DNA from: an uncultured delta proteobacterium
GTDB taxonomy: Bacteria > Desulfobacterota > Desulfobulbia > Desulfobulbales > Desulfocapsaceae
Direction of reading: 5' to 3'
Assembly: GCA_963709755.1 (NCBI GenBank)
Contig: CAVPXO010000012.1
Coordinates: 213,952-277,951 of the forward strand
DNA: 64,000 nucleotides
Made by a program: the position numbers and the translations under genes. This document shows, piece by piece, positions 1 through 64,000 of this stretch; within the stretch, counting starts at the first letter, position 1, and each line of letters starts with the position of its first letter. Below the pieces are notes generated by a model. The model did no database searches. It was given only the letters and a program-made list of their open reading frames with translations, and was not told the DNA's origin.

Positions 1-255
1 TCCTACTTTACCTTTGAGATCTACTCTTTCTGCAAGGAACAAGAACGATTTCATTCTGTTCATCATCTCGCCATGATAAGTGGACGAGCCAAATATGTAT
101 GCATCGTAGCCCTCAAGTTCGGATTCTCTCTTCAGATCGTTAACATCCTTTAAAGTCACATCGACCATCGCAAAGCGTAACCCTTCTGCGATCAGTTCGC
201 CGATCCTTTGAGTTTCACCATTCCTGCTTGCGCATACAATCAGTACATTAGACAT
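1..255 (-). CDS. Flavodoxin-like protein, N-terminal part (runs off the window start)
   Basis: Manual translation from ATG at 255 (AAGGAG-like RBS at ~262-270): MSNVLIVCASRNGETQRIGELIAEG...YDAYIFGSSTYHGEMM, a flavodoxin FMN-loop pattern; not in the supplied ORF track because it is truncated. Confidence 0.75.
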   Translation of the reverse strand, partial: MSNVLIVCASRNGETQRIGELIAEGLRFAMVDVTLKDVNDLKRESELEGYDAYIFGSSTYHGEMMNRMKSFLFLAERVDLKGKVG

Positions 256-436
256 ATTCGATTCTCCTTTCTGGATTAAAATTTAAATTTTGAATTTAAA
301 ACTAAAATGATCCCAGGTTCCTATTTGGGACAAAATCCTTTTTAGGAATAAATCCTATTCTCTATTTTGTCAAATATCAAGATCTTTTCACGTTTACAGC
401 ACAAATCCTTCTGCCTGTCACTTCAGGACAATGTTC

Positions 437-464
437 TTGCCAATAATCCGAAACGTATGATAAT
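437..464 (+). promoter_or_regulatory. Putative sigma-70 promoter for the GST gene
   Basis: TTGCCA-N16-GATAAT about 55 bp upstream of the ATG at 520. Confidence 0.3.
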
Positions 465-519
465 TAAGAAAATGAGGATAATATAGATCAGATTTTTGAG
501 TATTCTTTGGAGAAACGAG

Positions 520-1182
520 ATGAAACTTATCATTGGAAATAAAAATTATTCATCCTGGTCACTACGGGCATGGCTGCTGCTCGCCGTAAGTGATATCCCG
601 TTTGACGAAGTGAGAATCGCATTGTCTACGGAAACTACAGCCTCTGAAATAGCAAAATATTCAGAGGCCGGCATGGTGCCCATCCTGCAGGATAAAGATC
701 TCATTATTTGGGATTCTCTTGCAATATGCGAGTATGTCTCGGAACAATACCTGAATGGCAAAGGTTGGCCGGCTGATGCAAAAGATAGAGCACTGGCGAG
801 GTCATACTGCGCGGAAATGCACTCAGGTTTTTTTGATCTTCGCCAAGCAATGCCGATGAATTGCAGAGCAGCAAATCGCAGAGTGCCTGTAACGACTGGT
901 TTAGAGGAAGATATCTCCCGCATTGATAGTATCTGGACTGGTTTAAGAGCAAAACATGCCAATAACGGCCCCTGGCTTTTTGGTGAATTTTCCATTGCGG
1001 ATTGCATGTTTGCCCCGGTTGTTTTTCGGTTAGCTACCTACAATGTGGCGGTGTCTGAGAGTTCTGCAGGCTATATAAAGAATGTATTGGGTAATCGAAA
1101 GATTCAGCTTTGGCTGGATCAGGCAAAAAAAGAAGTGGAAATAATAGAGGATGACGAAGCAGGAAGAGAGCAGGTCATTTAA
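520..1182 (+). CDS. Glutathione S-transferase family protein
   Basis: MKLIIGNKNYSSWSLRAWL, VPIL, WDSLAICEY and FSIADCMFAP motifs; ATG at 520 preferred over the track start at 496. Confidence 0.9.
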   Translation: MKLIIGNKNYSSWSLRAWLLLAVSDIPFDEVRIALSTETTASEIAKYSEAGMVPILQDKDLIIWDSLAICEYVSEQYLNGKGWPADAKDRALARSYCAEMHSGFFDLRQAMPMNCRAANRRVPVTTGLEEDISRIDSIWTGLRAKHANNGPWLFGEFSIADCMFAPVVFRLATYNVAVSESSAGYIKNVLGNRKIQLWLDQAKKEVEIIEDDEAGREQVI

Positions 1183-1188
1183 CCGAGC

Positions 1189-1229
1189 CGCTGATCCTCA
1201 TGCATAGGGCAGGAGGATCAGCGAAAAAA
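1189..1229 (-). terminator. Intrinsic terminator between convergent GST and glutaredoxin genes
   Basis: CGCTGATCCT / AGGATCAGCG 10-bp inverted repeat followed by A6, giving a U-run on the minus strand. Confidence 0.6.
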
Positions 1230-1261
1230 CTTTCCTTATTGTAATACAAACAAGGTCCAAA

Positions 1262-1510
1262 TCAGGAATTTCGAAATTTATTTTCCATATATGCAATGAT
1301 ATCATCACTCTCATACATGAAAATCTCTCCGTCTATTAAAAAAGGAACCATGGTATCACCACCTACACGCAACACCACTTTTGCTCCCGGTGTTCCCGGT
1401 GCGGCATCTATCACTTTGAAATCCTTTCCTTCTTTCAGCCCCATTTTGCCCACTGCAGCCATTACTTTTTGGCAAAACGGGCAACGATCATTCAAATAAA
1501 GTTCAATCAT
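1262..1510 (-). CDS. Glutaredoxin / GST-N-type thioredoxin-fold protein
   Basis: 82 aa with a CPFC active site, VPFL cis-Pro motif and MYESDDII. Confidence 0.8.
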   Translation of the reverse strand: MIELYLNDRCPFCQKVMAAVGKMGLKEGKDFKVIDAAPGTPGAKVVLRVGGDTMVPFLIDGEIFMYESDDIIAYMENKFRNS

Positions 1511-1544
1511 AAAATTACCAATTATTAGTTAAGGTTATATAGCT

Positions 1545-2315
1545 TTATTCTCGAACACCTATTCCTTTCTTAAGCAGGTACAGAGTGAATGAAAAAAGTA
1601 ACACGGCAAACATTACCAGCATGCCGAGTCCCATCCAGACATTAATGTCCGTAACTCCCAGAAAGCCATAACGGAATCCATTTATCATATAGACAACGGG
1701 ATTAGCCTTTGAGAGCGTCTGCCAAAAATCCGGGAGCAGAGAAATTGAATAAAAAACGCCGCCGAGATAGGTCAGCGGTGTGATGACAAAAGTTGGTATA
1801 ATTGAGATATCATCAAATGATTTTGCAAAGATACCATTGATCATTCCGGCAAGTGAGAAAACGAAACTGGTGAGAAATGCGAAGAGAACAATAAAGAAAA
1901 CATTAAAGAGAGGCAGTCTGACAAACACAATACTCACTATTGAAGCTAGCATCCCCACGCAAAGCCCACGCGTCATCCCCCCTGTGGTATAACCAAGAAT
2001 CACCACCCATTCCGGTGTTGGGCTGACTAACAATTCTTCAATGTTATGTTGAAATTTGGTGCTGAAAAAACTGGAGACAGTATTGGAGTAGGAATTTGTG
2101 ATTATGGACATCATGATCAACCCCGGAGCGATGAATGCCATATAATCATATCCTCCGATTTCGCTGAGTTGAGAACCGATAAAACCCCCGAAGATGATAA
2201 AATAGAGGCTGATGGTAATAACAGGTGGCACGAGGGTCTGAACCCATATCCGGAAGATCCGTATCAACTCTTTGCGGGCAATCGTCGCAAATGAGATCCA
2301 ATTTCTTTTCATCAC
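1545..2315 (-). CDS. yadH: ABC-2 type transporter permease, YadH-like
   Basis: KELIRIFRIWVQTLVPPVIT, PGLIMMSIITNSYSN, LTYLGGVFYSI and NPVVYMINGFRYGFLG match the YadH family; 4-bp overlap with the ATPase gene. Confidence 0.85.
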   Translation of the reverse strand: MMKRNWISFATIARKELIRIFRIWVQTLVPPVITISLYFIIFGGFIGSQLSEIGGYDYMAFIAPGLIMMSIITNSYSNTVSSFFSTKFQHNIEELLVSPTPEWVVILGYTTGGMTRGLCVGMLASIVSIVFVRLPLFNVFFIVLFAFLTSFVFSLAGMINGIFAKSFDDISIIPTFVITPLTYLGGVFYSISLLPDFWQTLSKANPVVYMINGFRYGFLGVTDINVWMGLGMLVMFAVLLFSFTLYLLKKGIGVRE

Positions 2316-3217
2316 TCCACCAATTCCATAAAAAGCTCTTCAAGCCGATTTGTCTTATTCCGCATACTGCCGACAACGATACCCTGGCTGTTCAGATGGT
2401 CGAAAATGCGGTTCATTGATTGGGAATTATTTTTGGTAACCGCAATTGTTGTTTCATCCACAAGGGTGAATTCTGTGTTTTCAAGTGGCAGGATTTCTGT
2501 CACGGGGCCTATTGTATCGAACAGAAATGACTCTTTATTGAGTTTGCGAAGGAGCTTCCGCTTGCTGGTATTTTCGACAATTTTACCGTTGGCGATAATG
2601 GCGATTTGATTGCAGAGTTGTTCCGCTTCTTCAAGGTAATGGGTGGTTAGAATGATTGTCCTGCCCTGAGCATTCAATTCCAGAAGAAAGTCCCACATGC
2701 CCCTGCGCATCTCCACATCCACTCCTGCGGTGGGTTCATCAAGAATGAGCAATTTGGGTTCATGGACAAGGCCACGGGCAATCATCAGTCTGCGCTTCAT
2801 TCCTCCGGAAAGCTCACGGGCAACTACATTTCGTTTTTCCCATAGCCCCAGTTTTATGAGATACTTTTTGGAGCGAATCAAGGCTTCTTTGCGGGCAATG
2901 CCATAATAACCGGCCTGCTGGGTAACAATATCCTGTACTTTCTCAAAGATTGAGAAATTCTGCTCCTGCGGAACTACACCGATCAAACGTTTTGCAGCCG
3001 GAAAATCCTGATCGATATCAACACCGAAAACGCTCACCTTGCCTGCTGTTTTTGTGACAAGGGAAGTGATAATACCAATCGTCGTGGTTTTACCGGCACC
3101 GTTAGGGCCAAGCAGACCAAAGAAATCTCCTTCCCGCACGTCCAGTGTAACACCGCTGAGTGCTTCGAGCCCACCAGCATACTTCTTGTGGAGATCAGCA
3201 ATAGACAAGGCAAACAT
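2312..3217 (-). CDS. yadG: ABC transporter ATP-binding protein, YadG-like
   Basis: Walker A GPNGAGKTT, signature LSGGMKRR, Walker B LILDEPT, C-terminal NRLEELF. Confidence 0.88.
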   Translation of the reverse strand: MFALSIADLHKKYAGGLEALSGVTLDVREGDFFGLLGPNGAGKTTTIGIITSLVTKTAGKVSVFGVDIDQDFPAAKRLIGVVPQEQNFSIFEKVQDIVTQQAGYYGIARKEALIRSKKYLIKLGLWEKRNVVARELSGGMKRRLMIARGLVHEPKLLILDEPTAGVDVEMRRGMWDFLLELNAQGRTIILTTHYLEEAEQLCNQIAIIANGKIVENTSKRKLLRKLNKESFLFDTIGPVTEILPLENTEFTLVDETTIAVTKNNSQSMNRIFDHLNSQGIVVGSMRNKTNRLEELFMELVE

Positions 3218-3235
3218 TCTGTAATCACCTTCAGT

Positions 3236-4114
3236 TTACTGACTAAGTTTCACAAAGTAGTCAACGATTTCCTCTGACAATTTTCTGCCCTCAAGTTCGG
3301 ATATCTGAACAATACCCGTCGGACAGGTTATATTAATTTCAGTAAGTTGTTCATCGATCAGGTCGAGTCCGGTAAAATGGATGCCATGTTTTAACAGCCA
3401 GGGCCCCACTTCGGAAATGATCTTCTGTTCTCTGGTGGTGAGTTCAGTCTGCAACGCATCACTCCTGGCAAAATTGGCGTGGTACCCTTGCTTGGGCCTT
3501 CGCATGACGGCACCGAGAAACCTGTCACCAAGCATCATTACCCGTTTGTCGCCTTTAGAGATATTCCCGATAAATTTCTGCACCATAACAGGATACTTAC
3601 CTCCACTGGTAAAAGAAGTAACCGTTGAGTGGTCTGATGGTTCTATCTTTTGTACAGATTTACCCTGAAAACTGTCAAGGGATTTAATAACGCTTGTGCC
3701 CTGGACGGCCAAAAAATCTCCTATGATTTCAACATCCGAGCTTACCAGGGTCGGTGGCATGTATTCTACAAAAGGAAGAGCAATCAGCTTTTCATTGAAA
3801 TCACGAAGCGACGACGGACTGTTAACAACAAGTGTTTCGGCAAGGGAAAGCAGCTGTGTCGCATAATGAAAAGCCATGTCGTATGGCGGTTCTTTACGCA
3901 TCAATATCAGCGAGTAATCACCAAGCGCTTTTACCTGTTGCTTTCCGGAATGGTCTGTAGCAATTACCGCCGCATAGGTCTCAAAAAAAAGATTTTCGAT
4001 TGTTGCAGTGTCTACTGTAATTCCGTTATTCCTTGCCTGATGGATAATGGCAAGTGATGTATCCGTTCGTGACACCAGCCCCTCAATTGGATCGAGCACA
4101 ACGAGCCATTTCAC
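3236..4114 (-). CDS. gshB: Glutathione synthetase-like ATP-grasp ligase
   Basis: LDPI..TDTS, LMRKEPPYD, NSPSSLRDFNEKL, GDKRV and GLDLI..LTEINITCPTG align with GshB; both Gly-rich loops are atypical. Confidence 0.8.
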   Translation of the reverse strand: MKWLVVLDPIEGLVSRTDTSLAIIHQARNNGITVDTATIENLFFETYAAVIATDHSGKQQVKALGDYSLILMRKEPPYDMAFHYATQLLSLAETLVVNSPSSLRDFNEKLIALPFVEYMPPTLVSSDVEIIGDFLAVQGTSVIKSLDSFQGKSVQKIEPSDHSTVTSFTSGGKYPVMVQKFIGNISKGDKRVMMLGDRFLGAVMRRPKQGYHANFARSDALQTELTTREQKIISEVGPWLLKHGIHFTGLDLIDEQLTEINITCPTGIVQISELEGRKLSEEIVDYFVKLSQ

Positions 4115-4183
4115 TTTATTTCCTCCATTGCTGTCTGCAAAGAATCAATGTTTATTTGAAAAAATCGTAAAAACCTACAATTT

Positions 4184-4849
4184 CTATTTTTTCACCTTTC
4201 TCTGCTGGAATTTTTTTTGGTGTTTCGCTTGCCGAACCGATTTACTGGCAACAGAATAGCCAAAGGTTCCAATAGGATGCCGGGAAAGAGCAAAATATTC
4301 GCCATGACAATAAGCTAACAGTCCGGCCTGTCCCATCCGAATAGTACCATTTTTATCAATAAGCGATTTTTCAACTTTATTTCCGATAATTTCAGCTATA
4401 AAAAGATCATGGCTCCCCAGTTCAGTGACGGAACGTACCTTACATTCCAGAACGACCGGGCTCTTTTTCAGAGAAGGGACCGCAACATCGGTTCCGGGTT
4501 CCAGCTCCATACCGAAATGTTTTATCTTGTCAACTTTTCGTCCTGAACGACAGCCGCAGAAATCGGTCATTTTGACCATCTCTTGAGTGGTAAGATTGAT
4601 GACAAACTCACCGGTTGCACTGATATTCTCATGGGATAATCGCTCTTTTCGTACCGCGATTGTCACCAGTGGAGGATGGCTGCAGGCAACTCCGGTCCAG
4701 CCTACAGTAAAGATGTTGGGTTTGCCTTCCTTGTCAATTGTCGTCACCAGAACCGCAGGTACGGGTCCGAACATGATGGAACCTTTAAAGAGTTCTTTTG
4801 TCACAGTTTTCTGCTCCGTTTCCCAAGGTTTCATAAACGACATCGACAA
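4184..4849 (-). CDS. Flavin reductase family protein (DIM6/NTAB-like)
   Basis: PVPAVLVTT, NIFTVGWTG, GEFVINL, LECKV..ELGSHDLFIAEI. Confidence 0.85.
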   Translation of the reverse strand: MSMSFMKPWETEQKTVTKELFKGSIMFGPVPAVLVTTIDKEGKPNIFTVGWTGVACSHPPLVTIAVRKERLSHENISATGEFVINLTTQEMVKMTDFCGCRSGRKVDKIKHFGMELEPGTDVAVPSLKKSPVVLECKVRSVTELGSHDLFIAEIIGNKVEKSLIDKNGTIRMGQAGLLAYCHGEYFALSRHPIGTFGYSVASKSVRQAKHQKKFQQRKVKK

Positions 4850-5522
4850 TCATTTCCGGTTGCCTTGAGGCGGCTACTGCCAGTTGGTCACAACGCTCAT
4901 TGAGCTCGTTTCCGGCATGTCCCTTCACCCAGTTAAAGCTGACATCTACACCTTCCATTAGTTCGAGCAGCTCTTGCCAGAGATCGATGTTCAGGACAGG
5001 TTGGCCATCACTCTTTCGCCACCCTTTGCTCCGCCACCTCCTGGCCCACCCTTTGGTGATGCCATTGACAAGGTAGCTTGAATCCGAATAGAGATAAATC
5101 TTTTTCCCGCAATTCTGAAGTTCCCGCAAGGCAACGATTGCCGCCATCATCTCCATCCGGTTATTTGTGGTGAACCGAAACCCGCCACTCAACTCCCGAC
5201 GCTCGCCGTTCATTTCAATGAGGACACCATACCCACCAGGACCGGGATTATTAATACTTCCCCCATCGGTAAATACAATAATGGCATCCGAATCATTTTG
5301 TAACTGCGGTGATGGAAGTCCCTCCCCTTGACGATCATTTTTTTTGCCTTCTTTCTTCTGATAGATCGGGTTTTCCAACCACGCTTCAGCTTCAGCTCTG
5401 GTTGGAAAACTTTTAAATTTTGCAGCGGCAAATCCTTTGACCTGTTTTTCCGCAGTTGCCCAGTCAGTATATATTCCAGAGCTGCGGCCTACTGCAACCG
5501 CATAGAACTTCTTTTGTGCCAT
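4785..5522 (-). CDS. rnhA: Ribonuclease HI with N-terminal hybrid-binding (caulimovirus viroplasmin-like) domain
   Basis: KKFYAVAVGRSSGIY..W..KSF N-terminal domain; FTDGG..NPGPGG, TTNNRMEM, SDSSY and WVKGHAGNELNERCD catalytic motifs. Confidence 0.92.
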   Translation of the reverse strand: MAQKKFYAVAVGRSSGIYTDWATAEKQVKGFAAAKFKSFPTRAEAEAWLENPIYQKKEGKKNDRQGEGLPSPQLQNDSDAIIVFTDGGSINNPGPGGYGVLIEMNGERRELSGGFRFTTNNRMEMMAAIVALRELQNCGKKIYLYSDSSYLVNGITKGWARRWRSKGWRKSDGQPVLNIDLWQELLELMEGVDVSFNWVKGHAGNELNERCDQLAVAASRQPEMIVDVVYETLGNGAENCDKRTL

Positions 5523-5594
5523 ACACTTGTCTCACTGACCCCGTTCAATACAACCTCAGGATATACTGAAAAGAATGGGATTATCTATAACCAT

Positions 5595-5636
5595 AAAAAA
5601 AGAAACCGGATCACCCTCATGGGTAATCCGGTCTCT
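5595..5636 (-). terminator. Intrinsic terminator after yajC
   Basis: AGAAACCGGATCACCC-TCAT-GGGTAATCCGGTCTCT hairpin preceded by an A-run on the plus strand. Confidence 0.75.
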
Positions 5637-5680
5637 TCGTCTGTTTCCACAACCTGAGGATTTCAGCAGCCTTTGATGCC

Positions 5681-6046
5681 TCAGCCACCAGAGCTTTTTG
5701 CGTCTTTTTTATCCAGTACGGCTCCACCATCCTTACTTAAAGAACCGCCGATCGCATCACGGGAAACCTTTACGGAAACATCTTTCGCAATTTCAAGAGT
5801 TATAACCGTGTCATTCAATGCAGTGATGACGCCGTGAAGGCCACCTTTGGTCATAACCTTCTGACCTTTTTTCAAGTCGTTCAGGAAAGCCTGATGTTGT
5901 TTAGCCTGTTTCTGCTGTGGTCTGATCAGCAAAAAGTAAAAGACAACAAAAATAAGAACCAGTGGGATAAATGAGGCTATCCCGCCAGCGCCGAAACCAT
6001 TACCGGCACCTGCGGCAGGGGCAGCCGCATAAGCAATTCCTGTCAT
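5681..6046 (-). CDS. yajC: Preprotein translocase subunit YajC
   Basis: FYFLLIRPQQK..LKKGQKVMTKGGLHG; lies directly downstream of tgt. Confidence 0.92.
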   Translation of the reverse strand: MTGIAYAAAPAAGAGNGFGAGGIASFIPLVLIFVVFYFLLIRPQQKQAKQHQAFLNDLKKGQKVMTKGGLHGVITALNDTVITLEIAKDVSVKVSRDAIGGSLSKDGGAVLDKKDAKSSGG

Positions 6047-6139
6047 AAAAAAACCTCCATAAAAGTTACGGGAATATGTAATAAATTGTTCTTCAGAACA
6101 TTTTTTACATAAAAATTTACAAAACTGACACCATGGTAA

Positions 6140-9288
<3,149 letters not shown>

Positions 9289-9506
9289 AATGACAATAGA
9301 ATAAATAAACTTAAGGCTATGCCCTCAAAGGAGCGTTTTTTCATATGCGACTGGAATTTACAGTCTCTGCGGTTGTAAAGGAAGGCAAGGGTTTAATCTC
9401 TTTTCTTTTCTACTATTTTTCTGCATACTAAAAAAAGAGAATAAAGAAAACCTGTTCAAGCTCGATTCAACAGTCCAGACTACAACTTCAACGAGTAGAA
9501 ATCACA

Positions 9507-10871
9507 ATGAAAACTGTCGTCATTATAGAAAATGAAGCTGTCGAACTTGAAGCCCTGGTAAGCCTCTTTGAACAATGGCAGAAAGAGATCAATATCCTGA
9601 CAGCCAGGGAAGAACGAGCGGCCATCGGAATTATATCACAACATCAGGTGGACCTGGTGGTCTGCGACTTATCTCTGTTAAGTAGTAGTTCTCTTGAGGA
9701 TTTTTCTCTACTTACCCATACCTTTCCTTATATTCCCTGCATCGCTTTGTCCAAGGGAAAAGGAATCCTCCCGGAAGAAGCAATGAAACGAGGAGCCAGC
9801 CATTGCCTGGAAAAACCCGTCGACACCTCTCGTCTGCTGCTGCATGCAGGAGAATTACTCGATGCAGCCACCAGTGGCAAGGTTAAAGGGATACCAATCC
9901 ACAGTTTCCTGCAAATGCTGGAAACTGAAGAAAAAACCTGCACCCTGCAGATAGATCAAAACAACGACAGGGGGCTCCTCTATATAAAGAACGGTGTCCT
10001 CATCGGAGCAGAGACAAAGAATTTCACGGGGGAGGCGGCAGCCCATCTCATTCTCTCATGGCAGGAATCGGTGGTAAGAATACTATTCTTTAACGGTCAG
10101 CGGAAACGACAGATCAACAAACCGCTGATCTCCATCATTATGGAAGCGTTTCGTCTCAATAGTGAAAGAGACAAACAGAGAATGGAAACATCACCAGTAA
10201 AACATCAGCTGCCGTTGAAACATTTCTCTACACTGGGTAAATGCATCCCCCTGGAGATCGGCTCTCTGGTCAAACTTGAATTTCCCCATCTGGACTCCCC
10301 GTTTGAAAGTGTTATGGTGGGTATGCTGCAGGAGAGCTGTTTGATCGTTACCAACCCCCAACCGTTTTCCGACCTGGATGATCTGGTCGGTGGAGAACAG
10401 AGAGTTATTATAAAATATGTTCACAAAGGACGGGAATGGATGTTTAAATCACAACTCCTGAAAGCTATCGATTCGCCCTCGCAGCTGCTTTTTTTCGAAT
10501 ATCCAGGAGTTATCCACTACCACGAATTGAGAAAAACCAAACGATCTTCGATATGTATTCCCAGCACCTTCCATTTGGATGAAGAACCGGAAATGTATGG
10601 CACTCTCATTGATTTGAGCATGACGGGAGGTCTCTGCCAGATTAGACACAAGAAGGATATACTCTTACCGCAGATCGATATCAACACTTCCATCCTGCTC
10701 CGTTGTCTGCTGCCGGGAATCAGGGAAGAACAACAAATTAGCGGCAAGGTCAGAAACATGCAAATTGATCCTGCCGAAACCAGAATTGGAATTGAATTTT
10801 TAAATCTCCAGCCACATCTCGCCGATACTATTGGACAATATCTTTATTCAATTGAGAGTATCGAGAATTAG
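9507..10871 (+). CDS. Response regulator with REC, DUF4388-like and PilZN/PilZ domains
   Basis: REC (VVCDL, LEKP); central FLQMLETEEKTCTL..G.LY..NG.L.GA region; PilZ signatures RKTKR and DLSMTGG. Confidence 0.8.
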   Translation: MKTVVIIENEAVELEALVSLFEQWQKEINILTAREERAAIGIISQHQVDLVVCDLSLLSSSSLEDFSLLTHTFPYIPCIALSKGKGILPEEAMKRGASHCLEKPVDTSRLLLHAGELLDAATSGKVKGIPIHSFLQMLETEEKTCTLQIDQNNDRGLLYIKNGVLIGAETKNFTGEAAAHLILSWQESVVRILFFNGQRKRQINKPLISIIMEAFRLNSERDKQRMETSPVKHQLPLKHFSTLGKCIPLEIGSLVKLEFPHLDSPFESVMVGMLQESCLIVTNPQPFSDLDDLVGGEQRVIIKYVHKGREWMFKSQLLKAIDSPSQLLFFEYPGVIHYHELRKTKRSSICIPSTFHLDEEPEMYGTLIDLSMTGGLCQIRHKKDILLPQIDINTSILLRCLLPGIREEQQISGKVRNMQIDPAETRIGIEFLNLQPHLADTIGQYLYSIESIEN

Positions 10872-10906
10872 TGCCTTACCGAACAAAATACCTTGGGGGT
10901 AATTTG

Positions 10907-11992
10907 TTACTTCTCCCCGGATGTTATAGCCATAGTGCGGATTTCCCTTTCCCTTTCGGCAATGTCATCTACCAGCCGAAATTGTCTATCGGCTCGCAGG
11001 AGGTTCTCACCTTCCTGTTCTACTTTAAAATAATGGTTGCCACGCAGGTGATCGGTAAAAAAGCGCACCCCCAGCTCAAAACATATAAGCAGCACTCCAT
11101 CAAAGATATAATTGCGCTGTTCTTTCGACAGCAGCTCTTCAGGTTCGGCAAAATAGCCGTCAAGGAGCGCCTGGCAGAAAACCATATCAAACTTGATCGG
11201 CCGAATCCTCCCCCCTGACTCCCCCGCCTTGTTGCAACAGGAACGCAGGCAGTCCCCCAGATCATAGTGCACCAGCCCCATGGCCACGGTATCAAGATCA
11301 AGCAGACCAAGGACTTCTCCCTTATCACCAAAGAGAAAATTGTCTACCTTGGGATCACCGTGGATTGGCTGAAGAGTTAGGATTCCGGCAGACTTTGCAT
11401 TCTCAAGAGTCGTCGCCCGCTGCCGGTAACGGTCAATAGCTTCAATACAATTTTGGATTTCCCTGCTTGCTGCAGTGTTCATCCTGTGCATCACCCGGTC
11501 ATAATCTTCAAGATATCGGGGCAGGTTATGAAAGCCCGGAAGAGGGTCAAGTAACCCTTGCACATCAAGATCACTCACAAATCGGTGAAAGTCGGCCAGT
11601 GATTTTCCGACTCGGAAAGCCTGTCTGGGGTTGGCCAGGACCTTGCGACTCTCATGGGGCAGATAGCTCTGTCCACGCCAGAAGTTACCTTTACTATCAA
11701 GGTAAAAGAGACGCTTGTCCAAGGTTAATACCGGTACAGCGACCTGCAAAGAAGACTGCGCCCAATCCTTTTTGAGAGCCACATGATTGGCTATTTTTTG
11801 AAAATTCTCGATGACCCGTAGAGGTTCAGGGAAGACATCTTTATTTATCCTCTGCAGAACAAAAGAACCGGAGGTCGATCGAACCAGAAAGGTATCGTTA
11901 ATATTGCCGGCACCCAGAGGCGCTACTGTACATGTGGTTGGATTGCTGCAGAATGCAGCAAGAACGTCCAGGGGAAAAGCTTCACCTGCCAT
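10907..11992 (-). CDS. Aminoglycoside phosphotransferase-fold kinase (N-acetylhexosamine 1-kinase / MdsC-like)
   Basis: LGAGNINDTF, LQRIN, HGDPKVDNFLF and LLDLDT motifs; start at MAGEAF (11992) preferred. Confidence 0.75.
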   Translation of the reverse strand: MAGEAFPLDVLAAFCSNPTTCTVAPLGAGNINDTFLVRSTSGSFVLQRINKDVFPEPLRVIENFQKIANHVALKKDWAQSSLQVAVPVLTLDKRLFYLDSKGNFWRGQSYLPHESRKVLANPRQAFRVGKSLADFHRFVSDLDVQGLLDPLPGFHNLPRYLEDYDRVMHRMNTAASREIQNCIEAIDRYRQRATTLENAKSAGILTLQPIHGDPKVDNFLFGDKGEVLGLLDLDTVAMGLVHYDLGDCLRSCCNKAGESGGRIRPIKFDMVFCQALLDGYFAEPEELLSKEQRNYIFDGVLLICFELGVRFFTDHLRGNHYFKVEQEGENLLRADRQFRLVDDIAEREREIRTMAITSGEK

Positions 11993-13013
11993 TGGAACTC
12001 CAGCCTTTCCACTCCTGCCTGGCAAAACGTAGCGCCCCGATAAGTGCCGCATCTTTTCTCAGTATCAGATTGACAGGAATATCCTTCATAAAATCGGACA
12101 TCAATCCTTTAGCATGAAAATTTTGCAGAAAACCGTCAAATGATACCAGCCCCGCTACTCTCGGCAGGATGCCTCCTCCAAGATAGATACCTCCCTTTGC
12201 ATAAAGCTTAAGCGCCAGATTTCCAGCTTCGCTGCCAAGAATCGACAGAAAGAGATCCATCACACGTCGACATAAAGGGCAGGGCTGAGCGTCAACCGAA
12301 CCAATTGCACCAATGGCACCACCTATGATGATTGGGATCGTATCTTTTGCTTTATGCATAGCCTCAACTATCCAGGCAGATTCACGGAGGCGATGATGCT
12401 CCCGAATAAAATCATAAAGGCAGGCCAGACCCGGCCCGGCAATCAATGCTTCATAACTGACAGGTTGCATTTTTTTCTGCATCCAGGCAAGAAGAGCCAG
12501 CTGTTCTTCATTGACCGGGGCAAAATCTGTGTGTCCGCCTTCCGAACCACGCGCAAAAACCTGCCCACCGAACTCAACCAGCAACCCCTCACCAAGGCCG
12601 GTTCCCGGTGCAATGACACCACGCACCTCTCCTCCAGGATTTTCACCCGCCTGTATTTCCAGAAAGTCAGAAGGGTTAAGAACGGTCAATGAATTACATA
12701 CAGCCGTCAGGTCATTAATGAGGAATGTCCGCTGAAAACCGAATTTTTTTTCAAGCAGGCGACAGTCAATCTCCCAAGGCAGGTTCGTCAATTTTGCCCT
12801 GTCACCTGATACCACTCCTGCCAGTGCCAGACAGGCAAGCTGCGGAACCTGATCCAGTTCAGCCAGAAAATCCTCTAAGATTTCGTTAATGCTGAAGAAT
12901 TCAGCATTAGTATATCTTTTTTTCAAGAGCGGTCTATTGTCCGTACCGTGCGATTGAAAAATCGCCAGCAAGCTCTTAGTACCTCCAATATCAGCTGCAA
13001 ATAGAGTTGCCAT
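11982..13013 (-). CDS. glk: Glucokinase (bacterial Glk family)
   Basis: ADIGGTKS, LTNLPW, LINDL, APGTGLGEG, SEGGHTDFAP, GGIYLGGGILP. Confidence 0.9.
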   Translation of the reverse strand: MATLFAADIGGTKSLLAIFQSHGTDNRPLLKKRYTNAEFFSINEILEDFLAELDQVPQLACLALAGVVSGDRAKLTNLPWEIDCRLLEKKFGFQRTFLINDLTAVCNSLTVLNPSDFLEIQAGENPGGEVRGVIAPGTGLGEGLLVEFGGQVFARGSEGGHTDFAPVNEEQLALLAWMQKKMQPVSYEALIAGPGLACLYDFIREHHRLRESAWIVEAMHKAKDTIPIIIGGAIGAIGSVDAQPCPLCRRVMDLFLSILGSEAGNLALKLYAKGGIYLGGGILPRVAGLVSFDGFLQNFHAKGLMSDFMKDIPVNLILRKDAALIGALRFARQEWKGWSSNGR

Positions 13014-13057
13014 ATCGACCCTTTACTTAAGTAACCAAGCAGGCCACGATTGGAAAA

Positions 13058-13885
13058 CTACTCAGTTGGTTTAAATAAATGTATATCGCGTTGAGGAAAT
13101 GGGAAAGAAATTCCACGTTCGTCAAAGGTGAGTTTAATCTTTTCCGTGAGTTCAAAATAGACATCCCAATAGCTCTCTGTGGCGACCCATGGTCGAACGA
13201 CAAAATTGACAGAAGATTCGGCCAGTTCTGAAACAGCAACGAACGGAGCGGGAGATGGCAGTATCCTGCAGTCGGCGGCCAGAATTTCCTCCAGGGTTTC
13301 TTTGGCCTTGCGGATATCATCATCATAGCCAATACCGACAACCAAATCAATTCGCCGTGTTGGATTTGCGGTAATATTGGTGATTGTGGTGTTGGAAATG
13401 GCACCGTTGGGGATAATTTTACGCTGATTATCACCGGTATTCAGGATGGTATTAAAAACGTGTATCTGTATAACCTTGCCGGTTTCACCGCCGATAGTCA
13501 CTACATCGCCGACCTTGAACGGATGGAAGAGAATCAGCATTACCCCGGATGAGAAATTGGCCAGGGAATCTTTTAGGGCAAGACCTACAGCCAGAGATGC
13601 CGCACCGAGTATCGCCAGGAAGGAGGTGGTCTTAATGCCAAGCTGTCCGACTGCTGCAATTATCACCGTTACGAAAAGAGCATAATAAACAATTCCCTCC
13701 AGAAATCCGACCAGAGTTATGTCAATTTTTCTGCTCTCCAGAAATCTGACCAGAACGTTGGTCATTTTCCTGGCAATCCATTTCCCAACAAGAAAAATTA
13801 TAATTGCAGATATTATCTTCGAGCCATAGAAAATAATGAGTGGCTGCAAATTCTTCAACATCTCCGGATCAATGCTCATGTCCAT
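13058..13885 (-). CDS. mscS: Small-conductance mechanosensitive channel
   Basis: LGAASLAVGLALKDSLANFSSG, PFKVGD, NPTRRID, ISFPFPQ. Confidence 0.92.
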   Translation of the reverse strand: MDMSIDPEMLKNLQPLIIFYGSKIISAIIIFLVGKWIARKMTNVLVRFLESRKIDITLVGFLEGIVYYALFVTVIIAAVGQLGIKTTSFLAILGAASLAVGLALKDSLANFSSGVMLILFHPFKVGDVVTIGGETGKVIQIHVFNTILNTGDNQRKIIPNGAISNTTITNITANPTRRIDLVVGIGYDDDIRKAKETLEEILAADCRILPSPAPFVAVSELAESSVNFVVRPWVATESYWDVYFELTEKIKLTFDERGISFPFPQRDIHLFKPTE

Positions 13886-13988
13886 TTATCTTCTCTCTTT
13901 TTATGTTTAGAGGGGACTGATTTTTTTTTCACGTCGTTTTGTGAAAATTAGATAGCGCAGACTTCGATCTGTCTCCCGGTTTTAGGGG

Positions 13989-14753
13989 TTAAGCATCTAT
14001 GGATTGGATGTCCCAAGCCTCTGTGCGTCCACTGTTATCGGGATTTTTGACGATAGTGAATTCAAAAATATTTGAAGAATCGAGAAAAAGTGCGTCATTA
14101 ACTTCCTGTGCCTTGGAACAATGAAAAAAGACAGATTGAGGAAGTAAACCCTCTGGAGTCAATCGATAGTACCGCATAAAACCAAATCCTCTATCCGGAT
14201 TATAATTAATCGGAATACCACGCTGCCTGTTTTCGCCACCTTGCGAAGTGATCGGTAAAAGCCCAGGTACGAGAAAGCCCGAGAGAAAATTATCCGCCGC
14301 TTCTTTTAGATCATTGCTCACATGATGAAAACCTATAACCTCGACTCTGCAACCCATATTCTGCAAAGCAAGCACAAGACGAATAAAGTCACCATCACCC
14401 GTGAGCAAAATGATACGATCAAGATTTCTTGCCTGCAGAAGGGCATCAATCGCCAAATCCATATCAGCATTGGCTTTAGTGGTTAAAATTCCCTCATCGT
14501 CGACAAAATGTTTGACATATTTTTTAATAACCTTGAAGCCACACTGGCGCAGCACACTATGATAACGATAGAGCTTTTGTCGATATTCCGGATCATCCCT
14601 GGTGCGTTCCCGATCCTCTGCAAGATAAGAATTGGCTCTCAGGAGCGTTGAATTTCCTGCGCCAGCCAGCTCTACCAGTACATCATACCGCATGCCATAG
14701 CCACCGCACATCCTGATATTTTCTGCATCTACATAGATCCCGGTTTTCAACAT
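13989..14753 (-). CDS. NYN (LabA/DUF88) domain protein with C-terminal cold-shock-like domain
   Basis: IYVDAENI, KANADMDLAID and LTGDGDF acidic PIN-like motifs; C-terminal DRGFGFM and VFFHCS resemble RNP1/RNP2. Confidence 0.82.
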   Translation of the reverse strand: MLKTGIYVDAENIRMCGGYGMRYDVLVELAGAGNSTLLRANSYLAEDRERTRDDPEYRQKLYRYHSVLRQCGFKVIKKYVKHFVDDEGILTTKANADMDLAIDALLQARNLDRIILLTGDGDFIRLVLALQNMGCRVEVIGFHHVSNDLKEAADNFLSGFLVPGLLPITSQGGENRQRGIPINYNPDRGFGFMRYYRLTPEGLLPQSVFFHCSKAQEVNDALFLDSSNIFEFTIVKNPDNSGRTEAWDIQSIDA

Positions 14754-14784
14754 AGCATCACAAATATCGTTTTAATAATTCTGT

Positions 14785-16335
14785 CTATTCCCACTCAATA
14801 GTCGATGGAGGTTTAGATGAGATATCATACACAACCCTGTTCACACCCCGAACCTCATTTATAATGCGACTGGATATCTCTCCGAGAAGTTCGTAGGGCA
14901 ATCTGCTCCAGTCTGCAGTCATGGCATCCCTCGAATCAACTGCGCGGATAGCGATGACATTCTCGTAGGTACGGCCATCCCCCATAACGCCGACGGTCTG
15001 GATAGGTAAGAGAACGGCAAAGGATTGCCAAACCTTTCTGTACCAACCGGCCTTGCGCATTTCCTCAAGCACAATAACATCAGATTGACGCAAGATCCGT
15101 AACCTTTCGGCAGTTACCTCTCCCATTATTCGTATACCAAGCCCCGGTCCCGGGAAAGGTTGCCGATAAATCGCCTCCTCCGGCAACCCGAGTTCCAGGC
15201 CAAGTTCGCGCACTTCATCCTTAAAAAGTTCGCGCAGGGGTTCGATGAGGTCAAGGTTCATAATATCCGGCAGTCCCCCGACATTGTGGTGGGATTTTAT
15301 CGGAGCTTCCCCACGAAAACTGACCGATTCAATCACATCCGGATATAGCGTACCCTGAGCCAGGTATTTCACCTTGCCGATCTTTTTTGCCTCTTCTTCA
15401 AAAATTTTTATGAAGCCCAATCCGATCCGCTTGCGTTTAATCTCCGGATCCTTGACTCCATCCAATTCTCCAAGAAAGTAATCAGTCGCATCAATATCTA
15501 TGACTTTTAATTTACTCTTTTCCTTAAAGAACCTGAGGATGGAACCGGTTTCACCTGTCCGCATCAGGCCGTTATTGACGTAGATACAGGTGAGTTGATC
15601 GCCTACTGCTTTATGGATAATAGCAGCCACCACTGAACTGTCCACACCACCCGAAAGAGCACAGATGACATTATCGCTGCCGATTTTCTGCTGAATTGCA
15701 TGTACATTCTGTTCAATAAACGAATGCATTGTCCATTCCGGTTTACAGTTACATACTCCGAAAATGAAATTCCTCAACACATCGGTACCAATAAGAGTGT
15801 GGGCAACCTCAGGATGAAACTGCACAGCAAAAAATGGCCGTTCTTTATGTCGCAAGGCAGCAAAAGGTGAGTTGTCGCTTACTGCGGTAGCTTCGAATCC
15901 TTCGGGGATTACCTCAACACGGTCCCCATGGCTCATCCATACCTGATGCTTCCAACCATTCATTTCGAGACCGGCAAAAAGTCCTGCGGAAAATTTGATT
16001 GTCAGTTCTGCTTTGCCGAATTCACGTTTTTCAGCCTTTTCAACTTTACCACCCAACTGCTGAAGCATGAGCTGGGCGCCGTAGCAGATACCCAGAACAG
16101 GAATATCCAGATCAAATATTCCGGCATCGGAGTGGGGTGCACCGCTGTCATAGACAGAACAGGGACCACCGGACAGTACAATACCGGAGGGGCTGAGTTC
16201 TTTAAGCTTATCAAGGGATATGGAGAAGGGATGAATTTCACTGTACACCTTCTGCTCCCTGATTCGCCTGGCAATCAGCTGGGTGGTCTGAGACCCAAAA
16301 TCAAGGATAATTATTTTTTCGTCATGAATATCCAT
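14785..16335 (-). CDS. guaA: GMP synthase (glutamine-hydrolysing)
   Basis: ILDFGSQ, GICYG, QFHPEV, SGGVDS, KPPSTIEWE. Confidence 0.98.
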   Translation of the reverse strand: MDIHDEKIIILDFGSQTTQLIARRIREQKVYSEIHPFSISLDKLKELSPSGIVLSGGPCSVYDSGAPHSDAGIFDLDIPVLGICYGAQLMLQQLGGKVEKAEKREFGKAELTIKFSAGLFAGLEMNGWKHQVWMSHGDRVEVIPEGFEATAVSDNSPFAALRHKERPFFAVQFHPEVAHTLIGTDVLRNFIFGVCNCKPEWTMHSFIEQNVHAIQQKIGSDNVICALSGGVDSSVVAAIIHKAVGDQLTCIYVNNGLMRTGETGSILRFFKEKSKLKVIDIDATDYFLGELDGVKDPEIKRKRIGLGFIKIFEEEAKKIGKVKYLAQGTLYPDVIESVSFRGEAPIKSHHNVGGLPDIMNLDLIEPLRELFKDEVRELGLELGLPEEAIYRQPFPGPGLGIRIMGEVTAERLRILRQSDVIVLEEMRKAGWYRKVWQSFAVLLPIQTVGVMGDGRTYENVIAIRAVDSRDAMTADWSRLPYELLGEISSRIINEVRGVNRVVYDISSKPPSTIEWE

Positions 16336-16401
16336 ATATTCCCTCGTCTTCTCCTCAATATTTTTTTCAATTTACTTCCACACCCCTTGTCGAGATCCGA
16401 A

Positions 16402-17871
16402 TTATGCAGTTCGATAATTTGGTGCTTCCTTGGTAATTATAACATCATGAACATGTGATTCCCTTAAACCTGCGGCAGAAATACGTACAAATTTCGCCTT
16501 CTGCTGCAACTCGGGGATAGTTGCAGCTCCGACATAGCCCATACCCGATCTCAGCCCGCCAATCATCTGGTATATCACTGTTGAAAGTGGCCCCCTGTAC
16601 GGGACCTTGCCTTCAATCCCCTCGGGGACGAGTTTTGATGTGGCAGTGACTTCCGATTGAAAATAACGATCGGCCGACCCATCGTTCTGACTCATTGCCC
16701 CAATCGATCCCATACCACGATAGCTTTTATAGGTTCTTCCCTGATAGAGGAAGGTGTCTCCTGGTGTTTCGTCGGTTCCGGCAAAGAGGCTACCAAGCAT
16801 TACCGTGCTGGCACCTGCGCCGATAGCTTTAGCCAGGTCTCCGGAATATTTTACCCCACCGTCAGCGATAATTGGGATATTATATTTACCGGCTATCTTT
16901 ACACAGTTTTGAATGGCGGTCATCTGTGGAACCCCGACGCCGGCAACCACTCGTGTTGTACAAATAGATCCTGGCCCGATTCCCACTTTCACAGCATTTG
17001 CTCCTGCTCTGATCAAATCCTCTGTCCCTTCTCCCGTGGCGACATTTCCAGCAATAATAGAAAGTTCGGGAAAGGCAGCTTTCACTCTTGCAACAGCTTT
17101 AAGCACACCGATTGAATGACCATGGGCCGAATCGACGACCACCACATCCACCCCTGCTTTTAGAAGTCTTTCTGCCTGACTTTCAATATTCGGGCCAACG
17201 CCCAGTGCGGCTCCTACAAGGAGACGTCCGTACCTGTCTTTAGCGGCCAGGGGATATTTTTTAATTTTTTCCAGATCCTTGATAGTAATGAGCCCCTTCA
17301 AACCACCTTTGTCATCAACTACCAGCAATTTCTCAATCCGGTGTTCATGCAACAAGGCTTTCGAGTGCTCCAGATCAATCCCCACCTTGGCAGTTACCAG
17401 GTTTTTTGAGGTCATCACATCAGAAACCCGCAAGCCGTCATCGGATACAAACCGTAAATCCCGGTTAGTGACTATCCCCACCAACTTTCCTTCGTGCAGG
17501 ACAGGCAAACCGGATATTTTATAAGCACTCATTATCTCTTGAACTTCAGCCACCGACTGATCCTGGGTGACGGTAATCGGATCAATAATCATTCCGGATT
17601 CTGATTTTTTCACCCGTTCGACCTCGATCGCCTGTTGCTCAATAGTCATATTTTTGTGGATTATCCCTATTCCACCTTCTCTGGCCATAGCAATGGCGGT
17701 TCTGTGTTCTGTTACGGTATCCATGGCAGAACTGACCAGGGGAGTATTGAGAAAGATGGTATCGGTGAGACGTGTCTCCAGGTTTACTTCGTTAGGAAGG
17801 ACCTCGGAAGCGGAAGGCACGAGAAGTAAGTCGTCAAATGTAAGTGCAGTTTCTATATGATCTGGTAACAT
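16402..17871 (-). CDS. guaB: IMP dehydrogenase
   Basis: [10 protein letters not shown], tandem CBS domains, [17 protein letters not shown]. Confidence 0.98.
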
Positions 17872-18121
17872 GTCCCCTCCTTGTCAGGGAGTGAAGCATA
17901 AAAGGCTGTTTTTTGTCCTCTTTGGAACAACATACCTGTTTCGCAGAAAAGGACGCTTGACCACCTTTCATAATTCACATTATGCTTTATTTTTAAAATC
18001 TTACAGTAAAGCATCTTTATAAAAAATTTCATTATTTTTAGGATGCTGATATTTAAATTCAAAATTCCGATGAAGAGAATATGAATGGTCTGCCACCTGC
18101 GGACAAAGGAAAAACTGATAT

Positions 18122-18733
18122 ATGCTGCTTGAGATCAACCCTGTAAATCCCCAACTACGCCTCATTGAGCAGGTTGTCAAACAACTTAAAAATGGTGCCA
18201 TAGTCTGTTATCCTACCGATACCGGCTATGGTATAGGATGTGACCTCTTCAACCAAAAAGCTATCAAACAACTTGTTCAATTGAAAAAAAGGCCCCAACA
18301 CAAGCCTTTTTCCTTTATGTGCTCGGACCTTACCGATATCAGCCAATATGCCCACGTCTCGAATACTGCCTATCGACTTCTGAAAAAGAACCTGCCCGGC
18401 CCGTATACTTTCGTATTGCCCGGAACTAAGCTTGTTCCAAAAATCATGGCCACAAAACAAAAAACCGTGGGTATCAGGGTGCCAGGTCACCCAATCTGCC
18501 AACTCCTGCTCAAAACCCTTGGCAACCCTATCGTCAATACCAGCGTCCAGCTTGAAGATGAGGAGACAAAGCTGGCTGAGCCTTTTGAAATTGAGCAGTA
18601 CCTCGGCAAACGAGTTGAACTCATTATTGACGGTGGCTCAATTTTTCCAGACCCTTCTTCCGTTATCGATCTGACAGGTGATACCCCTGAGATTCTCCGT
18701 GTCGGCAAAGGCGATGTTAATCCTTTTCGCTGA
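18122..18733 (+). CDS. Sua5/YciO/YrdC family protein (YciO-like)
   Basis: YPTDTGYGIGC, LPGPYTFVL, KTVGIRVP, PSSVIDL..ILRVGKG. Confidence 0.9.
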   Translation: MLLEINPVNPQLRLIEQVVKQLKNGAIVCYPTDTGYGIGCDLFNQKAIKQLVQLKKRPQHKPFSFMCSDLTDISQYAHVSNTAYRLLKKNLPGPYTFVLPGTKLVPKIMATKQKTVGIRVPGHPICQLLLKTLGNPIVNTSVQLEDEETKLAEPFEIEQYLGKRVELIIDGGSIFPDPSSVIDLTGDTPEILRVGKGDVNPFR

Positions 18734-19001
18734 TCAGTGCCTCTTTCAGTGATTTACTCATGGTAAAATGAAGGGTCTTTCGATCCGGAATTTCCATAAT
18801 TTTACCAGTGCGGGGATTTTTCGTTGAACGCGGTTTTCTTGCTCTTACTGAAAAACTGCCAAATCCACGTAATTCAATACGCCTCTCTTCCACCAGAGCC
18901 GTTGCCATTGTCTCCAGCATAATATCAACCGCCAGACTGACATCCTGTTTCTGCAAAGACAGTTCACTGCTTACTTTATCTACTAAATCTTTTTTCAACA
19001 T
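18717..19001 (-). CDS. ihfB: Integration host factor beta / HU family DNA-binding protein
   Basis: RIELRGFGSF, KNPRTG, HFTMSKSLK; follows rpsA as in the common rpsA-ihfB order. Confidence 0.8.
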   Translation of the reverse strand: MLKKDLVDKVSSELSLQKQDVSLAVDIMLETMATALVEERRIELRGFGSFSVRARKPRSTKNPRTGKIMEIPDRKTLHFTMSKSLKEALISEKD

Positions 19002-19061
19002 GCTGATATCTTATCAATTTGTTACCGAGGACGACCATATTGATACGTCCCCATGAAATAT

Positions 19062-19103
19062 AAAAAAAGGTTGTCTTACCGGATCTCCAGTAAGACAACC
19101 TTT
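19062..19103 (-). terminator. Intrinsic terminator after rpsA
   Basis: AAAGGTTGTCTTAC / GTAAGACAACCTTT 14-bp inverted repeat with an adjacent A-run. Confidence 0.8.
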
Positions 19104-19138
19104 CAACTGCATTCCAAGTGCCTTAATGAGGCTGTACC

Positions 19139-20869
19139 TTAATCGTTATCAGAAGACTCGTTGCCTTCCGCAGCGGCTTTCAACAGATCGCCAAAAGTAG
19201 ACGGTGCCGATTCGGAAGCAACTTTTTCTGCCTTCTTGAATTTTTCTACTGCCACCTCTTCATCATCACCCTCAAGAGTTTTAACAGAAAGACCAATCTT
19301 ACGATCTTTGGCAGAAACATTGATAACTATTGCCTTCAAAATATCTCCGACCTGATACATGCCAACCGGAGTTTTCACTTTGTCTTTGCTGAGTTCGGAC
19401 ACATGAACTAGACCTTCAATGCCCTCTTCGAGTTTAACGAAAACACCAAAATCAGTAACGTTTGTGATCTCACCTTCAACAACCGTACCCGATGGGTAGT
19501 TGTTGTAAGCTGCCTGCCATGGATCAGGAACAAGCTGCTTGATACCAAGAGAAAAACGCTCATTTTCTTTATCTATTTTCAGAACGACTGCCTGAATCGT
19601 CTCGCCTTTGGCGTACTTCTCTGATGGATGCTTAATGCGCTCGGTCCAGGACAAATCGGAGACATGGATTAATCCGTCAATCCCCTCTTCAATTCCAATA
19701 AATACACCGAAGTCGGTAATATTTTTAATTTTCCCTTCAATGACAGAACCCACCGGATAATTCTCGGTAACCAGATCCCATGGATTTGGCTGGAGCTGCT
19801 TCATACCAAGTGAAATACGCTTGGTCTCAGTCTCGATATTCAGCACCATGATTTCAACTTCATCACCTACGGAAACCATTTTGGATGGATGACGCGGTTT
19901 CTTTGACCAAGTCATTTCAGAGACATGGATCAAGCCTTCGACACCTTCTTCCAGTTCGACAAAAACACCATAATCGGTAATGGAAACGACCTTACCTTTA
20001 GTTGTCTGGTTTACCGGATACCTCTCGGTGACTGTAGCCCATGGATCATCACGGAGTTGTTTCACACCAAGGGAAACGCGATCATGCTCCTTGTCGTATT
20101 TGAGGACTTTAACCTCGAGTTCTTCACCAACTTTGTAAAGTTTCGCCGGATGGGAAACACGCCCCCAGGAGAGATCGGTAATGTGACAGAGACCGTCCAT
20201 TCCGCCCATATCAATAAAGAGACCGTAGTCGGTAATGTTAGTAATGGCACCTTTAATGATCTGACCTTCTTCCAGTTTGGAGCGCATCTCTTCACGAAGT
20301 TTATTGCGTTCTTCTTCAAGAATAGCCCGACGGGAAATAACAACGTTATTTCTCTTCTTGTTGAATTTGAGAATCTTGAATTCCATTGATTCCCCGATCA
20401 ACCCATCAAGGTCCTTAACGGGACGAAGATCGATCTGAGAGTACGGTAGAAATGCCGGAACTCCGATATCAACAGACATACCGCCTTTAACACGACTTTC
20501 GATCTTACCGGAAATTGTTTCGTCAGCTTCTTGAATTTCTGCGATTCTTTCCCATACCTTAATTGCAATGGCCTTTTCTCTCGACAGGAGGAGTCCACCT
20601 TCCTCTTTACGACGTTCTACGAACACCTCGAATACGTCACCAATTTTGATTTCCTCACCATCTTCCAGGCGGAATTCGGATTTAGCAATATAACTTTCTG
20701 CCTTATCGCCAACATCAACAAGGAGATAATCATCCACAGTGCCGATAATGGTGCCCATGGCAACATCTCCGACTGCGACTACCTTGTTATTTTCTTCCAT
20801 TTCGAAGAGTTCCGCAAAACTCATCTCTTCATTACTGTCCTGGGTTGATTGATTAAGTTGTTCTGTCAT
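19139..20869 (-). CDS. rpsA: 30S ribosomal protein S1
   Basis: Six S1 repeats (ITDYGLFID, DYGVFVEL..GLIHVSE, TDFGVF). Confidence 0.97.
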   Translation of the reverse strand: MTEQLNQSTQDSNEEMSFAELFEMEENNKVVAVGDVAMGTIIGTVDDYLLVDVGDKAESYIAKSEFRLEDGEEIKIGDVFEVFVERRKEEGGLLLSREKAIAIKVWERIAEIQEADETISGKIESRVKGGMSVDIGVPAFLPYSQIDLRPVKDLDGLIGESMEFKILKFNKKRNNVVISRRAILEEERNKLREEMRSKLEEGQIIKGAITNITDYGLFIDMGGMDGLCHITDLSWGRVSHPAKLYKVGEELEVKVLKYDKEHDRVSLGVKQLRDDPWATVTERYPVNQTTKGKVVSITDYGVFVELEEGVEGLIHVSEMTWSKKPRHPSKMVSVGDEVEIMVLNIETETKRISLGMKQLQPNPWDLVTENYPVGSVIEGKIKNITDFGVFIGIEEGIDGLIHVSDLSWTERIKHPSEKYAKGETIQAVVLKIDKENERFSLGIKQLVPDPWQAAYNNYPSGTVVEGEITNVTDFGVFVKLEEGIEGLVHVSELSKDKVKTPVGMYQVGDILKAIVINVSAKDRKIGLSVKTLEGDDEEVAVEKFKKAEKVASESAPSTFGDLLKAAAEGNESSDND

Positions 20870-21146
20870 GGATTTTACGCTTCCTGTAGACCAGAGGCCA
20901 AATGGTTAAGGTTATTTTACTCCCGCATGAAAGGCATGCTGAGGTAAAAAGAAAATAAGGCCACTCCCAAGCAGGGGCAACCTTCGCATATATGAACCAC
21001 ACTTTATAGCAATTTTTCAACGAAAGGACAACAACTTCTTTAAAAAAAAGATATTTTTTTATGTCTAGCTTCGAGACCACTTCACGGCTTGCCTGATGGC
21101 AGAAGCTCCTCAGGGATAACCTGTCATAATGCAAAGAAAAATCCAG

Positions 21147-22667
21147 TTATGCTGATTTCTTTGCAGAACTGCCTCTGTTCCGGCTGTAATTCCTGTTGCC
21201 AGGTTTTGGTTTACCCTTTGACTTTTGCTTGGTACCATCCTGCTCAATCTTTCTATCCTGCCCTTTGGGTGGCGGGACAAGAAGAGCTTCTTCCGGCAAC
21301 ACACAATCAAATTTCCTGCCTATGAATTCCTCTATAGCAGGAAGGTAAAAAGAACCTTCCTCGCAGGCAAAACTTACAGCTTTTCCGATCGCACCGGCCC
21401 TTCCGGTCCTGCCTATACGATGGACGTAATCTTCCGGTTCATACGGCAAAGTATAGTTGACAACAAAAGTGATTCCCTCAATATGGATGCCACGGCCGGC
21501 GACATCGGTCGCAACGAGAACTTTAACCTTGCCTGATCTGAAATTTTCCAGTCTGGTCATTCGTTTATTCTGATCGACATCCCCGGACAGCAGCACACAA
21601 TCTATGTTGTTTCGTTGCAGACGGTTGGACAATCTTTTGGTTTCATTCTTCATATTGGCAAAAACTATAATCCGATCATCCGGGTTCTGCTGAATGAGAT
21701 TATAAAGAACTGCATATTTTTCTTCAGCCGTAACGAGATAGACGAATTGTTCAACCGTCTCGACTGCCACCTGTTCAGACTCCGCTTCAACCACCTTTGG
21801 ATTCACACTCCACTGAGAAGCGAGGCGCTGCACATCTTCTGAAACAGTGGCAGAAAAAAGCATAGTCTGCCTCTCTTTTTTGGGAGGCAATCGACCGATG
21901 ATTCTCCGTACATCAGGAATAAAACCCATATCGAGCATTCTGTCCGCCTCGTCCAGCACCAGGATCTTACAACTGCTCAAATCAACAACTCTCTTATTCA
22001 TAAAATCAAGGAGACGACCGGGAGTCGCTACCAGAAGATCACATTGTTTATTCTGCAGGAGATCCATCTGCTTCTGATAATCCACTCCTCCAAATACGGC
22101 CCGTACGGAAAGATTGCAGTATTTGGCGAAGACATTGCCCTCTTTTGCTATCTGATTTGCCAGCTCACGGGTGGGAGCCAACACCAACGCACGGACATTT
22201 CCTTTTCCAGACCTTTTTTCAGTGAGTAATCTGGAGAGGATAGTGATCAGGAAAACAGCGGTTTTGCCGGTACCGGTGTTGGCTTTGCCCACAAGATCAA
22301 GACCGGCCAGAACATCTTTCAAAGCCTTTTCCTGAATAGGGGTGCAGTATTCGAATTTTTGATCAGCAATAGCCCGCATAACCTTCAGAGGAATTTCGTA
22401 ATCATGAAATCGACTTTTTCCCTCTGCCGGAGTAACCTGAAACTCGTCCAGACTCCAGGTCGGCCTGGGCTTTTCCGGAGCCCGGTATTTACTCTTCTGT
22501 GCGACCTTCATGATTTCTTGGTCAGACGGGTTTTCTCTCCCTTTTACTTCGCCGGGATTTAATTCCGCAGGTGGAGCTGATTGGCCCAGGAATTTTCCGT
22601 ACCGGTGCTTTCCGGCCTGGGCAATGCTTCTTATTTTCTTTCCTACAGAAAGGATAATGTTTTTCAT
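21147..22667 (-). CDS. DEAD-box RNA helicase (RhlB/RhlE-like)
   Basis: TGTGKT, PTRELA, TPGRL, DEAD, SAT and HRIGRTGR; start at MKNIIL (22667) preferred. Confidence 0.93.
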   Translation of the reverse strand: MKNIILSVGKKIRSIAQAGKHRYGKFLGQSAPPAELNPGEVKGRENPSDQEIMKVAQKSKYRAPEKPRPTWSLDEFQVTPAEGKSRFHDYEIPLKVMRAIADQKFEYCTPIQEKALKDVLAGLDLVGKANTGTGKTAVFLITILSRLLTEKRSGKGNVRALVLAPTRELANQIAKEGNVFAKYCNLSVRAVFGGVDYQKQMDLLQNKQCDLLVATPGRLLDFMNKRVVDLSSCKILVLDEADRMLDMGFIPDVRRIIGRLPPKKERQTMLFSATVSEDVQRLASQWSVNPKVVEAESEQVAVETVEQFVYLVTAEEKYAVLYNLIQQNPDDRIIVFANMKNETKRLSNRLQRNNIDCVLLSGDVDQNKRMTRLENFRSGKVKVLVATDVAGRGIHIEGITFVVNYTLPYEPEDYVHRIGRTGRAGAIGKAVSFACEEGSFYLPAIEEFIGRKFDCVLPEEALLVPPPKGQDRKIEQDGTKQKSKGKPKPGNRNYSRNRGSSAKKSA

Positions 22668-22895
22668 CGTAAACTCAATATATAACCTAAAAGTGACTCC
22701 GGCATGGTTGGTTAAAAGGATCGTGCCAGATCTGTCCCGCACATACAGACTGGAACGATACCCTACAGTGACAGGAGGTGATGGACAGGGTGCGGGTTAC
22801 CGCAACCAGCAAGAGAAGTGGGTGTAAGCGAACGAAAGCAGATAAAAATCACGTTCGGACAAAATGATCACAGCTCATTAAAGAGTTATTTTACT

Positions 22896-23609
22896 CTATT
22901 TTCCGGCGACGTGCAACTCCTCCATCAGTGGTCCGAACAATGTTTCAAATTCAGGAATAGCCTTTTTCAATACAGTTCCGATGAACGGAATCTCATTGTC
23001 ATTTACCACAAGATTAACGGAATAGGTTAAAGCCTGCAGATCATAAAGAGTTTCGAACTGTTTTCCTATCAGAACGTAAAAAATATAACGACGGCGGGAC
23101 ATGTTCATATCCCGCATGAACTGGTGAAATTTTCCGGAGTTGACACCTTCCTCTTCAAAGTCGCTGTGGAGAAAAACAGCGGCATAATTAACAAACCGCA
23201 TTTTGTCGATGGCCTCTTCCGGCGACGGAGCCTGTTCCACATGGTAGCCAAATTCCGTGGCTGCTTTCACCACAGTTACACGCAAAGCCGAATCCGGCAT
23301 AAGAACCAGTGCTCTTGGTATATCCTCAACGATCTCTTTTTCCTCAAAAACCCCCTCCCGCAGCCACTGGGTACTTGGCGAAGCCGGAGGCCGGACCTTT
23401 CCTTTTGAAGTAACCTCACCTGGTGTCGGACGACCTGTATTACTGTCGGAGCCTGCAATCTTTATGCTGTTTTCATCAAGCCCGAAGGGAACAGCGCAGT
23501 GAACACACTTAACCTTTATTTTACGGCCGGGCCCCAATTGTTGAACACTTTCCCGGATTTTATCATTCAACTTCAGCTGCTTTTCACAATGGGGACAATT
23601 CACTATCAT
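22896..23609 (-). CDS. Zinc-ribbon (MJ0042-like) domain protein with degenerate receiver-like C-terminal domain
   Basis: CPHC..CVHC knuckle, Pro-rich linker, alpha/beta C-terminal domain without a clear phospho-Asp; downstream of the PilT-family gene. Confidence 0.62.
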   Translation of the reverse strand: MIVNCPHCEKQLKLNDKIRESVQQLGPGRKIKVKCVHCAVPFGLDENSIKIAGSDSNTGRPTPGEVTSKGKVRPPASPSTQWLREGVFEEKEIVEDIPRALVLMPDSALRVTVVKAATEFGYHVEQAPSPEEAIDKMRFVNYAAVFLHSDFEEEGVNSGKFHQFMRDMNMSRRRYIFYVLIGKQFETLYDLQALTYSVNLVVNDNEIPFIGTVLKKAIPEFETLFGPLMEELHVAGK

Positions 23610-23681
23610 GGTTTCCTCATAAATAGTCTAACTCATCTTTCCACAACAGTGACCTGTTTGCTCACTGCCGCATAACTCGTG

Positions 23682-24863
23682 TCATCTGCCATAGAAACCG
23701 AAACCTTCCTCTTTCTCCCCCTCCATGGAAAGGTCCGTCAAACTGGTTGTCGCCTCACCCCGTTCTGCCTTGATACGATCCAGGCCGCGGTTCAATTCGG
23801 CTCGATGAGAACAGTAGGTTATGGCACTCTTCTCAGTTATTATGCCCCTGCTGAAAAGTTCAAGAATATGCTGATCAAAAGTTCGCATATCGAGGGCCGA
23901 ACCTTCACTGATGATATTATAGTAGGTTTTCTCTTCAGTCTCACCGTTTAAGATCAAATCCTTAACCCGTAAACTGGTACGCAGAATTTCCATAGCGGCT
24001 ACGCGACCTCCACCAATCCGTGGCAACAGGCGCTGACTGACAATCCATCGAATCGTATCGACAAGCCTGTGACGAATCTGCGGCTGTTCATCCTGTTCGA
24101 ACATGCCGAGGATACGGTTGAGTGTCTGTCCGGCGTCGATGGTATGCAAAGTCGACAGCACCAGATGTCCTGTTTCAGCGGCCGTCAGACCGATCTCCAA
24201 GGTTTCACGATCACGCATCTCACCCACCAGAATGACTTTGGGGGCCTGACGAAGTGCAGCGCGCATACCCACCGCAAAGCTGCTGAAATCATTGCCGAGC
24301 TCACGTTGATTAAAGGTCGCTTTGCTTTGTTCATGGACATATTCAATAGGATCCTCCAGAGTCACTACATGGACTGGCCGTGTGTGGTTGATTCTGTTCA
24401 ACAGGGCAGCAAGGGATGTCGTTTTGCCTGTTCCCGTAGCCCCGGTAAAAAGGATAAGTCCATTTAAATCACCCGCCATTTTGCCGAATGCCGGCGGAAA
24501 CTGCATGCCCTCGATGGAGGGCACTTCAGTTTCAAGTTTCCTTAGTACGGTGGTAAAATATCCCTTCTGGGTAAAAACATTTACCCTGAACCTGGCCTTA
24601 TTGGACAGAGAATAGGAAAGATCGCAAGAGCCATTTTCAACAAGATCCTTTAACAGCCTGCGATTGTTGCCAATGAGATTGAGTGCGAAAGCTTCGGTCT
24701 GAAAAGGTGTCAGTTGCGTTACCGGCGGTACAACATCGACCGGCACCAGCTGGCCGGCAGATTCAACCTGCAGGGATTTTCCAACTGTTATGTTAAGGTC
24801 GGAAACGTTGCTGTGGGACTCCAACATTGCCGCTATCCAGTAGTCTATTTCCGTTTTTTTCAT
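23682..24863 (-). CDS. PilT/PilU family type IV pilus ATPase
   Basis: GATGTGKTT, TLEDPIEY, ILVGEMRD, GHLVLSTLH; RVKDLILNG replaces AIRNLIRE, so it is PilU-like or a PilT paralogue. Confidence 0.88.
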   Translation of the reverse strand: MKKTEIDYWIAAMLESHSNVSDLNITVGKSLQVESAGQLVPVDVVPPVTQLTPFQTEAFALNLIGNNRRLLKDLVENGSCDLSYSLSNKARFRVNVFTQKGYFTTVLRKLETEVPSIEGMQFPPAFGKMAGDLNGLILFTGATGTGKTTSLAALLNRINHTRPVHVVTLEDPIEYVHEQSKATFNQRELGNDFSSFAVGMRAALRQAPKVILVGEMRDRETLEIGLTAAETGHLVLSTLHTIDAGQTLNRILGMFEQDEQPQIRHRLVDTIRWIVSQRLLPRIGGGRVAAMEILRTSLRVKDLILNGETEEKTYYNIISEGSALDMRTFDQHILELFSRGIITEKSAITYCSHRAELNRGLDRIKAERGEATTSLTDLSMEGEKEEGFGFYGR

Positions 24864-25007
24864 CTAATTCCCCTGAAATATTGTGCAATACCACTTGTTT
24901 TTAAAGTATATTGTCTCTAATCCAACGAGTGTTGCAAGCTTTTTTTTAAATTTTGCTTCATATTTCTTTTCATTATGAATTCAATATAAAAATTCCGGAG
25001 TACTATC

Positions 25008-26843
25008 ATGGCAATTCCATTACGCAGCGCGACAACGACCCAGGGACGCAGAATGGCAGGGGCACGCAGCCTGTGGCGAGCCAACGGTGTTAAAGAGGAA
25101 CAGTTCGGCAAACCAATCATCGCCATCGTCAATTCTTTCACACAGTTCGTCCCCGGTCATGTTCACCTCCATGAAATTGGCCAGCACCTGAAAAAAATCA
25201 TCAACAGGGCCGGTTGTTTTGCGGCCGAATTCAATACAATCGCCATTGATGACGGCATTGCCATGGGCCATTCCGGGATGCTTTACTCACTGCCTTCCCG
25301 TGATCTTATTGCCGACAGTGTTGAGTACATGTGCAACGCCCATACCGTCGACGCCATGATCTGTATCAGCAACTGTGACAAGATCACTCCCGGTATGCTG
25401 ATGGCCTCAATGCGCCTCAACATTCCGACTATCTTCGTTTCGGGTGGCCCCATGGAAGCAGGGGTTGACGGCGAGAGACGATATGATCTGGTCGACGCCA
25501 TGGTTATGGCAGCCGACAATGGCATAAGCGATGAGGAGATCAGCAGGGTCGAAAGTTGCGCCTGCCCTACCTGCGGGTCGTGCTCGGGAATGTTTACCGC
25601 CAATTCCATGAATTGCCTGAATGAGGCCCTAGGCCTTGCACTTCCCGGCAACGGTACGGTGGTTGCTACCCATGCCAATCGCAAACTTCTCTTTGAACGG
25701 GCAGCGGAACGAATCGTTGAGATGGCATTTGCCTGGTACGACAATGAGGACAGCACGGTTCTTCCACGTTCCATTGCCGGCAAAAACGCCTTCATGAACT
25801 CAATGACCCTCGATATCGCCATGGGCGGTTCAACCAATACAGTGCTGCACCTGCTGGCTATTGCCCATGAGGCCGGTGTCGATTTTACCATGGATGATAT
25901 TGACCGCCTCTCCCGCAAAGTGCCCAACCTCTGCAAAGTATCCCCTTCTTCCAGTTACCATATGGAAGATGTCAACCGGGCAGGAGGGATCATGGCCATT
26001 CTTGGTGAACTCGACAGAGCCGGCCTGATCGACCCAACTGTTCATCGGGTTGATAGTCCAACCCTTCAGGAAACCCTCAACAGGTGGGATATTTCCCGGC
26101 CAGGCCACAGTAAGGAAGCAGAAACTCTTTACCTCAGCGCTCCGGCCCAGGCGGGGCTGAATCTGGTTATGGGCTCCCAGAGCACGATGTATCAGGCGGC
26201 CGACCTTGACCGGGCGACGGGATGCATAAGAGACATGCAACATTGCTATAGCAAGGATGGCGGCCTGGCCGTGCTTTTTGGCAATATTGCCAAGGATGGC
26301 TGCATTGTAAAAACAGCCGGAGTCGATCCTTCGATCTTTAAATTTTCCGGAACCGCCAGGGTCTTTTCCTCTCAGGATACCGCTTGCGACGCCATTCTGA
26401 GCGGAGGAATCAAGGCGGGCGACGTTATCATTATCCGTTACGAGGGCCCCAAAGGCGGACCGGGAATGCAGGAAATGCTCTATCCGACCTCTTACCTTAA
26501 ATCGATCCATCTCGGAGCCGAATGTGCACTGGTGACTGACGGACGGTTCTCCGGCGGCACTTCAGGGCTTTCAATCGGCCACGTTTCTCCTGAGGCGGCA
26601 GCGGGAGGTGCTATCGCTTTACTTAAAGATGGTGATACAATAGAGATAGATATTCCGGCAAGAAGCATTAATGTTTCCCTGGCCGAAGGCGAGCTTGCGG
26701 CACGCAGGAAAAAAGAAGAGGAAAAAGGCAACAGCGCCTTCACCCCGGCTGACAGGGACAGGAATATCAGCAAATCACTGAAGGCGTATGCGCTCTTTGC
26801 CGCATCTGCCGACAAAGGTGCGGTTAGAATCCTGCCCGATTAA
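25008..26843 (+). CDS. ilvD: Dihydroxy-acid dehydratase
   Basis: [60 protein letters not shown]. Confidence 0.97.
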
Positions 26844-26898
26844 TCCGGATAAACTGCCTTGAGGCGCTCTACAACACCCTTATCCATCGTTAAAAGAG

Positions 26899-28687
26899 GT
26901 GCGATTTTTGAAGCCGACAAATACAAAAGACCCTGAATATTTTCACAAAGTCATTGATTGTCAATATGCCTGTCCGTCCCACACTCCGGTACCGGAATAT
27001 ATCCGATTGATCAGCCAGGGCAAATACGATGAGGCATTCAAGATCAACTGGATTTCCAACGTCTTTCCCGGTATCCTTGGCCGTGTCTGCGACCGGCCAT
27101 GTGAGCCGGCCTGCCGGAGAACCCGGGTCGAGGAAACTCCTGTCGCCATCTGCCGGTTGAAAAGAGTCACCTCAGACTACCGAAGCGACAGCACTGACTT
27201 TCTCCCGGAGATCCCAAGTGAGAAAAACGGCAAAAGGATCGCGCTCATTGGTGGCGGCCCAGCCTCCCTCACGGTAGCCCGTGACCTGCTGCCCCTCGGC
27301 TACGAGGTGGACCTTTATGATGACCAGTCCAAGGCCGGCGGATTTATACGTACCCAGGTGCCCTCCTTTCGGCTGCCTGAGAAAGTGCTCAACGAAGAGG
27401 TTGATCGGATTTTGAACATGGGCGTTACGGTCCATTTCAATCACTATGTCGACAGCCTTAAAACGATTGTCGACAAGGGCTACGACGCTATTTTTGTCGG
27501 CACCGGCGCCCCCCGTGGCCGGGACCTCCCTGACCTTCCCGGCAGAAAGGAAGGCGATGCATCGATTTTTATCGGTATCGAGTGGCTCGCCGCGGTTTTA
27601 TATCGCCACGTAATCTCAACCCCGGAAAAAGTTCTGGTGCTCGGCGGCGGCAACACAGCCATGGACTGTTGCCGGATGGCCAGAAGGCTTGGCGGAGAAG
27701 ACGTCAAGGTCATTGTCCGCAGCCCCCGAGTCCGACATGAAGGCGTCTCCCTGGGAAATTGAAGATGCCGAAGAGGAAGGTATTCCCATTATTGACAACC
27801 ATTCACCTGTTGATTTTGTTGTCAAAGACGGCCAGTTAACGGGTATGCACTTCCAAAAGATGATTGCCGAATACGACGAGAACAACAAACGTAAACTGCT
27901 GCCCGCCGATGAACCGCCGGTCTTCATCGCCTGCGACCAGGTACTCCTTGCTGTCGGCCAATTAAACGCCTTTCCTTTTATCAAGCAGGATATTGGCATC
28001 AAGATGAATAAGTGGGGCCTTCCCGAGCTTGATGAAAAAACGTTTCAATCGTCAGTACCTCATATATTTTTTGGTGGCGACGCTGCTTTTGGTCCCAAAA
28101 ATATAATTACCGCGGTTGAACATGGACACCAGGCAGCAATCTCCATCGATCTCTTCTGCCGGGGTGAGGATCTCCACAATCGCCCTGGGCCGCGAACCAA
28201 TTTATTCAACCAGAAAATGGGGATGCAGGACTGGATTTATGACAGCCATGTTTCCGACGATAAACGCTATGCGGTTCCCACGGTTGACCGGGTAAAATCA
28301 CTTAAAAACAGATTGGTGGAAGTTGAACTGGGATTTAGTAAAAAAACAGGTCACGAGGAGTCACTGCGCTGTTTGAATTGTGATGTTCAGACCGTTTTTG
28401 ATTATTCCACCTGCATAGAATGTGACGCCTGCGTCGATATCTGTCCGGAATTTTGCATTAATTTTACTGACAATGGCGATGAAGAGGATCTCAGATCCAG
28501 ATTGTTGGCTCCGGCCGACAATAAAGAGCAGGCTCTTTACATCTCCCCGGTCCTGCCTACCGGCAGGGTCATGGTCAAAGATGAAAATGTCTGTCTGCAC
28601 TGCGGTCTCTGTGCCGAACGCTGTCCAACCTCGTCCTGGGAAATGATTCAATACACCTATAATTCTGCAGTGGCAGGTCAAAAATGA
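26899..28687 (+). CDS. FAD/NAD(P)-dependent Fe-S oxidoreductase (GltD/SudA-like) with C-terminal 2x[4Fe-4S] domain; split by one frameshift
   Basis: ORF 26899-27762 (CQYACP, GRVCDRPCEPAC, GGGPAS, GGGNTAMD) continues in ORF 27689-28687 (GGDAAFG, CLNC, CIECDAC, CLHCGLC); removing one C from the run at 27723-27727 joins them as VRSPESDMKASPWE. Confidence 0.85.
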
Positions 28688-30534
28688 ACAAAATAGAGAG
28701 CATCAATGACTTTGTTGTGCGTTTCGCCAACGTCAACGGTTCAGGCTCAGCCAGCGCCAATAATCTTTTTGCCAAAGCTATTTTCAGACTGGGAGTTCCC
28801 GTCAGCCCGAAAAACATCTTCCCCTCAAATATCCAGGGCTTGCCAACCTGGTATGAAGTACGGGTCAATGAACATGGTTTCCTTGGCAGACGTGGCGGCC
28901 TGGATATGGTTGTCGCCGTCAACGGCCAGACCCTTTTAAAGGATTACCAGGAAGTTTTGCCGGGCGGTTATTTTTTATACGATTCCACCAAAGAATTGTC
29001 GGAAGAATTTGACAGGGATGACATTACTCCCATCGGCATCCCGCTCACTCGCCTGTGCAATGATGCCTTCCAAAACCCAAAGCTGAGACAGTTGCTTAAA
29101 AATATCATCTATGTAGGCTCCCTTGCCTTTCTTCTCGATATGGATTTTTCCATTCTTACCGAATCCATCGAGAGACAGTTCAAAAAAAAGCCCAAGCTGG
29201 CGGAACCAAACATCGAAGCCCTCGAGATCGGCTACCAGTACGCCAAAGAACATCACCAGGGTGCCTGTAAATTATCGGTGCGAAGAACGGATAAACTAAC
29301 AGATGAAATCCTCATGGACGGCAATTCCGCCTTTGGCCTTGGTGCCATTTATGCCGGAGCGACAGTTACCGGCTGGTACCCGATCACCCCTTCCACCTCG
29401 GTCATCGAAGCATTTGCGCGGTACGCCAGGATGTTCAGGACGGAAGAAGACACAGGAAGGCATAAAGTAGCCATTATTCAGGCCGAAGATGAGCTGGCAG
29501 CTCTTGGCATTGTCATCGGTGCCGCCTGGAATGGTGCCCGAGCCTTTACAGCCACTTCCGGTCCGGGAATTTCACTCATGAGTGAATTTCTCGGCCTGGC
29601 CTATTTTGCCGAAATTCCGGCCGTACTCGTCAATGTCCAGAGAACCGGCCCAAGTACCGGTATGCCGACCCGTACCCAACAGGCCGACCTGCTCTCCTGC
29701 GCATACGCCTCCCACGGCGATACTAAAAACGTCTTGATATTTCCCTGTGATCCGAAAGAATGTTTTGAGCTGGGGGCCGATGCTTTCGATCTGGCCGATC
29801 GATTACAGACTCCTGTTATTGTCATGTCGGACCTTGACCTGGGCATGAACGACCATGTCAGTGCCCCGCTGCACTGGGACGATAGCCGGAAATACGACCG
29901 GGGCAAGGTGCTTTCCGCCGAAGACCTGGACAATCTCAAAGAAAAATGGGGACGCTATTTGGACGTGGACGGAGACGGTATCTGCTATCGGACCCTTCCC
30001 GGTACACACCCCAGCAAGGGGGCCTTTGTAACCAGGGGAACTTCCCATAACGAATATGCTGCATATACAGAGTACAGCCCAATATATAAGGCGGGAATGG
30101 ACCGCCTCCTGGTCAAATGGGAGACCGCGCGCAGCCTGGTACCAACCCCACGAACAAAGATCAGAGATACTACTTATGGAATCGGTGTCATTTTTTTCGG
30201 GACAACCACCCACGCGGCCTATGAGGCTATCAGCCGGTTTGCAATGAGTGGTCTGAAAATCAACAGCATGCGAATACGAGCCTTTCCCTTTCAGGACGAG
30301 GTAATTGCCTTTATCAATGATCATGAGACAATTTTTGTGATCGAGCAGAACCGCGATGCGCAGCTTCGCACCATGTTAATGTCTGAATGCTCAATTTCGC
30401 CGACAAAATTACAACCCATACTGCACTACGAAGGCTTACCCATCACAGCAGATTTCATCACCGAAAAAATCCAGGAAGGTCTTGATAGTACGACTCAAGC
30501 CAGCCCCCAGAACTCCAAGGGAGGAAAAGCATGA
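28684..30534 (+). CDS. 2-oxoacid:acceptor oxidoreductase, alpha subunit (gamma-alpha fusion, KorA-like)
   Basis: NGSGSASAN, WYPITPSTS, QAEDELAA, TATSGPGISLM, QRTGPSTGMPTRTQQ. Confidence 0.92.
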   Translation: MNKIESINDFVVRFANVNGSGSASANNLFAKAIFRLGVPVSPKNIFPSNIQGLPTWYEVRVNEHGFLGRRGGLDMVVAVNGQTLLKDYQEVLPGGYFLYDSTKELSEEFDRDDITPIGIPLTRLCNDAFQNPKLRQLLKNIIYVGSLAFLLDMDFSILTESIERQFKKKPKLAEPNIEALEIGYQYAKEHHQGACKLSVRRTDKLTDEILMDGNSAFGLGAIYAGATVTGWYPITPSTSVIEAFARYARMFRTEEDTGRHKVAIIQAEDELAALGIVIGAAWNGARAFTATSGPGISLMSEFLGLAYFAEIPAVLVNVQRTGPSTGMPTRTQQADLLSCAYASHGDTKNVLIFPCDPKECFELGADAFDLADRLQTPVIVMSDLDLGMNDHVSAPLHWDDSRKYDRGKVLSAEDLDNLKEKWGRYLDVDGDGICYRTLPGTHPSKGAFVTRGTSHNEYAAYTEYSPIYKAGMDRLLVKWETARSLVPTPRTKIRDTTYGIGVIFFGTTTHAAYEAISRFAMSGLKINSMRIRAFPFQDEVIAFINDHETIFVIEQNRDAQLRTMLMSECSISPTKLQPILHYEGLPITADFITEKIQEGLDSTTQASPQNSKGGKA

Positions 30535-31583
30535 GCTTTGAACGACCTAGTTTTCGCCACCCTAAACTTGCTAAAAATTCAGCAGGGTATTCCCGCAAGG
30601 ATTATGAAGGGGTTATTTCCACGCTCTGTGCCGGCTGCGGTCATGATTCGACCACCACCGCCATAATTCAGGCCTGCTTCGAACTGTCGGTTGAGCCGCA
30701 CCGGGTGGCAAAATTATCCGGAATCGGCTGCTCATCCAAAACGCCAGCCTATTTCCTTAGTCAATCCCACGGCTTTAATGCCGTTCATGGCCGTATGCCT
30801 TCTGTTGCGACCGGTGCCAACATGGCCAATCGGGATCTTTTGTATATTGGCATCTCCGGTGACGGTGATACAGCCTCAATCGGCATGGGTCAGTTCGCCC
30901 ACGCCCTGCGCCGCAACCTGAATCTCAATTATATCTGCATGAACAACGGCTGTTACGGACTGACCAAGGGACAGGATTCGGCAACTGCTGATAAAGGCTC
31001 AGCGAGCAAAAAAGGTGTGCCAAACCCCTACACCTCCATCGATCTGTGTGAGCTGGCCATTGAACTTGGCGCCAGCTATGTGGCCAGAGGATTTTCCGGA
31101 GACAAGCAGCAACTGGTACCTCTCATTAAAGGGGCTATCGCCCATAACGGCCTGGCCTTTATAGATGTTATCTCGCCATGTGTTACCTTTAACAACACCG
31201 CCACCTCAACCAAGAGCTACGAGTATGTGAGGGAACATATCGAAGCAACAAATACCTTTGATTTTGTCCCACTCCAGCAGGAAATTCTCGCCCATTACCC
31301 GGAAGGAACCAGCCAGGAAGTCGTGATGCACGACGGCAGTATTCTTCATCTCCACAAGGCAGACTCGAGTAAAAACGTCACCGACAGGATTACGGCGGTA
31401 AACAACCTGGAGTTGGAAAAAGCTAAAGGCAGGCTGCTCACCGGCCTCCTCTATGTCAACCAGGAGATTACAGATACTCACGATATTATTAATTCCAGCC
31501 TCAGGCCCCTCAACAGTCTGACTGAAACTGATCTTTGTCCCGGTAACGCTGCACTACAAAATATTAACGAGAGTCTCAGGTAG
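30531..31583 (+). CDS. 2-oxoacid:ferredoxin oxidoreductase, beta subunit (KorB-like)
   Basis: LCAGCGH, SGIGCSS, HGR, TPP motif GDGD..NNGCYGLTKGQ, SPCVTFN. Confidence 0.92.
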   Translation: MSFERPSFRHPKLAKNSAGYSRKDYEGVISTLCAGCGHDSTTTAIIQACFELSVEPHRVAKLSGIGCSSKTPAYFLSQSHGFNAVHGRMPSVATGANMANRDLLYIGISGDGDTASIGMGQFAHALRRNLNLNYICMNNGCYGLTKGQDSATADKGSASKKGVPNPYTSIDLCELAIELGASYVARGFSGDKQQLVPLIKGAIAHNGLAFIDVISPCVTFNNTATSTKSYEYVREHIEATNTFDFVPLQQEILAHYPEGTSQEVVMHDGSILHLHKADSSKNVTDRITAVNNLELEKAKGRLLTGLLYVNQEITDTHDIINSSLRPLNSLTETDLCPGNAALQNINESLR

Positions 31584-31592
31584 GTAAACTAA

Positions 31593-31639
31593 AAAATGGC
31601 CCTCCACCCCGACAACAGATCGGGACCGGGGGCCATTTT
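31593..31639 (+). terminator. Probable terminator hairpin after the oxidoreductase operon
   Basis: AAAATGGCCC ... GGGCCATTTT inverted repeat with an imperfect inner stem. Confidence 0.55.
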
Positions 31640-31666
31640 CAGCTAAATTATCCCAGCAGTTAAAAC

Positions 31667-31824
31667 TTGATAAACTCGTAAAACCCAGAAATTTCGGATG
31701 GCTAAGTAAAAAACTTCATATGCGAGGCGCGCAAAATTTATATCATTTCGGCGTACTAAAGTACGTCGTAATGATATAAATTTTGTAGCAACGACGCAGA
31801 TGAAGAGTTTTTACAACGCCATCA
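31667..31824. repeat. Long imperfect palindromic MITE/REP-like element
   Basis: Nested inverted repeats GATGGC/GCCATC, GTAAAAA/TTTTTAC, CTTCAT/ATGAAG, a perfect 16-bp pair CAAAATTTATATCATT (31732-31747) / AATGATATAAATTTTG (31770-31785) and central GCGTACT-AA-AGTACGT; outer ends TTGAT-N6-GTAAAA. Confidence 0.75.
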
Positions 31825-33219
31825 ATACTTATAGGCTGACTCCCCGTGGCTTGTAACATCCAGTCCCTCGCGTTCCTGATCTTCCGGAACTCTCAGGCCA
31901 ATCACCACATCAACCAGCTTATAGGCTATTATTGAGACAACCCCGGACCAGACAATAGTCAAACCGACACCCCAGATCTGGCTGATCATCTGATCAATCG
32001 TTGAATAATCTGCCACTGCGTTGGCCACATAATCATATACGCCCATGCCACCGAGAGCAGGATTGGCAAATATTCCCGTCAACAGAGCACCAAGAATACC
32101 GCCGACACCGTGCACGCCAAAGACATCAAGAGCATCGTCTGCTCCAATCATCCGCTTGAGACCATTTACACCCCATAAACAGACCACACCGGCTGCCAGT
32201 CCTATCACCAATGCTCCCCCAATACCGACCCAGCCACATGCCGGAGTGATGGCAACAAGACCGGCAACCGCACCAGATGCAGCACCGAGCATTGAAGGTT
32301 TACCCTTAAGCGCCCACTCTGCGAAAAGCCAGGACAATGTTGCCGCTGCAGTTGCTGTCATGGTATTGCCAAAGGCGAGGGCTGCAAGTCCTGTAGCCTC
32401 GAGATTAGACCCGGCATTGAATCCGAACCAACCTACCCAAAGAAGGGAAGCACCTATCATGGTCATGGTCAGGCTGTGTGGAGCCATGGATTCCCTGCCG
32501 TAACCAACCCGCTTACCAACCATAAAAGCGCCTATCAGACCGGCGATAGCAGCATTAATATGAACAACGGTTCCACCAGCAAAGTCAATCGCTCCCTTCT
32601 GGAAGAGAAAACCGGCCGTTGCTCCAGCCTTTGCTGCTGCATCGGCATCGGTATAGGCATCCGGACCTGCCCAAAACCAAACCATGTGCGCCATCGGCAA
32701 ATAAGCAAAAGTGAACCACAAGGTAATAAAAGCCAGCACTGCAGAAAATTTCATGCGCTCGGCAAAAGCGCCGAGAATGAGCGCCGGGGTAATAGCAGCA
32801 AAGGTGGCCTGAAAGAAAATATAAACAAATTCAGGGATAACGACGCCTTTGCTGAAGGTGGCAGCAACAGAGTCAATGGTCACGCCCTTGAGAAAGATTT
32901 TACTTAAACCACCAAAAAAAGCGTTGCCTTCGGTAAATGCAAGGCTATAGCCGTATATGACCCAAAGCACGATGCACAGCGCAAAAACAGTGAACACCTG
33001 CATCAACACGGAAAGCATGTTTTTGGTTCGAACCAGACCACCATAAAAAAGGGCCAGCCCGGGAATCGTCATAAGTGCTACCAGTAATGTCGCAACTATC
33101 ATCCAGGCAGTATCGCCTTTATCGGGGACAGGAGCATCAAGAGCGAAGGCGTCTCCGGCAAAATGCACAGAGAACGCCACGAAGAGAATGGTGAAGAGAA
33201 ATGTAATGTTTTTGTTCAT
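31822..33219 (-). CDS. amt: Ammonium transporter
   Basis: GDTAW, PGLALFYGG, FQATFA, DFAGGTVVHI, WFGFNAGS, DDALDVFGVHG, GLDVTSHGE; start at MNKN (33219) has an RBS. Confidence 0.96.
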   Translation of the reverse strand: MNKNITFLFTILFVAFSVHFAGDAFALDAPVPDKGDTAWMIVATLLVALMTIPGLALFYGGLVRTKNMLSVLMQVFTVFALCIVLWVIYGYSLAFTEGNAFFGGLSKIFLKGVTIDSVAATFSKGVVIPEFVYIFFQATFAAITPALILGAFAERMKFSAVLAFITLWFTFAYLPMAHMVWFWAGPDAYTDADAAAKAGATAGFLFQKGAIDFAGGTVVHINAAIAGLIGAFMVGKRVGYGRESMAPHSLTMTMIGASLLWVGWFGFNAGSNLEATGLAALAFGNTMTATAAATLSWLFAEWALKGKPSMLGAASGAVAGLVAITPACGWVGIGGALVIGLAAGVVCLWGVNGLKRMIGADDALDVFGVHGVGGILGALLTGIFANPALGGMGVYDYVANAVADYSTIDQMISQIWGVGLTIVWSGVVSIIAYKLVDVVIGLRVPEDQEREGLDVTSHGESAYKY

Positions 33220-33273
33220 GGCGGTAAATCCTCTCAAGGTTGATTCATTTGTTACTACGGTTTTGTCTATCAG

Positions 33274-33289
33274 TGCAAAAGAAGTGCCA
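33274..33289 (-). promoter_or_regulatory. Sigma-54 (-24/-12) promoter of amt
   Basis: Minus strand reads TGGCAC-TTCTT-TTGCA, a full consensus match, 55 bp upstream of the start. Confidence 0.8.
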
Positions 33290-33502
33290 CGCTGAAAGCA
33301 ACCGTTTTTAATTGAATAACTATGAGATATTACATGATTTAATGTTTGAATCAATAGCCAATCTGCAATAAATTAATTTATCATTTTTGTAATTTAAAAC
33401 ATTGATTTGTGACGTTTTTGTAGTTTTAGCCACGACACTTCTCTGGCTTTCTTGATGGTTAGGGGAAGCAGAACCAATGAACTAATGAAGGAAATGCCAT
33501 AT

Positions 33503-33540
33503 ATAACAGTCAGTGCTTCATAACAGTCACTGCTTCATAA
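33503..33540. repeat. 17-bp tandem duplication of the map 3' end
   Basis: ATAACAGTCAGTGCTTC ATAACAGTCACTGCTTC ATAA, one mismatch between the units. Confidence 0.6.
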
Positions 33541-34528
33541 ACCAGGGTTCCCGCCCTCCGGTGAGAATTTCCACGCCATCTGGGGTGACTAAAAGAGTAT
33601 GCTCAAACTGGGCGCTTCTGGCCAGGTCACACGTTACCGCCGTCCATCTGTCAGGCCATATGACACATTCAGCACGCCCGGCATTAATCATCGGCTCAAT
33701 AGTAAAAGTCATGCCTTCTTCAAAAATCATCGAATTCCTCGGCTCGAAAAAATGAGCTATGTAGGGAGCCATGTGAAATGACTCCCCTATTCCATGACCG
33801 GTGAATTCACGTACGATACTGAAACCATTCTGCCCGGCATGATTTTCAACGACCTGGCCTATTGCATTAAGAGGCTGCCCGGGTCTCACCACATCAATTG
33901 CCTTCATCAGACATTCCCAGGTTACCTGAACCAATTTTTTTGATTCTTCGTCCACTTCCCCGACAAAGACGGTTTCAGAACAATCACCGTGCATGCCATA
34001 GACATAGACTGTCACATCACAGTTGATGATATCGCCCTCAACCAGTTCCCTGCTGTCCGGTATACCGTGTACCACCACCTCGTTGACCGAGGTGCAGATT
34101 GATTTGGGAAACCCCATATAGTTTAAAGGGCTTGGATAAGCGCCGAGTTCGATAGTTCTGCTGTGGGCGATCCGGTCCAGTTCATCAGTGGAGATGCCTG
34201 GTCGTACATTCGCGAGGACCGTATCCAACACATCACGGGCTACTTTTCCTGCTTTTCGCATCCTTTCAATCTGGTCGGCACTGACCTTTTTACAGGAAGA
34301 TCTGGCAGACACAGGGACACCTGTCCTGGCATATTCGGGTAGCCTGATATGCTCCGGGACGGGCCTGGCCGGACTTACCTTACCAGGCGAGACAGTTGGT
34401 TTTCTGACCGCACTCGTCTGCATACCGGGAGGAGATGTCTCACCTGATTCATCGGAACGAAGATGACACTTCTTATATTTTCTGCCGCTATTGCACCAGC
34501 AGGGATCGTTTCTCTTTGGTAATTGCAC
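33527..34528 (-). CDS. map: Type I methionine aminopeptidase with N-terminal SEC-C motif
   Basis: RNDPCWCNSGRKYKKCH; SICTSVNEVVVHGIP, DVTV..GDCSET, GHGIG..FH, FTIEPM, QFEHT. Confidence 0.93.
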   Translation of the reverse strand: MQLPKRNDPCWCNSGRKYKKCHLRSDESGETSPPGMQTSAVRKPTVSPGKVSPARPVPEHIRLPEYARTGVPVSARSSCKKVSADQIERMRKAGKVARDVLDTVLANVRPGISTDELDRIAHSRTIELGAYPSPLNYMGFPKSICTSVNEVVVHGIPDSRELVEGDIINCDVTVYVYGMHGDCSETVFVGEVDEESKKLVQVTWECLMKAIDVVRPGQPLNAIGQVVENHAGQNGFSIVREFTGHGIGESFHMAPYIAHFFEPRNSMIFEEGMTFTIEPMINAGRAECVIWPDRWTAVTCDLARSAQFEHTLLVTPDGVEILTGGREPWFMKQ

Positions 34529-34749
34529 GGGACTCTCTCTTTTTCCTGGTTCTCGGACACCTGAACTGCTAAAAACGTAACTGCATTACTAGTAGCACGC
34601 GGTTGCTTTTGAATTGAAAACTTGGAAATCCAAGGTAAAACAACTATTCTATACTTATTGATGGCGTTGTACCTTATAATTTTTCGGTTATTTATTAAAA
34701 TTTTCTTTTCCCTCTTTATAATCAGTGCATAGTTGCACAGGATAAAAAC

Positions 34750-36114
34750 ATGGCACAGATTAAGCGATCGGAACTGTTTGCCCGGCTAAAAGAAGGAGCC
34801 ACTCCTTTCGAGACACAAGTTTTCCTTTTTTTCGGTGAACGATTTCTCTGCAAAGAAGCCGCCGATTCGATCCAGGACCAACTCCTTACATTACAGCCCG
34901 GAGCTGTGCATAGCATTGACGGAGACACAGAAGATCCCGGTCACACCCTGGCCCGGCTGTTAAGTTTCAGTCTGCTGCCGGGCAGACAGCTCTACAGAGT
35001 CTCCAACAGTCGGATCTTTCACAGTAAAACCGTCGTTTCTGAAATCTGGGCAAAGGCCAGCCAGTCATTCAAGGCCGGTCGTCCGGACCCTGCTCTTCGT
35101 CAGCTGCAGGCCATGGTCCAGGCGGTTGAACTCAACATCGACGGACCGACTCCACTCTCGGAGATACCTCAACAGGAATGGAAAAGAATCTTCTCCTTTG
35201 ATAAACCTGGAGAAAATCTTGCCTGGGCCGACAACCTTCTTTCAGAATCGGGACAAACGACCAAAATAAATAAAGTTGACTTGGTCGATCGATATATCGA
35301 GGCCTTTGATAAAGGGCTTCCAGCTGGAAACATGCTGCTTTTGACTGCAGAAACTGTAGACAAACGCCAACGCTTATTCACTTATATCAAGAAAAAAGGA
35401 ACAGTTGTGGACTGTTCCGTGGCCACGGGGGCAAACGCCGCCGCTCAAAGTGAGCAAAAAGATGTGCTCAGGGAGATGATGCAGAAAACCCTCTCGGAGT
35501 TAGACAAAAAAATAGACCCCCAGGCGGTGGAAGTTTTTTTCGAGCGCGTCGGTTTCCATCCGGTGGCTGTAGTGACTGAGACGGAAAAACTGGCACATTA
35601 TGTCGGTGACCGACCGATGATTACCTGTAACGACCTGGAAACAATGGTCGCACGGAACCGGGAAGACGCCTTGTATGAGTTGACCGATGCTTTCAGCAAA
35701 CGACAGGCGGGCAGAACCCTGACTCTCCTGTCGCGACTCCTGGAACAGGGAATTCACAGTCTGGCGATCCTTGCCATCATGCGCAATTTTCTTAAAAAAC
35801 AACTTATCTACCGCTCTTTGCAAATGCGTTCATTTCCGTCCTGGCGGCGCGGGATGAATGCCAAAGAATTCCAAAACCATTATCTCCCTGACCTCAAAGC
35901 CCAGGGAGAGTGGAGCGAAATGCTGCAGGGGCATCCTTATGCACTTTTCATGAGTTTCACCAAAGCCTCGGAATATTCCTGTTCAGGACTGAAACGATGG
36001 ATGACCATGCTGCTCGACGCGGAATTTCGTCTTAAAGGCTCTCCTTTACCGCCACAACTGATCCTGGAGGAACTCTTTATTTCAATGCTCAAGGGATCGC
36101 CAAAATTTTCTTGA
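34750..36114 (+). CDS. holA: DNA polymerase III delta subunit
   Basis: FLFFGERFL, SFSLLPG, ETEKLAHYVG..IT..D, LYELTDA, C-terminal LLDAEFRLKGS..LEEL. Confidence 0.75.
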   Translation: MAQIKRSELFARLKEGATPFETQVFLFFGERFLCKEAADSIQDQLLTLQPGAVHSIDGDTEDPGHTLARLLSFSLLPGRQLYRVSNSRIFHSKTVVSEIWAKASQSFKAGRPDPALRQLQAMVQAVELNIDGPTPLSEIPQQEWKRIFSFDKPGENLAWADNLLSESGQTTKINKVDLVDRYIEAFDKGLPAGNMLLLTAETVDKRQRLFTYIKKKGTVVDCSVATGANAAAQSEQKDVLREMMQKTLSELDKKIDPQAVEVFFERVGFHPVAVVTETEKLAHYVGDRPMITCNDLETMVARNREDALYELTDAFSKRQAGRTLTLLSRLLEQGIHSLAILAIMRNFLKKQLIYRSLQMRSFPSWRRGMNAKEFQNHYLPDLKAQGEWSEMLQGHPYALFMSFTKASEYSCSGLKRWMTMLLDAEFRLKGSPLPPQLILEELFISMLKGSPKFS

Positions 36115-36246
36115 TATGAAGGTTTATGTTATACGAACAGTGAATATTTTATTATCATATCAGTTGGCGCCGAACCTGAATTGTGGAAAAAACTTCAGCG
36201 AGTCAGCAATTTTAACCTACTAACATTACTTATAAACAGTAGAACA

Positions 36247-36561
36247 ATGGCAGAGAATAAAAACCACAGAGAAGGATCTGTCCTTACGAAAGATACTATT
36301 AAAACAGAAGAACCGCGGCTGTATAAAGTACTGCTGCACAATGATGACTATACCTCCATGGAATTTGTCGTTGCCATACTTGAGACTGTTTTTCACAAGT
36401 CACCCCATGACGCCACAAAAATAATGCTTAATGTCCATAACGAGGGGATAGGTATAGCCGGAATATATACCCGAGAAATCTGCGAAACAAAAATCGCTGT
36501 AGTACACCAACTGGCTGAAAAAAATGAGTTTCCTCTTCGTTGTTCGATGGAAACTGTCTAA
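36247..36561 (+). CDS. clpS: ATP-dependent Clp protease adaptor ClpS
   Basis: PRLYKVLLHNDDYTSMEFVV, MLNVHNEG, FPLRCSME; start at MAENK (36247). Confidence 0.95.
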   Translation: MAENKNHREGSVLTKDTIKTEEPRLYKVLLHNDDYTSMEFVVAILETVFHKSPHDATKIMLNVHNEGIGIAGIYTREICETKIAVVHQLAEKNEFPLRCSMETV

Positions 36562-36604
36562 CAGGTGACTTTGCACCTTTCACCCAAAAATATATGCAGG
36601 AATT

Positions 36605-38869
36605 ATGCTGAGTAAAACATTAGAAAAAGCCCTGATAATGGCCATAAGAGAAGCAAAAACCCATAATCACGAATATGTGACGGTTGAGCATATGCTTTAT
36701 GGTCTTTTGCATGATGAGCTTACTAGCTATATAATCAACGAATGTGGTGGTTCAACCCAGGTACTAAAGGAGCGTCTGGAGAAATTTTTCCTCTTGGAAA
36801 TTCCAAAATTTTCAGACAAGGTTTCTGGAGAACCTGCCCAGACCATCGCCTTCAATAGAGTGCTTCAGCGCGCTGTTGCACATGTTCAGAGCTGTGGAAA
36901 ACAGCAGGTTGACAGCGGAGACGTATTGGTCTCCATCCTTTCAGAAGAGGAATCCCATGCTGTCTATTTTCTCACCTCGATTGGTATCGGCAAGATGGCA
37001 GTTGTGAACTTTATTTCCCACGAACTGCCTGCAGAGGGTTTACAGAAGGAACCTTTCACCACGTCGCCGGAGACCCCAGGTACTCAGAAAAACACCAAAG
37101 ACGCCAAAGCGCTGGAAGAATTCACCGTCAACCTGGCCGAATATGCGGCCCAGGGAAGAATCGACCCGCTCATCGGTCGCAATGAAGAAATCAGCAGAAT
37201 CATGCAGGTGCTTTGCAGACGTAAGAAAAACAACCCCCTGCTGGTCGGAGAGCCCGGTGTCGGCAAAACCGCAATGGCCGAAGGACTCGCCCTGCGGATT
37301 TACGAGGATAAAGTTGCCAGAGGCAAAGGCGAAAAGGCACAGGTTCCGGATCTGCTGCAGGATGTCGAGATTCACATGCTGGACATGGGAACCCTGGTCG
37401 CCGGCACCAAATATCGCGGTGACTTTGAGAAAAGGTTAAAAGGCGTCATAGCTGCCATAGAGCAAAAAGAAAATGCCATTCTTTTTATTGATGAGATGCA
37501 CACTATAGTCGGGGCAGGCGCCACCAGCGGAGGCTCGATGGATGCCTCGAATCTGCTCAAACCTGCCCTGCAGTCCGGGATTTTACGCTGCATCGGTTCC
37601 ACGACCTATGAAGAGTACAAAAACCAGATTGAAAAAGACCGGGCGCTCTCACGGCGGTTTCAGAAAATAGATATCGAGGAACCATCCGTGGACGACACCC
37701 ATCTTATCCTCAAAGGGTTGAAAGACAAATACGAAGAACACCACAATGTTCGGTATTCACAGAATTCCCTCAAGGCCATGGCTGAACTTTCGGATCGTTA
37801 TATCAACGAACGTTTCCTGCCGGACAAGGCTATTGATATAATGGATGAGGTCGGCTCCTTTTTTCGGCTTGAAAATCGACAGGGCTGCATGGTCAAGATA
37901 GGTGATGTTGAGAGAGTGGTGTCCAGAATAGCCCGAATCCCGGCAAAAAGCAGTTCGATTTCAGAAGTCAATGAGCTGAGAGAGCTGGCAACAAATCTCA
38001 AAAAAGTGGTCTTTGGACAGGATAGCGCCATCGAAGCGGTTACCACGGCTGTAAAGCGCTCTCGTGCCGGACTTGGCAACCCCGACTCACCTACCGGCAG
38101 CTTTATCTTCGCCGGACCTACCGGAGTCGGGAAAACCGAAGTAGCCAGACAACTGGCAGCTACACTCAACGTGCATTTTGAGCGGTTCGACATGAGCGAG
38201 TACATGGAGAAACATGCTGTCGCCAGACTGATCGGCTCTCCCCCTGGCTATGTCGGATTTGACCAGGGCGGGCTGCTCACCGAAGCCATCCGCAAACATC
38301 CGTATTCGGTGCTGCTGCTTGATGAAATCGAAAAGGCCCATCCCGATATATTCTCTATTCTTCTGCAGGTGATGGACCACTCGACCCTTACCGATAATTC
38401 AGGACGGAAAGCGGATTTCCGCAATGTCATAATCATCATGACCACCAACGCCGGAGCAAGGGAATTAGCAAGTACCAGCATCGGCTTTGTTACGAGCAAA
38501 AAGGGAGATGACCAGGCAGCGGTCAACAAACTCTTCGCCCCTGAGTTCAGAAACAGGCTCGATGCCATCGTCTCTTTCAGCTCGCTCGATCAGCATGCAA
38601 CTGAGCAGGTTGTCGATAAACTGATGAGAGAACTGGAAGCACAGCTCGCCGAAAAACGGGTCAGCATCAAGCTCAGCGATACAGCCAAAAAATATCTGGC
38701 CAAGAAAGGCTATGACCCTGAATATGGGGCCAGGCCGCTCAGACGCCTGATCATGAAAGAGGTAGGCGACACGCTGACTGAGGAGATACTCTTTGGTCAA
38801 CTGAGCAAAGGTGGTGAAGTGTTCATCGACGAAAACAACAAAAAACTTACCTTCAAATATACCCAATAA
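36605..38869 (+). CDS. clpA: ATP-dependent Clp protease ATP-binding subunit ClpA
   Basis: [10 protein letters not shown], two AAA+ modules ([16 protein letters not shown]), no ClpB M-domain, follows clpS. Confidence 0.96.
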
Positions 38870-38890
38870 CCGAAAAAGAATCTTTCTTCT

Positions 38891-38931
38891 GCCGCAAGAC
38901 AGTATTACAGAGATACTGTCTTGCGGCTTTT
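38891..38931 (+). terminator. Intrinsic terminator after clpA
   Basis: GCCGCAAGACAGTAT / ATACTGTCTTGCGGC 15-bp stem followed by TTTTT. Confidence 0.85.
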
Positions 38932-39082
38932 TCGGTTTTTCACTGTAAAATAAACAAACCCCCCTTCCATTTATTTACGAAAAGCGTCCCTTGTTGTATA
39001 GGTTGTTGTAGAGAACACAACTACATGTAGTTTCATTTCCCATTTCTCTCGCGAGATGGCACCAAAACAAGGAGAAGCAGCT

Positions 39083-39421
39083 ATGAGTGACTGTATCTTT
39101 TGCAAGATCGTTGCAGGCGATATCCCCGCCAAAAAGCTCTACGAAGATGATGAAGTGCTGGCATTCTGGGATATCTCACCACAGGCACCTGTCCATTTTC
39201 TGGTAATTCCCAAAAAACATATCGCGTGTCCCGCGGATGTCGTTGAAGCAGATGATAAACTCATCGGCAAGCTCATCCGCATAGGGGCACAACTTGCTGA
39301 GGAAAACGGCACTGGCGATGCCTACCGGGTAATCTTCAACAACGGAGCCAAAGCCGGGCAGGTAGTCTTCCACATCCATTTGCACATCCTTGGCGGCAAA
39401 GACAAACCCTGGCCACTTTAA
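39083..39421 (+). CDS. Histidine triad nucleotide-binding protein (HinT-like)
   Basis: [28 protein letters not shown]. Confidence 0.92.
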
Positions 39422-39470
39422 TTCCCTCTTTTCCTGTCAAAGTTCGGTCCAGCAACCAGGGAGTTACAAT

Positions 39471-40283
39471 ATGGAACAGTGGTTTTTTCAATTTTCCCCA
39501 ATCACCCAGGCTCTGATCGGTACTGGATTCACATGGTTTGTGACCGCTTTAGGGGCGGCCATGGTTTTTTTCTTCAGGGCGATTGACAGGAAAGTTATGG
39601 ATGGAATGCTCGGCTTTGCTGCCGGCGTCATGATTGCTGCCAGTTTCTGGTCTCTGCTGGCACCGGCCATTGCAATGGTCGAGTCCAAAGGTGGAATTTC
39701 CTGGGGCCCGCCTCTCGTTGGTTTTCTGAGTGGAGGCTTGTTCCTTTGGTGTGCGGATAAGCTTCTCCCTCATCTTCATCCGGGATTTCCCGCAAAAGAT
39801 GCCGAAGGGATTAAAACCAGTTGGCAACGCTCAGTGCTTCTGGTCCTGGCAATAACCCTCCACAATATACCGGAGGGACTGGCGGTAGGCGTGGCTTTTG
39901 GTGCGGCGGCGGCGGGTCATCCGGAAGCCTCAATCGGAGCTGCTATTGCGCTTGCCATAGGCATTGGGATCCAGAACTTCCCGGAAGGTGCCGCTGTTTC
40001 AGTACCTTTACGCCGGGAAGGCATGTCTCGCACCAAGAGCTTTCTGTACGGCCAGGCCTCCGGGATTGTTGAACCGATCGCCGGAGTTATCGGTGCTGCG
40101 GCCGTGATCACCATGGAACCGATTCTTCCCTATGCGCTTTCCTTTGCTGCCGGAGCGATGATCTACGTTGTCGCGGAAGAACTGATTCCGGAGTCGCAGG
40201 CAGCGAGACATTCCGACATCCCGACTATAGGGGTTATGCTCGGTTTTGCAATCATGATGACCCTGGACGTGGCCCTTGGCTGA
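39471..40283 (+). CDS. ZIP (ZupT/GufA) family metal transporter
   Basis: [41 protein letters not shown]; start at MEQW (39471) has an RBS. Confidence 0.92.
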
Positions 40284-40324
40284 TAAAGGTGTTTACCTGT
40301 AATCGATTTTAATATTGAGTCACA

Positions 40325-41680
40325 GTGATAAGAATGAATGAATCCGCCCAGGCCTTTATAAGCATTCTGCAGATCTTCCTGCCGCAGATCATCTCCCTGC
40401 CTGTGTTGATACTTTTGCTGTCTTCAACCACAGCCTTGCTCTCATTCGCCTGCATACTTTTATTCTTAAAACACAATGAGTTAAGAAGGCAGCAGCAGAA
40501 AACGGAAGAAAAACTCGTCATTGCAGAACAAAACGGTGAGGAAATGCTTGTAAATCTCAATAACCAGGCTATCAGGGAAGCAAAACTGGTCACTCTTTTA
40601 ACGAATGAAAGAAAACACGCCGCTGAAAAGCTTCAGCTCCTCCAGGATGCCCGGGAGGAATTAAGGTTGCAGTTTGCCGGCCTGGCCCAGCAGATTTTTG
40701 ATGAAAAAAGTGCCAGATTCAGCGAACTCAATCGGGAAAAGTTAGATGCAATCCTCCAGCCGTTCAACAATCAACTCACTTCTCTTAAACAGGAAATAAA
40801 CGAGATCTATCGTAACGACAGCCGCGAGCGGTTGTCGTTGAAACATGAAATTGTCCAATTGCGGGATCTCAACCAACAGGTTAACCAGGAGGCCATTAAT
40901 CTGACAAAGGCCCTGAAAAGTGACACTAAAATCCAGGGCAACTGGGGAGAACTGGTTCTGGAGAGGGTACTGGAATGGTCCGGACTGCGACGCGGGGTTG
41001 AATATGAGACCCAGGGAGGATTTCGAGACCACAGCAACAGGCTCCTCAAGCCCGATGTGCTTATTCACCTGCCGGAAGGCAAGGATATCATAATAGATTC
41101 CAAGGTGTCTCTGGTCAGCTGGGAAAAATACGTCAACAGTGAGAATGAAGACCAACGCGCACTCCATCTCGCAGGACTTATTAAAGCCATTCGCGAGCAT
41201 ATCACCACCCTGAGTAAAAAAAATTATCCGGAATTAACCGGAATTCACTCCCTCGATTTCGTCCTGATGTTCATGCCTATTGAGGCTGCATTTTCCACTG
41301 CCTTCCAAGAGGATGACAATCTTTTTAGTGAAGCACTCACCCAAAACATCATCATTGTCACCCCTACCACTCTGCTGGCAACCCTTCGTACCGTTGAAAA
41401 TATCTGGCAGTTTGAGCATCAGAGCAAAAATTCACTGGAGATCGCCAGAAGGGCCGGCATCATGTATGACAAATTTCGCGGTTTTGTGGAAGAGATGGAA
41501 AAGATCGGCAAACAGCTGGCCACCTGCCACAGTACCTACGATGGAGCACTGCTCAAGCTGACCCGCGGACGGGGCAACCTGATCGCCCAGGCTGAGCAAC
41601 TCAAAGACCTTGGAGTTCAGGTCAAAAAAGAACTCCCTAAATCAATAACCGATCTTGCCGAGCTCGAGTTGAAAAATTGA
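40325..41680 (+). CDS. rmuC: DNA recombination protein RmuC
   Basis: N-terminal TM and coiled coil, QGNWGELVLERVLE.SGL, PDVLIHLP..IIDSK, FVLMFMPIE, PTTLLATLRT. Confidence 0.9.
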   Translation: MIRMNESAQAFISILQIFLPQIISLPVLILLLSSTTALLSFACILLFLKHNELRRQQQKTEEKLVIAEQNGEEMLVNLNNQAIREAKLVTLLTNERKHAAEKLQLLQDAREELRLQFAGLAQQIFDEKSARFSELNREKLDAILQPFNNQLTSLKQEINEIYRNDSRERLSLKHEIVQLRDLNQQVNQEAINLTKALKSDTKIQGNWGELVLERVLEWSGLRRGVEYETQGGFRDHSNRLLKPDVLIHLPEGKDIIIDSKVSLVSWEKYVNSENEDQRALHLAGLIKAIREHITTLSKKNYPELTGIHSLDFVLMFMPIEAAFSTAFQEDDNLFSEALTQNIIIVTPTTLLATLRTVENIWQFEHQSKNSLEIARRAGIMYDKFRGFVEEMEKIGKQLATCHSTYDGALLKLTRGRGNLIAQAEQLKDLGVQVKKELPKSITDLAELELKN

Positions 41681-41779
41681 TCCATCTTACGGGAAAATTA
41701 ACCACTTGATTCCGTACTTACCCTGCCGGATTTTTAGAAAAGTGGTAGAAGAAACAACATTTATTATCAGGAGGAGCTG

Positions 41780-43315
41780 GTGCTGTTACATCATAAATTT
41801 ATCGACATAGCCAAACAGTTCAAAAGAAAACTGGCGATACATGATTTCGCGACCAATCGAGAACTTACTTATACCAAGTCTCTCATTGCCTGTTTGATCC
41901 TTACCCATTTTTTCCGAAAGCTCGACAAGGGTTTTATAGGAATAATGATGCCGACTTCTGCCGGCTGTGTTCTCACCAAGGTTGCCATTCTGATGAGTGG
42001 CCGGACCCCGGTGATGATTAATTATTCGACCGGGGCGGCACATAATGCCAAATATGCTCAGAATAAATGTGATTTCAAGACCATAATTACCTCCAAAGCA
42101 CTTCTGGAAAGAATAGAATGTCCCTTTGTGGACGGGATGGTCTATATTGAAGATATAATGGCGTCCATCACCAAAGACCTGAAAATAAAAGCAGCACTGA
42201 CTGCGGCACTGCCGGCAGTATTGATCAAAAAAATGGTCCACTGCGGCCATGAAGACGATACGGCAGTTATCCTCTTTACCAGCGGCAGTGAGAAAGAACC
42301 AAAAGCTGTACAGTTGACGCACAAGAATATTCTGTCCAATGTCAACTCGGTCTCGCCCATTTTCAATTTCACCAATGACGATGTGTTCCTGTGCACACTT
42401 CCTTTTTTCCATGTCTTCGGCCTGACTGTCGATCTCTGGGTCCCCATATCTCTGGGTATAACTATGCTCACGTACGCCAACCCTCTCGATTACAAGAAGG
42501 TATGTGCTATCGCCAGAGAACATAAAGTGACATGTCTGGTCGGCACGCCTTCTTTTTTTTGGGGATACCTTCGAAAATCGGAAAAAGGGGATTTTGACAC
42601 GTTGCGGATCGCCCTGACCGGTGCCGACAAGTGCCCTGACGCACTTCGGGAAGGCTTTAAAAGCAAGCACGACATCACTATACTTGAAGGCTACGGTGCA
42701 ACGGAGTGTTCTCCAGTCATTTCAACAAATACTCCCTCGTCAAACAGGCCCGGCAGTGTCGGCAAACCAATTCCGGGCATTCAGGTTCGCATTGAGAATT
42801 ACGAGACCGGCGAGAAATGTGCTCTGGGTGAGGATGGTCGTATCCTTGTTAAAGGTGACAGCGTCATGAAAGGCTATTTCAATGATTTTGAACAAACGTC
42901 ACTGCACATTCGCCATGGCTGGTATGACACCGGCGATATGGGAAACATCGACGAGGATGGCTATCTGTGGCACGTTGGTCGACTAAAAAGATTTGTCAAA
43001 ATCGGCGGCGAGATGGTTTCTCTGGTGAAGATCGAAGCTGTATTGGAAAAGTTTTTACCGGAAGACAGCCATTGTTGCGTCGTGGAAATCCCCGATGCGT
43101 TCAAAGGCGCACGCATTGTGGCTGTGGTAACCACACCTTTGGATGAGAAAACTCTTCTGAAACAGATGGCAAAGCATCTCCCCGCAATTGCTCTTCCCAA
43201 AATCTTTCTCATTTGGGAGACTCTGCCGAAGATGGGCAGCGGTAAAATTGATTTCAGGACTATTTCTGAAAAGGCCAGGGTACAGCTGCAACATACCAGA
43301 AAGAGCATCTCCTAG
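41780..43315 (+). CDS. AMP-binding enzyme resembling the acyl-ACP synthetase half of Aas
   Basis: ILFTSGSEKEPKAV, LPFFHVFG, EGYGATECSP, WYDTGD, RLKRFVKIGGEMVSL, GSGKID. Confidence 0.85.
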   Translation: MLLHHKFIDIAKQFKRKLAIHDFATNRELTYTKSLIACLILTHFFRKLDKGFIGIMMPTSAGCVLTKVAILMSGRTPVMINYSTGAAHNAKYAQNKCDFKTIITSKALLERIECPFVDGMVYIEDIMASITKDLKIKAALTAALPAVLIKKMVHCGHEDDTAVILFTSGSEKEPKAVQLTHKNILSNVNSVSPIFNFTNDDVFLCTLPFFHVFGLTVDLWVPISLGITMLTYANPLDYKKVCAIAREHKVTCLVGTPSFFWGYLRKSEKGDFDTLRIALTGADKCPDALREGFKSKHDITILEGYGATECSPVISTNTPSSNRPGSVGKPIPGIQVRIENYETGEKCALGEDGRILVKGDSVMKGYFNDFEQTSLHIRHGWYDTGDMGNIDEDGYLWHVGRLKRFVKIGGEMVSLVKIEAVLEKFLPEDSHCCVVEIPDAFKGARIVAVVTTPLDEKTLLKQMAKHLPAIALPKIFLIWETLPKMGSGKIDFRTISEKARVQLQHTRKSIS

Positions 43316-43325
43316 GAGTCCGGGA

Positions 43326-44165
43326 ATGGCAGGCACTAAAACCATGGCGAGAACATATCCACACAGTAAAAGCAGCGGCACACCGGGAGATTTTTTTCGT
43401 AGCCCGCTTTTTGATGTCTGCCAATTTGCTGTACTTATAGCGCTGTTAGGTTGGCTGGCGATACAGAGTGCGGAAAATATCGGCTACAACTGGCAATGGT
43501 ATCGGATTCCCCGCTACCTGTTAACAGTGACCGAATCCGGTATCGTTGCCGGACCCTTGGTAGAGGGGCTCAAAATAACCCTGCAGATTTCCCTGGTAAG
43601 TCTGGTTTTCGCCCTTATTATCGGATTGACAACCGCTATTTTTCGTCTCTCCAATTCGTTTGTCGCACGCGGTCTGGCCATCATCTATCTTGAAACCAGC
43701 AGAAACACGCCGCTTCTAATCCAGATATTTTTTATTTATTTTGTCCTCGGCCCGATGCTGGGACTTGAGCGGATGTTCGCGGCGATCCTGGCCCTCAGCC
43801 TTTTCGAAGGCGCCTATGCCTCGGAAATTTTTCGCTCCGGCATCCAGTCTGTCGACAGGGGACAGATTGAGGCAGCCGGCAGTCTCGGACTGACCACTTT
43901 TTCGACCTATCGTCATATAATTATCCCCCAGGCGATCCGGACAGTTCTCCCGCCACTTACCAGCCAGGCCATTTCCCTGGTCAAGGATTCGGCTCTGGTC
44001 AGCACCATCGCCATTTACGACCTGACCATGCAGGGGCAAGCTCTGATTGCCGAGTCATATTTAACCTTTGAGATCTGGTTTACGGTGGCGGCCATGTACC
44101 TCTCGATAACATTATTTTTGTCTGTAGTTGTTGGCATACTGGAAAAACGTCTTAGATTACCATGA
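43326..44165 (+). CDS. Polar amino acid ABC transporter permease
   Basis: RNTPLLIQIF, AYASEIFRSGI..GQIEAA (EAA motif), LVKDSAL; true start likely 43326 or 43344. Confidence 0.9.
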   Translation: MAGTKTMARTYPHSKSSGTPGDFFRSPLFDVCQFAVLIALLGWLAIQSAENIGYNWQWYRIPRYLLTVTESGIVAGPLVEGLKITLQISLVSLVFALIIGLTTAIFRLSNSFVARGLAIIYLETSRNTPLLIQIFFIYFVLGPMLGLERMFAAILALSLFEGAYASEIFRSGIQSVDRGQIEAAGSLGLTTFSTYRHIIIPQAIRTVLPPLTSQAISLVKDSALVSTIAIYDLTMQGQALIAESYLTFEIWFTVAAMYLSITLFLSVVVGILEKRLRLP

Positions 44166-44212
44166 CATACATTTAAATTCTGTTAGAACCCGTCTAAACG
44201 GAGGAGATAAAC

Positions 44213-45046
44213 ATGAAAAACAATGGTCCATTCGTACCTCTTATCTCAGTCGTGCTCCTGCTGCTCTGCTTTTGCAGCTTCAGCTATGGTGCGACGATTC
44301 AGCAGGAAATATCCGCTGCCAGCACCATCGAAACTATAAAAAGGAGAGGTGTGCTGAAGGTTGGCATGGATATTTTCCAGCCGTGGGCAATGAAAGATAA
44401 AACCGGCAAACTTATCGGTTTTGAAATTGACGTTGCCACCCGCCTGGCCAAAGACATGGGAGTAAAAGTTGAATTCCTGCCTACTGCCTGGTCAGGCATT
44501 ATTCCGGCACTTCTGACCGGTAAATTCGATGTCATCATCGGCGGCATGGGCATCACTCCACAGCGCGCCCTGCAGGTCAATTTTACCCAGCCCTACGAGT
44601 TTTCAGGCATGAGTATCGTCGCTCACAAAAAGCTTGCTGCAGGTTTCAGTTCGCTTGAAGACTTCAATAAACCGGAGGTGCAGATTGCGGTAAAACTTGG
44701 TACGACCGCCGCTGCTGCTGCAAAAAAATACCTGCCCAAGGCAAAACTCAGAATGTTTGATACAGAACCCCAGGCCTATCAGGAACTGCGAAATGGTAAT
44801 GTCCATGCAGTAATCGGCTCTGCTCCACGACCGGCTTATGAAGCAGTCGATTACAGCGAGACACTGTTTCTACCGATAAAAGAAACCTTTACCAAAGAGC
44901 CAATTGGCTTTGCCATAAGAAAAGGAGATCCCGACACCCTGGCTTTTTTCAATAGCTGGATCACCGTCGTCAACCTTGAAGGCTGGCTCAAAGAACGACA
45001 TAATTATTGGTTCGGCTCCAAAGATTGGACCAGCCAGGTCGAATAA
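44213..45046 (+). CDS. Polar amino acid ABC transporter substrate-binding protein (family 3)
   Basis: Signal peptide, GFEIDVA..LAKDMG, WSGIIPALLTGKFD, GFAIRKGD. Confidence 0.92.
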   Translation: MKNNGPFVPLISVVLLLLCFCSFSYGATIQQEISAASTIETIKRRGVLKVGMDIFQPWAMKDKTGKLIGFEIDVATRLAKDMGVKVEFLPTAWSGIIPALLTGKFDVIIGGMGITPQRALQVNFTQPYEFSGMSIVAHKKLAAGFSSLEDFNKPEVQIAVKLGTTAAAAAKKYLPKAKLRMFDTEPQAYQELRNGNVHAVIGSAPRPAYEAVDYSETLFLPIKETFTKEPIGFAIRKGDPDTLAFFNSWITVVNLEGWLKERHNYWFGSKDWTSQVE

Positions 45047-45108
45047 ACGAATAAACAGGAAAGCGATCAGACTATGACTGGGCGGGGTTCTCGGTCGGGC
45101 AATTCACC

Positions 45109-46023
45109 ATGCAACCGAAAAAACAAGCAGTTACCATACTCGACGTTATTGTCCTCGCAGTCATTGTTGGCTTTATTGCCTCTATATGGTACCGCCTGTT
45201 CTATTCGCTCAATTACAAATGGAACTGGGGTATAATCCCAACCTACCTGTTTCGCTTCGACGCCGCCGAGCACCGCTGGACTGCCAATATCCTTCTGCAG
45301 GGATTTCTCACCACCATCAAAATCAGTATATGGGCAACGATTTTTGCCGTATTGCTCGGTTTTAGCATAGGATTAATGCGGGTCTCTCCCCGCCTGTTTT
45401 TCAGGTTGATCGGGCGGACCTATGTTGAATTGATCCGCAATACCCCGCCTCTGGTACTGGTCTTTATTTTTTACTATTTTGTCAGCGATCAGCTGCTTAC
45501 TTTTTTTGGCATCGAGGAAATTTTCCGTACAAGTTCTGAAAAAATACAAACAATACTGACTTTATTGTTTACCGAACCGGGCCTGATCTCTCCGTTTCTA
45601 TCGGGAATGATGACCCTCGCCCTTTTTCAGGGAGCCTACATCGCGGAAAACGTCCGGGCTGGAATCCAGGCAGTCGGCACCGGACAATGGGAGGCCGGCA
45701 AAGCCCTGGGACTGACCAGGTGGAAACTGATGCGCCTGATCATCCTGCCTCAGGCCATACGAATCATGCTGCCGCCGCTGGCAAATGAATTCATCAACAC
45801 TATTAAATGGTCTTCTATTGTCTCGATAATTTCCATTCAGGAACTGACCTTTCAGGGACTGCAGGTTATGGCATCGACCCAGGCAACAATTGAGGTATGG
45901 CTCACCATTTCACTGATGTATCTTGCCCTCTGTCTTAGCCTCTCCCTGCTGGTCAGAAAAATAGAAATTTACCTTGCCCGGTCCGATGGAGCTGTGTTAT
46001 CCAGCCGTCGATTTATGCCCTGA
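45109..46023 (+). CDS. Polar amino acid ABC transporter permease
   Basis: IRNTPPLV, AYIAENVRAGI..GQWEA, PQAIR..LPPL.NEFI..IK.SS. Confidence 0.9.
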   Translation: MQPKKQAVTILDVIVLAVIVGFIASIWYRLFYSLNYKWNWGIIPTYLFRFDAAEHRWTANILLQGFLTTIKISIWATIFAVLLGFSIGLMRVSPRLFFRLIGRTYVELIRNTPPLVLVFIFYYFVSDQLLTFFGIEEIFRTSSEKIQTILTLLFTEPGLISPFLSGMMTLALFQGAYIAENVRAGIQAVGTGQWEAGKALGLTRWKLMRLIILPQAIRIMLPPLANEFINTIKWSSIVSIISIQELTFQGLQVMASTQATIEVWLTISLMYLALCLSLSLLVRKIEIYLARSDGAVLSSRRFMP

Positions 46024-46059
46024 CCTTTCCTCTTCGGTAATTTATTTGAAGGACTTATA

Positions 46060-47406
46060 ATGCCTGCAGCAACCTCACCTTTTTCAATTACCAACATCCG
46101 GCTTTTTCTCGCCTTCCGGGTTCTCTTCAACGCTCGCTTCTATTATCCCGTTTTTACTATTCTTTTTCTTGATTTTGGCCTGACCATCGAACAGTTCGCT
46201 CTTTTGAATACTGTCTGGGCAATCACTATCGTCTGCGCAGAAGTTCCTTCGGGTGCCCTGGCCGATGTTTTAGGGAGAAAGCAACTGATCGTCGCGACTT
46301 CACTCCTTATGGTGATGGAAATGTCTCTATTGGCTTTTGTTCCTTTGGGCAACAGCACCCTTATCTTCTGGGTCTTTTTTATCAACCGCGTTCTCAGTGG
46401 TCTCGCCGAAGCGATGGCCAGCGGAGCTGACGAAGCGCTTGCCTACGATGCCCTGGCGACAGAGGGCAACCCTGATGACTGGCCAAAGGTGCTCAGCCTG
46501 CAGATACGCCTGCGATCAATTGGGTCTATCATCACCTTAACCATCGGTGCCCTGATCTATGATCCAAGTGCGATGAACCGGCTACTCGCCTGGTTCGGCA
46601 GTTCTTCCACATTAGATCAACAGACAACCATGCGCTTCCCAATCTATCTGACTCTTGTATTAGCTGTCCTTGCCGCCATAACAGCTTTCAGGATGGAAGA
46701 AAAAAAGAAAGAGGAGAAGGAAGGAACACATTTCAGAACCATTACCGCCCTGAAAATGACCTGGAATGCCGGAGTATGGATTGCCAGGACACCTTTTGCC
46801 ATGGCCATTATCCTTTTTGGCATGTGCTACGATCATATATTGAGGATGATCGTTACCTTGAACAGCCAGTATTATCGGCAAATACATCTGCCGGAAGCAA
46901 GTTTTGGCGTAATCGGTTCAGTCATTGCCCTTCTTGGCCTGTTCATTCCAAAAGTCGCCGAATACATGATAGAGAAAAACTCACCAACTGCCAACATGTG
47001 CTGGGTATCAGGTCTTTGCCTCCTGGCACTTTTCGGCCTCACCGGTTTCTTTCCCTATTGGGGGCTGTTGCCTATGACGCTCGTTTTTATCACAATGATG
47101 CTGGTCTCCTTTTTCACAAGTCATTACCTCAATCGCATTACTGAGTCTCACCAGCGTGCTACAGTACTCAGTTTTAAAGGGCTGGCCTTTAATCTCGCCT
47201 ACGGGCTCATTGGCTTTTTGTTTGCTCTTTTAATTCACTATCAACAAACGGCAATAAGTACGGAACATCCGGACTTGTCCAAATCGGCAATAGAAGACCT
47301 GGCCTTTCAAGGTGCCATCGGCTGGTTTCCCTGGTATACCATCGTCTGCCTTGCTCTGACAATTTCCTACTGCCTGTTACAGCGTGGCTCACAGCAAAAA
47401 GTTTGA
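46060..47406 (+). CDS. MFS transporter
   Basis: About 12 hydrophobic segments, EVPSGALADVLGRK (motif A-like), ASGADEALAYD, RATVLS. Confidence 0.85.
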   Translation: MPAATSPFSITNIRLFLAFRVLFNARFYYPVFTILFLDFGLTIEQFALLNTVWAITIVCAEVPSGALADVLGRKQLIVATSLLMVMEMSLLAFVPLGNSTLIFWVFFINRVLSGLAEAMASGADEALAYDALATEGNPDDWPKVLSLQIRLRSIGSIITLTIGALIYDPSAMNRLLAWFGSSSTLDQQTTMRFPIYLTLVLAVLAAITAFRMEEKKKEEKEGTHFRTITALKMTWNAGVWIARTPFAMAIILFGMCYDHILRMIVTLNSQYYRQIHLPEASFGVIGSVIALLGLFIPKVAEYMIEKNSPTANMCWVSGLCLLALFGLTGFFPYWGLLPMTLVFITMMLVSFFTSHYLNRITESHQRATVLSFKGLAFNLAYGLIGFLFALLIHYQQTAISTEHPDLSKSAIEDLAFQGAIGWFPWYTIVCLALTISYCLLQRGSQQKV

Positions 47407-47548
47407 ATTATTACCATGGACTCGCGGGCTATTTTGCAACAATCCGCAAACAGGATTTTCATAGCTGCCAGCAATGGACTTGCGCATAATGTGGCGAGCC
47501 TTTATAGTGGTCAACAGATAAAAGCAGCCACCACAGGAGGTGATTTTT

Positions 47549-47959
47549 ATGCTGAAAAGATTTTCCATATCACTCGAGGAAAAACTGCTGGATATTTTTG
47601 ATGAGCATATAAAAACACGCAGTTACAGCAATCGTTCAGAAGCAATCCGTGATTTGATTCGAAAAACCTTTATCAAGGAAGAATGGCAAGCCGACAAACA
47701 GGTCATGGGCGTCATCAGCCTGGTGTACGATCATCATCAACACAAGCTCCAGGAGAAGGTTACCCTGGTGCAGCACGACTACCATCATCACATCGTCTCC
47801 ACTACTCACGTCCACATGGACCACGACAACTGCCTCGAAGTTATCGTGGTGAGAGGAAAAGCCAAAGAAGTCCAGGAACTGGCAGACCGGCTCATTGCAC
47901 TCAGAGGCGTCCGCGATGGTAACCTTGCCATGTCCAGCACCGGGAAATCCCTGCACTGA
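47549..47959 (+). CDS. nikR: Nickel-responsive transcriptional regulator NikR
   Basis: RFSISLEEKLL, YSNRSEAIRDLIR, YDHH, HVHMDHDNCLE. Confidence 0.93.
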   Translation: MLKRFSISLEEKLLDIFDEHIKTRSYSNRSEAIRDLIRKTFIKEEWQADKQVMGVISLVYDHHQHKLQEKVTLVQHDYHHHIVSTTHVHMDHDNCLEVIVVRGKAKEVQELADRLIALRGVRDGNLAMSSTGKSLH

Positions 47960-48004
47960 CTGACAACAAAATAATACCCTATAATAACAACGGTACCACT
48001 TTTA

Positions 48005-48868
48005 ATGAAAACGACATCATTTGTATCTGTACATGGCGGTCATAGCGGTCAGTTTTGCCATCATGCTACCGATTCGCTGGAAGAAATCATCCAACTCTAT
48101 ATTGCCAAAAATTTCTCCTGGGTCGGGATAACCGAGCATACTCCTGCCATCAGCGAAGAATTGCTCTATCCGGATCAGAAAGCGGCCGGCCTGACTCCGG
48201 AATTCCTTCTCAATCGTTTTGCCGGCTACATCAAGGAATGTCGAAGACTGCAGCAAAAATACAGTTCGGAAATTGAAATATTTGCGGCAATTGAAATAGA
48301 GACCTATAGTGGGTACGAGGAGTTTATTCCTTCTTTGATTAAGAGATTTCAACCTGATTATATGGTCGGTTCGGTACATTTCGTAAATGATATGGGTTTT
48401 GACTATTCTCAGGAACAATATGACAAAACAGTCGAAGCCTTAGGGGGCATAGTACCAATGTACTGCCGATATTTCGATCAGCAGTACGACATGATCAAAC
48501 TCTTCAGGCCCTCTGTCGTTGGTCATTTCGATCTTATCCGCATTTTTGATCCAGACTACAAGGAGAGGATCCTGCACCCTGAAATCATGGACCGGATCAA
48601 AAGAAACCTGCAGCTCATAAAAGAGCTGGATTTAATCATGGATTTAAACCTGCGATCACTCCTCAAAGGAGCAGATGAACCATATATTACCCGGGCCATC
48701 CTGAAAATGGCTCTTGAACAGGGCATCTCGATAGCACCAGGGGACGATTCACATGGTCTCGGATCCGTAGGGGCGAATATGGAGAAGGGGGTGGCTATCC
48801 TTGAAGAACTTGGGGGAAATACAAACTGGAGGCAGCCAAAACTCATTGACTACCGATCTCCTCTCTAA
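48005..48868 (+). CDS. PHP-family histidinol-phosphatase (HisJ-like)
   Basis: SVHGGHS..CHHA, ITEH, VGSVH, GHFDLI, GDDSHG. Confidence 0.8.
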   Translation: MKTTSFVSVHGGHSGQFCHHATDSLEEIIQLYIAKNFSWVGITEHTPAISEELLYPDQKAAGLTPEFLLNRFAGYIKECRRLQQKYSSEIEIFAAIEIETYSGYEEFIPSLIKRFQPDYMVGSVHFVNDMGFDYSQEQYDKTVEALGGIVPMYCRYFDQQYDMIKLFRPSVVGHFDLIRIFDPDYKERILHPEIMDRIKRNLQLIKELDLIMDLNLRSLLKGADEPYITRAILKMALEQGISIAPGDDSHGLGSVGANMEKGVAILEELGGNTNWRQPKLIDYRSPL

Positions 48869-48903
48869 GGCGACAGCCGCCTTCAAACAGATTCCAACTA
48901 CTG

Positions 48904-48924
48904 AATTGTCCGAAAACTACAATT
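48904..48924. promoter_or_regulatory. Candidate enhancer-binding protein site upstream of the nifV-like gene
   Basis: AATTGT-N9-ACAATT inverted repeat about 100 bp upstream of a sigma-54 promoter; one base shorter than the NifA TGT-N10-ACA site. Confidence 0.3.
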
Positions 48925-49018
48925 CTGTTTGATCGAAAATCCATTATCTGAACTGCAGGAATACCACCTGCCTGTTCAACATCTATAGAGAACTGTATTT
49001 ACAGCTTTTCCAGGACAA

Positions 49019-49034
49019 CGGCATCTTTCTTGCA
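49019..49034 (+). promoter_or_regulatory. Sigma-54 promoter of the nifV-like gene
   Basis: CGGCAT-CTTTC-TTGCA with correct GG-N10-GC spacing, 28 bp upstream of the ATG at 49063. Confidence 0.7.
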
Positions 49035-49062
49035 TCTTTCAGCATCACAGCGAGGAATACAG

Positions 49063-50202
49063 ATGACCCACAATTACAATATAATAGACACAACCCTTCG
49101 AGAGGGCGAACAAACACCCGGCCTGCTTTTTTCCCTGCCTGAGAAAAAACGTATCCTCGACGGTCTGGTCATGATCGGCGTAACTGAGGCTGAGCTTGGA
49201 ATCTCTTCCAGGTTTCATTCCTGTTCAGGTCCGCTCATCAACTACTGCAGAAAGAATCATTCGAATCTGAAACTGTCTCTCTGGAGCCGCTGCAGGAAAG
49301 AAGATATCATCCACGCCGTAAAACTCGGTCCTGACATCCTTTCACTCTCCGTGCCGGTTTCTGATATTCACCTGCAGGACCGATTGCACAAAGATCGTCT
49401 CTGGGCGCAAAAAACAATGGAGACAAGTATTGATTTTGCCAGGCAGGAAGGGCTGACGGTATCCATCGGATTTGAGGATGCAACGCGAAGTGATCCTGAA
49501 TTTTTAATAAAAATGGCAAAGGCTGCGGAGCAACATGGCGCAGCAAGAATTCGAATCGCCGACACTGTGGGCATAGCCTCCCCTGCTCAATTAGCAGGTC
49601 TCGTTACTACCTTGAAACAGGCCATAAATCATTGCCGGCTTGCAGTCCACACCCATAACGATTTTGGCATGGCCACAGCCAATGCCATAGCAGCCCTTGA
49701 AGCCGGGGCTTCATCGGTCGATGCTGTCGTTTTGGGCTTAGGTGAACGGACCGGCTGCGCCCGACTCGAGGAGATTGTCGGCTACCTCAGTCTGGCTAAG
49801 GGAATAACTGCGTTGAAGGCAGAGTACCTCAAACCGCTGGCACTTTATGTGGCTGGAATAACAGGAAGGAGCATCGCAGGCAACCGTCCGGTTATCGGCG
49901 ACGATATATTTACCTGCGAAACCGGCCTGCACCTGCAGGGACTTCAGAACAAGCCGCAAACTTATGAGCCATATAATCCTGAGAGGGTAAGGGCCAGGAG
50001 AAAGCTTCTTTTTGGTTCCAAAAGTGGCCGACGGGCAATTCTCCAGCGCATGAACCAGGTGGACAGCTCCTTCTCCGGAGAACTCACCGACCAGGCGATC
50101 CAATCAGTCAGGATGGAAGCAACCCGGTTACGACGTCCTCTCAGTGATTCGGAACTTATTCATCTTCTGACAGATCCTCCAGCTCTGTTTGGCCCTGACT
50201 GA
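49063..50202 (+). CDS. nifV: Homocitrate synthase (NifV-like, LeuA superfamily)
   Basis: DTTLREGEQTPG, EDATRSD, ADTVG, HTHNDFGMATAN, GLGERTG, FTCETGLH; no LeuA regulatory domain. Confidence 0.78.
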   Translation: MTHNYNIIDTTLREGEQTPGLLFSLPEKKRILDGLVMIGVTEAELGISSRFHSCSGPLINYCRKNHSNLKLSLWSRCRKEDIIHAVKLGPDILSLSVPVSDIHLQDRLHKDRLWAQKTMETSIDFARQEGLTVSIGFEDATRSDPEFLIKMAKAAEQHGAARIRIADTVGIASPAQLAGLVTTLKQAINHCRLAVHTHNDFGMATANAIAALEAGASSVDAVVLGLGERTGCARLEEIVGYLSLAKGITALKAEYLKPLALYVAGITGRSIAGNRPVIGDDIFTCETGLHLQGLQNKPQTYEPYNPERVRARRKLLFGSKSGRRAILQRMNQVDSSFSGELTDQAIQSVRMEATRLRRPLSDSELIHLLTDPPALFGPD

Positions 50203-50438
50203 GCACGATTCGGAACATGGGCGTGTCGTAGGAATATGCAGATATAGTTGCATTCAGTTGCACCCAGCAAGCTCTCTTGTCTTTTTCCAACATTCGCAAT
50301 TCGCAGGACCGCGTTTTGCGGTCCGAGGCACACCCAACAGAGTGGCTCAGTCAGGTTTGCCCAGAAAAAACTTGCGGAAACCAAGTTGAAAGGATAGCTT
50401 AATAACCGTCATGAGATCCGTCTCTGAGTGGGAGGAGC

Positions 50439-50621
50439 TTGGTCGATTATGAGAAAAGGATGGCGAAACCTAAGCATTTAGTTCAGGAACTGAGGGATAT
50501 GGGTCTCTACCTCTTTAACAAAGTCAATTACACAAGGCATACTTCCCATATCGATCTTGACTTCCCCGTTTCAGATTTCGAGCACTTCCCGTCCAGTTCT
50601 TTGCATCCAGATGCCAGGTAG
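50439..50621 (+). pseudogene. Decayed paralogue of the small conserved protein at 53542-53910
   Basis: DYEKRMAKPKHLVQEL..LYLF..YTRH.S..DL..FEHFPSSS aligns with DYVRNLADCKRLVGEL..LCLF..YTRH.S..DL..FEHFPSGS; the N-terminal TM segment is lost. Confidence 0.7.
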
Positions 50622-50689
50622 TACCGCCTTATCAGCTGCTGAAAAAATAATCTTGTCTATGTGATATTGTAGAGGATACAAAATCTGAT

Positions 50690-51823
50690 ATGTTATGGAT
50701 TGAACGGCAGCGCGCTTTTCTGGATTTCACCCTTTCCTCCTTGTGGCGGCGAAAGACAAGAAATCTCTCACTCCTTTTTGTCTATGCGCTCGTTACCTTT
50801 CTTCTTTCCTCAGTGATCTTCTTTACCCATGCATTGCGGAAGGAAGCGGTGAAAGTTCTGGAAAATAGCCCGGAAATGATCGTTCAGCGCACCGTAAACG
50901 GCAGGCATTCCCTCATCCCTACAAGTTACGCAGAGAAAATCAAACAGATTCGTGGGACATCCTCAGTAAGACCGAGACTTTGGGGTTATTACTCTCACCC
51001 TGTATCCCTGGCAAACTATACCATTATGGTTCCGGAAAAATTTTCTCGGCCAGACGGCACTGTTGAAACTGGTGCAGGAGTATTGAGGACCTGGGGGCCA
51101 CTAAATGATGGAAAATTATATTTTAGAACCTATGACGGAAAGGTGATTGATCTCACGCCGATCAATACGATGGGAGAAGATACCGACCTTGTATCGTCAG
51201 ACCTGATCCTCATGTCTGAATCTACGTTTAGAAAAATTTCTGGTGTTCCGGAGGGCTACGCGACCGATCTCAGCGTCAACATTCGCAATAATCAGGAATC
51301 CGGAACCATCACAATGAAGATTGTCAAAGATCTCCCGGACACAAGGCCGATTCTGAAGGAGGACATCATCAGGACCTATGATTCTCTTTTTGACTGGCGC
51401 GGAGGATACGTTATCGTCCTTCTTTGGGGAGCTGCTCTTGCTTTCTTTATTTTCGCCTGGGACAGGGCAACGGGGCTTAGCGCTGAAGAGAAAACGGAGA
51501 TCGGTATCCTGAAAGGCATTGGCTGGGACACCTCGGACGTGCTGATGATGAAGTTCTGGGAAGGCGTGGTTATTTCAGTCTCAGCCTTTTTACTGGGAGT
51601 GATCTCAGCCTATATTCACATATATATCACTTCTGCGACCCTTTTTGAACATGCACTGAAGGGCTGGTCGATACTCTACCCGAAATTCACACTCAGTCCC
51701 TCCATAGATCCCTACCAATTGGCGATTCTCTTTTTTCTGACGGTAGTCCCTTACACTTTGTTGACCATTGTTGCCACGTGGAAAGTTGCTGTCACCGATC
51801 CGGATCTGGTAATGAGACATTGA
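50690..51823 (+). CDS. FtsX/LolE-like ABC transporter permease
   Basis: N-terminal TM, periplasmic domain, EKTEIGILKGIGW motif, three C-terminal TM segments. Confidence 0.85.
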   Translation: MLWIERQRAFLDFTLSSLWRRKTRNLSLLFVYALVTFLLSSVIFFTHALRKEAVKVLENSPEMIVQRTVNGRHSLIPTSYAEKIKQIRGTSSVRPRLWGYYSHPVSLANYTIMVPEKFSRPDGTVETGAGVLRTWGPLNDGKLYFRTYDGKVIDLTPINTMGEDTDLVSSDLILMSESTFRKISGVPEGYATDLSVNIRNNQESGTITMKIVKDLPDTRPILKEDIIRTYDSLFDWRGGYVIVLLWGAALAFFIFAWDRATGLSAEEKTEIGILKGIGWDTSDVLMMKFWEGVVISVSAFLLGVISAYIHIYITSATLFEHALKGWSILYPKFTLSPSIDPYQLAILFFLTVVPYTLLTIVATWKVAVTDPDLVMRH

Positions 51824-51824
51824 T

Positions 51825-52496
51825 ATGATTCAACTATCGGCAATAACCAAGACCTTTAATTCAGGAAAGGCTAATGAGTTTCAGGCCCTAAAGGAGATCG
51901 ATCTTGAGATTACCCTGAATGAGGTGACTGTGTTCGTCGGCCCCAGCGGGTCAGGGAAGACCACCCTTTTAAGTATTCTCGGATGCATGTCCAGGCCCAC
52001 TTCCGGAAGAATTTTGATGAATGGGCGAGAGATCACGAGTCTTCCTGAACGCTTTGCCGCTGGGATCAGGAGGGAGACTTTTGGCTTCATCTTTCAGAAT
52101 TTTAACTTGATCAAAGGAATTTCAGTATTGGAGAATACCATGTTTCCCGCCTACCCAACGGGGAAAAAATATCGGCTGGTCAGAGATCGGGCGGTATCCC
52201 TTCTGGAAAAGCTCGGAATTGGTTCCAAAGTTCAGGAGCAGGTGGAGCACCTCTCAGGTGGTGAACAGCAACGGGTCGCCATTGCCAGGGCCTTGATCAA
52301 CAGCCCCTCTATCATAATCGCCGATGAACCTACAGCCCATCTGGACACTGAACTCGCCCGGCAGCTTTTGGAAATTTTTTCCGGTATCAAGAACGAAGGA
52401 AATACCATCCTGATCGCCAGCCATGATTCCCTGGTCTTTGAATCCTCAATTACCGATCGTGTGGTCTCAATGCGGGATGGTGGGGTTGTGGAGTAA
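51825..52496 (+). CDS. LolD/FtsE-like ABC transporter ATP-binding protein
   Basis: GPSGSGKTT, FIFQNFNL, LSGGEQQR, ADEPTAHLD, SHD. Confidence 0.92.
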   Translation: MIQLSAITKTFNSGKANEFQALKEIDLEITLNEVTVFVGPSGSGKTTLLSILGCMSRPTSGRILMNGREITSLPERFAAGIRRETFGFIFQNFNLIKGISVLENTMFPAYPTGKKYRLVRDRAVSLLEKLGIGSKVQEQVEHLSGGEQQRVAIARALINSPSIIIADEPTAHLDTELARQLLEIFSGIKNEGNTILIASHDSLVFESSITDRVVSMRDGGVVE

Positions 52497-52532
52497 AATC
52501 AATTATACCGAATCCTAAAACGGAAACATAAT

Positions 52533-53531
52533 ATGTTGTTTAATCCCGCCATCATAGCCCTGATCTCCGGTTCCCTGCTGGTCACGGCCTTCGCATTTTA
52601 CGCCCTGCTCACCGCTCTTAGAATCTTGAAGCATTGGAATATCCAAAGCGGGAGCGAACTGCAACTGCTTCTGGAAAGAAAGACATATCTCATATCCACT
52701 GTTTGCACTTACGTGCTGGTGTTTGAACTTTTTTCCCTTATCCTGTTTATTGCTACCGCAGAACATATGCACGACTTGTTCGTTGGTGCAATGTGTGCGG
52801 CGGGATCTCTCAATATCAACGACTATGGCTACGTCACACTGGTTGTTAAAATCCTTACATTCGTTATCTGCGGTGTGTGGATGATCATCAATCACACGGA
52901 CAATCAGGCTCATGATTACCCGCTGATCCGTCCCAAGTATAAGCTTCTTATCCTTTTGACATTAATGATCGGCCTGGACACCATCCTTCAGATTAAATAT
53001 TTTATGGGGCTCAGGGCCGATGTGATTACATCCTGCTGCGGGATTATTTTCGGCGAGGAAAGCCAAGGTATAACGGGGAGCATGGCCGCCCTTGCCCCCT
53101 CTACCACCATGATCATTTTTTATGTAGTTCTTATCCTGACCATGAGGGTCGGGATCGGTTTCATTGTAACCGGCAGAGGCGCTGCAGTGTTTGGTCTTGC
53201 AGCGGGAGTGGCAACGGTTGTTTCTTTAGCTGCCGTGATCTCCTTCATCTCTGTTTACTATTATGAACTGCCTACCCATCACTGCCCCTTCTGCTTGCTT
53301 CAGAAGGATTATCACTACATCGGATACCCTCTTTACCTGTCTCTTCTTATGGCGGGCACTACCGGCATGGGGACAGGCGTGATTGAAAGATTGAAGGGCC
53401 CGCAGTCCCTTTCGACACTGATTCCTGCCTTACAGAGACGTTTCTGCCTTTTGTCCATGGGAGGATTTCTTGTTTTTACTTTGATCGCCAGCTACCCGAT
53501 ATTTTTCGCGGATTTTATACTGGACTCTTAG
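52533..53531 (+). CDS. Uncharacterised polytopic membrane protein with Cys/His motifs
   Basis: About 8 hydrophobic segments; GAMCAAG, ITSCCG and YYELPTHHCPFCLL motifs. Confidence 0.7.
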   Translation: MLFNPAIIALISGSLLVTAFAFYALLTALRILKHWNIQSGSELQLLLERKTYLISTVCTYVLVFELFSLILFIATAEHMHDLFVGAMCAAGSLNINDYGYVTLVVKILTFVICGVWMIINHTDNQAHDYPLIRPKYKLLILLTLMIGLDTILQIKYFMGLRADVITSCCGIIFGEESQGITGSMAALAPSTTMIIFYVVLILTMRVGIGFIVTGRGAAVFGLAAGVATVVSLAAVISFISVYYYELPTHHCPFCLLQKDYHYIGYPLYLSLLMAGTTGMGTGVIERLKGPQSLSTLIPALQRRFCLLSMGGFLVFTLIASYPIFFADFILDS

Positions 53532-53541
53532 TCTTTGCAGG

Positions 53542-53910
53542 TCATCTGGAAGTCTGAAGGGATCGCTGTTCCTTTTGGATGAGATGCTGAGGGGGCATGA
53601 CCATTGAACCGGATGGGAAATGTTCGAAGGCCATCGGAAAATCTTGAAATGGCGAGTGAAGATCGGCTTGGGAAAGATGCCTTGTGTAACGGGCCTCCGT
53701 AAAGAGGCAGAGATCAGTCAACTGAAGTTCTCCGACCAACCGTTTGCAATCGGCCAGGTTTCTCACATAATCATCTTTCTGGAGTCGGGGATGGATCAGG
53801 AAAAGCCCCGCCATAATCAGGCATGCTGCCGCGAAGGTGACCAGATATACACTTGACTTCCGGACCATTATTGCCAATTTTGGTAACCCACTGTTGTAGT
53901 ACTTCCTCAT
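53542..53910 (-). CDS. Small conserved membrane-anchored hypothetical protein
   Basis: One TM segment then LTDLCLFTEARYTRHLSQAD..FQDFP..FEHFPSG; a diverged copy at 50439-50621 supports it; start 53910 or 53868. Confidence 0.65.
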   Translation of the reverse strand: MRKYYNSGLPKLAIMVRKSSVYLVTFAAACLIMAGLFLIHPRLQKDDYVRNLADCKRLVGELQLTDLCLFTEARYTRHLSQADLHSPFQDFPMAFEHFPSGSMVMPPQHLIQKEQRSLQTSR

Positions 53911-53924
53911 TGATTAAACAGTCG

Positions 53925-54419
53925 TCAATCCAGTTTGCTGATCACCGCGGAAGTGATTTCCTCAAACCGGAGAATCCTTTTTCCTTTGTGATCCTTTAAT
54001 ACATTCCGTGCATCCTCTTCCGTGGCCAAAGGTATAAGTTCGTAGCCCATAGGACCAAAAACATTACTCCCGAGGACAAAAAATGCCTTCCTGGCGTCGA
54101 TCATTGTCATCTCATAGTAATCCATGACATAGATGGCGGCGATATCTTTCTTATTCTGGCCGGGCCGGTATTTGGCAGGGTTGAAGTAATACTTGAACAG
54201 GTCCTTTACGCCGTCAAAAAACTCGACTGAACCGTCTGAAAAAATAATTTCCGCTGTCCAGTCAGGATATTTATACACGAACATCCCACACACCGGACAT
54301 TTGTCTGTTTTGGAAGGCTCCACCATTCCTTTCTGCTGCGCAAGTCCCGTATCCGATATCAACAAGACAGCAGCCAGGACGACGGCCCGAAACAGATTTG
54401 CTCTATTCACCCGTATCAT
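53925..54419 (-). CDS. NosL-family copper chaperone-like protein
   Basis: Signal peptide, DKCPVCGMF, FFDGVKD, IDARKAFFVLGS..GPMG; start at 54419 has a GGAGG RBS. Confidence 0.82.
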   Translation of the reverse strand: MIRVNRANLFRAVVLAAVLLISDTGLAQQKGMVEPSKTDKCPVCGMFVYKYPDWTAEIIFSDGSVEFFDGVKDLFKYYFNPAKYRPGQNKKDIAAIYVMDYYEMTMIDARKAFFVLGSNVFGPMGYELIPLATEEDARNVLKDHKGKRILRFEEITSAVISKLD

Positions 54420-54518
54420 GCAGTACCAACCTCCAGTTTCGAAACGAGGGTTGATCATAAAAATCTGCGACCAACCCGTCATGGCAAAAATGTTTTACTT
54501 ACCCTTCTCCACTTCCTT

Positions 54519-55049
54519 TCAATTTTTTTTCATCTGGTGTTTCATCTTCCGCTTCTCTCGAATCATCTTGGTGTCCTGGTACATATCATCGTATGCGGCC
54601 TCCATGACCTGATCGAATCCTGCCAGAGCACCGCCGTTTTCCTTAATATATGCTTCTGCAGCTGGTTTTGTGCCAAAGGCCCATTTAGCCCGCTTGGTCA
54701 TCACACCCATTTTGTTGCCACCGATAACCCAGTATGCCGTCTCTGCATCTATCAACTGGCTGGTGTCATAGTCCCCTACCTCAATTTGCACTGGTGTTTT
54801 ATCGATATTCACAGCCAGATCGACGGCTGCACAATGGATAGAGCAGGTTCCAAGAGTGGAACCATCATCGAACGCTATAGAGACGCGGGAGTGGGAAAAT
54901 TTTTGCCGGTCCATTCCACAATAGGGGCACGAAGGATGTGCCGCAATATCGTCCTGTGCAAAAGCCTGACTACTGCACATCATTCCGAAAAAAGTTGCAC
55001 CCCCGGTTAAAAAACTAACAGACAGAGCAAAAATTACCAGTCCTTTCAT
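54519..55049 (-). CDS. NosL-family copper chaperone-like protein
   Basis: Signal peptide ending AFA, CPYCGM, CSIHC, LIDAETAYWVIGG..GVM, Met/His-rich tail. Confidence 0.8.
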   Translation of the reverse strand: MKGLVIFALSVSFLTGGATFFGMMCSSQAFAQDDIAAHPSCPYCGMDRQKFSHSRVSIAFDDGSTLGTCSIHCAAVDLAVNIDKTPVQIEVGDYDTSQLIDAETAYWVIGGNKMGVMTKRAKWAFGTKPAAEAYIKENGGALAGFDQVMEAAYDDMYQDTKMIREKRKMKHQMKKN

Positions 55050-55136
55050 GGGATTCTCCTTTGATAAAATGAGTTAAACGTTTTCATGCCAGATTGTTAC
55101 GGTCCTTCTGCCAAGTAGAGTACACAGAGGACATTT

Positions 55137-58100
55137 TCACTGATTTGAAGGATGCAGTGATCCTTTGCTCTCTATTTTTGTCAGCTCAATGTTTTTTTCC
55201 GCATTTCCTTTCATCCTGTTTTCCCGGATGCCGCAATACAACACCGGCACTATCAACATGGTCACAATCTCCAGGCTCATGCCTCCCAAGGTCGGGATGG
55301 CCATGGGCACCATAATATCCGATCCACTTCCGGTGGACGTCAGGATCGGGAGCAGGGCCAGCACTGTGGTGGCAGTAGTCATCAAACAGGGCCGCACCCG
55401 CCGCAGGCAGGCCTCGATAGTAGCATGGCGAATCTCCTGGACCGTGGCTGTCTTCCTTTCAGCAAAGGCACCATTTAGGTACGTTGCCATGACCACCCCG
55501 TCATCCGAGGCAATACCGAAAAGGGCCAGGAATCCCACCCATACAGCCACGCTCAAATTAATCGGGTGGACCTGAAACACATCCCGCATTGAGGTTCCAA
55601 AGACACTGAAATCAAGAAACCAGGGCTGACCATACAACCAGATCATGATAAAGCCGCCGGCCCAGGCAACGGCCACTCCGGAAAAGACCAGGACACTGGT
55701 TGAAACGGATTTAAATTGCAGATAGAGTATGATGAAGATAATCAAAAGAGCCAGTGGCAGGATTAAACTCAGCTTTTTGTCAGCCCGCACCTGGTTTACA
55801 TAATTCCCGGTAAAAGTAAAGCTGACGCCGGCCGGTAGCTGCAGCTCGCCGTTGTCGATTTTCTCCAGGAGATAGTCCCGTGCCTCCTCAACCACGTTGG
55901 TTTCAGCCCTGTCTGCTTTTTTGTCGAAGAGCACATAGCCGACAAGAAATGTATTCTCACTTTTTATCATCTGGGGACCGGCCACAGACCGCAGGTCGGC
56001 CAACTGCACCAGGGGTATCTGGGTACCATTCGGGGCAGGTACCATCACTTTGCCTATGTTATCGAGGTTATCCCGTAGTTCGCGCATGTATCTGACGCGC
56101 ACAGGGTATCGTTCCCGCCCCTCAACGGTGGTAGTGATCTGTTTGCCGCCGATCGCAATTTCGATAACATCCTGTACCTGCTGCAAGTCAATTCCGTACT
56201 GGGCGATGGCACGCCGGTCGATGTCGATCTCCAGATACGGCTTGCTGACAATCTGATCGGCAATTACCGACAGGGGATCGACCGAGGGAACTTCCCGGAT
56301 ATATTTTTCGATGCGACGCGTCACCTCTTCGATGGTTTGCAAATCAGGACCGTAGACCTTAATCCCCATATTTGCCCGGATACCGCTTTGCAGCATCACC
56401 ATACGCGCCGAGATGGGCTGAAGCTTTGGTGCCACCGTTGTCCCCGGAATGGATGCCCCCTTGACGATTTCTCGCCAGATGTCATCCGGTTGCACGATAC
56501 CTGCCCAGGCTTTGCGGCCTTGATTGATGTCGGTATCCAAGGCCGGACGCCACAATCGGAAGGGGCAGCCCTGGTCGTCGGGGATCAGTTTGTTGTCACT
56601 GTCTCGTTCAAACTTTCCACGAACATGGTACGGTTTGCCATCCGGGGCAGGGAGGGGGTAGCCTCGCTCATCACGGAAAAAATCAAGCTCGTCCGGGGTG
56701 AAACGAAACTGTACGGGTCGCCCTTTGGCATTCAGTCGAAACTCGGGTGCGTAATTAATGAGGGTCTCGATCATAGAGATAGGAGCCGGATCAAGTGGAC
56801 TTTCAACCCTTCCCAGTTTGCCCACCGCCGATTCCACCTCAGGTATCGCCTGGATCGCGCGATCCTGCCGCTGCAGGATGTCAAGCACCTCACCGATGGA
56901 GGCATGGGGCATGGTCACCGGCATATACAGGTAAGCACCCTCATCCAGCGGCGGCATAAATTCCTTGCCTATGCCGGGAAATTTTTCGGTCAGATAGATA
57001 AACGGCGTGGAGTTGGTAACCAGCCGGGGCAGCCAGCCGAAAATGGTGCCGTACCCTTGCCAGATCATACCGCCAAACAGCACCGCCAACAGCGGCAGGG
57101 CCAGAAAAAGAGCTTTGTGCTCCAGGCACCACCCCAATATCCTTGGATAAAAGCGATGAAACAATCCAAAGGCGGCGATAACCCCGCCAATGAGCAGCCC
57201 AACAAAAATAAAATTATGCACGATCCCCTTCTCAGCTCCCAGGGGCTGCCAGGATCGGGTCAAAACCAATGTCACCGCCAGCACAATGAGGCCGCTGGTC
57301 AACAGTCGCACCCTGCGTGCGGACTCCGCTGGAAGCCGCAGTATCAGAAGGTTACAGCCGCCAATGACGGCTACGAAGAGGCCCACCTGCCAATCCAACA
57401 CGAACGCCAGCACTCCCCCAAGATAAATCAATCCTTCGTAAAAAATCCAACCGTGTTGTTGGCGGCCGGCTTTGCGGTTGAACAGGGCATGGGCCAGGGG
57501 TGGTATAACACACAGGGCGATGATCAGTGAGGCCAGCAGGGTAAAGGTTTTGGTAAACGCCAGCGGTCTGAAGAGTTTTCCTTCGGCCGCCACCATGGTA
57601 AATACCGGCAGGAAACTGACGATGGTGGTGGATACAGCCGTCAGGACAGCCCCGCCCACCTCGCTTGCCGCCCGCACAACAACAGCCGTGCGATCTTCCT
57701 GTGGTGTGGCCTGGGCCAGACGGCGCATAATATTTTCGGTCAGGATGATGCCCATGTCGACAATGGTCCCGATGGCAATGGCGATCCCCGAAAGGGCAAC
57801 GATGTTGGCATCCACTCCGAAGATCTTCATGGCGATAAAACAGAGCAGTACCGCGAGCGGCAGCAGCCCTGAAATTATAATCGAGCTCCCCAGGTGCGCC
57901 ATCATCACGATTACCACAATGATGGTGACCAGCATTTCCTTGGAGAGGGCAGAACTGAGTGTGTTGAGGGTTTCCTGGATCAGATCGGTACGGTCATAGA
58001 AGGGAACGATTTTTACCTGGCTGAGCGTGCCGTCGGCCAGGGTTCTTTTGGGCAGCCCCAGCGCTATTTCATCAATTTTCTTTTTAACCCGGCTGATTAC

Positions 58101-59087
58101 CTCCAGCGGGTTCTCGCCGTAGCGCACAACCACAACTCCGCCGACCGCTTCCATGCCGCCTTTGTCCAGAGCGCCCCGCCGTGAGGCAGGCCCCATGGTC
58201 ACATTGGCCACATCCCCTACCAGCACGGGAGTTGCCCCTTCCAGCTTGATAGAGGAATCGCGAATATTGTCGAGAGATTTGATAAACCCCAGACCTCGGA
58301 TAACGTATTCGACCTTATTGATCTCAATCGTGCGCGCCCCTACGTCAACATTGGCCCGACGCACGGCGCTCACCACTTGGGCCAGACTGATGTTGTGATA
58401 CCTTAAGAGGTCCGGGTCTACATCGATCTGGTATTCCGCCACAAACCCACCGACCGAGCCCACTTCGCTGACGCCCGGCACCGACATCAGAGCATAGCGC
58501 ACATACCAGTCCTGGATACTGCGTAACTCGTGCAAGTCCCAGCCACCTGCAGGATTTCCGTCGGAGCCGATACCTTCCAGGGTGTACCAGAACACCTGGC
58601 CCAGGGCCGTGGCATCCGGTCCCAGGGTTGGCTTGACCCCTTCGGGTAACTCGCGGGCCGGCAAACTGTTGAGATTCTCCAGCACCCGTGTCCGGGCCCA
58701 GTAAAAATCGACGCCATCCTCGAAGATGACGTACACCAGGGAAAACCCGAACATCGAGTAACTGCGGATGGTCTTCACCCCGGGGACGCCCAGCAGGGAT
58801 GCCGAGAGCGGATAGGTGATCTGGTCTTCGATGTCCTGGGGAGAACGGCCGGTCCATTCAGAAAAGACGATCTGCTGGTTTTCGCCAATGTCGGGGATGG
58901 CATCCACCGGCACCGGATCGCGCCACATCCCGCCGAGCTGCCAGTCAAACGGGGCCACTACCAGTCCCCAGCCAATCAGGATAACGACTGCCAGAAAAAC
59001 GATCATCCGGTTTAGCATACAGAAGCGGATGATGGTTCCGAGCCAGGAGGATGTGGAGTGAGGTTGCGGATTAAAATCTTCAGTCAT
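55137..59087 (-). CDS. cusA: CusA/CzcA family heavy-metal RND transporter, long form
   Basis: VDAIPDIGENQ, QITYPL, GATPV..VVVRYGENP, GIAIAIGTIVD, EFMPPLDEG, RPCLMT, MAIPTLGG. Confidence 0.9.
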   Translation of the reverse strand: MTEDFNPQPHSTSSWLGTIIRFCMLNRMIVFLAVVILIGWGLVVAPFDWQLGGMWRDPVPVDAIPDIGENQQIVFSEWTGRSPQDIEDQITYPLSASLLGVPGVKTIRSYSMFGFSLVYVIFEDGVDFYWARTRVLENLNSLPARELPEGVKPTLGPDATALGQVFWYTLEGIGSDGNPAGGWDLHELRSIQDWYVRYALMSVPGVSEVGSVGGFVAEYQIDVDPDLLRYHNISLAQVVSAVRRANVDVGARTIEINKVEYVIRGLGFIKSLDNIRDSSIKLEGATPVLVGDVANVTMGPASRRGALDKGGMEAVGGVVVVRYGENPLEVISRVKKKIDEIALGLPKRTLADGTLSQVKIVPFYDRTDLIQETLNTLSSALSKEMLVTIIVVIVMMAHLGSSIIISGLLPLAVLLCFIAMKIFGVDANIVALSGIAIAIGTIVDMGIILTENIMRRLAQATPQEDRTAVVVRAASEVGGAVLTAVSTTIVSFLPVFTMVAAEGKLFRPLAFTKTFTLLASLIIALCVIPPLAHALFNRKAGRQQHGWIFYEGLIYLGGVLAFVLDWQVGLFVAVIGGCNLLILRLPAESARRVRLLTSGLIVLAVTLVLTRSWQPLGAEKGIVHNFIFVGLLIGGVIAAFGLFHRFYPRILGWCLEHKALFLALPLLAVLFGGMIWQGYGTIFGWLPRLVTNSTPFIYLTEKFPGIGKEFMPPLDEGAYLYMPVTMPHASIGEVLDILQRQDRAIQAIPEVESAVGKLGRVESPLDPAPISMIETLINYAPEFRLNAKGRPVQFRFTPDELDFFRDERGYPLPAPDGKPYHVRGKFERDSDNKLIPDDQGCPFRLWRPALDTDINQGRKAWAGIVQPDDIWREIVKGASIPGTTVAPKLQPISARMVMLQSGIRANMGIKVYGPDLQTIEEVTRRIEKYIREVPSVDPLSVIADQIVSKPYLEIDIDRRAIAQYGIDLQQVQDVIEIAIGGKQITTTVEGRERYPVRVRYMRELRDNLDNIGKVMVPAPNGTQIPLVQLADLRSVAGPQMIKSENTFLVGYVLFDKKADRAETNVVEEARDYLLEKIDNGELQLPAGVSFTFTGNYVNQVRADKKLSLILPLALLIIFIILYLQFKSVSTSVLVFSGVAVAWAGGFIMIWLYGQPWFLDFSVFGTSMRDVFQVHPINLSVAVWVGFLALFGIASDDGVVMATYLNGAFAERKTATVQEIRHATIEACLRRVRPCLMTTATTVLALLPILTSTGSGSDIMVPMAIPTLGGMSLEIVTMLIVPVLYCGIRENRMKGNAEKNIELTKIESKGSLHPSNQ

Positions 59088-59149
59088 GGTTGATTAGCAT
59101 AGTATGATGTTGAGAGCGAATAGCGTCGGTTTCCTTCCTGTTTTGCTCT

Positions 59150-60759
59150 TCACTGTTTCGTCTGCTGCGGCGCCATTTCCATATCCATCTTCATGCCTGA
59201 GATTTCACTTTCAAGGTCCTGCATCGCTTCACCGCCTACATGAGTCATCATGCTGGTCCCGGCCAGGATCTGGATTGCGCTATCAATCTTAAAATTCCCG
59301 TTAACCACAACCTTTTCGCCTTCCCGCAACCCTTCCCGCACCACGTAATACCCCTTGGCCCTGGGACCCAGAAGCACTACCCGGCCTTCATACGTCCCGG
59401 GTTCGCCCGCCACCTCCACATAGACTACTGCCCGTTTACCGGTGATCATCGGAGCGGTCTCAGGTATCGTCAGCGTCTTGTTCTGCTCCGCGCTCTGTCT
59501 GCTGTCCACCCTGTATCCCGGTATCAAGGAAGCATGCATCGTACCGCGGACCAGCATCCCCGGCTTTAATTTTCCCTGATGAGCGGAACAGAGAACCCCT
59601 ACCTTGAATGTATGCGTTTTATCATCAAAATCAGGATCAAGGTATATCACTTCACCTGTGAAGATCTCGCCCGGATAGGCATCTGAGCGAAATTCGGCTT
59701 TCTGGCCAAGCTTGATCCAGGGAAAATCTGATTCGAAGGCGTCAAACATCGCCCACACATATCGAGGGTCAGCGATGGTGAAGACAGAATCCCCGGTGTT
59801 CAGGTACATGCTTTTAAACGCATCCTGTTTCTGAACAATGCCGGGAATTGGTGTCAATTCCGTTCGGATACCGGTTGGCCATCCCCGGCTGATGATCCCG
59901 TCGACCTCGGCTTCAGTAAGCCCCAGCGATCCTATTTCACGTCGGATTCTGACGACCTCGGCCGTGATTGCCTGTTCCTCTTCCGCAGCTTATCTCCTGT
60001 TCCTTGTCAGCTTTGGCCGGCTGCACCACAGAAGGCCCCGGTCGGCCCCGCCTCACAGGGGGTGGACCGCTGGGCTTCCACATCCACGGCTGGACCCACT
60101 GCTTGAAACGTTGTCCTACTGCCGGCCGGTTTGCAACAAAGCCGGGAAGTTTTTCGAGGGTCGCAAACAGCTCCTGCTCCAGAAAATAAAGATCTACCGA
60201 ATACAGATCAAACAGGGCGTCGCCGGTTTTAACAGTCTCTCCTGCACGTTTGACGTAGATTTCATCGATCACCCCCGGCGCAAACGCAGTCACCTTGTAC
60301 TGGTAGGCGGGGTCATACTCAACCCTGCCGAACAGCCGGACCTCCGCGGAAACCGCCCTTTTTTCCACCGTTGCGACCTGAATTCCGGCGGCCTTGACAC
60401 CCTCTTCGGTAAGATGCAGCCTGGACGAACCTTCTTCATGCCGGTGTCCCTGAGCCTCCGCCGCCACCAGATCCATGCCGCACACCGGGCACTTGCCTGG
60501 CTGTTCCATGGGAGGCACGCAATTCATCGGGCAGACGTAGACTGTTGTCCTCTTTTGGCATCGCAGGTGGAGGCTGGGTACCCTGATCCTCATTGCCTGG
60601 TTGCATAATGCCGGACATGGGATGTTCGTCCGCTACCGGATGACTCGCCTCCGAATTATCGCCGTGCATGGTATAACCGATGCTGATGCCGACCATTACT
60701 GCCGCCAGAATCATAAGCAGAATTTTTTTTGAACCCAGATATTTCTTTATTTTTTCCAT
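59150..60759 (-). CDS. cusB: CusB-like RND periplasmic adaptor with heavy-metal-binding domain; two frameshifts
   Basis: Pieces 60759-~60570 (TM), ~60570-59990 (CPMNC..PGKCPVCGMDL) and ~59990-59150 (IAD...GEK VVVNGNFKIDS, Met-rich tail) join with indels near 60555-60590 and ~59990. Confidence 0.8.
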
Positions 60760-60870
60760 GGCCTCTAGTGCATCAATGAATTGCGGGAAGGGAATCAAAC
60801 ATCAGGCATCCACTACGATGAAAAAGCCCCTGCCGGCATCCTTGGCTTTTTGCCTGTCAAGATGCCGCAT

Positions 60871-60899
60871 ATTGTAATCCAAGGTTTTTTCAAATGCAA
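60871..60899 (-). promoter_or_regulatory. Putative sigma-70 promoter of the cusB-cusA-nosL operon
   Basis: Minus strand reads TTGCAT-N17-TACAAT. Confidence 0.4.
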
Positions 60900-61139
60900 T
60901 TTTATAATAATATCAGTGAAAAGCATTCGATTCAGTGATCATCTTAAAAAACCACAGGCCGCCTGAACGAAACAATATAATGCGGTTCTATGCTTGAACC
61001 ATAAGCCGCGGTGGGGATAGGCAGATAAATAAGCGCCAGTATCATGACAAGTCGGCCAGTATCCGGCAGCTGCAACACCATTAAGCGACAAAGGGAGAGA
61101 AACCGAAGTCCCTCTCCCTTGTTTATAAAGAGCTTTGTA

Positions 61140-61170
61140 AAAATAACGGGGAAGGGATTATTCCCTCCCC
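61140..61170 (-). terminator. Terminator after the multicopper oxidase gene
   Basis: GGGGAGGGA-ATAA-TCCCTTCCCC followed by GTTATTTTT on the minus strand; second hairpin AAGGGAGAG/CTCTCCCTT at 61091-61120. Confidence 0.55.
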
Positions 61171-61192
61171 CATCAAACCACTTCCTCCATAG

Positions 61193-64000
61193 TTAGTTTC
61201 GTGTCACCGTCACCGGTGTCGGCGCCGGAGTCCAGGCACTGGAGCCAAGGATATTATTGGCCCTGACCTGCATGTAGACAGAAGTTCCCGCGGTACCACC
61301 CACATTGATCTGCTGAACTCGAGGTGACACCGTTAACCTGAGTTGCCGGAGCCATTGTCGAGCTGTTTGACCAGAGGATGCTGTAGCTGGACGCACCAGG
61401 CACGGCGAGTCCAGTTCAGACCCGCTGTCCTTTGTCCGCCGCGTGTGCCATTGGCCGCAGTAACGTCAGACGGAGCTGCCGGAAGGGCCATGGCTATGGA
61501 CGCCGAAGTTGCGAAGGCCGACAGCCCCCCGCCGTTTACCGCCGCTACCCGGTAAATATAGCTGTTACCAAGCACCACGGTTGGGTCAGAAAAGCTCACA
61601 CTCCCGGTATTGTTGCGAGCCGGGGCTGTGCCGATCTGGGTGAAGGTCGCACCGCTGTCCGAGGGAACGTTCGATGACAAACCCGTTCTCGTTGGTGGCG
61701 TTGTCCTGCCAGGTCAGGTTGACCCGCGGCCCTGCCGCTATAATGGCAGTCAGGGAGGTCGGCGCTGCTGGAAGTTGGCCGTTGCCGCTGAGTACGGAGC
61801 TGGACACAGACTGCGCGCTCACACTCATAAACTCGCCTCCGTAGCCCACTGTGTTGACCGCTGCCACACGATAGCCGTAGACTGTGTTGCCAATACCACT
61901 GTCGGTCAGGGTAAGGGCGTTACCCGCTGTGTTCGGCACGGCGAGCAGCTGCAGGACAGGTGTGCCGACATTCGTCCAGTTAATACTGTCCGCGGACCGC
62001 TGCAGCTGGAAAGACGTTTCTGTCAGGGAGTTGTCGGTGAAGGACACATTTACCCTGTTGCCTTTTCCTGCAGTAAGTGTTCCGATTATCGGCTCTTTCG
62101 GCGGCAACGCCACGGAAACAGGCCGCATCATATCCATCTCCTCATGGCTGAGGATATGGCAGTGCCACACGTACTCCAAACCATAGTTGACGAGCTGGTT
62201 TTCGATCGGAGCGGTAGGATTACCGGCGGCATCGACGTTATTGAAGCCCATTAATGACCCAAGCGGCATCATCGGATGCAGCGGCCGAACGCTGTTGGGC
62301 AGCTCCCATGGCAGATCAGGAATGATTGGCCTGAGGGCCACGATCGTGTCCTCCAGCGGGCTCACCCGCAGCGTATCTTTCCAGCCGAGTTCGGTTGGAT
62401 CCGGCGGGCTGATGATATTATCCCAGGTTACCCGGTTGAGCACCTGCACATCGTAGAGATGCCAGTGGAGCGGATGAGTGTCCACACCATTATGGGTGAT
62501 CTTCCAGATCTGTGTCCCGTCCGCCGAGCTGATCGGGCTGATAGGTTTCATAGTCGTGATATTATTCTTTGGCAGATTGGTAGCATCGAACATCTCCGTC
62601 GGTGGGTTGACAAACGGGTAAAGAATGATGTTCTGAGCCGCCGGTGTGGCCGGCACGGCCTCAACACCGATATTTGCCGACATTCTGCCGAACTCGTCGA
62701 AAGCTGAGGCGTTCATCTCGTCATGAATTGCCTTCGGTTCGATCATAATCTCCAGCTTGCCTGCCGGATCCAGCAGGGTGTTAAAGCCGAACAGGGTTCC
62801 GCCCTGGTTGTTGATGCGGAGATGGCCGTCACAAACGGTGCTGGTGCTGCCGCCGTTGCAGTCGCCACTTGCGGAAAAGTTCGTGCCGTATGCCGAGTTG
62901 TACTCTGCCTGCCCAACAATGATCGGATGCTGTGCGGATTCGAATACTCCAGAACCGTCCGCCTTGTGTTTGAATGCATTCTTGAAGTAGCGCTCAGGTT
63001 GAAAGCAGATGCCGCGGTGTTCCCGCAACCTTCACCTGCATGACCGTGCGGGTGTTGGGGCCGTAGCCGGGCAGGATTGAAGGTGCACCTACCGGGGTCA
63101 GATCCGGGGCGCCGGTATAGTAATCATAGCTAGCAACCCTTGCCGGAAATGCAGCAGGGGCGTCATTATAAAGAATAAGCGTCTGGCCGGCAAACTTCGA
63201 GAAGTCGACAATTACGTCGAACCGCTCGGCGGGTGCCACCAGCAGCGAATGTTGATCGACGTTGCCGACGTTAAAGACGGTCGGGTCGATGATCCATGTG
63301 GTCGGCTGGGCCGGAACAACGACCGGGGCCGGCAGGAAGCCGCCCTCGGAACCGATAACGATCCAGTCAGGACCGGCCGGGCTGACGCTGGTGTCCGGCG
63401 TCGGGAAAATATTCGGGTCAAGCTGGGCGGCTGCCAGCTCAGCGGGATTAAGTGCTACCTCAGTGGGTCCGATCGCCACATCGGTTTCACTATTCGGATC
63501 AGCCACATACCAGGAGAAGTTGAAGAACCGGTCGTTGGCCGCGTTCAGGATGCGCAGTCGATAAGCCTTGGGCTCCACCGTGGTGGTGGGGTAGGCCGTG
63601 CCGTTGACGATGGGCGTATCGTTGAACTGCTCCATACCCACGGAGATATTCGGCGTACCGGGGATTTTCTCCGGCTCACAGAAGGGGTCGGTCTCGTATT
63701 GCCAGGTGGTAGGATCGTTGATGTTGCAGGCAGCGCCAATGGTGTCTGCCAACATCTGTATGTCGGATCATATTATAATACGGATTGGCAATCGGTCCGT
63801 ACGGTGGTGTTGCCGGTGGCCAGAACCACGGTCCGTACATCCAGCGGCCGAAGGGGCTCATGCCCGTTGCGTCGCCAGGATTCTGGGCCGGCATATAGAC
63901 ATGATGATACCAGAAATTGCCCATGCCACCCCAGCTTGCGGTATCCCAGGTCGGGTCCTGCCAGTCCAGCTGGTCGGTGCCCGGCACAAAGGTCCGGTCT
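61193..64000 (-). CDS. OmpB/MofA-type multicopper oxidase with C-terminal fibronectin type III repeats; 5' end outside the window, several frameshifts
   Basis: DRTFVP, YRLRILNAANDRF, APAERFDVIVDF, HPLHWH and WHCHILSHEEMDM copper motifs; Fn3 patterns W.DN..NE.GF.IERS and Y.YRVAAVN spread over ORFs 63676-63987, 62994-63755, 61586-63028, 61333-61680 and 61193-61396. Confidence 0.82.

What the first reader, a model, noticed from the sequence alone, without database searches (positions are those of the whole stretch)
520..4114. Glutathione-themed locus: gshB-like, YadG/YadH ABC-2 pair, glutaredoxin and GST
The gshB-like gene, yadG, yadH and a CPFC glutaredoxin form a tight minus-strand run (gaps of 18 bp, -4 bp and 34 bp) converging on a GST. 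Glutathione metabolism is typical of aerobic Proteobacteria and cyanobacteria, not sulfate-reducer lineages, and YadGH has no established substrate. From memory, to be verified, P. aeruginosa PA2811-PA2813 also places yadH/yadG beside a GST. The inference is that YadGH exports glutathione or its conjugates and that this anaerobe has a compact thiol detoxification module. No gshA is in the window.
Basis: partly seen in the sequence, partly recalled or inferred. Interest (0 to 1): 0.68.

Follow-up and report, generated by a model that had tools for sequence, protein, structure and literature searches.

The report
Glutathione-type ligase, YadGH pump, glutaredoxin cassette
A sulfate-reducer relative carries a conserved four-gene block (glutathione-synthetase-like ligase, YadG/YadH ABC pump, small glutaredoxin) that in other anaerobes and tiny archaea sits behind a glutamate-cysteine ligase gene, which ties the orphan YadGH pump to glutathione, although this lineage lacks that partner gene nearby and has an altered ligase.

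Summary
GST (520-1182, +) converges on a minus-strand run of a CPFC glutaredoxin-like gene, yadH, yadG and a GshB-family ligase, with gaps of 34, -4 and 18 bp.

- **Conservation:** the four-gene core is conserved in Desulfocapsaceae. 23 of 24 loci have yadGH after the ligase gene. The GST is only an occasional neighbour.
- **No general link:** 0 of 70 other yadGH loci, mostly Gammaproteobacteria, carry GST, Grx, GshB or GshA nearby.
- **A lineage-specific link:** the window's YadH belongs to a separate, well-supported YadH clade. Other members of that clade sit in gshA(PF08886)-gshB-yadG-yadH operons followed by a GST or the same small Grx. One example is a Woesearchaeota contig.
- **What differs here:** the Desulfocapsaceae version never has gshA next to it (0 of 25 loci). 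Its ligase scores below NCBI's GshB cut-offs and has lost the otherwise invariant Gly-Gly of the catalytic lid.

The most likely reading is a module that makes, exports and uses a thiol. Whether the product is glutathione and whether YadGH carries it are both untested. I could not search a whole genome for gshA.

The parts
3236..4114 (-). GshB-family ATP-grasp ligase, 292 aa. It belongs to a divergent subfamily with small loop KSLDSFQGK, and its big lid loop lacks Gly-Gly.
   Evidence: Pfam GSH-S_N 4.7e-20 and GSH-S_ATP 8.7e-40. NF003573 scores 235 bits against a cut-off of 272, and TIGR01380 scores 226 against 299. Best solved relative is E. coli GshB 1GSA, by sequence 1.8e-34 and by fold 1.9e-17. 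Catalytic residues are conserved but the loops are altered.
2312..3217 (-). yadG, the ABC ATPase subunit, 301 aa.
   Evidence: ABC_tran 9.5e-30 and drrA-type subfamily. phmmer 1e-114 to E. coli YadG. Overlaps yadH by 4 bp.
1545..2315 (-). yadH, the ABC-2 permease subunit, 256 aa.
   Evidence: NF011648 at 388 bits, cut-off 225. 57% identity to E. coli YadH. Member of the gshB-linked YadH clade, with bootstrap 60/60 for the split from the other sampled YadH.
1262..1510 (-). Small glutaredoxin-like thioredoxin-fold protein, 82 aa, with CPFC at residues 10-13.
   Evidence: GST_N_3 1.2e-10. Weak Grx2/GrxB/Grx3 matches. In 21 distinct homologue sequences (23 ORFs) the C-P-x-C, GG, VPF and MYES-DI motifs are at least 90% conserved. 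Present within 2.5 kb downstream in 17 of 22 Desulfocapsaceae-type loci and in group B loci.
1190..1222 (.). Inverted repeat (10-bp stem, 13-nt loop) in the 79-bp gap between the convergent stop codons. It could be a terminator hairpin but has no canonical T tail.
   Evidence: Read directly from the sequence. The consensus terminator scan did not call it.
520..1182 (+). Glutathione S-transferase family protein, 220 aa. A convergent neighbour that is variable between genomes.
   Evidence: GST_N_2/GST_N/GST_N_3 and GST_C_2. NF011693 scores only 70 bits against a cut-off of 150. Closest solved structures are GST 4MP4, SspA and YfcF. Orthologue is adjacent in L157, about 2 kb beyond the grx-like gene (4.2 kb from the ligase gene) in L001/L002, and absent from the other loci.

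Best explanation
The locus is a lineage-conserved, probably co-transcribed module for a glutathione-type thiol. A GshB-family ATP-grasp ligase adds the last residue to a gamma-glutamyl-cysteine-type precursor. The YadG/YadH ABC-2 transporter moves that thiol, its disulfide or its conjugates out of the cytoplasm. The small CPxC glutaredoxin, and where present the GST, use the thiol for disulfide reduction and conjugation. The module descends from a gshA-gshB-yadG-yadH-(grx or GST) operon that survives in other anaerobes and in DPANN archaea. In Desulfocapsaceae the gshA gene is no longer in the block. Shown here: gene identities, order, spacing, conservation, intact catalytic residues, and the separate gshB-linked YadH clade. 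Inferred: co-transcription, the product of the ligase, the cargo and direction of YadGH, and the source of gamma-glutamyl-cysteine.
For: Tight same-strand spacing, with no excess of promoter or terminator motifs inside the run. The cassette is conserved in 23 of 24 Desulfocapsaceae-type loci, with the grx-like gene in 17 of 22. Sister GshB sequences (45-48% identity, same KSLDS[FY]QG small loop) overlap a PF08886 GshA gene in 18 of 18 loci with upstream flank. Five of 20 of those are followed by yadGH plus a GST (L108; also the Woesearchaeota locus L017) or the 81-aa Grx (L111, L114, L167). Cassette-linked YadH form one clade apart from the other YadH sampled, with bootstrap 60/60. The ATP-grasp and acyl-phosphate residues are all conserved: R86, K125, K160, R210, R225, N235, D273, E281, N283 in E. 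coli numbering. E. coli GshB is the best structural match by nine orders of magnitude. In P. aeruginosa a GST and an ABC-2 pair form one MexT-induced operon (PMC2794183). On an Enterococcus plasmid yadGH lies inside an arsenic and heavy-metal resistance island.
Against: No gshA in the 64-kb window, and none next to the ligase gene in 25 of 25 Desulfocapsaceae-type loci. No Desulfo-named protein appears among the best 120 PF08886 homologues. The ligase is below both NCBIfam GshB cut-offs. It lacks the Gly-Gly of the lid loop, where G239 is invariant in 130 canonical representatives, and the Gly-rich small loop. None of 70 other yadGH loci has glutathione genes nearby, and neither do three alpha- and betaproteobacterial loci. 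The only published YadGH phenotype is weak macrolide efflux. No RNA data exist for this organism.
Confidence: 0.45

Rival explanations
1. Neofunctionalised ligase. After gshA left the operon in the Desulfocapsaceae ancestor, the GshB-type enzyme changed substrate and now makes something other than glutathione, such as another thiol peptide or gamma-glutamyl compound. YadGH exports that product.
For: There is a perfect split in the sample. Every GshB with an adjacent gshA keeps the lid Gly-Gly. Every Desulfocapsaceae-type sequence (34 distinct) lacks both it and an adjacent gshA, and has two one-residue deletions in the lid. The remodelled lid is itself strongly conserved, F/Y-H-A-N-F-A-x-S-D/E-A-L. 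Scores are below the equivalog cut-offs, and NCBI names the relatives only 'ATP-grasp domain-containing' or 'hypothetical'.
Against: The gamma-Glu-Cys-side and acyl-phosphate residues are unchanged. The Grx-like partner and an occasional GST are retained. The pattern reflects one evolutionary event, so the correlation has a sample size of one. gshA may simply lie elsewhere in the genome, which I could not check.
Confidence: 0.25
2. Stress island without a shared substrate. YadGH is a general or housekeeping exporter, for example of hydrophobic xenobiotics as in E. coli. It sits beside thiol genes only because all respond to the same electrophile or oxidant stress.
For: E. coli YadGH gives MarA-dependent macrolide tolerance in an acrB mutant (PMC13462070). 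YadH is about 56-60% identical across Desulfobacterota, Gammaproteobacteria, Listeria and Enterococcus, which points to a cargo common to all. Neighbours elsewhere are unrelated housekeeping genes such as methyltransferase, flavoprotein, queF and panC.
Against: In the linked clade yadG follows gshB within 2 to 21 bp or overlaps it, in a single same-strand run starting at gshA. This looks like one operon rather than a loose island. The linkage persists across bacteria and archaea.
Confidence: 0.2
3. The adjacency is accidental and carries no functional meaning.
For: The GST is a variable neighbour. One Desulfocapsaceae-type locus (L132) has the ligase gene without yadGH.
Against: The order is conserved in 23 of 24 loci at 70-93% protein identity and in distant lineages.
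Confidence: 0.03

Closest known systems
Prokaryotic glutathione synthetase GshB (E. coli, PDB 1GSA; EC 6.3.2.3)
   Same: Same two Pfam domains, same ATP-grasp fold and the same catalytic Arg, Lys, Asp, Glu and Asn residues. Sister sequences are translationally coupled to a glutamate-cysteine ligase gene.
   Different: 34% identity, 24 residues shorter, and below the NCBIfam equivalog cut-offs. The small loop is S-F-Q-G instead of G-x-G-G. The lid loop is two residues shorter and lacks the invariant Gly-Gly. No adjacent gshA.
E. coli YadG/YadH ABC-2 transporter
   Same: 57% (YadH) identity, the same two-gene overlapping arrangement, and no adaptor or binding-protein gene.
   Different: The E. 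coli pair lies between can and yadI/panD with no thiol genes. The window's pair belongs to a separate clade that is physically linked to gshB.
P. aeruginosa PA2813-PA2812-PA2811 (GST, ABC ATPase, ABC-2 permease; MexT regulon)
   Same: A GST and an ABC-2 pair in one stress-induced operon (PMC2794183).
   Different: It has no ligase and no Grx. I did not test whether PA2811/PA2812 are orthologues of YadH/YadG, because no Pseudomonas sequence was available in the tools.
CydDC of E. coli and eukaryotic MRP/Ycf1 'GS-X pumps' (named from my own knowledge)
   Same: These are ABC exporters of glutathione, cysteine or glutathione conjugates, which is the proposed working model.
   Different: A different ABC architecture (fused type-IV exporters versus a split ABC-2 pair), with no homology beyond the ATPase domain. 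This is a functional analogy only.
PF08886-type gshA-gshB gene pairs (Acidithiobacillus-type glutamate-cysteine ligase)
   Same: Relatives of the window's ligase sit directly behind this gshA type.
   Different: The window and all Desulfocapsaceae-type loci lack it at that position.

Membership tests
GshB, prokaryotic glutathione synthetase | N-terminal GSH-S_N and ATP-grasp GSH-S_ATP domains | tested here: met
   PF02951 4.7e-20 and PF02955 8.7e-40. Best fold match is 1GSA.
GshB, prokaryotic glutathione synthetase | Score above the curated equivalog cut-offs (NF003573, TIGR01380) | tested here: not met
   235 bits against 272, and 226 against 299.
GshB, prokaryotic glutathione synthetase | Conserved ATP, Mg and acyl-phosphate residues (E. 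coli R86, K125, K160, R210, R225, N235, D273, E281, N283) | tested here: met
   All identical in the window protein and its clade.
GshB, prokaryotic glutathione synthetase | Gly-rich small loop (G164-G167) and Gly-Gly in the flexible lid (G239-G240), which close over the active site (role stated from my own knowledge) | tested here: not met
   The small loop reads DSFQGK. The lid reads YHANFAR-SDAL without Gly-Gly, while G239 is invariant in 130 canonical representatives.
GshB, prokaryotic glutathione synthetase | A glutamate-cysteine ligase in the same genome to supply gamma-Glu-Cys | tested here: inconclusive
   None in the window or next to the gene in 25 loci. A genome-wide search was not possible. 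Sister clades have gshA adjacent in 18 of 18 loci.
GshB, prokaryotic glutathione synthetase | Catalyses gamma-Glu-Cys + Gly + ATP to GSH | not testable with these tools
   Needs an enzyme assay.
YadGH ABC-2 transporter | YadH-type permease model NF011648 above its cut-off, with high identity to E. coli YadH | tested here: met
   388 bits against 225. 57% identity.
YadGH ABC-2 transporter | Adjacent, overlapping ATPase gene of YadG type | tested here: met
   4-bp overlap. phmmer 1e-114 to E. coli YadG.
Glutaredoxin | Thioredoxin fold with a CPxC active site and a cis-Pro (VP) motif | tested here: met
   CPFC at residues 10-13. C-P-x-C and VPF are at least 90% conserved across 21 distinct homologue sequences (23 ORFs).
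Glutaredoxin | Significant match to a curated glutaredoxin model | tested here: not met
   Only GST_N_3/GST_N_2 pass. All NCBIfam Grx models are far below their cut-offs. The Grx3 match in PDB is 1.7e-4.
Cytosolic GST | GST N-terminal and C-terminal domains | tested here: met
   GST_N_2 1.7e-12 and GST_C_2 3.4e-6.
Cytosolic GST | Assignment to a characterised bacterial class (for example YfcF-type NF011693) | tested here: not met
   70 bits against a cut-off of 150.
Glutathione or GS-conjugate ABC exporters (CydDC, MRP-type) | Homology to those transporters, or demonstrated thiol transport | not tested
   No comparison with CydDC or MRP sequences was run. YadGH is assigned to the ABC-2 type, with separate ATPase and permease genes. 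Transport needs an experiment. I claim only that it may work like these pumps.

The most novel reading that the evidence does not exclude
Desulfocapsaceae, a family of sulfate reducers and sulfur disproportionators, may have converted an inherited glutathione operon into a pathway for a different, still unknown low-molecular-weight thiol or gamma-glutamyl compound. On this reading a GshB-derived ligase with a remodelled lid makes it, without a gshA partner, and the YadGH-type ABC-2 transporter secretes it.
Probability: 0.2. Interest if true: 0.8.

Novelty: new variant of a known kind. Interest (0 to 1): 0.55.

Why it matters
YadGH is widespread and highly conserved: its permease is 56-60% identical between Desulfobacterota, Gammaproteobacteria and Firmicutes. 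Its natural cargo is nevertheless unknown, and two 2026 E. coli papers explicitly ask for it. A YadGH clade embedded in gshA-gshB operons in bacteria and archaea offers a concrete, testable candidate: glutathione, its disulfide or its conjugates. The finding also shows glutathione-type genes in strictly anaerobic lineages and in DPANN archaea, where this thiol is not expected. Finally, it singles out a ligase variant whose product is worth identifying.

Tried and rejected
- **Co-transcription from reads:** not testable. Only three soil DNA metagenome runs hold the sequence, and there are no RNA runs.
- **gshA in Desulfocapsaceae:** the third homologue search, with a PF08886 profile, gave no Desulfo-named hit among the 120 listed of 1614. 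This is not proof of absence.
- **Organism names:** cluster look-ups gave no names for group B proteins.
- **Literature:** no paper in the library links gshB with an ABC-2 or YadGH transporter. The D. sulfexigens genome paper lists five 'glutathione synthases' but says nothing about gshA. A search for residue-level data on the E. coli GshB loops found nothing usable, so the role of the loops rests on my own knowledge.
- **RiPP idea:** I considered a cassette of ATP-grasp ligase plus ABC exporter plus small peptide and rejected it. The ligase matches GshB nine orders of magnitude better than RiPP ATP-grasp ligases, and the small ORF is a conserved thioredoxin-fold protein.
- **Flavin reductase as a member:** rejected. 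Flavin reductase (4184-4849) is 7 kb away from the cassette in L001 and L004.
- **Structure model:** only moderate (pLDDT 73, both loops below 50), so I drew no conclusion about the active site from it.
Full report
**What is in the sequence.** The ORF list places the genes as follows:
- A GST at 520-1182 on the plus strand.
- An 82-aa CPFC protein at 1262-1510 on the minus strand.
- yadH at 1545-2315 on the minus strand.
- yadG at 2312-3217 on the minus strand.
- A 292-aa GshB-like gene at 3236-4114 on the minus strand.

Pfam and NCBIfam confirm the families.

YadH passes the YadH-type model NF011648 (388 bits against a cut-off of 225) and is 57% identical to E. coli YadH. The ligase has both GshB domains but falls below both curated GshB cut-offs (235 against 272 bits, and 226 against 299).

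The small protein matches GST_N_3 and only weakly Grx2/Grx3. Even so, its family keeps C-P-x-C, VPF and an acidic C-terminal motif in 21 distinct homologue sequences (23 ORFs).

A 10-bp-stem inverted repeat at 1190-1222 lies between the two convergent stop codons. Promoter-like and terminator-like motifs inside the run are no more frequent than in shuffled sequence. That fits one transcript but does not prove it, and no RNA run holds this sequence.

**Which organism.** The closest homologues of the ligase and of YadH come from Desulforhopalus, Desulfopila, Desulfocastanea, Desulfofustis and Desulfocapsaceae MAGs. The only runs holding the sequence are soil metagenomes. The window is therefore a Desulfocapsaceae (Desulfobulbales) genome fragment.

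**Conservation of the block.** I collected loci in three ways: look-ups of two homologues, a scan of one genome per species with a YadH alignment, and a metagenome scan with a ligase alignment. After removing duplicates there are 34 distinct Desulfocapsaceae-type ligase genes:
- 23 of 24 with at least 1 kb downstream are followed by yadG and yadH.
- 17 of 22 with at least 2.1 kb downstream have the grx-like gene within 2.5 kb.
- Only 3 of 22 have the window-type GST nearby. It is adjacent in the window and L157, about 2 kb beyond the grx-like gene in L001/L002, and absent in Desulfocastanea catecholica L004.

The conserved unit is therefore ligase-yadG-yadH-grx, and the GST is an occasional neighbour. 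The flavin reductase gene upstream in the window is 7 kb away from the cassette in L001 and L004, so it is not part of the block.

**Is yadGH generally next to glutathione genes? No.** The same genome scan returned 70 yadGH loci outside the cassette clade. Most are Alteromonadales, Vibrionales, Pasteurellales, Orbales and Oceanospirillales.
- None has a GshB, Grx-like or GST ORF within 6 kb, either by phmmer or with a two-class GST profile built here.
- A Pfam survey covered 137 immediate neighbours, taken from these loci plus L017. It lists methyltransferase (23), flavoprotein (15), QueF (9), PanC (6), DPP-IV (6), carbonic anhydrase (5) and Hpt (5). No glutathione family is among the 25 most frequent.
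- E. coli yadGH lies between can and yadI.
- More distant alpha- and betaproteobacterial homologues (36-41% identity) also lack such neighbours.

**A specific YadGH clade is tied to glutathione biosynthesis.** Among the loci from the two scans, several have a 406-415-aa ORF that ends at or overlaps the start of the ligase gene. It is a full-length PF08886 glutamate-cysteine ligase (E about 1e-118 to 1e-121). Two arrangements occur:
- **Group A** (L087-L104, GC 27-32%, including contigs of the LAZR01 marine sediment metagenome): gshA-gshB only.
- **Group B** (L106, L108, L111, L114, L167/L168): gshA-gshB-yadG-yadH in one same-strand run. It is followed by a GST in L108. In L114 and L111 the same 81-aa Grx-like gene follows. 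In L167/L168 that gene comes after an inserted lexA/imuB-like pair.

L017 is a contig labelled Woesearchaeota that also carries A-type ATPase genes. It reads (gshA 3' end)-gshB-yadG-yadH-GST, with a CGFS glutaredoxin two genes further on.

In a neighbour-joining tree of 101 YadH sequences, the YadH linked to gshB, together with one archaeal yadGH locus without gshB (L015), form a single clade. Its split from all other YadH sampled has bootstrap support of 60/60. The linkage therefore looks ancestral to that clade and has moved between bacteria and archaea as a unit.

**The ligase.** A search of 1.8 billion representatives found 416 relatives at E up to 1e-30. The window protein is 33-37% identical to canonical GshB and 45-63% identical to a small set of intermediates.
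- All residues conserved in at least 85% of 130 canonical representatives that serve ATP, Mg and acyl-phosphate chemistry are retained (R86, K125, K160, R210, R225, N235, D273, E281, N283, E. coli numbering).
- **Subfamily signature.** The window protein, groups A and B, and L017 share a small loop K-S-L-D-S-[FY]-Q-G instead of K-P-L-D-G-x-G-G, and T-C-P-T-G instead of T-S-P-T. Because this subfamily is coupled to gshA in 18 of 18 loci with upstream flank, I take it to be a genuine glutathione synthetase lineage.
- **Desulfocapsaceae difference.** The flexible lid is two residues shorter here. It reads [FY]-H-A-N-F-A-x-S-[DE]-A-L, which lacks the Gly-Gly. G239 is invariant in the 130 canonical representatives, and the Gly-Gly is kept in every gshA-coupled sequence.
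- In the same clade gshA is never adjacent (0 of 25). The two changes coincide, but they reflect a single ancestral event.
- The AlphaFold model is moderate (pLDDT 73, both loops below 50). It matches E. coli GshB far better than any other ATP-grasp ligase (1.9e-17 against 4.8e-8).

From my own knowledge, the two E. coli GshB loops close over the active site and protect the acyl-phosphate intermediate. I could not confirm residue-level roles from the library.

**Where is gshA?** It is not in the window. tblastn with six PF08886 sequences found nothing, Pfam on ten unclear ORFs found none, and the rest of the ORFs are recognisable housekeeping genes by eye. A profile search for PF08886 proteins listed Woesearchaeota, Nanoarchaeota, Spirochaetota, Schekmanbacteria, Thiomargarita, Poribacteria and Legionella. 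No Desulfo name appears among the best 120 of 1614. I could not scan a whole Desulfocapsaceae genome or test the other gshA types. This is the main gap.

**Literature.**
I did not test orthology to YadGH.
- E. coli YadGH is MarA-activated and gives four-fold macrolide tolerance only in an acrB mutant. The authors state that its physiological substrate is unknown (PMC13462070 and PMC13585988).
- No paper in the library links gshB to an ABC-2 transporter.

**Conclusion.** The cassette is real and conserved. The best reading (confidence 0.45) is a module that makes, exports and uses a glutathione-type thiol, inherited from a gshA-gshB-yadG-yadH-(grx or GST) operon.

Three rivals remain:
- The Desulfocapsaceae ligase has changed product (0.25).
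- YadGH is merely co-regulated with thiol genes (0.2).
- The adjacency is accidental (0.03).

The cargo of YadGH, the product of the ligase and co-transcription are all inferences. The finding is a new variant of known kinds: glutathione biosynthesis operons and thiol or conjugate ABC exporters. Its value lies in giving an orphan, widely conserved transporter a testable substrate hypothesis.

Noticed in passing
L087-L104 (e.g. L088 4753-6936; L101 from LAZR01001130.1): Low-GC (27-32%) marine-sediment contigs, including the LAZR01 marine sediment metagenome, carry an overlapping PF08886 gshA-gshB pair of the same GshB subfamily. They may be archaeal; the taxon was not determined.
   Followed up: partly
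L017 2-3981; L169 8001-10138: DPANN archaea carry glutathione biosynthesis genes. A Woesearchaeota contig with A-type ATPase genes has gshA(3' end)-gshB-yadG-yadH-GST plus a CGFS glutaredoxin. Another contig, whose GshA is labelled Woesearchaeota by NCBI, has gshA-gshB between ribosomal protein S3Ae and a RIO kinase.
   Followed up: partly
L015 3640-5486: A contig labelled Methanosarcinales, with archaeal-looking ribosomal protein genes downstream (read by eye, not verified), has yadGH without gshB. Its YadG ORF is about 55 residues longer at the N terminus, which may be a start-codon artefact. Its YadH nests inside the gshB-linked clade.
   Followed up: no
L175 (Enterococcus casseliflavus plasmid pFYY063-72K) 703-8455: yadG-yadH sit inside a metal(loid) resistance island: arsR, ACR3 arsB, an FAD-dependent oxidoreductase, then yadGH, then a P-type ATPase and a second ArsR. 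This is compatible with export of a thiol or conjugate, but it is a single case.
   Followed up: no
(plasmid collection; L174): YadH orthologues at about 56% identity occur in Listeria and Enterococcus. From my own knowledge these Firmicutes make glutathione through GshF. A phyletic link between yadGH and glutathione producers deserves a proper test.
   Followed up: no
L132 6001-6882: One Desulfocapsaceae-type locus has the ligase gene alone. It is followed by what look like Na+-NQR genes (read by eye) instead of yadGH.
   Followed up: no
window 4184-4849 versus L001 3320-9627 and L004 3111-9663: In two relatives, about 7 kb lie between the flavin reductase gene and the cassette. This stretch holds a DVU_0533-like gene, a cytochrome c3-like gene, an Fe-S protein, FtsH and a zinc-ribbon protein. 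It is absent from the window.
   Followed up: partly
window 26899-28687: A glutamate-synthase-beta-like or pyridine-nucleotide-disulfide oxidoreductase gene with ferredoxin domains appears split into two ORFs in different frames that overlap by 74 bp (26899-27762 and 27689-28687). This could be a frameshift or an assembly error.
   Followed up: no
window 4785-5522: RNase HI with an N-terminal Cauli_VI (RNase H1 hybrid-binding) domain. Its ORF overlaps the flavin reductase ORF by 65 bp, so one start codon is probably called too far upstream.
   Followed up: no
window 55137-63755: A likely copper or heavy-metal cluster: a 1316-aa RND pump that resembles CusA (read by eye), an adaptor-like ORF and multicopper-oxidase-like ORFs, some of which look fragmented.
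   Followed up: no

Follow-up and report, generated by a model that had tools for sequence, protein, structure and literature searches.

In the NosDFYL system, NosL is encoded together with an ABC transporter whose presumed task is mechanical work on periplasmic partners and not the transport of a solute (PMC8457098, PMC7558416, PMC13068155), and C62, M64 and M145 of the S. denitrificans NosL are experimentally essential copper ligands (PMC8457098). CopG/CutG-type helpers aid the copper loading of multicopper oxidases (MCOs) (PMC7558416, section 6.5). For FetMP-FetABCDEF, neither the substrate of the ABC transporter nor the biochemical role of the system as a whole is known (PMC10783030, PMC7285068). 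How does a locus compare that combines two NosL-type proteins with an FtsX/LolD-type ABC pair, two unannotated membrane proteins (small122 and HHCPFC), CusBA and an MCO? Profile matches and motifs place every gene that a first-pass annotation had listed within positions 50439-64000 of the window, which is the whole stretch of 64,000 nucleotides that was analysed, and the features are collected in Table 1.

Table 1. Features of the locus, in order of position in the window.
Feature	Position	Strand	Size	Support and remarks
Degenerate remnant of small122	50439..50621	+	60 aa	48% identity, E 2e-14
FtsX-like permease	50690..51823	+	377 aa	Pfam FtsX 29.6 bits (cutoff 25.5), 8e-7
ABC ATPase, LolD/FtsE/MacB group	51825..52496	+	223 aa	ABC_tran 1.5e-32
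HHCPFC protein	52533..53531	+	332 aa	8 predicted TM helices
Small bitopic protein (small122)	53542..53910	-	122 aa	ARYTRH...FEHFP; intact copy
NosL185	53925..54482	-		PF05573 115.4 bits (cutoff 24); CPVCGM
NosL176, more divergent second NosL	54519..55049	-		PF05573 49 bits (cutoff 24)
Long-form CusA, Cu(I)/Ag(I)-type RND pump	55137..59087	-	1316 aa	TIGR00914 763.8 bits
CusB adaptor, N-terminal TM and HMBD (YVCPMNCV...CPVCGMDL)	59150..60798	-		HlyD_D23 and HMBD matches, two ORFs
Terminator-like hairpin	61144..61175	-		14-bp stem, then T run; between oxidase and cusB; consensus match only
Large MCO, 3' two-thirds, C-terminal FN3-like region	61333..64000	-		Cu-oxidase and Cu-oxidase_2 matches; extends beyond the window

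Layout and state of the locus

The gene content agrees with the single island of the first-pass annotation, but its layout does not: the genes form two convergent blocks rather than one operon, and the hairpin lies between cusB and the oxidase, which is apparently transcribed on its own. The G+C content rises from ~47% to ~55% within cusA. All six module genes (those for the two NosL proteins, small122, the FtsX-like permease, the ABC ATPase and HHCPFC) are intact in the window, while cusB and the oxidase are broken by two and three frameshifts, respectively. The cusB gene is spread over three frames, with one change between 60132 and 59989 and the N-terminal TM segment in the third frame, and the oxidase lies in four frames, with changes near 63754/63728, 63006/62977 and 61661/61656. 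These frameshifts were seen in this assembly; in the related locus L164 both genes are intact, CusB having 533 aa and the MCO forming a single ORF of 1420 aa. The MCO of the window is also collinear with residues 675-1519 of its orthologue in locus L048, which contains an fn3 domain.

The annotation had reported one small YTRH/FEHFP protein, and the intact gene is present, but so is a second copy in the form of the 60-aa remnant. In this remnant both the TM segment and the invariant Cys are missing. It sits at the canonical position directly upstream of the FtsX gene, where a similar remnant is found in locus L166, and it forms an inverted repeat with the small122 gene (50504-50578 and 53639-53713, 73% complementary). 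An old inversion in the clade of the window has split the module into the two convergent blocks. The adjacent segment of higher G+C carries the large MCO together with CusBA, the Cu(I)/Ag(I) pump in its long form. The reported absence of nosZ, nosD, nosF and nosY was confirmed, as no nos genes occur among the scanned ORFs (genes of ~31.8-64 kb and ORFs of at least 380 aa in 6-31 kb). Outside the locus, the ORFs scanned in these ranges were all housekeeping.

Proteins of the module and the CusBA pump

NosL185 probably starts at M22 (54419) and carries a Sec signal; it aligns to the NosL proteins of P. stutzeri and S. denitrificans and retains the equivalents of C59, C62, M64, D92 and M145, with D in place of C88. 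NosL176 aligns only in part to solved NosL; its conserved motifs are CPYCGM, GTCSIHC and GVMT, in which CxxCGM and GVM are retained, and it has a basic C-terminal tail. A lipobox is present in neither paralogue.

The likely start of small122 is M15 (53868), because its relatives are ~100-103 aa long. Its C-terminal motif, LTDLCLFTEARYTRH...FQD.P...EHFPSGS, is invariant, and the AF2 model consists of a single long TM helix with the conserved tail at low confidence. No Pfam or NCBIfam model matches small122, and none of its 4059 metagenomic relatives has a Pfam match or a name. The layout of the FtsX-like permease, derived from sequence, is one N-terminal TM segment, a periplasmic domain of ~190 aa and three C-terminal TM segments; the RLWGY motif is conserved, and the periplasmic domain has no conserved Cys/His/Met cluster and no conserved metal ligands. 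None of the solved structures is close to it (LolC, E 0.29), and MacB_PCD does not match. The ABC ATPase scores 194.9 bits against LolD and 187.3 bits against FtsE, both under the equivalog cutoffs.

In the alignment consensus of HHCPFC, residues C88, C113, C168, C169, C251, C254, H249 and H250 are invariant. By prediction, its three loops with Cys residues lie on the periplasmic side, with 12 K/R in the even-numbered loops versus 2 in the Cys loops of the consensus. The AF2 model has a pLDDT of 65 and values below 50 in the Cys loops, so these loops are unplaced, and Foldseek found no PDB match to it at E<1. No Pfam or NCBIfam model matches the protein; its relatives (more than 4678, metagenomic and all named 'hypothetical') fall into 1094 clusters at 50% identity, all of them standalone proteins of ~330 aa.

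CusA keeps the three-Met Cu(I) site of the E. coli pump (M573, M623 and M672 in an alignment to 3K07) and is 84.7% identical to the CusA of L164. Compared with E. coli CusA, it contains one more TM segment (aa 533-704) as well as an insertion in the periplasmic part, and both insertions are conserved in 13 loci. At ~70 of 80 metagenome loci, long CusBA is found without the module and is therefore not an obligate partner.

Conservation and neighbourhood of the module

Across 80 species loci the canonical arrangement is a co-directional operon in the order NosL176-NosL185-small-FtsX-ABC-HHCPFC. At least 573 matches were confirmed in a set of genomes in which each species is represented once, with carriers in Desulfobacterota, Nitrospirota and relatives of Geobacter; the carriers are sulfate- or metal-reducing anaerobes. 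Gene presence and neighbours were counted in the 36 well-flanked loci, those with long flanks, among the 80, and in these the small protein and FtsX are always present, followed by ABC (35/36), NosL185 (33/36) and NosL176 (25/36). We found no paper that describes the six genes together. NosL-NosL-small-FtsX-ABC-HHCPFC is a genuine, widely conserved and previously undescribed module, in agreement with the first-pass annotation, which had grouped NosL, the FtsX-type ABC pair and HHCPFC.

The proposed association with copper genes also holds. Of the well-flanked loci, 20-21 have CusA or CusBA within 10 kb of the module, 10-11 have an MCO, in each case alongside CusBA, and 15-16 have neither; an MCO without CusBA is seen in no well-flanked locus and in one short-flank locus among all 80. 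An MCO adjoins CusBA in 11 of the 20 loci with the module, versus 1 of 16 long-CusA loci without it. This difference, between two differently sampled collections and without correction for phylogeny, speaks for a link between module and MCO in particular rather than for a resistance island of a general kind. Next to the module, MCOs of two unrelated types recur, one of them large and of FN3/FG-GAP type, the other consisting of tandem two-domain-like proteins, and they are often co-directional with it (L008, L062, L004, L060 and L070). The MCOs inspected have Sec-type signal peptides without a twin-arginine motif and must therefore acquire copper after export.

Other recurrent neighbours are YtkA-like, thioredoxin-like and DUF2318 proteins and a subtilase, which in L002 additionally bears a MopE copper-binding domain. 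Thioredoxin-like proteins of the TlpA/AhpC type adjoin the module or lie near it in 7 loci, directly upstream of NosL in L028, L038, L047 and L050, and DUF2318 proteins adjoin FtsX or HHCPFC in 4 loci. Among the recurrent neighbour families of the 80 loci there is no NosZ or NosD, in keeping with the proposed nos-independence, and no mer, ars or czc-specific gene. No copper-responsive regulator (CueR, CsoR or CusRS) was seen as a recurrent neighbour; sigma-54 regulators lie nearby, and no matching promoter was found upstream of the module.

Proposed function and comparison with described systems

NosL homology and the neighbouring genes, the two sources of the copper assignment, point to a place for the module in a copper-homeostasis supercluster. 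The best explanation, to which we give a probability of about one half, is that the module handles periplasmic Cu(I), mainly for removal or buffering with CusBA, and that an MCO is sometimes a partner. We hypothesize that the two Sec-exported NosL chaperones would take up periplasmic Cu(I) via their Cys/Met sites and, once loaded, would dock at the periplasmic face of a complex of the FtsX/LolD-type (MacB-like, 'type VII') ABC pair, small122, which would offer its invariant periplasmic Cys/His motif, and HHCPFC, which would offer a periplasmic Cys and His cluster. Cytoplasmic ATP hydrolysis would cause a conformational change and thereby the forced transfer of tightly bound Cu(I), a step that we liken to what NosFY does to NosD and NosL. 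For the most part, Cu(I) would in this way be buffered or removed under control, jointly with CusBA, and MCOs, where present, would be a further partner or recipient. Against this reading count the FtsX periplasmic domain without conserved metal ligands, the many long CusBA loci without the module, the excess of MCOs beside CusBA at module loci, and the failure to see CueR, CsoR or CusRS among the recurrent neighbours. Taken together, the module points to a new machine for periplasmic copper handling, which may remove copper or load the oxidase.

An alternative hypothesis, put forward in the first-pass annotation, is that the module serves specifically to load copper into Sec-exported MCOs, by a pathway that is powered by ATP and independent of nos, in effect a second NosDFYL-like maturation machine for which CusBA supplies or balances the periplasmic Cu(I) pool. 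Such dedicated loading may take place, and NosL is well known as a donor in a cuproenzyme assembly line coupled to an ABC transporter (PMC8457098, PMC7558416). The need of the MCOs for copper after export, the recurrence of two unrelated types and the 11/20 versus 1/16 difference are in line with it, as is L164, where the orthologous MCO has changed sides relative to the module without leaving the locus. However, we regard it as doubtful, since an MCO is missing from the nearest 10 kb in 25-26 of the 36 well-flanked loci, none of the 36 has an MCO without CusBA, the association counts carry the sampling limits given above, the hairpin parts the MCO of the window from cusB, and that MCO is frameshifted three times beside an intact module. 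The 15-16 loci with neither CusBA nor MCO, together with an intact module next to a broken MCO and cusB, argue for a role that is not tied to one oxidase. Detoxification, which the annotation had named as the simple alternative, or homeostasis, in either case with CusBA, accounts for the nesting of MCO loci within CusBA loci no less well than the loading of the oxidase does.

Could the module instead be mainly a thiol/disulfide or redox relay, in which HHCPFC is a membrane oxidoreductase, similar in logic to DsbB, VKOR or CcdA, that keeps periplasmic Cys metal sites in the right redox state? The predicted periplasm-facing loops of HHCPFC do contain CxxC, CC and single invariant Cys residues, thioredoxin-like and DUF2318 proteins occur at the loci counted above, and FetABCDEF, with its 8-TM Cys-rich protein (DUF2318 and YHS), ABC transporter and periplasmic thioredoxins, has been proposed to be such a relay (PMC10783030). 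We consider this improbable, as HHCPFC has no detectable homology to DsbB, VKOR, CcdA or DUF2318, the window has no thioredoxin gene, strictly anaerobic carriers would hardly need periplasmic disulfide repair, and the tight linkage to NosL and CusBA would be left unexplained unless the relay served copper handling anyway. Little credit is likewise given to another thiophilic substrate, such as Ag(I), Hg(II), Cd/Zn, metal sulfide or polysulfide. In its favour, CC and CxxC pairs in membrane proteins resemble those of Mer transporters, and Ag(I) is also exported by CusA-type pumps. Moreover, the NosL fold and treble-clef motifs are common to MerB and TRASH domains (PMC10114901). Against this stand the conserved, specific Cu(I) ligand set of NosL and the neighbours, which are a three-Met-site CusA and MCOs rather than recurrent mer, ars or czc-specific genes. 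That the genes are unrelated neighbours would fit the convergent blocks, differing G+C and two broken genes of the window, but the recurrence of the module across species loci contradicts it: dozens of species in several phyla have the six genes side by side and mostly co-directional, with copper genes enriched around them. Such a grouping goes far beyond what chance would give, and we give this reading almost no credence.

The module resembles NosDFYL in encoding an ABC transporter alongside a NosL-type chaperone whose Cys/Met ligands for Cu(I) are the same. It differs in having no NosD beta-helix protein, NosZ or NosF/NosY, in the FtsX/LolD type of its ABC pair, in its two lipobox-free NosL paralogues and the unannotated small122 and HHCPFC, and in its sulfate- or metal-reducing anaerobic carriers, where CusBA is the usual neighbour. 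As in E. coli CusCFBA, a three-Met CusA adjoins a CusB adaptor and a soluble periplasmic Cu(I) chaperone would work with the pump; however, the locus has no CusF or CusC, its CusA carries the extra TM segment and periplasmic insertion, and the putative chaperones are of NosL type and accompanied by an ABC system. In Pco/Cop and CutFOG an MCO is likewise encoded with periplasmic copper-binding proteins and an inner-membrane protein, whereas homologues of PcoB/C/D, CopC/D, CutF and CopG were not detected in the locus, its oxidase is of an FN3 type of more than 1400 aa, and an ABC transporter is present.

The type VII mechanotransducers MacB, LolCDE and FtsEX share with the module a LolD/FtsE-like ATPase and a permease that has an FtsX domain and a large periplasmic part, but the module pair is very divergent, as the LolC and MacB_PCD results show, and has one permease gene and no adaptor of its own. 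FetMP-FetABCDEF (P19; Campylobacter, E. coli, Salmonella) combines an 8-TM Cys-rich protein, a TRASH/YHS-like module and an ABC transporter (PMC10783030, PMC7285068), and the periplasmic thioredoxins and the DUF2318 proteins of some related loci add to a likeness in the kinds of parts. In contrast, the module has no FetM or FetP, HHCPFC has neither a DUF2318 nor a YHS domain, and Fet is iron-regulated and serves iron uptake. Plasmid pPRO1 of Pelobacter propionicus likewise combines a Cys-rich (DUF2318) protein with an FtsX permease and an ABC ATPase in a cluster that is equally uncharacterised, without NosL, small122 or HHCPFC and with an FtsX that is 25% identical in the FtsX domain alone. 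It is flanked by a metal-sensitive regulator, a heavy-metal P-type ATPase and TolC-MFP-CusA, and this parallel architecture in a metal-gene setting counts in favour of the copper-handling reading.

Gene organization, inversion and frameshifts in the window

The module considered here consists of six genes, encoding two NosL-like proteins (NosL176 and NosL185), a small protein, an FtsX-like permease, an ABC ATPase and a Cys-rich membrane protein called HHCPFC after its motif. An ORF map combined with Pfam and NCBIfam scans recovered all of the genes named in the first-pass annotation, and these form two convergent groups such that FtsX, ABC and HHCPFC on the plus strand face the small protein, both NosL proteins, CusA, CusB and a multicopper oxidase (MCO) on the minus strand. 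The accompanying statement that the locus is free of nos genes also held, as nosZ, nosD, nosF and nosY are absent from the window ORFs scanned and neither NosZ nor NosD constitutes a recurring neighbor family in 80 related loci. The remaining scanned ORFs are housekeeping genes (ClpS/ClpA, RmuC, IMP dehydrogenase, GMP synthase, ribosomal protein S1, an ammonium transporter and a homocitrate-synthase-like gene). The last of these (NifV/HMGL-like, 49030–50202) sits immediately upstream of the module, with genes for a PHP-domain protein and an MFS transporter alongside, and no further nif gene turned up in the window.

Features of the copper-related island, with the basis for each assignment
Feature	Position	Strand	Basis
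Degenerate 60-aa small-protein copy	50439–50621	+	Similarity to intact small protein
FtsX-like permease	50690–51823	+	ORF map, Pfam/NCBIfam scans
LolD/FtsE-like ABC ATPase	51825–52496	+	ORF map, Pfam/NCBIfam scans
HHCPFC membrane protein, 332 aa	52533–53531	+	ORF map; motif HHCPFC
Small protein, 122 aa, ARYTRH...FEHFP	53542–53910	-	ORF map
NosL185, CPVCGM	53925–54482	-	PF05573
NosL176, CPYCGM	54519–55049	-	PF05573
CusA, 1316 aa	55137–59087	-	TIGR00914
CusB	59150–60798	-	Pfam/NCBIfam scans; tblastn with intact orthologues
Terminator-like hairpin, 14-bp stem and T run	61144–61175	-	Between oxidase and cusB
Large MCO, 3' two-thirds	61333–64000	-	Cu-oxidase domains

The annotated island opens with a 60-aa ORF that represents a second, degenerate version of the small protein (48% identity, E 2e-14). 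Neither the TM segment nor the invariant Cys is retained in it, and it pairs with the intact small gene as a 75-nt inverted repeat (73% complementarity). Such a remnant is also found upstream of FtsX in the relative L166 (7775–7909). In the window and its relatives L164, L165 and L166 the arrangement is derived, with FtsX-ABC-HHCPFC inverted against NosL-NosL-small, and L003, the next relative outside this clade, is collinear. The remnant is probably a scar left when an inversion divided this clade's canonical operon. A step in G+C content from about 47–49% to about 55–60% falls inside the 3' part of cusA (~55400–56200) and not at a gene boundary, which suggests a recombination joint within the gene. 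The strong terminator-like hairpin separates the oxidase from cusB, and the AT-rich sequence beyond it (43% G+C) probably contains the cusB promoter.

Five frameshifts, two in cusB and three in the oxidase, are clustered within ~4.3 kb, while cusA (4 kb) and all other genes examined are intact. By tblastn, the oxidase is collinear with residues 675–1519 of the MCO in a related locus (L048) and is spread over four reading frames; cusB is spread over three, corresponding to the N-terminal membrane anchor, the HMBD and first half, and the second half. Because both genes are single intact ORFs in L164 (CusB of 533 aa and MCO of 1420 aa; ~80–85% protein identity), the five frameshifts are specific to this genome or assembly and represent either real decay or a local assembly error. 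The frameshift sites are not long homopolymers. In L164 the MCO remains in the locus, though on the other side of the module. The window oxidase contains Cu-oxidase domains, and its L048 orthologue (1594 aa) carries an fn3 domain and a Sec signal. On domain content, the window oxidase is a candidate for the class of Geobacter OmpB and Leptothrix MofA, defined as MCOs of >1000 aa with cupredoxin and FN3-type domains and cell-surface export.

Conservation of the module and its genomic partners

A scan of one genome per species returned at least 573 confirmed matches, mostly from Desulfobacterota and Nitrospirota (Thermodesulfovibrionales), and the cultured carriers among them include Pelotalea chapellei DSM 13688 and Desulfoferrobacter suflitae DRH4. 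In the best 80 loci, the order NosL176-NosL185-small-FtsX-ABC-HHCPFC on one strand is the rule. Across the 36 well-flanked loci, having at least 9 kb of upstream and at least 6 kb of downstream sequence, the small protein and FtsX are universal (36/36 each), followed by ABC (35/36), the NosL185-type (33/36) and the NosL176-type (25/36). We found no published description of a NosL-FtsX-ABC-HHCPFC module in the literature on NosL with FtsX, MacB, CusA, Geobacter, sulfate reducers or Desulfobacterota, or in that on Fet/P19. Sigma-54 control of the module was considered and rejected: activators recur nearby, but a -24/-12 promoter is neither enriched ahead of the module across 54 loci nor present in the window's locus.

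CusA lies within 10 kb of the module in 20–21 of the 36 well-flanked loci, the number varying with the score cut (8 of the long type and 12 of the regular type), and an MCO in 10–11, with every MCO-containing locus also containing CusA. CopA-type ATPases are absent from the vicinity in all 36. The MCOs fall into two unrelated types, one a protein of 1200–1600 aa with FN3 or FG-GAP domains and the other a set of three tandem MCO-like proteins of ~360–450 aa; the examples read bear Sec-type signal peptides. One-strand superclusters occur at some loci, for example L008, which encodes a repeat protein, three MCO-like proteins, a 164-aa secreted protein, NosL, NosL, small protein, FtsX, ABC, HHCPFC, CusB and long CusA. 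The same-strand region upstream of its module (9–6545) contains the repeat protein, which is Gly/Asn-rich, 734 aa long and without a Pfam match, and a tandem of three genes for secreted MCO-like proteins, 415, 448 and 360 aa in length, with WHSH in the second where HCH is expected. Members of the unassigned family of the 164-aa secreted protein recur in 9 loci according to clustering and in 12 by phmmer.

Further recurring neighbors are subtilases, one of which (in L002) also bears a MopE Cu-binding domain, thioredoxin-like, YtkA-like and DUF2318 proteins (the last in 4 related loci), and sigma-54 activators. In four loci from Nitrospirota and relatives (L028, L038, L047 and L050), a TlpA/AhpC-type thioredoxin-like gene replaces the NosL176-type directly upstream of NosL185, a hint that the system includes a thiol-redox step.

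Does the oxidase accompany the module or CusBA? An MCO stands beside CusA in 11 of 20 module loci that contain CusA versus 1 of 16 well-flanked long-CusA loci without the module (cluster-based tally 10/21 versus 1/16, Fisher test p about 0.01), in a comparison of two collections with shared ancestry uncorrected. This is a lead, not proof, that the MCO tracks the module and not simply CusBA. Long CusA was also considered as the module's dedicated partner and rejected, because only ~9 of the 80 long-CusA metagenome loci (L083–L162), which were fetched through the long-CusA-specific insertion, carry module genes.

Sequence features of the component proteins

Both NosL proteins score above the PF05573 gathering cutoff of 24 bits (115.4 for NosL185 and 49.0 for NosL176). 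NosL185 aligns with the solved NosL proteins, such that its CPVCGM and GPMG motifs match CHLCGM and GAMG of S. denitrificans NosL and the equivalents of C59, C62, M64, D92 and M145 are retained. In the S. denitrificans protein, C62, M64 and M145 are Cu(I) ligands that are essential by mutagenesis, and the Zn ligands C59, C88 and D92 differ among NosL proteins (PMC8457098). Of the Zn-ligand equivalents, NosL185 has C59 and D92, with Asp in place of C88. NosL176 is more divergent and aligns to NosL only in part; it keeps CxxCGM (CPYCGM) and GVM by motif and has a CSxHC motif instead of the standard Zn ligands. The signal peptides end GLA|QQ and AFA|QDD, and neither protein has a canonical lipobox when read by eye.

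CusA scores 763.8 bits against the TIGR00914 cutoff of 701.45 and retains the M573/M623/M672 triad of E. coli CusA (all three residues aligned to 3K07). Two additions to this long form, a TM segment and a periplasmic insertion of 53 aa, are conserved across 13 loci; the long form gave 179 confirmed metagenome matches. The extra segment corresponds to aa 533–704 relative to E. coli CusA, ~100 aa longer than in regular CusA proteins from related loci, and the insertion has the motif PF(R/P)LWRPxLD. No CusC-type OMF or CusF was found at 50–64 kb of the window.

HHCPFC has 8 predicted helices in its AF2 model (pLDDT 65, with the Cys loops below 50), and its invariant residues include C88 (GAMCAAG), C113, C168 and C169 (ITSCCG) and H249-H250-C251-x-x-C254. 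In our own reading of the family alignment, Lys and Arg number 12 in the even-numbered loops versus 2 in the Cys-bearing loops, and for this reason the three Cys loops are predicted to lie in the periplasm. A Foldseek search against the PDB gave no match with E<1, and Pfam scanning of 15 members of the family returned noise only, with E values up to 10 allowed. More than 4678 relatives occur in the protein collection, all named hypothetical and none with a Pfam domain, and a profile search of 1.8 billion representatives yielded 1094 clusters at 50% identity, all of them standalone proteins of ~330 aa. The small-protein family is likewise unannotated (4059 relatives) and consists of a single TM helix followed by the invariant tail LTDLCLFTEARYTRH...FQD.P...EHFPSGS. 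Only the TM helix is formed in the AF2 model and the conserved tail is of low confidence; this inability to fold the tail alone is what would be expected if the tail docks on a partner.

The FtsX permease is very divergent: it passes the Pfam FtsX cutoff (29.6 bits versus 25.5), has no significant match among PDB sequences (LolC, E 0.29), and shows no conserved metal ligands in its periplasmic domain. Read from the sequence, its predicted topology is the 4-TM arrangement of type VII permeases, in which a periplasmic domain of Sabre/Porter fold lies between TM1 and TM2. The ABC ATPase scores 194.9 bits for LolD, under the equivalog cutoff of 307.75, and membership of the permease-ATPase pair in the type VII (MacB/LolCDE) group therefore holds at the superfamily level only.

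Proposed function and comparison with known systems

How strict anaerobes handle copper is poorly understood. In the absence of oxygen Cu(I) becomes more toxic, and copper stays bound in sulfides until oxygen enters. The module is a putative ABC-coupled periplasmic Cu chaperone system that includes two unannotated protein families. It occurs across Desulfobacterota, Nitrospirota and Geobacter relatives, in hundreds of species, and this wide occurrence together with the two families makes it a testable candidate for moving Cu(I) through the periplasm in these organisms. A practical consequence is that NosL (PF05573) matches in sulfidic anaerobes should not be scored as N2O-reduction markers in metagenome surveys.

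What does the module do? That it is a conserved, copper-related periplasmic module is very likely. We favor, at a probability of roughly 0.5, general Cu(I) capture and hand-over in copper homeostasis together with CusBA. The rationale for this preference is that MCO loci nest within CusBA loci and CusBA loci within module loci, that many loci have neither partner (15–16 of the 36 well-flanked loci), and that the module in the window is intact beside a broken oxidase. The main alternative hypothesis is that the module is dedicated to loading the oxidase, for which the association of MCOs with module loci speaks; the same partnerless loci and broken oxidase argue against it, and we consider it unlikely. 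Thus, from the first-pass proposal of a nos-independent pathway that loads a surface MCO, the conserved, copper-linked module without recurring NosZ or NosD neighbors stands, and dedicated oxidase loading does not fare as well. A bolder version, which we regard as doubtful, is that the module is a second, NosD-independent, ABC-powered periplasmic metallation machine, in which the NosL pair, the type VII ABC and HHCPFC put Cu(I) into Sec-exported MCOs as CusBA feeds or balances the Cu(I) pool. A thiol-redox support role, at which the thioredoxin-like gene in the NosL176 position hints, seems improbable, and so does service to another thiophilic substrate, set against the Cu(I)-ligand equivalents kept in NosL185.

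Under the favored homeostasis reading, NosL-type chaperones would bind to a periplasmic platform driven by the ABC, where ATP hydrolysis would make them give up their tightly bound Cu(I); candidate acceptors are the HHCPFC Cys cluster, CusB and the apo-oxidase. The action of NosFY on NosD and NosL provides a model for such ATP-forced Cu(I) release (PMC13068155).

Among known systems, a complete CusCFBA set includes CusC, CusF and an intact CusB, whereas the window is without CusC and CusF and its cusB, intact in L164, is frameshifted twice. The closest parts list is that of FetABCDEF (FetMP/P19), with an 8-TM Cys-rich protein bearing DUF2318 and YHS, an ABC and periplasmic thioredoxins, the function of which is still unknown (PMC10783030). 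HHCPFC is set apart by domain content, as FetA contains DUF2318 and YHS domains and HHCPFC has neither (Pfam, E 10); FetM and FetP are absent from the window. A parallel DUF2318-FtsX-ABC cluster, reached by tblastn with a DUF2318 protein, lies within a metal-resistance island of the Pelobacter propionicus plasmid pPRO1 (L163, record 11352–27773) that encodes a metal-sensitive regulator, a heavy-metal P-type ATPase, HMBD, HMA and DUF2318 proteins, an FtsX permease, an ABC ATPase, an M23 peptidase, a kinase, a sigma-54 regulator, TolC, MFP and CusA. The pPRO1 permease is only remotely related to the module FtsX; this FtsX-ABC pair is uncharacterized and comes from a cultured strain. Pairing of an FtsX-type ABC with a Cys-rich protein that faces the periplasm may therefore recur among metal loci, for reasons still unexplained. 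The nearest system in logic is NosDFYL, from which the module differs in having no NosD, NosZ or NosFY-type ABC. Should the ABC act on NosL-type chaperones by mechanical force, the NosDFYL principle would extend past N2O reductase.

Follow-up and report, generated by a model that had tools for sequence, protein, structure and literature searches.

Does the broken gene at the right-hand end of this DNA encode a multicopper oxidase that deals with metal oxides, one that deals with copper, or no working enzyme at all? A preliminary description of the 64,000-nt stretch analysed here (the window) had proposed an OmpB/MofA-like multicopper oxidase with three Fn3 repeats in a presumed sulfate-reducer lineage. 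The lineage was borne out, the host being a dsrAB-bearing relative of Desulfopila. For the gene, our reading, to which we assign a probability of roughly 70%, is that it encodes a Sec-exported, CotA-like oxidase of a giant family, that its ±1 frame breaks are artefactual, and that it has a role in a copper-handling island.

The oxidase gene, its domains and its family

The gene runs past the window edge, and its upstream part was read from the same contig (C12, 325 kb). Its features are as follows.

61193-65998 (window-equivalent; C12:275144-279949), minus strand: giant multicopper oxidase gene, whole, ~1,600 codons, ~4.8 kb
61193-64000, minus strand: in-window C-terminal part of the gene, ~930 codons, with ~6 of the ~16 ±1 indels
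62459-62476, minus strand: HPLHWH, copper motif 3 (HxxHxH), aligning to HPIHLH of CotA
62129-62164, minus strand: HCHILSHEEMDM, copper motif 4 with the type-1 Cys, His and axial Met, aligning to HCHILEHEDYDM of CotA
61775-62101, minus strand: Fn3-like module 1
61486-61774, minus strand: Fn3 module 2, with a frame change near 61657
61196-61485, minus strand: Fn3-like module 3; the frame changes near 61404 and again near 61313, and the stop codon (61193-61195) follows
61144-61175, minus strand: hairpin resembling an intrinsic terminator, with 14 pairs and a following T-run, 18 nt past the oxidase stop

The two C-terminal copper motifs of the preliminary description, including the axial Met, were confirmed on the minus strand. 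Both lie inside a 480-aa ORF (61586-63028), and phmmer paired them with THPIHLHL and YVWHCHILEHEDYDMMRP of the type-1 copper region of Bacillus subtilis CotA (chain 388-470 and 484-512; E 2.5e-10). The N-terminal copper motifs and the signal peptide had been placed beyond the window, which is correct for the window but not for the contig, where both were read. The complete read-through contains LHLHGG (residue 543), FYHDHAW (618), HPLHWH (1175) and HCHILSHEEMDM (1279), which fit the HxHG, HxH, HxxHxH and HCHxxxHxxxxM patterns of three-domain oxidases of the CotA/laccase type, and all four motifs were invariant among 50 aligned homologues, as was the segment H-C-H-I-L-x-H-E-E-M-D-M-M. Moreover, the protein has five Cys pairs, four of which were invariant or at least 90% conserved in the 50-sequence alignment. 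The Pfam models Cu-oxidase_2 (43.3 bits; cut-off 20.4) and Cu-oxidase (24.5 bits; cut-off 21) matched, and Cu-oxidase_3 scored 18.2 bits, under its cut-off of 21.

The start ATG is preceded by a ribosome-binding site (GGAGGAG) and opens a Sec signal peptide, MTKHKIPRWMNSVLMLVLALALAVAIAPAQA, in which no twin-arginine motif was found. No convincing sigma-54 or sigma-70 promoter candidate was found 5' of the gene. The predicted layout is a signal peptide, a series of short 'GSGY' beta-modules spanning ~250 residues, a ~950-residue core, and three Fn3-like modules of ~95 residues each.

The three proposed Fn3 repeats fared differently. Module 2 is upheld by Pfam, with an fn3 score of 31.1 bits in the intact orthologue (cut-off 25) against 14.7 bits in the window copy, and a match to the Fn3-like protein PDB 3MPC was also obtained (E 7.9e-5). 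Module 1 is upheld by homology to module 2, being 38% identical to module 2 of the orthologue in genome G009 (E 2e-10), and its equivalent in an AlphaFold2 homologue model formed a seven-strand beta-sandwich (pLDDT 83-93). Module 3 can be called Fn3-like by its length and pattern only. The model, built for a 1,181-aa homologue with the 50-sequence alignment, was poor as a whole (mean pLDDT 57.7, pTM 0.55) and too poor for fold searches; its confident Fn3-like stretch alone was used, and the domain picture therefore rests on sequence.

The oxidase has more than 6,000 homologues, with cores 66-82% identical across Desulfobacterota, Geobacteraceae, Chloroflexota and Actinomycetota, and homologues were located at 571 genome loci in several phyla. 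Its best solved relative is CotA (E 2.8e-32); CotA and bilirubin oxidase matched far better than CueO, and the predicted protein is a three-cupredoxin-domain, CotA-like oxidase and not a CueO. In a tree built on the trimmed core, it fell within a Desulfocapsaceae clade with a support of 99; in the core it is 87% identical to the intact orthologue of the cultured strain Desulfopila sp. IMCC35006. The same tree held the Geobacteraceae homologues (G. hydrogenophilus, Geobacter sp., Geomonas and C. bremense), which were 57-72% identical over ~860-1,100 residues. Judged by these alignments, the oxidase is a member of a widespread and already recognised giant family of the OmpB/OmpC/MofA type, to which GSU1394, GSU2657 and MofA were matched by description. 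Strict orthology to G. sulfurreducens OmpB/OmpC is doubtful because the 120 top-ranked relatives found with the G. hydrogenophilus protein did not include a G. sulfurreducens entry.

The surrounding island

The genes around the oxidase are as follows.

59150-60798, minus strand: cusB-like RND adaptor, its frame interrupted near 60546 and 59984 by one +1 indel each; intact in the G009 orthologue (535 aa)
55137-59087, minus strand: heavy-metal RND pump of the cusA/czcA family, 1316 aa, intact (TIGR00914, 763.8 bits; cut-off 701.45)
54519-55049 and 53925-54482, minus strand: two NosL-like genes with copper-chaperone-type products
50690-53531, plus strand: genes for an FtsX/MacB-type permease, an ABC ATPase and a membrane protein of 332 aa, in convergent orientation to the nosL genes
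49601-50048, no strand: left copy of a 448-bp direct repeat, in a nifV-like gene; right copy at window-equivalent 66727-67174, 98.7% identical

The two repeat copies bracket an island of ~17 kb. The gene order oxidase-cusB-cusA is kept in two further genomes (G009 and G012), and in Desulfocapsaceae the oxidase heads a conserved oxidase-cusB-cusA module. Since this linkage includes the cultured Desulfopila sp. IMCC35006, it offers a tractable setting for the substrate question of OmpB-type oxidases. Farther afield, a weaker cusBA pair lies 3' of the oxidase in two gammaproteobacterial loci, a CusR/CopR-like regulator adjoins the Geomonas homologue, and at one locus (L018) the full accessory set recurs, the FtsX/MacB-type permease, ABC ATPase and membrane protein genes there adjoining the oxidase. 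No cus genes were found near most family members (Actinomycetota and Chloroflexota).

The island encodes neither an outer-membrane factor (CusC) nor CusF. Neither mofB (FKBP) nor mofC (cytochrome c) was found within ~10 kb on either side of the oxidase, and no SCO1 or type II secretion gene was found nearby; among related loci, a cytochrome gene lies 3' of the oxidase in 5 of 80, and an FKBP gene downstream of it in one (L109). The local context of cusBA, two NosL-like genes and the MacB-type ABC set points to copper handling rather than a metal-oxide role.

Frame breaks: consensus error or decay

Indels of ±1 interrupt the reading frame of the oxidase at about 16 points and that of cusB at two more. 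About six of the frame changes lie in the window part of the oxidase (near 63770-63729, 63016, 62988, 61657, 61404 and 61313), and insertions outnumber deletions by ~13 to 5 over the two genes. We consider these ~18 indels most probably to be consensus errors of long-read metagenome assembly and not biology, because nonsense codons and an excess of substitutions at conserved sites are absent, cusA is intact, the genome is otherwise clean, and similarly broken homologues occur elsewhere. Specifically, the oxidase read-through contained no in-frame stop and deviated at 2 of 371 columns that are at least 97% conserved (family mean 2.0). Its unique substitutions (1.9%) lay within the range of intact close relatives (0.8-4.4%), and its end branch in the tree (0.11) was comparable to those of intact siblings (0.06-0.11). 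The adjacent 3.9-kb cusA had no frame change, and ORFs of at least 250 aa covered a median of 78% per 5-kb bin genome-wide. On two other contigs from one ENA long-read-style series, the homologues contained ~20 and 3 ±1 indels and no stops, and the genes beside them were intact. In addition, at least 26 of the 120 best fragment matches sat on contigs longer than 100 kb.

A near-identical copy was found neither in the fragment search, which returned the gene's own ORF at 100% and a next match at 78%, nor in an exact 35-mer scan of JGI metagenomes, which gave one contig at ~70% identity. The indels are not mostly in homopolymers; some sites lie in short runs, and an error model limited to homopolymers was rejected for this reason. 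Programmed frameshifting or recoding was likewise rejected, since the ~16 sites are of both signs and without a common motif. The scarcity of homopolymer sites and the sparing of cusA despite a similarly high GC content (0.55-0.59) count against the artefact reading.

The alternative, foreseen in the preliminary description, is a true pseudogene, in which this lineage lost the function of the oxidase and of cusB once the island had been acquired, leaving both genes to decay. Confinement of the ~16 + 2 frame changes to ~6 kb (59984-65999) of an otherwise clean assembly would suit it, as would the location of most indels outside long homopolymers and the dispensability of the DNA suggested by an island that has a scattered distribution in the genus (5 of 25 genomes) and is flanked by a partial gene duplicate. 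However, neutral decay that produced ~18 indels should also have added tens of substitutions and some nonsense codons, and neither these nor a long branch were found; apart from the ±1 indels, the gene bears no sign of decay. Bacterial mutation is biased toward deletions, so that the excess of insertions also opposes decay, and the same signature recurs on the two other long-read-style contigs. Taken together, a pseudogene is unlikely. Under the preferred reading of consensus error, long-read metagenome assemblies repeatedly introduce ±1 indels into a highly conserved, GC-rich and horizontally spread gene, so automated annotation will under-count it or record it as a pseudogene.

Proposed role and comparison with known systems

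In multicopper oxidases, the type-1 copper takes single electrons, which pass over a Cys-His bridge to a trinuclear cluster where O2 is reduced to water. Here, the type-1 copper would accept single electrons from an external reductant and the trinuclear cluster, reached by the Cys-His bridge, would reduce O2 to water. Sec rather than Tat export and the five Cys pairs imply that copper is inserted outside the cytoplasm, which fits the downstream cusB-cusA pump, the two NosL-like proteins and the MacB-type ABC set. The role would be an O2-dependent oxidation of a reduced metal ion at the cell envelope or surface, with the oxidase acting within a copper-handling island that was acquired by horizontal transfer. 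Among candidate substrates Cu(I) best fits the context, and we propose it tentatively; Fe(II), Mn(II) or organic reductants could also serve. Two observations argue against a Cu(I)-oxidase role, namely the absence of a Met-rich segment such as that of CueO or PcoA (at most 4 Met per 40 residues) and the scarcity of nearby cus genes among most relatives. The sole known genetics of the family, that of Geobacter OmpB/OmpC, implicates Fe(III)-oxide reduction (PMC5566968, PMC3495685).

A functional analogue of OmpB/OmpC would be a surface multicopper protein that aids contact with, or reduction of, insoluble Fe(III)/Mn(IV) oxides independently of copper detoxification. The likeness proposed in the preliminary description holds for the family shared with the Geobacteraceae giant oxidases (57-72% identity over the ~900-residue core) and for the Fn3 tail, which is described for OmpB (PMC5566968). 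It does not extend to the putative Fe(III)-binding EXXE motif of OmpB (Mehta 2006, as quoted in PMC5566968), which is absent from the read-through and from the four Geobacteraceae homologues checked, or to adjacent genes for a mofC-like cytochrome, for SCO1 or for type II secretion. The conserved partners here are cusBA instead, and how a copper oxidase aids oxide reduction is unexplained even in Geobacter; we regard such an analogue as improbable. A MofA-like enzyme that oxidises Mn(II) or Fe(II) seems less probable still, given a locus without mofB or mofC and an anaerobic sulfate reducer as host. Some CotA enzymes oxidise Mn(II), and CotA is the nearest solved relative, which speaks for this kind of enzyme. 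MofA and OmpB are also treated as homologous, but the activity of MofA itself was never demonstrated biochemically (PMC5566968). The adjoining cusBA pair would agree with an ordinary periplasmic cuprous oxidase of the CueO/PcoA type. Nevertheless, the NCBIfam CueO model gave 59.6 bits where its cut-off is 525, export is by a Sec rather than a Tat signal, the Met-rich insert is missing, and the protein is three times as large as CueO and matched far better by CotA and bilirubin oxidase. Membership of the CueO family, which the preliminary description had allowed for, is thus refuted and an enzyme of this type is extremely improbable; a CueO-like function falls under the copper-handling reading that we prefer.

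The oxidase, the enlarged CusA paired with CusB and lacking an outer-membrane factor, the two NosL-like proteins, a Cys-rich membrane protein and the MacB-type ABC set might even form a dedicated extracytoplasmic copper-supply and -removal system of Desulfocapsaceae, a speculative proposal to which we give little weight. If it held, a copper system would load a Sec-exported surface oxidase, with which a strict anaerobe could consume O2 or oxidise Cu(I) where oxic and anoxic zones meet, and OmpB-type oxidases would have an undescribed maturation pathway analogous to NosDFYL for N2O reductase. Otherwise, the oxidase adds a further example to a very large family that is recognised and biochemically unexplained.

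Among known systems, OmpB (GSU1394) and OmpC (GSU2657) of G. sulfurreducens, set alongside by description, are likewise giant (>1,300 aa), exported multicopper proteins with C-terminal Fn3 domains, and Citrifermentans bremense carries two homologue copies. Unlike the Geobacter homologues, the present oxidase has an extra N-terminal array of GSGY modules (~250 residues), and unlike OmpB/OmpC it lacks EXXE, heads a cusBA module, and has no gene for SCO1, type II secretion or a mofC-like cytochrome nearby. MofA of Leptothrix discophora (~1,660 aa), a putative Mn(II) oxidase of the mofABC operon and also compared by description, is of similar size class, secreted, and carries four multicopper motifs, whereas the present locus is without the mofB and mofC of that operon. 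MofA has been placed in one family with OmpB (PMC5566968). The closest solved structures are those of the B. subtilis CotA laccase (PDB 1GSK) and bilirubin oxidases. The motif 3 and 4 sequences of CotA are nearly identical to those of the oxidase (HPxHxH; WHCHILxHE..DMMRP), but CotA has 513 residues and lacks the N-terminal modules, Fn3 tail and signal peptide, and the cupredoxin domains of the oxidase add ~450 insertion residues. Finally, CueO with CusCFBA and the Pco/Cop islands likewise combine a multicopper oxidase, a heavy-metal RND pump and copper-binding accessory proteins; the present island differs from them in an oxidase that is not of the CueO/PcoA type, in the absence of CusC and CusF, in its enlarged CusA (1316 aa), and in accessory genes that are NosL-like or belong to a MacB-type ABC set.

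Extent, reading frame and domains of the oxidase gene

Contig C12 of the source genome (G000) is 325 kb long and has the window at C12:213952-277951; the DNA past the window end was therefore readable. Overlapping ORF pieces extend on the minus strand from window position 61193 to 65998 (numbering continued along C12). When an intact same-genus orthologue (P0001; 1,636 aa, genome G009) was laid on the DNA by a frameshift-aware dynamic programme, a single oxidase gene of ~1,600 codons, 76% identical to P0001, was obtained. With this guide the frame contained ~16-18 single-base changes, and seven further guide proteins placed frame changes at the same sites (12-17 per guide). GGAGGAG stands before the ATG. 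The N-terminal sequence MTKHKIPRWMNSVLMLVLALALAVAIAPAQA/AS is a Sec signal of the classical type and contains neither a twin arginine nor a lipobox.

Features of the oxidase gene and its neighbourhood, in transcription order
61193-65998, minus strand: giant multicopper oxidase, first gene, with its own terminator
62459-62476, minus strand: copper motif HPLHWH
62129-62164, minus strand: copper motif HCHILSHEEMDM
3' of the oxidase stop codon: hairpin of 14 pairs with a T-run
after the oxidase, minus strand: cusB, second gene, two indels
55137-59087, minus strand: cusA, third gene, 1,316 aa (TIGR00914, 763.8 bits)
after cusA, minus strand: two NosL-like genes
after the NosL-like genes, minus strand: 122-aa ORF, last of the run
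convergent to this run: MacB/FtsX-type permease, ABC ATPase and 332-aa membrane protein

The preliminary description was right on HPLHWH and HCHILSHEEMDM, which phmmer aligned with THPIHLHL and YVWHCHILEHEDYDMMRP of CotA, segments that hold the CotA type-1 ligands His419, Cys492, His497 and Met502. It was also right that the N-terminal copper motifs lie beyond the window, but their sequence is not missing: both LHLHGG and FYHDHAW were read where C12 continues. All copper-ligand residues were invariant in a family alignment of 50 sequences.

The core is followed by three modules of ~95 residues each, in agreement with the three Fn3 repeats described previously. Module 2 matches Pfam fn3 in the G009 orthologue (31.1 bits), but reaches only 14.7 bits in the G000 copy, which has a frame change inside it. 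Module 1 shares 38% identity with module 2 (E 2e-10); the corresponding region of a homologue, in an AlphaFold model that is poor overall (mean pLDDT 57.7), is a seven-strand sandwich predicted with confidence. Module 3 is probably Fn3-like, judging from length and pattern. Additionally, five or six modules of ~45 residues, ending in G-[SAG]-G-Y-x-x-x-P-x-V and with no Pfam match, occupy read-through residues ~95-345 (~64960-65710) near the N-terminus.

Frame changes in the oxidase and cusB

The indels are limited to window 59984-65999 (~16 in the oxidase and two in cusB), and none was found in the adjoining 3.9-kb cusA. Genome-wide, ORFs of at least 250 aa cover a median of 78% of each 5-kb bin; the assembly is good, and the indel patch is an exception. 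Neutral decay with ~18 indels should, from general mutation spectra, have left some nonsense codons and several times as many substitutions as observed. The oxidase has no in-frame stop; it differs at 2 of 371 columns conserved at ≥97% (family mean 2.0; one of the two adjoins a frame change), at 14 of 530 conserved at ≥90% (12.6) and at 40 of 724 conserved at ≥80% (41.3). Its clade-unique substitutions amount to 1.9%, against 0.8-4.4% in seven intact relatives, and its terminal branch (0.11) is similar to those of its siblings. Apart from the indels, the coding information is untouched, which is not the picture of the true pseudogene that the preliminary description had considered.

The patch comprises ~13 insertions versus ~5 deletions, opposite to the usual bacterial bias towards deletions. 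Moreover, the same signature was found in homologues on two other long-read-style contigs. The first (L109; ENA ERZ25039600:contig_10016, 7464-12271) has ~20 ±1 indels, namely 15 insertions and 5 deletions, and the second (L110; ERZ25039462:contig_4365, a 1.47-Mb contig, ~4700-9427) has three; both are free of stops and have intact neighbours. Based on the absence of stops, the background level of substitutions, the insertion excess and this recurrence, we consider consensus or polishing errors the probable origin of the indels in the oxidase and cusB (roughly 80%). That reading leaves the sparing of cusA unexplained, and the indels fall in short homopolymers only in part. Contigs longer than 100 kb carry at least 26 of the best 120 family fragments (264-840 aa), and together with L109 and L110 these look like a recurrent consensus artefact of the family. 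Speculatively, such errors might arise when reads of homologues from other community members cross-map onto this unusually conserved gene. No near-identical copy of the oxidase was present in the collections searched.

The copper island and its surroundings

The order oxidase-cusB-cusA is shared with G009 and G012, another Desulfocapsaceae genome. The CusA-family pump, at 1,316 aa versus ~1,050 for the TIGR00914 model, is similarly large in both (1,310 and 1,300 aa). At a related locus (L018) the entire accessory set is present in a different order, and in two loci of gammaproteobacteria the oxidase is followed by a more distant cusBA pair. No outer-membrane factor gene was found in the island, and mofB, mofC and SCO1 genes are absent from the G000 locus.

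Among 80 loci, the commonest neighbours were histidine kinases (35/80) and response regulators (30/80), the Geomonas regulator looking CusR/CopR-like to our eye; a di-haem cytochrome gene lies 3' of the oxidase in 5/80. At L109 (3545-7315 and 12433-13122), a MASE3 histidine kinase, a LuxR-type regulator and a single-domain receiver precede the oxidase, a sigma-54 activator lies further upstream, and an FKBP isomerase (MofB-like) follows, an arrangement unlike that of Desulfocapsaceae, where cusBA accompanies the oxidase.

The ~17-kb island is flanked by a 448-bp direct repeat (98.7% identical; 49601-50048 and 66727-67174, the latter C12:280678-281125), an internal piece of a nifV-like HMGL gene. 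The intact gene copy lies at 49030-50202, and the second repeat copy, just upstream of the oxidase, is a truncated 155-aa ORF. The repeat could be an insertion/duplication scar or reflect strain heterogeneity in the assembly. What looks like a gene remnant, a 132-aa ORF (L003:13534-13932, C12:285533-285931) that retains just the C-terminal lid and the HTH_8 of a sigma-54 activator, adjoins two Fic-domain genes about 5.5 kb upstream of the oxidase.

The oxidase gene is patchy within the genus (5/25 genomes), and the GC of cusA-cusB-oxidase is 0.55-0.59 versus 0.46 for the genome, which indicates horizontal acquisition.

Proposed role and relation to known oxidases

Five Cys pairs are present, four of them invariant or at least 90% conserved in the family alignment. 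Together with the Sec signal, they imply that folding and copper loading take place outside the cytoplasm, which provides a rationale for the copper-trafficking neighbours. On these grounds, an O2-dependent metal-ion oxidase within a copper-handling island is the role we favour. Cu(I) is the first candidate substrate, a weak suggestion because the protein has no Met-rich segment such as known cuprous oxidases possess. The host carries dsrAB (576.5 bits; cut-off 392.85), so its earlier labelling as a sulfate-reducer lineage is sound. A second multicopper oxidase of ordinary size (Cu-oxidase_2, 75.6 bits) is encoded in a 728-aa open frame at G000:C3:506338-506676.

With the core of P0001 (residues 480-1340) as the query, 6,191 proteins were matched among 8,000 scored candidates. 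The best 120 of these were 66-98% identical (66-82% without the near-identical copy P0002) and mostly labelled merely 'multicopper oxidase domain-containing protein'. In species-representative genomes a relative is encoded at 571 loci, including those of Desulfopila sp. IMCC35006 (identical to G012), Desulforhabdus, Geomonas, Citrifermentans and Geobacter, many Anaerolineae, and actinomycetes such as Streptomyces, Cellulomonas and Kribbella. Actinomycetota are reported to carry OmpB/OmpC-like genes (PMC12227724). Phyla are intermixed in the oxidase tree (16 label changes), and the G000 copy forms a clade (support 99*) with G009, two metagenome proteins and the Desulfopila copy, to which it is 87% identical. 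The by-products of most use from this analysis are the conserved link between oxidase and cusBA, in a lineage that has a cultured representative, and the warning on assembly-shattered oxidase copies.

Among proteins of solved structure, CotA (E 2.8e-32) and bilirubin oxidases match best; CueO, a grouping with which would have told against the preliminary description, is remote. OmpB, OmpC and MofA have been treated as one homologous extracellular-oxidase group with an unproven substrate (PMC5566968, PMC3495685). The OmpB/MofA-like assignment holds in the broad sense: 57-72% identity to giant oxidases of other Geobacteraceae supports membership of the broad family, within which strict orthology to GSU1394, GSU2657 or MofA is at most possible. 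The N-terminal ~45-residue modules of the G000 oxidase are absent from the Geobacter homologues, whose sequences begin near the core. The EXXE motif attributed to OmpB occurs neither in the G000 oxidase nor in the Geobacter homologues checked. The oxidase is an additional representative of a family that is known and very common.
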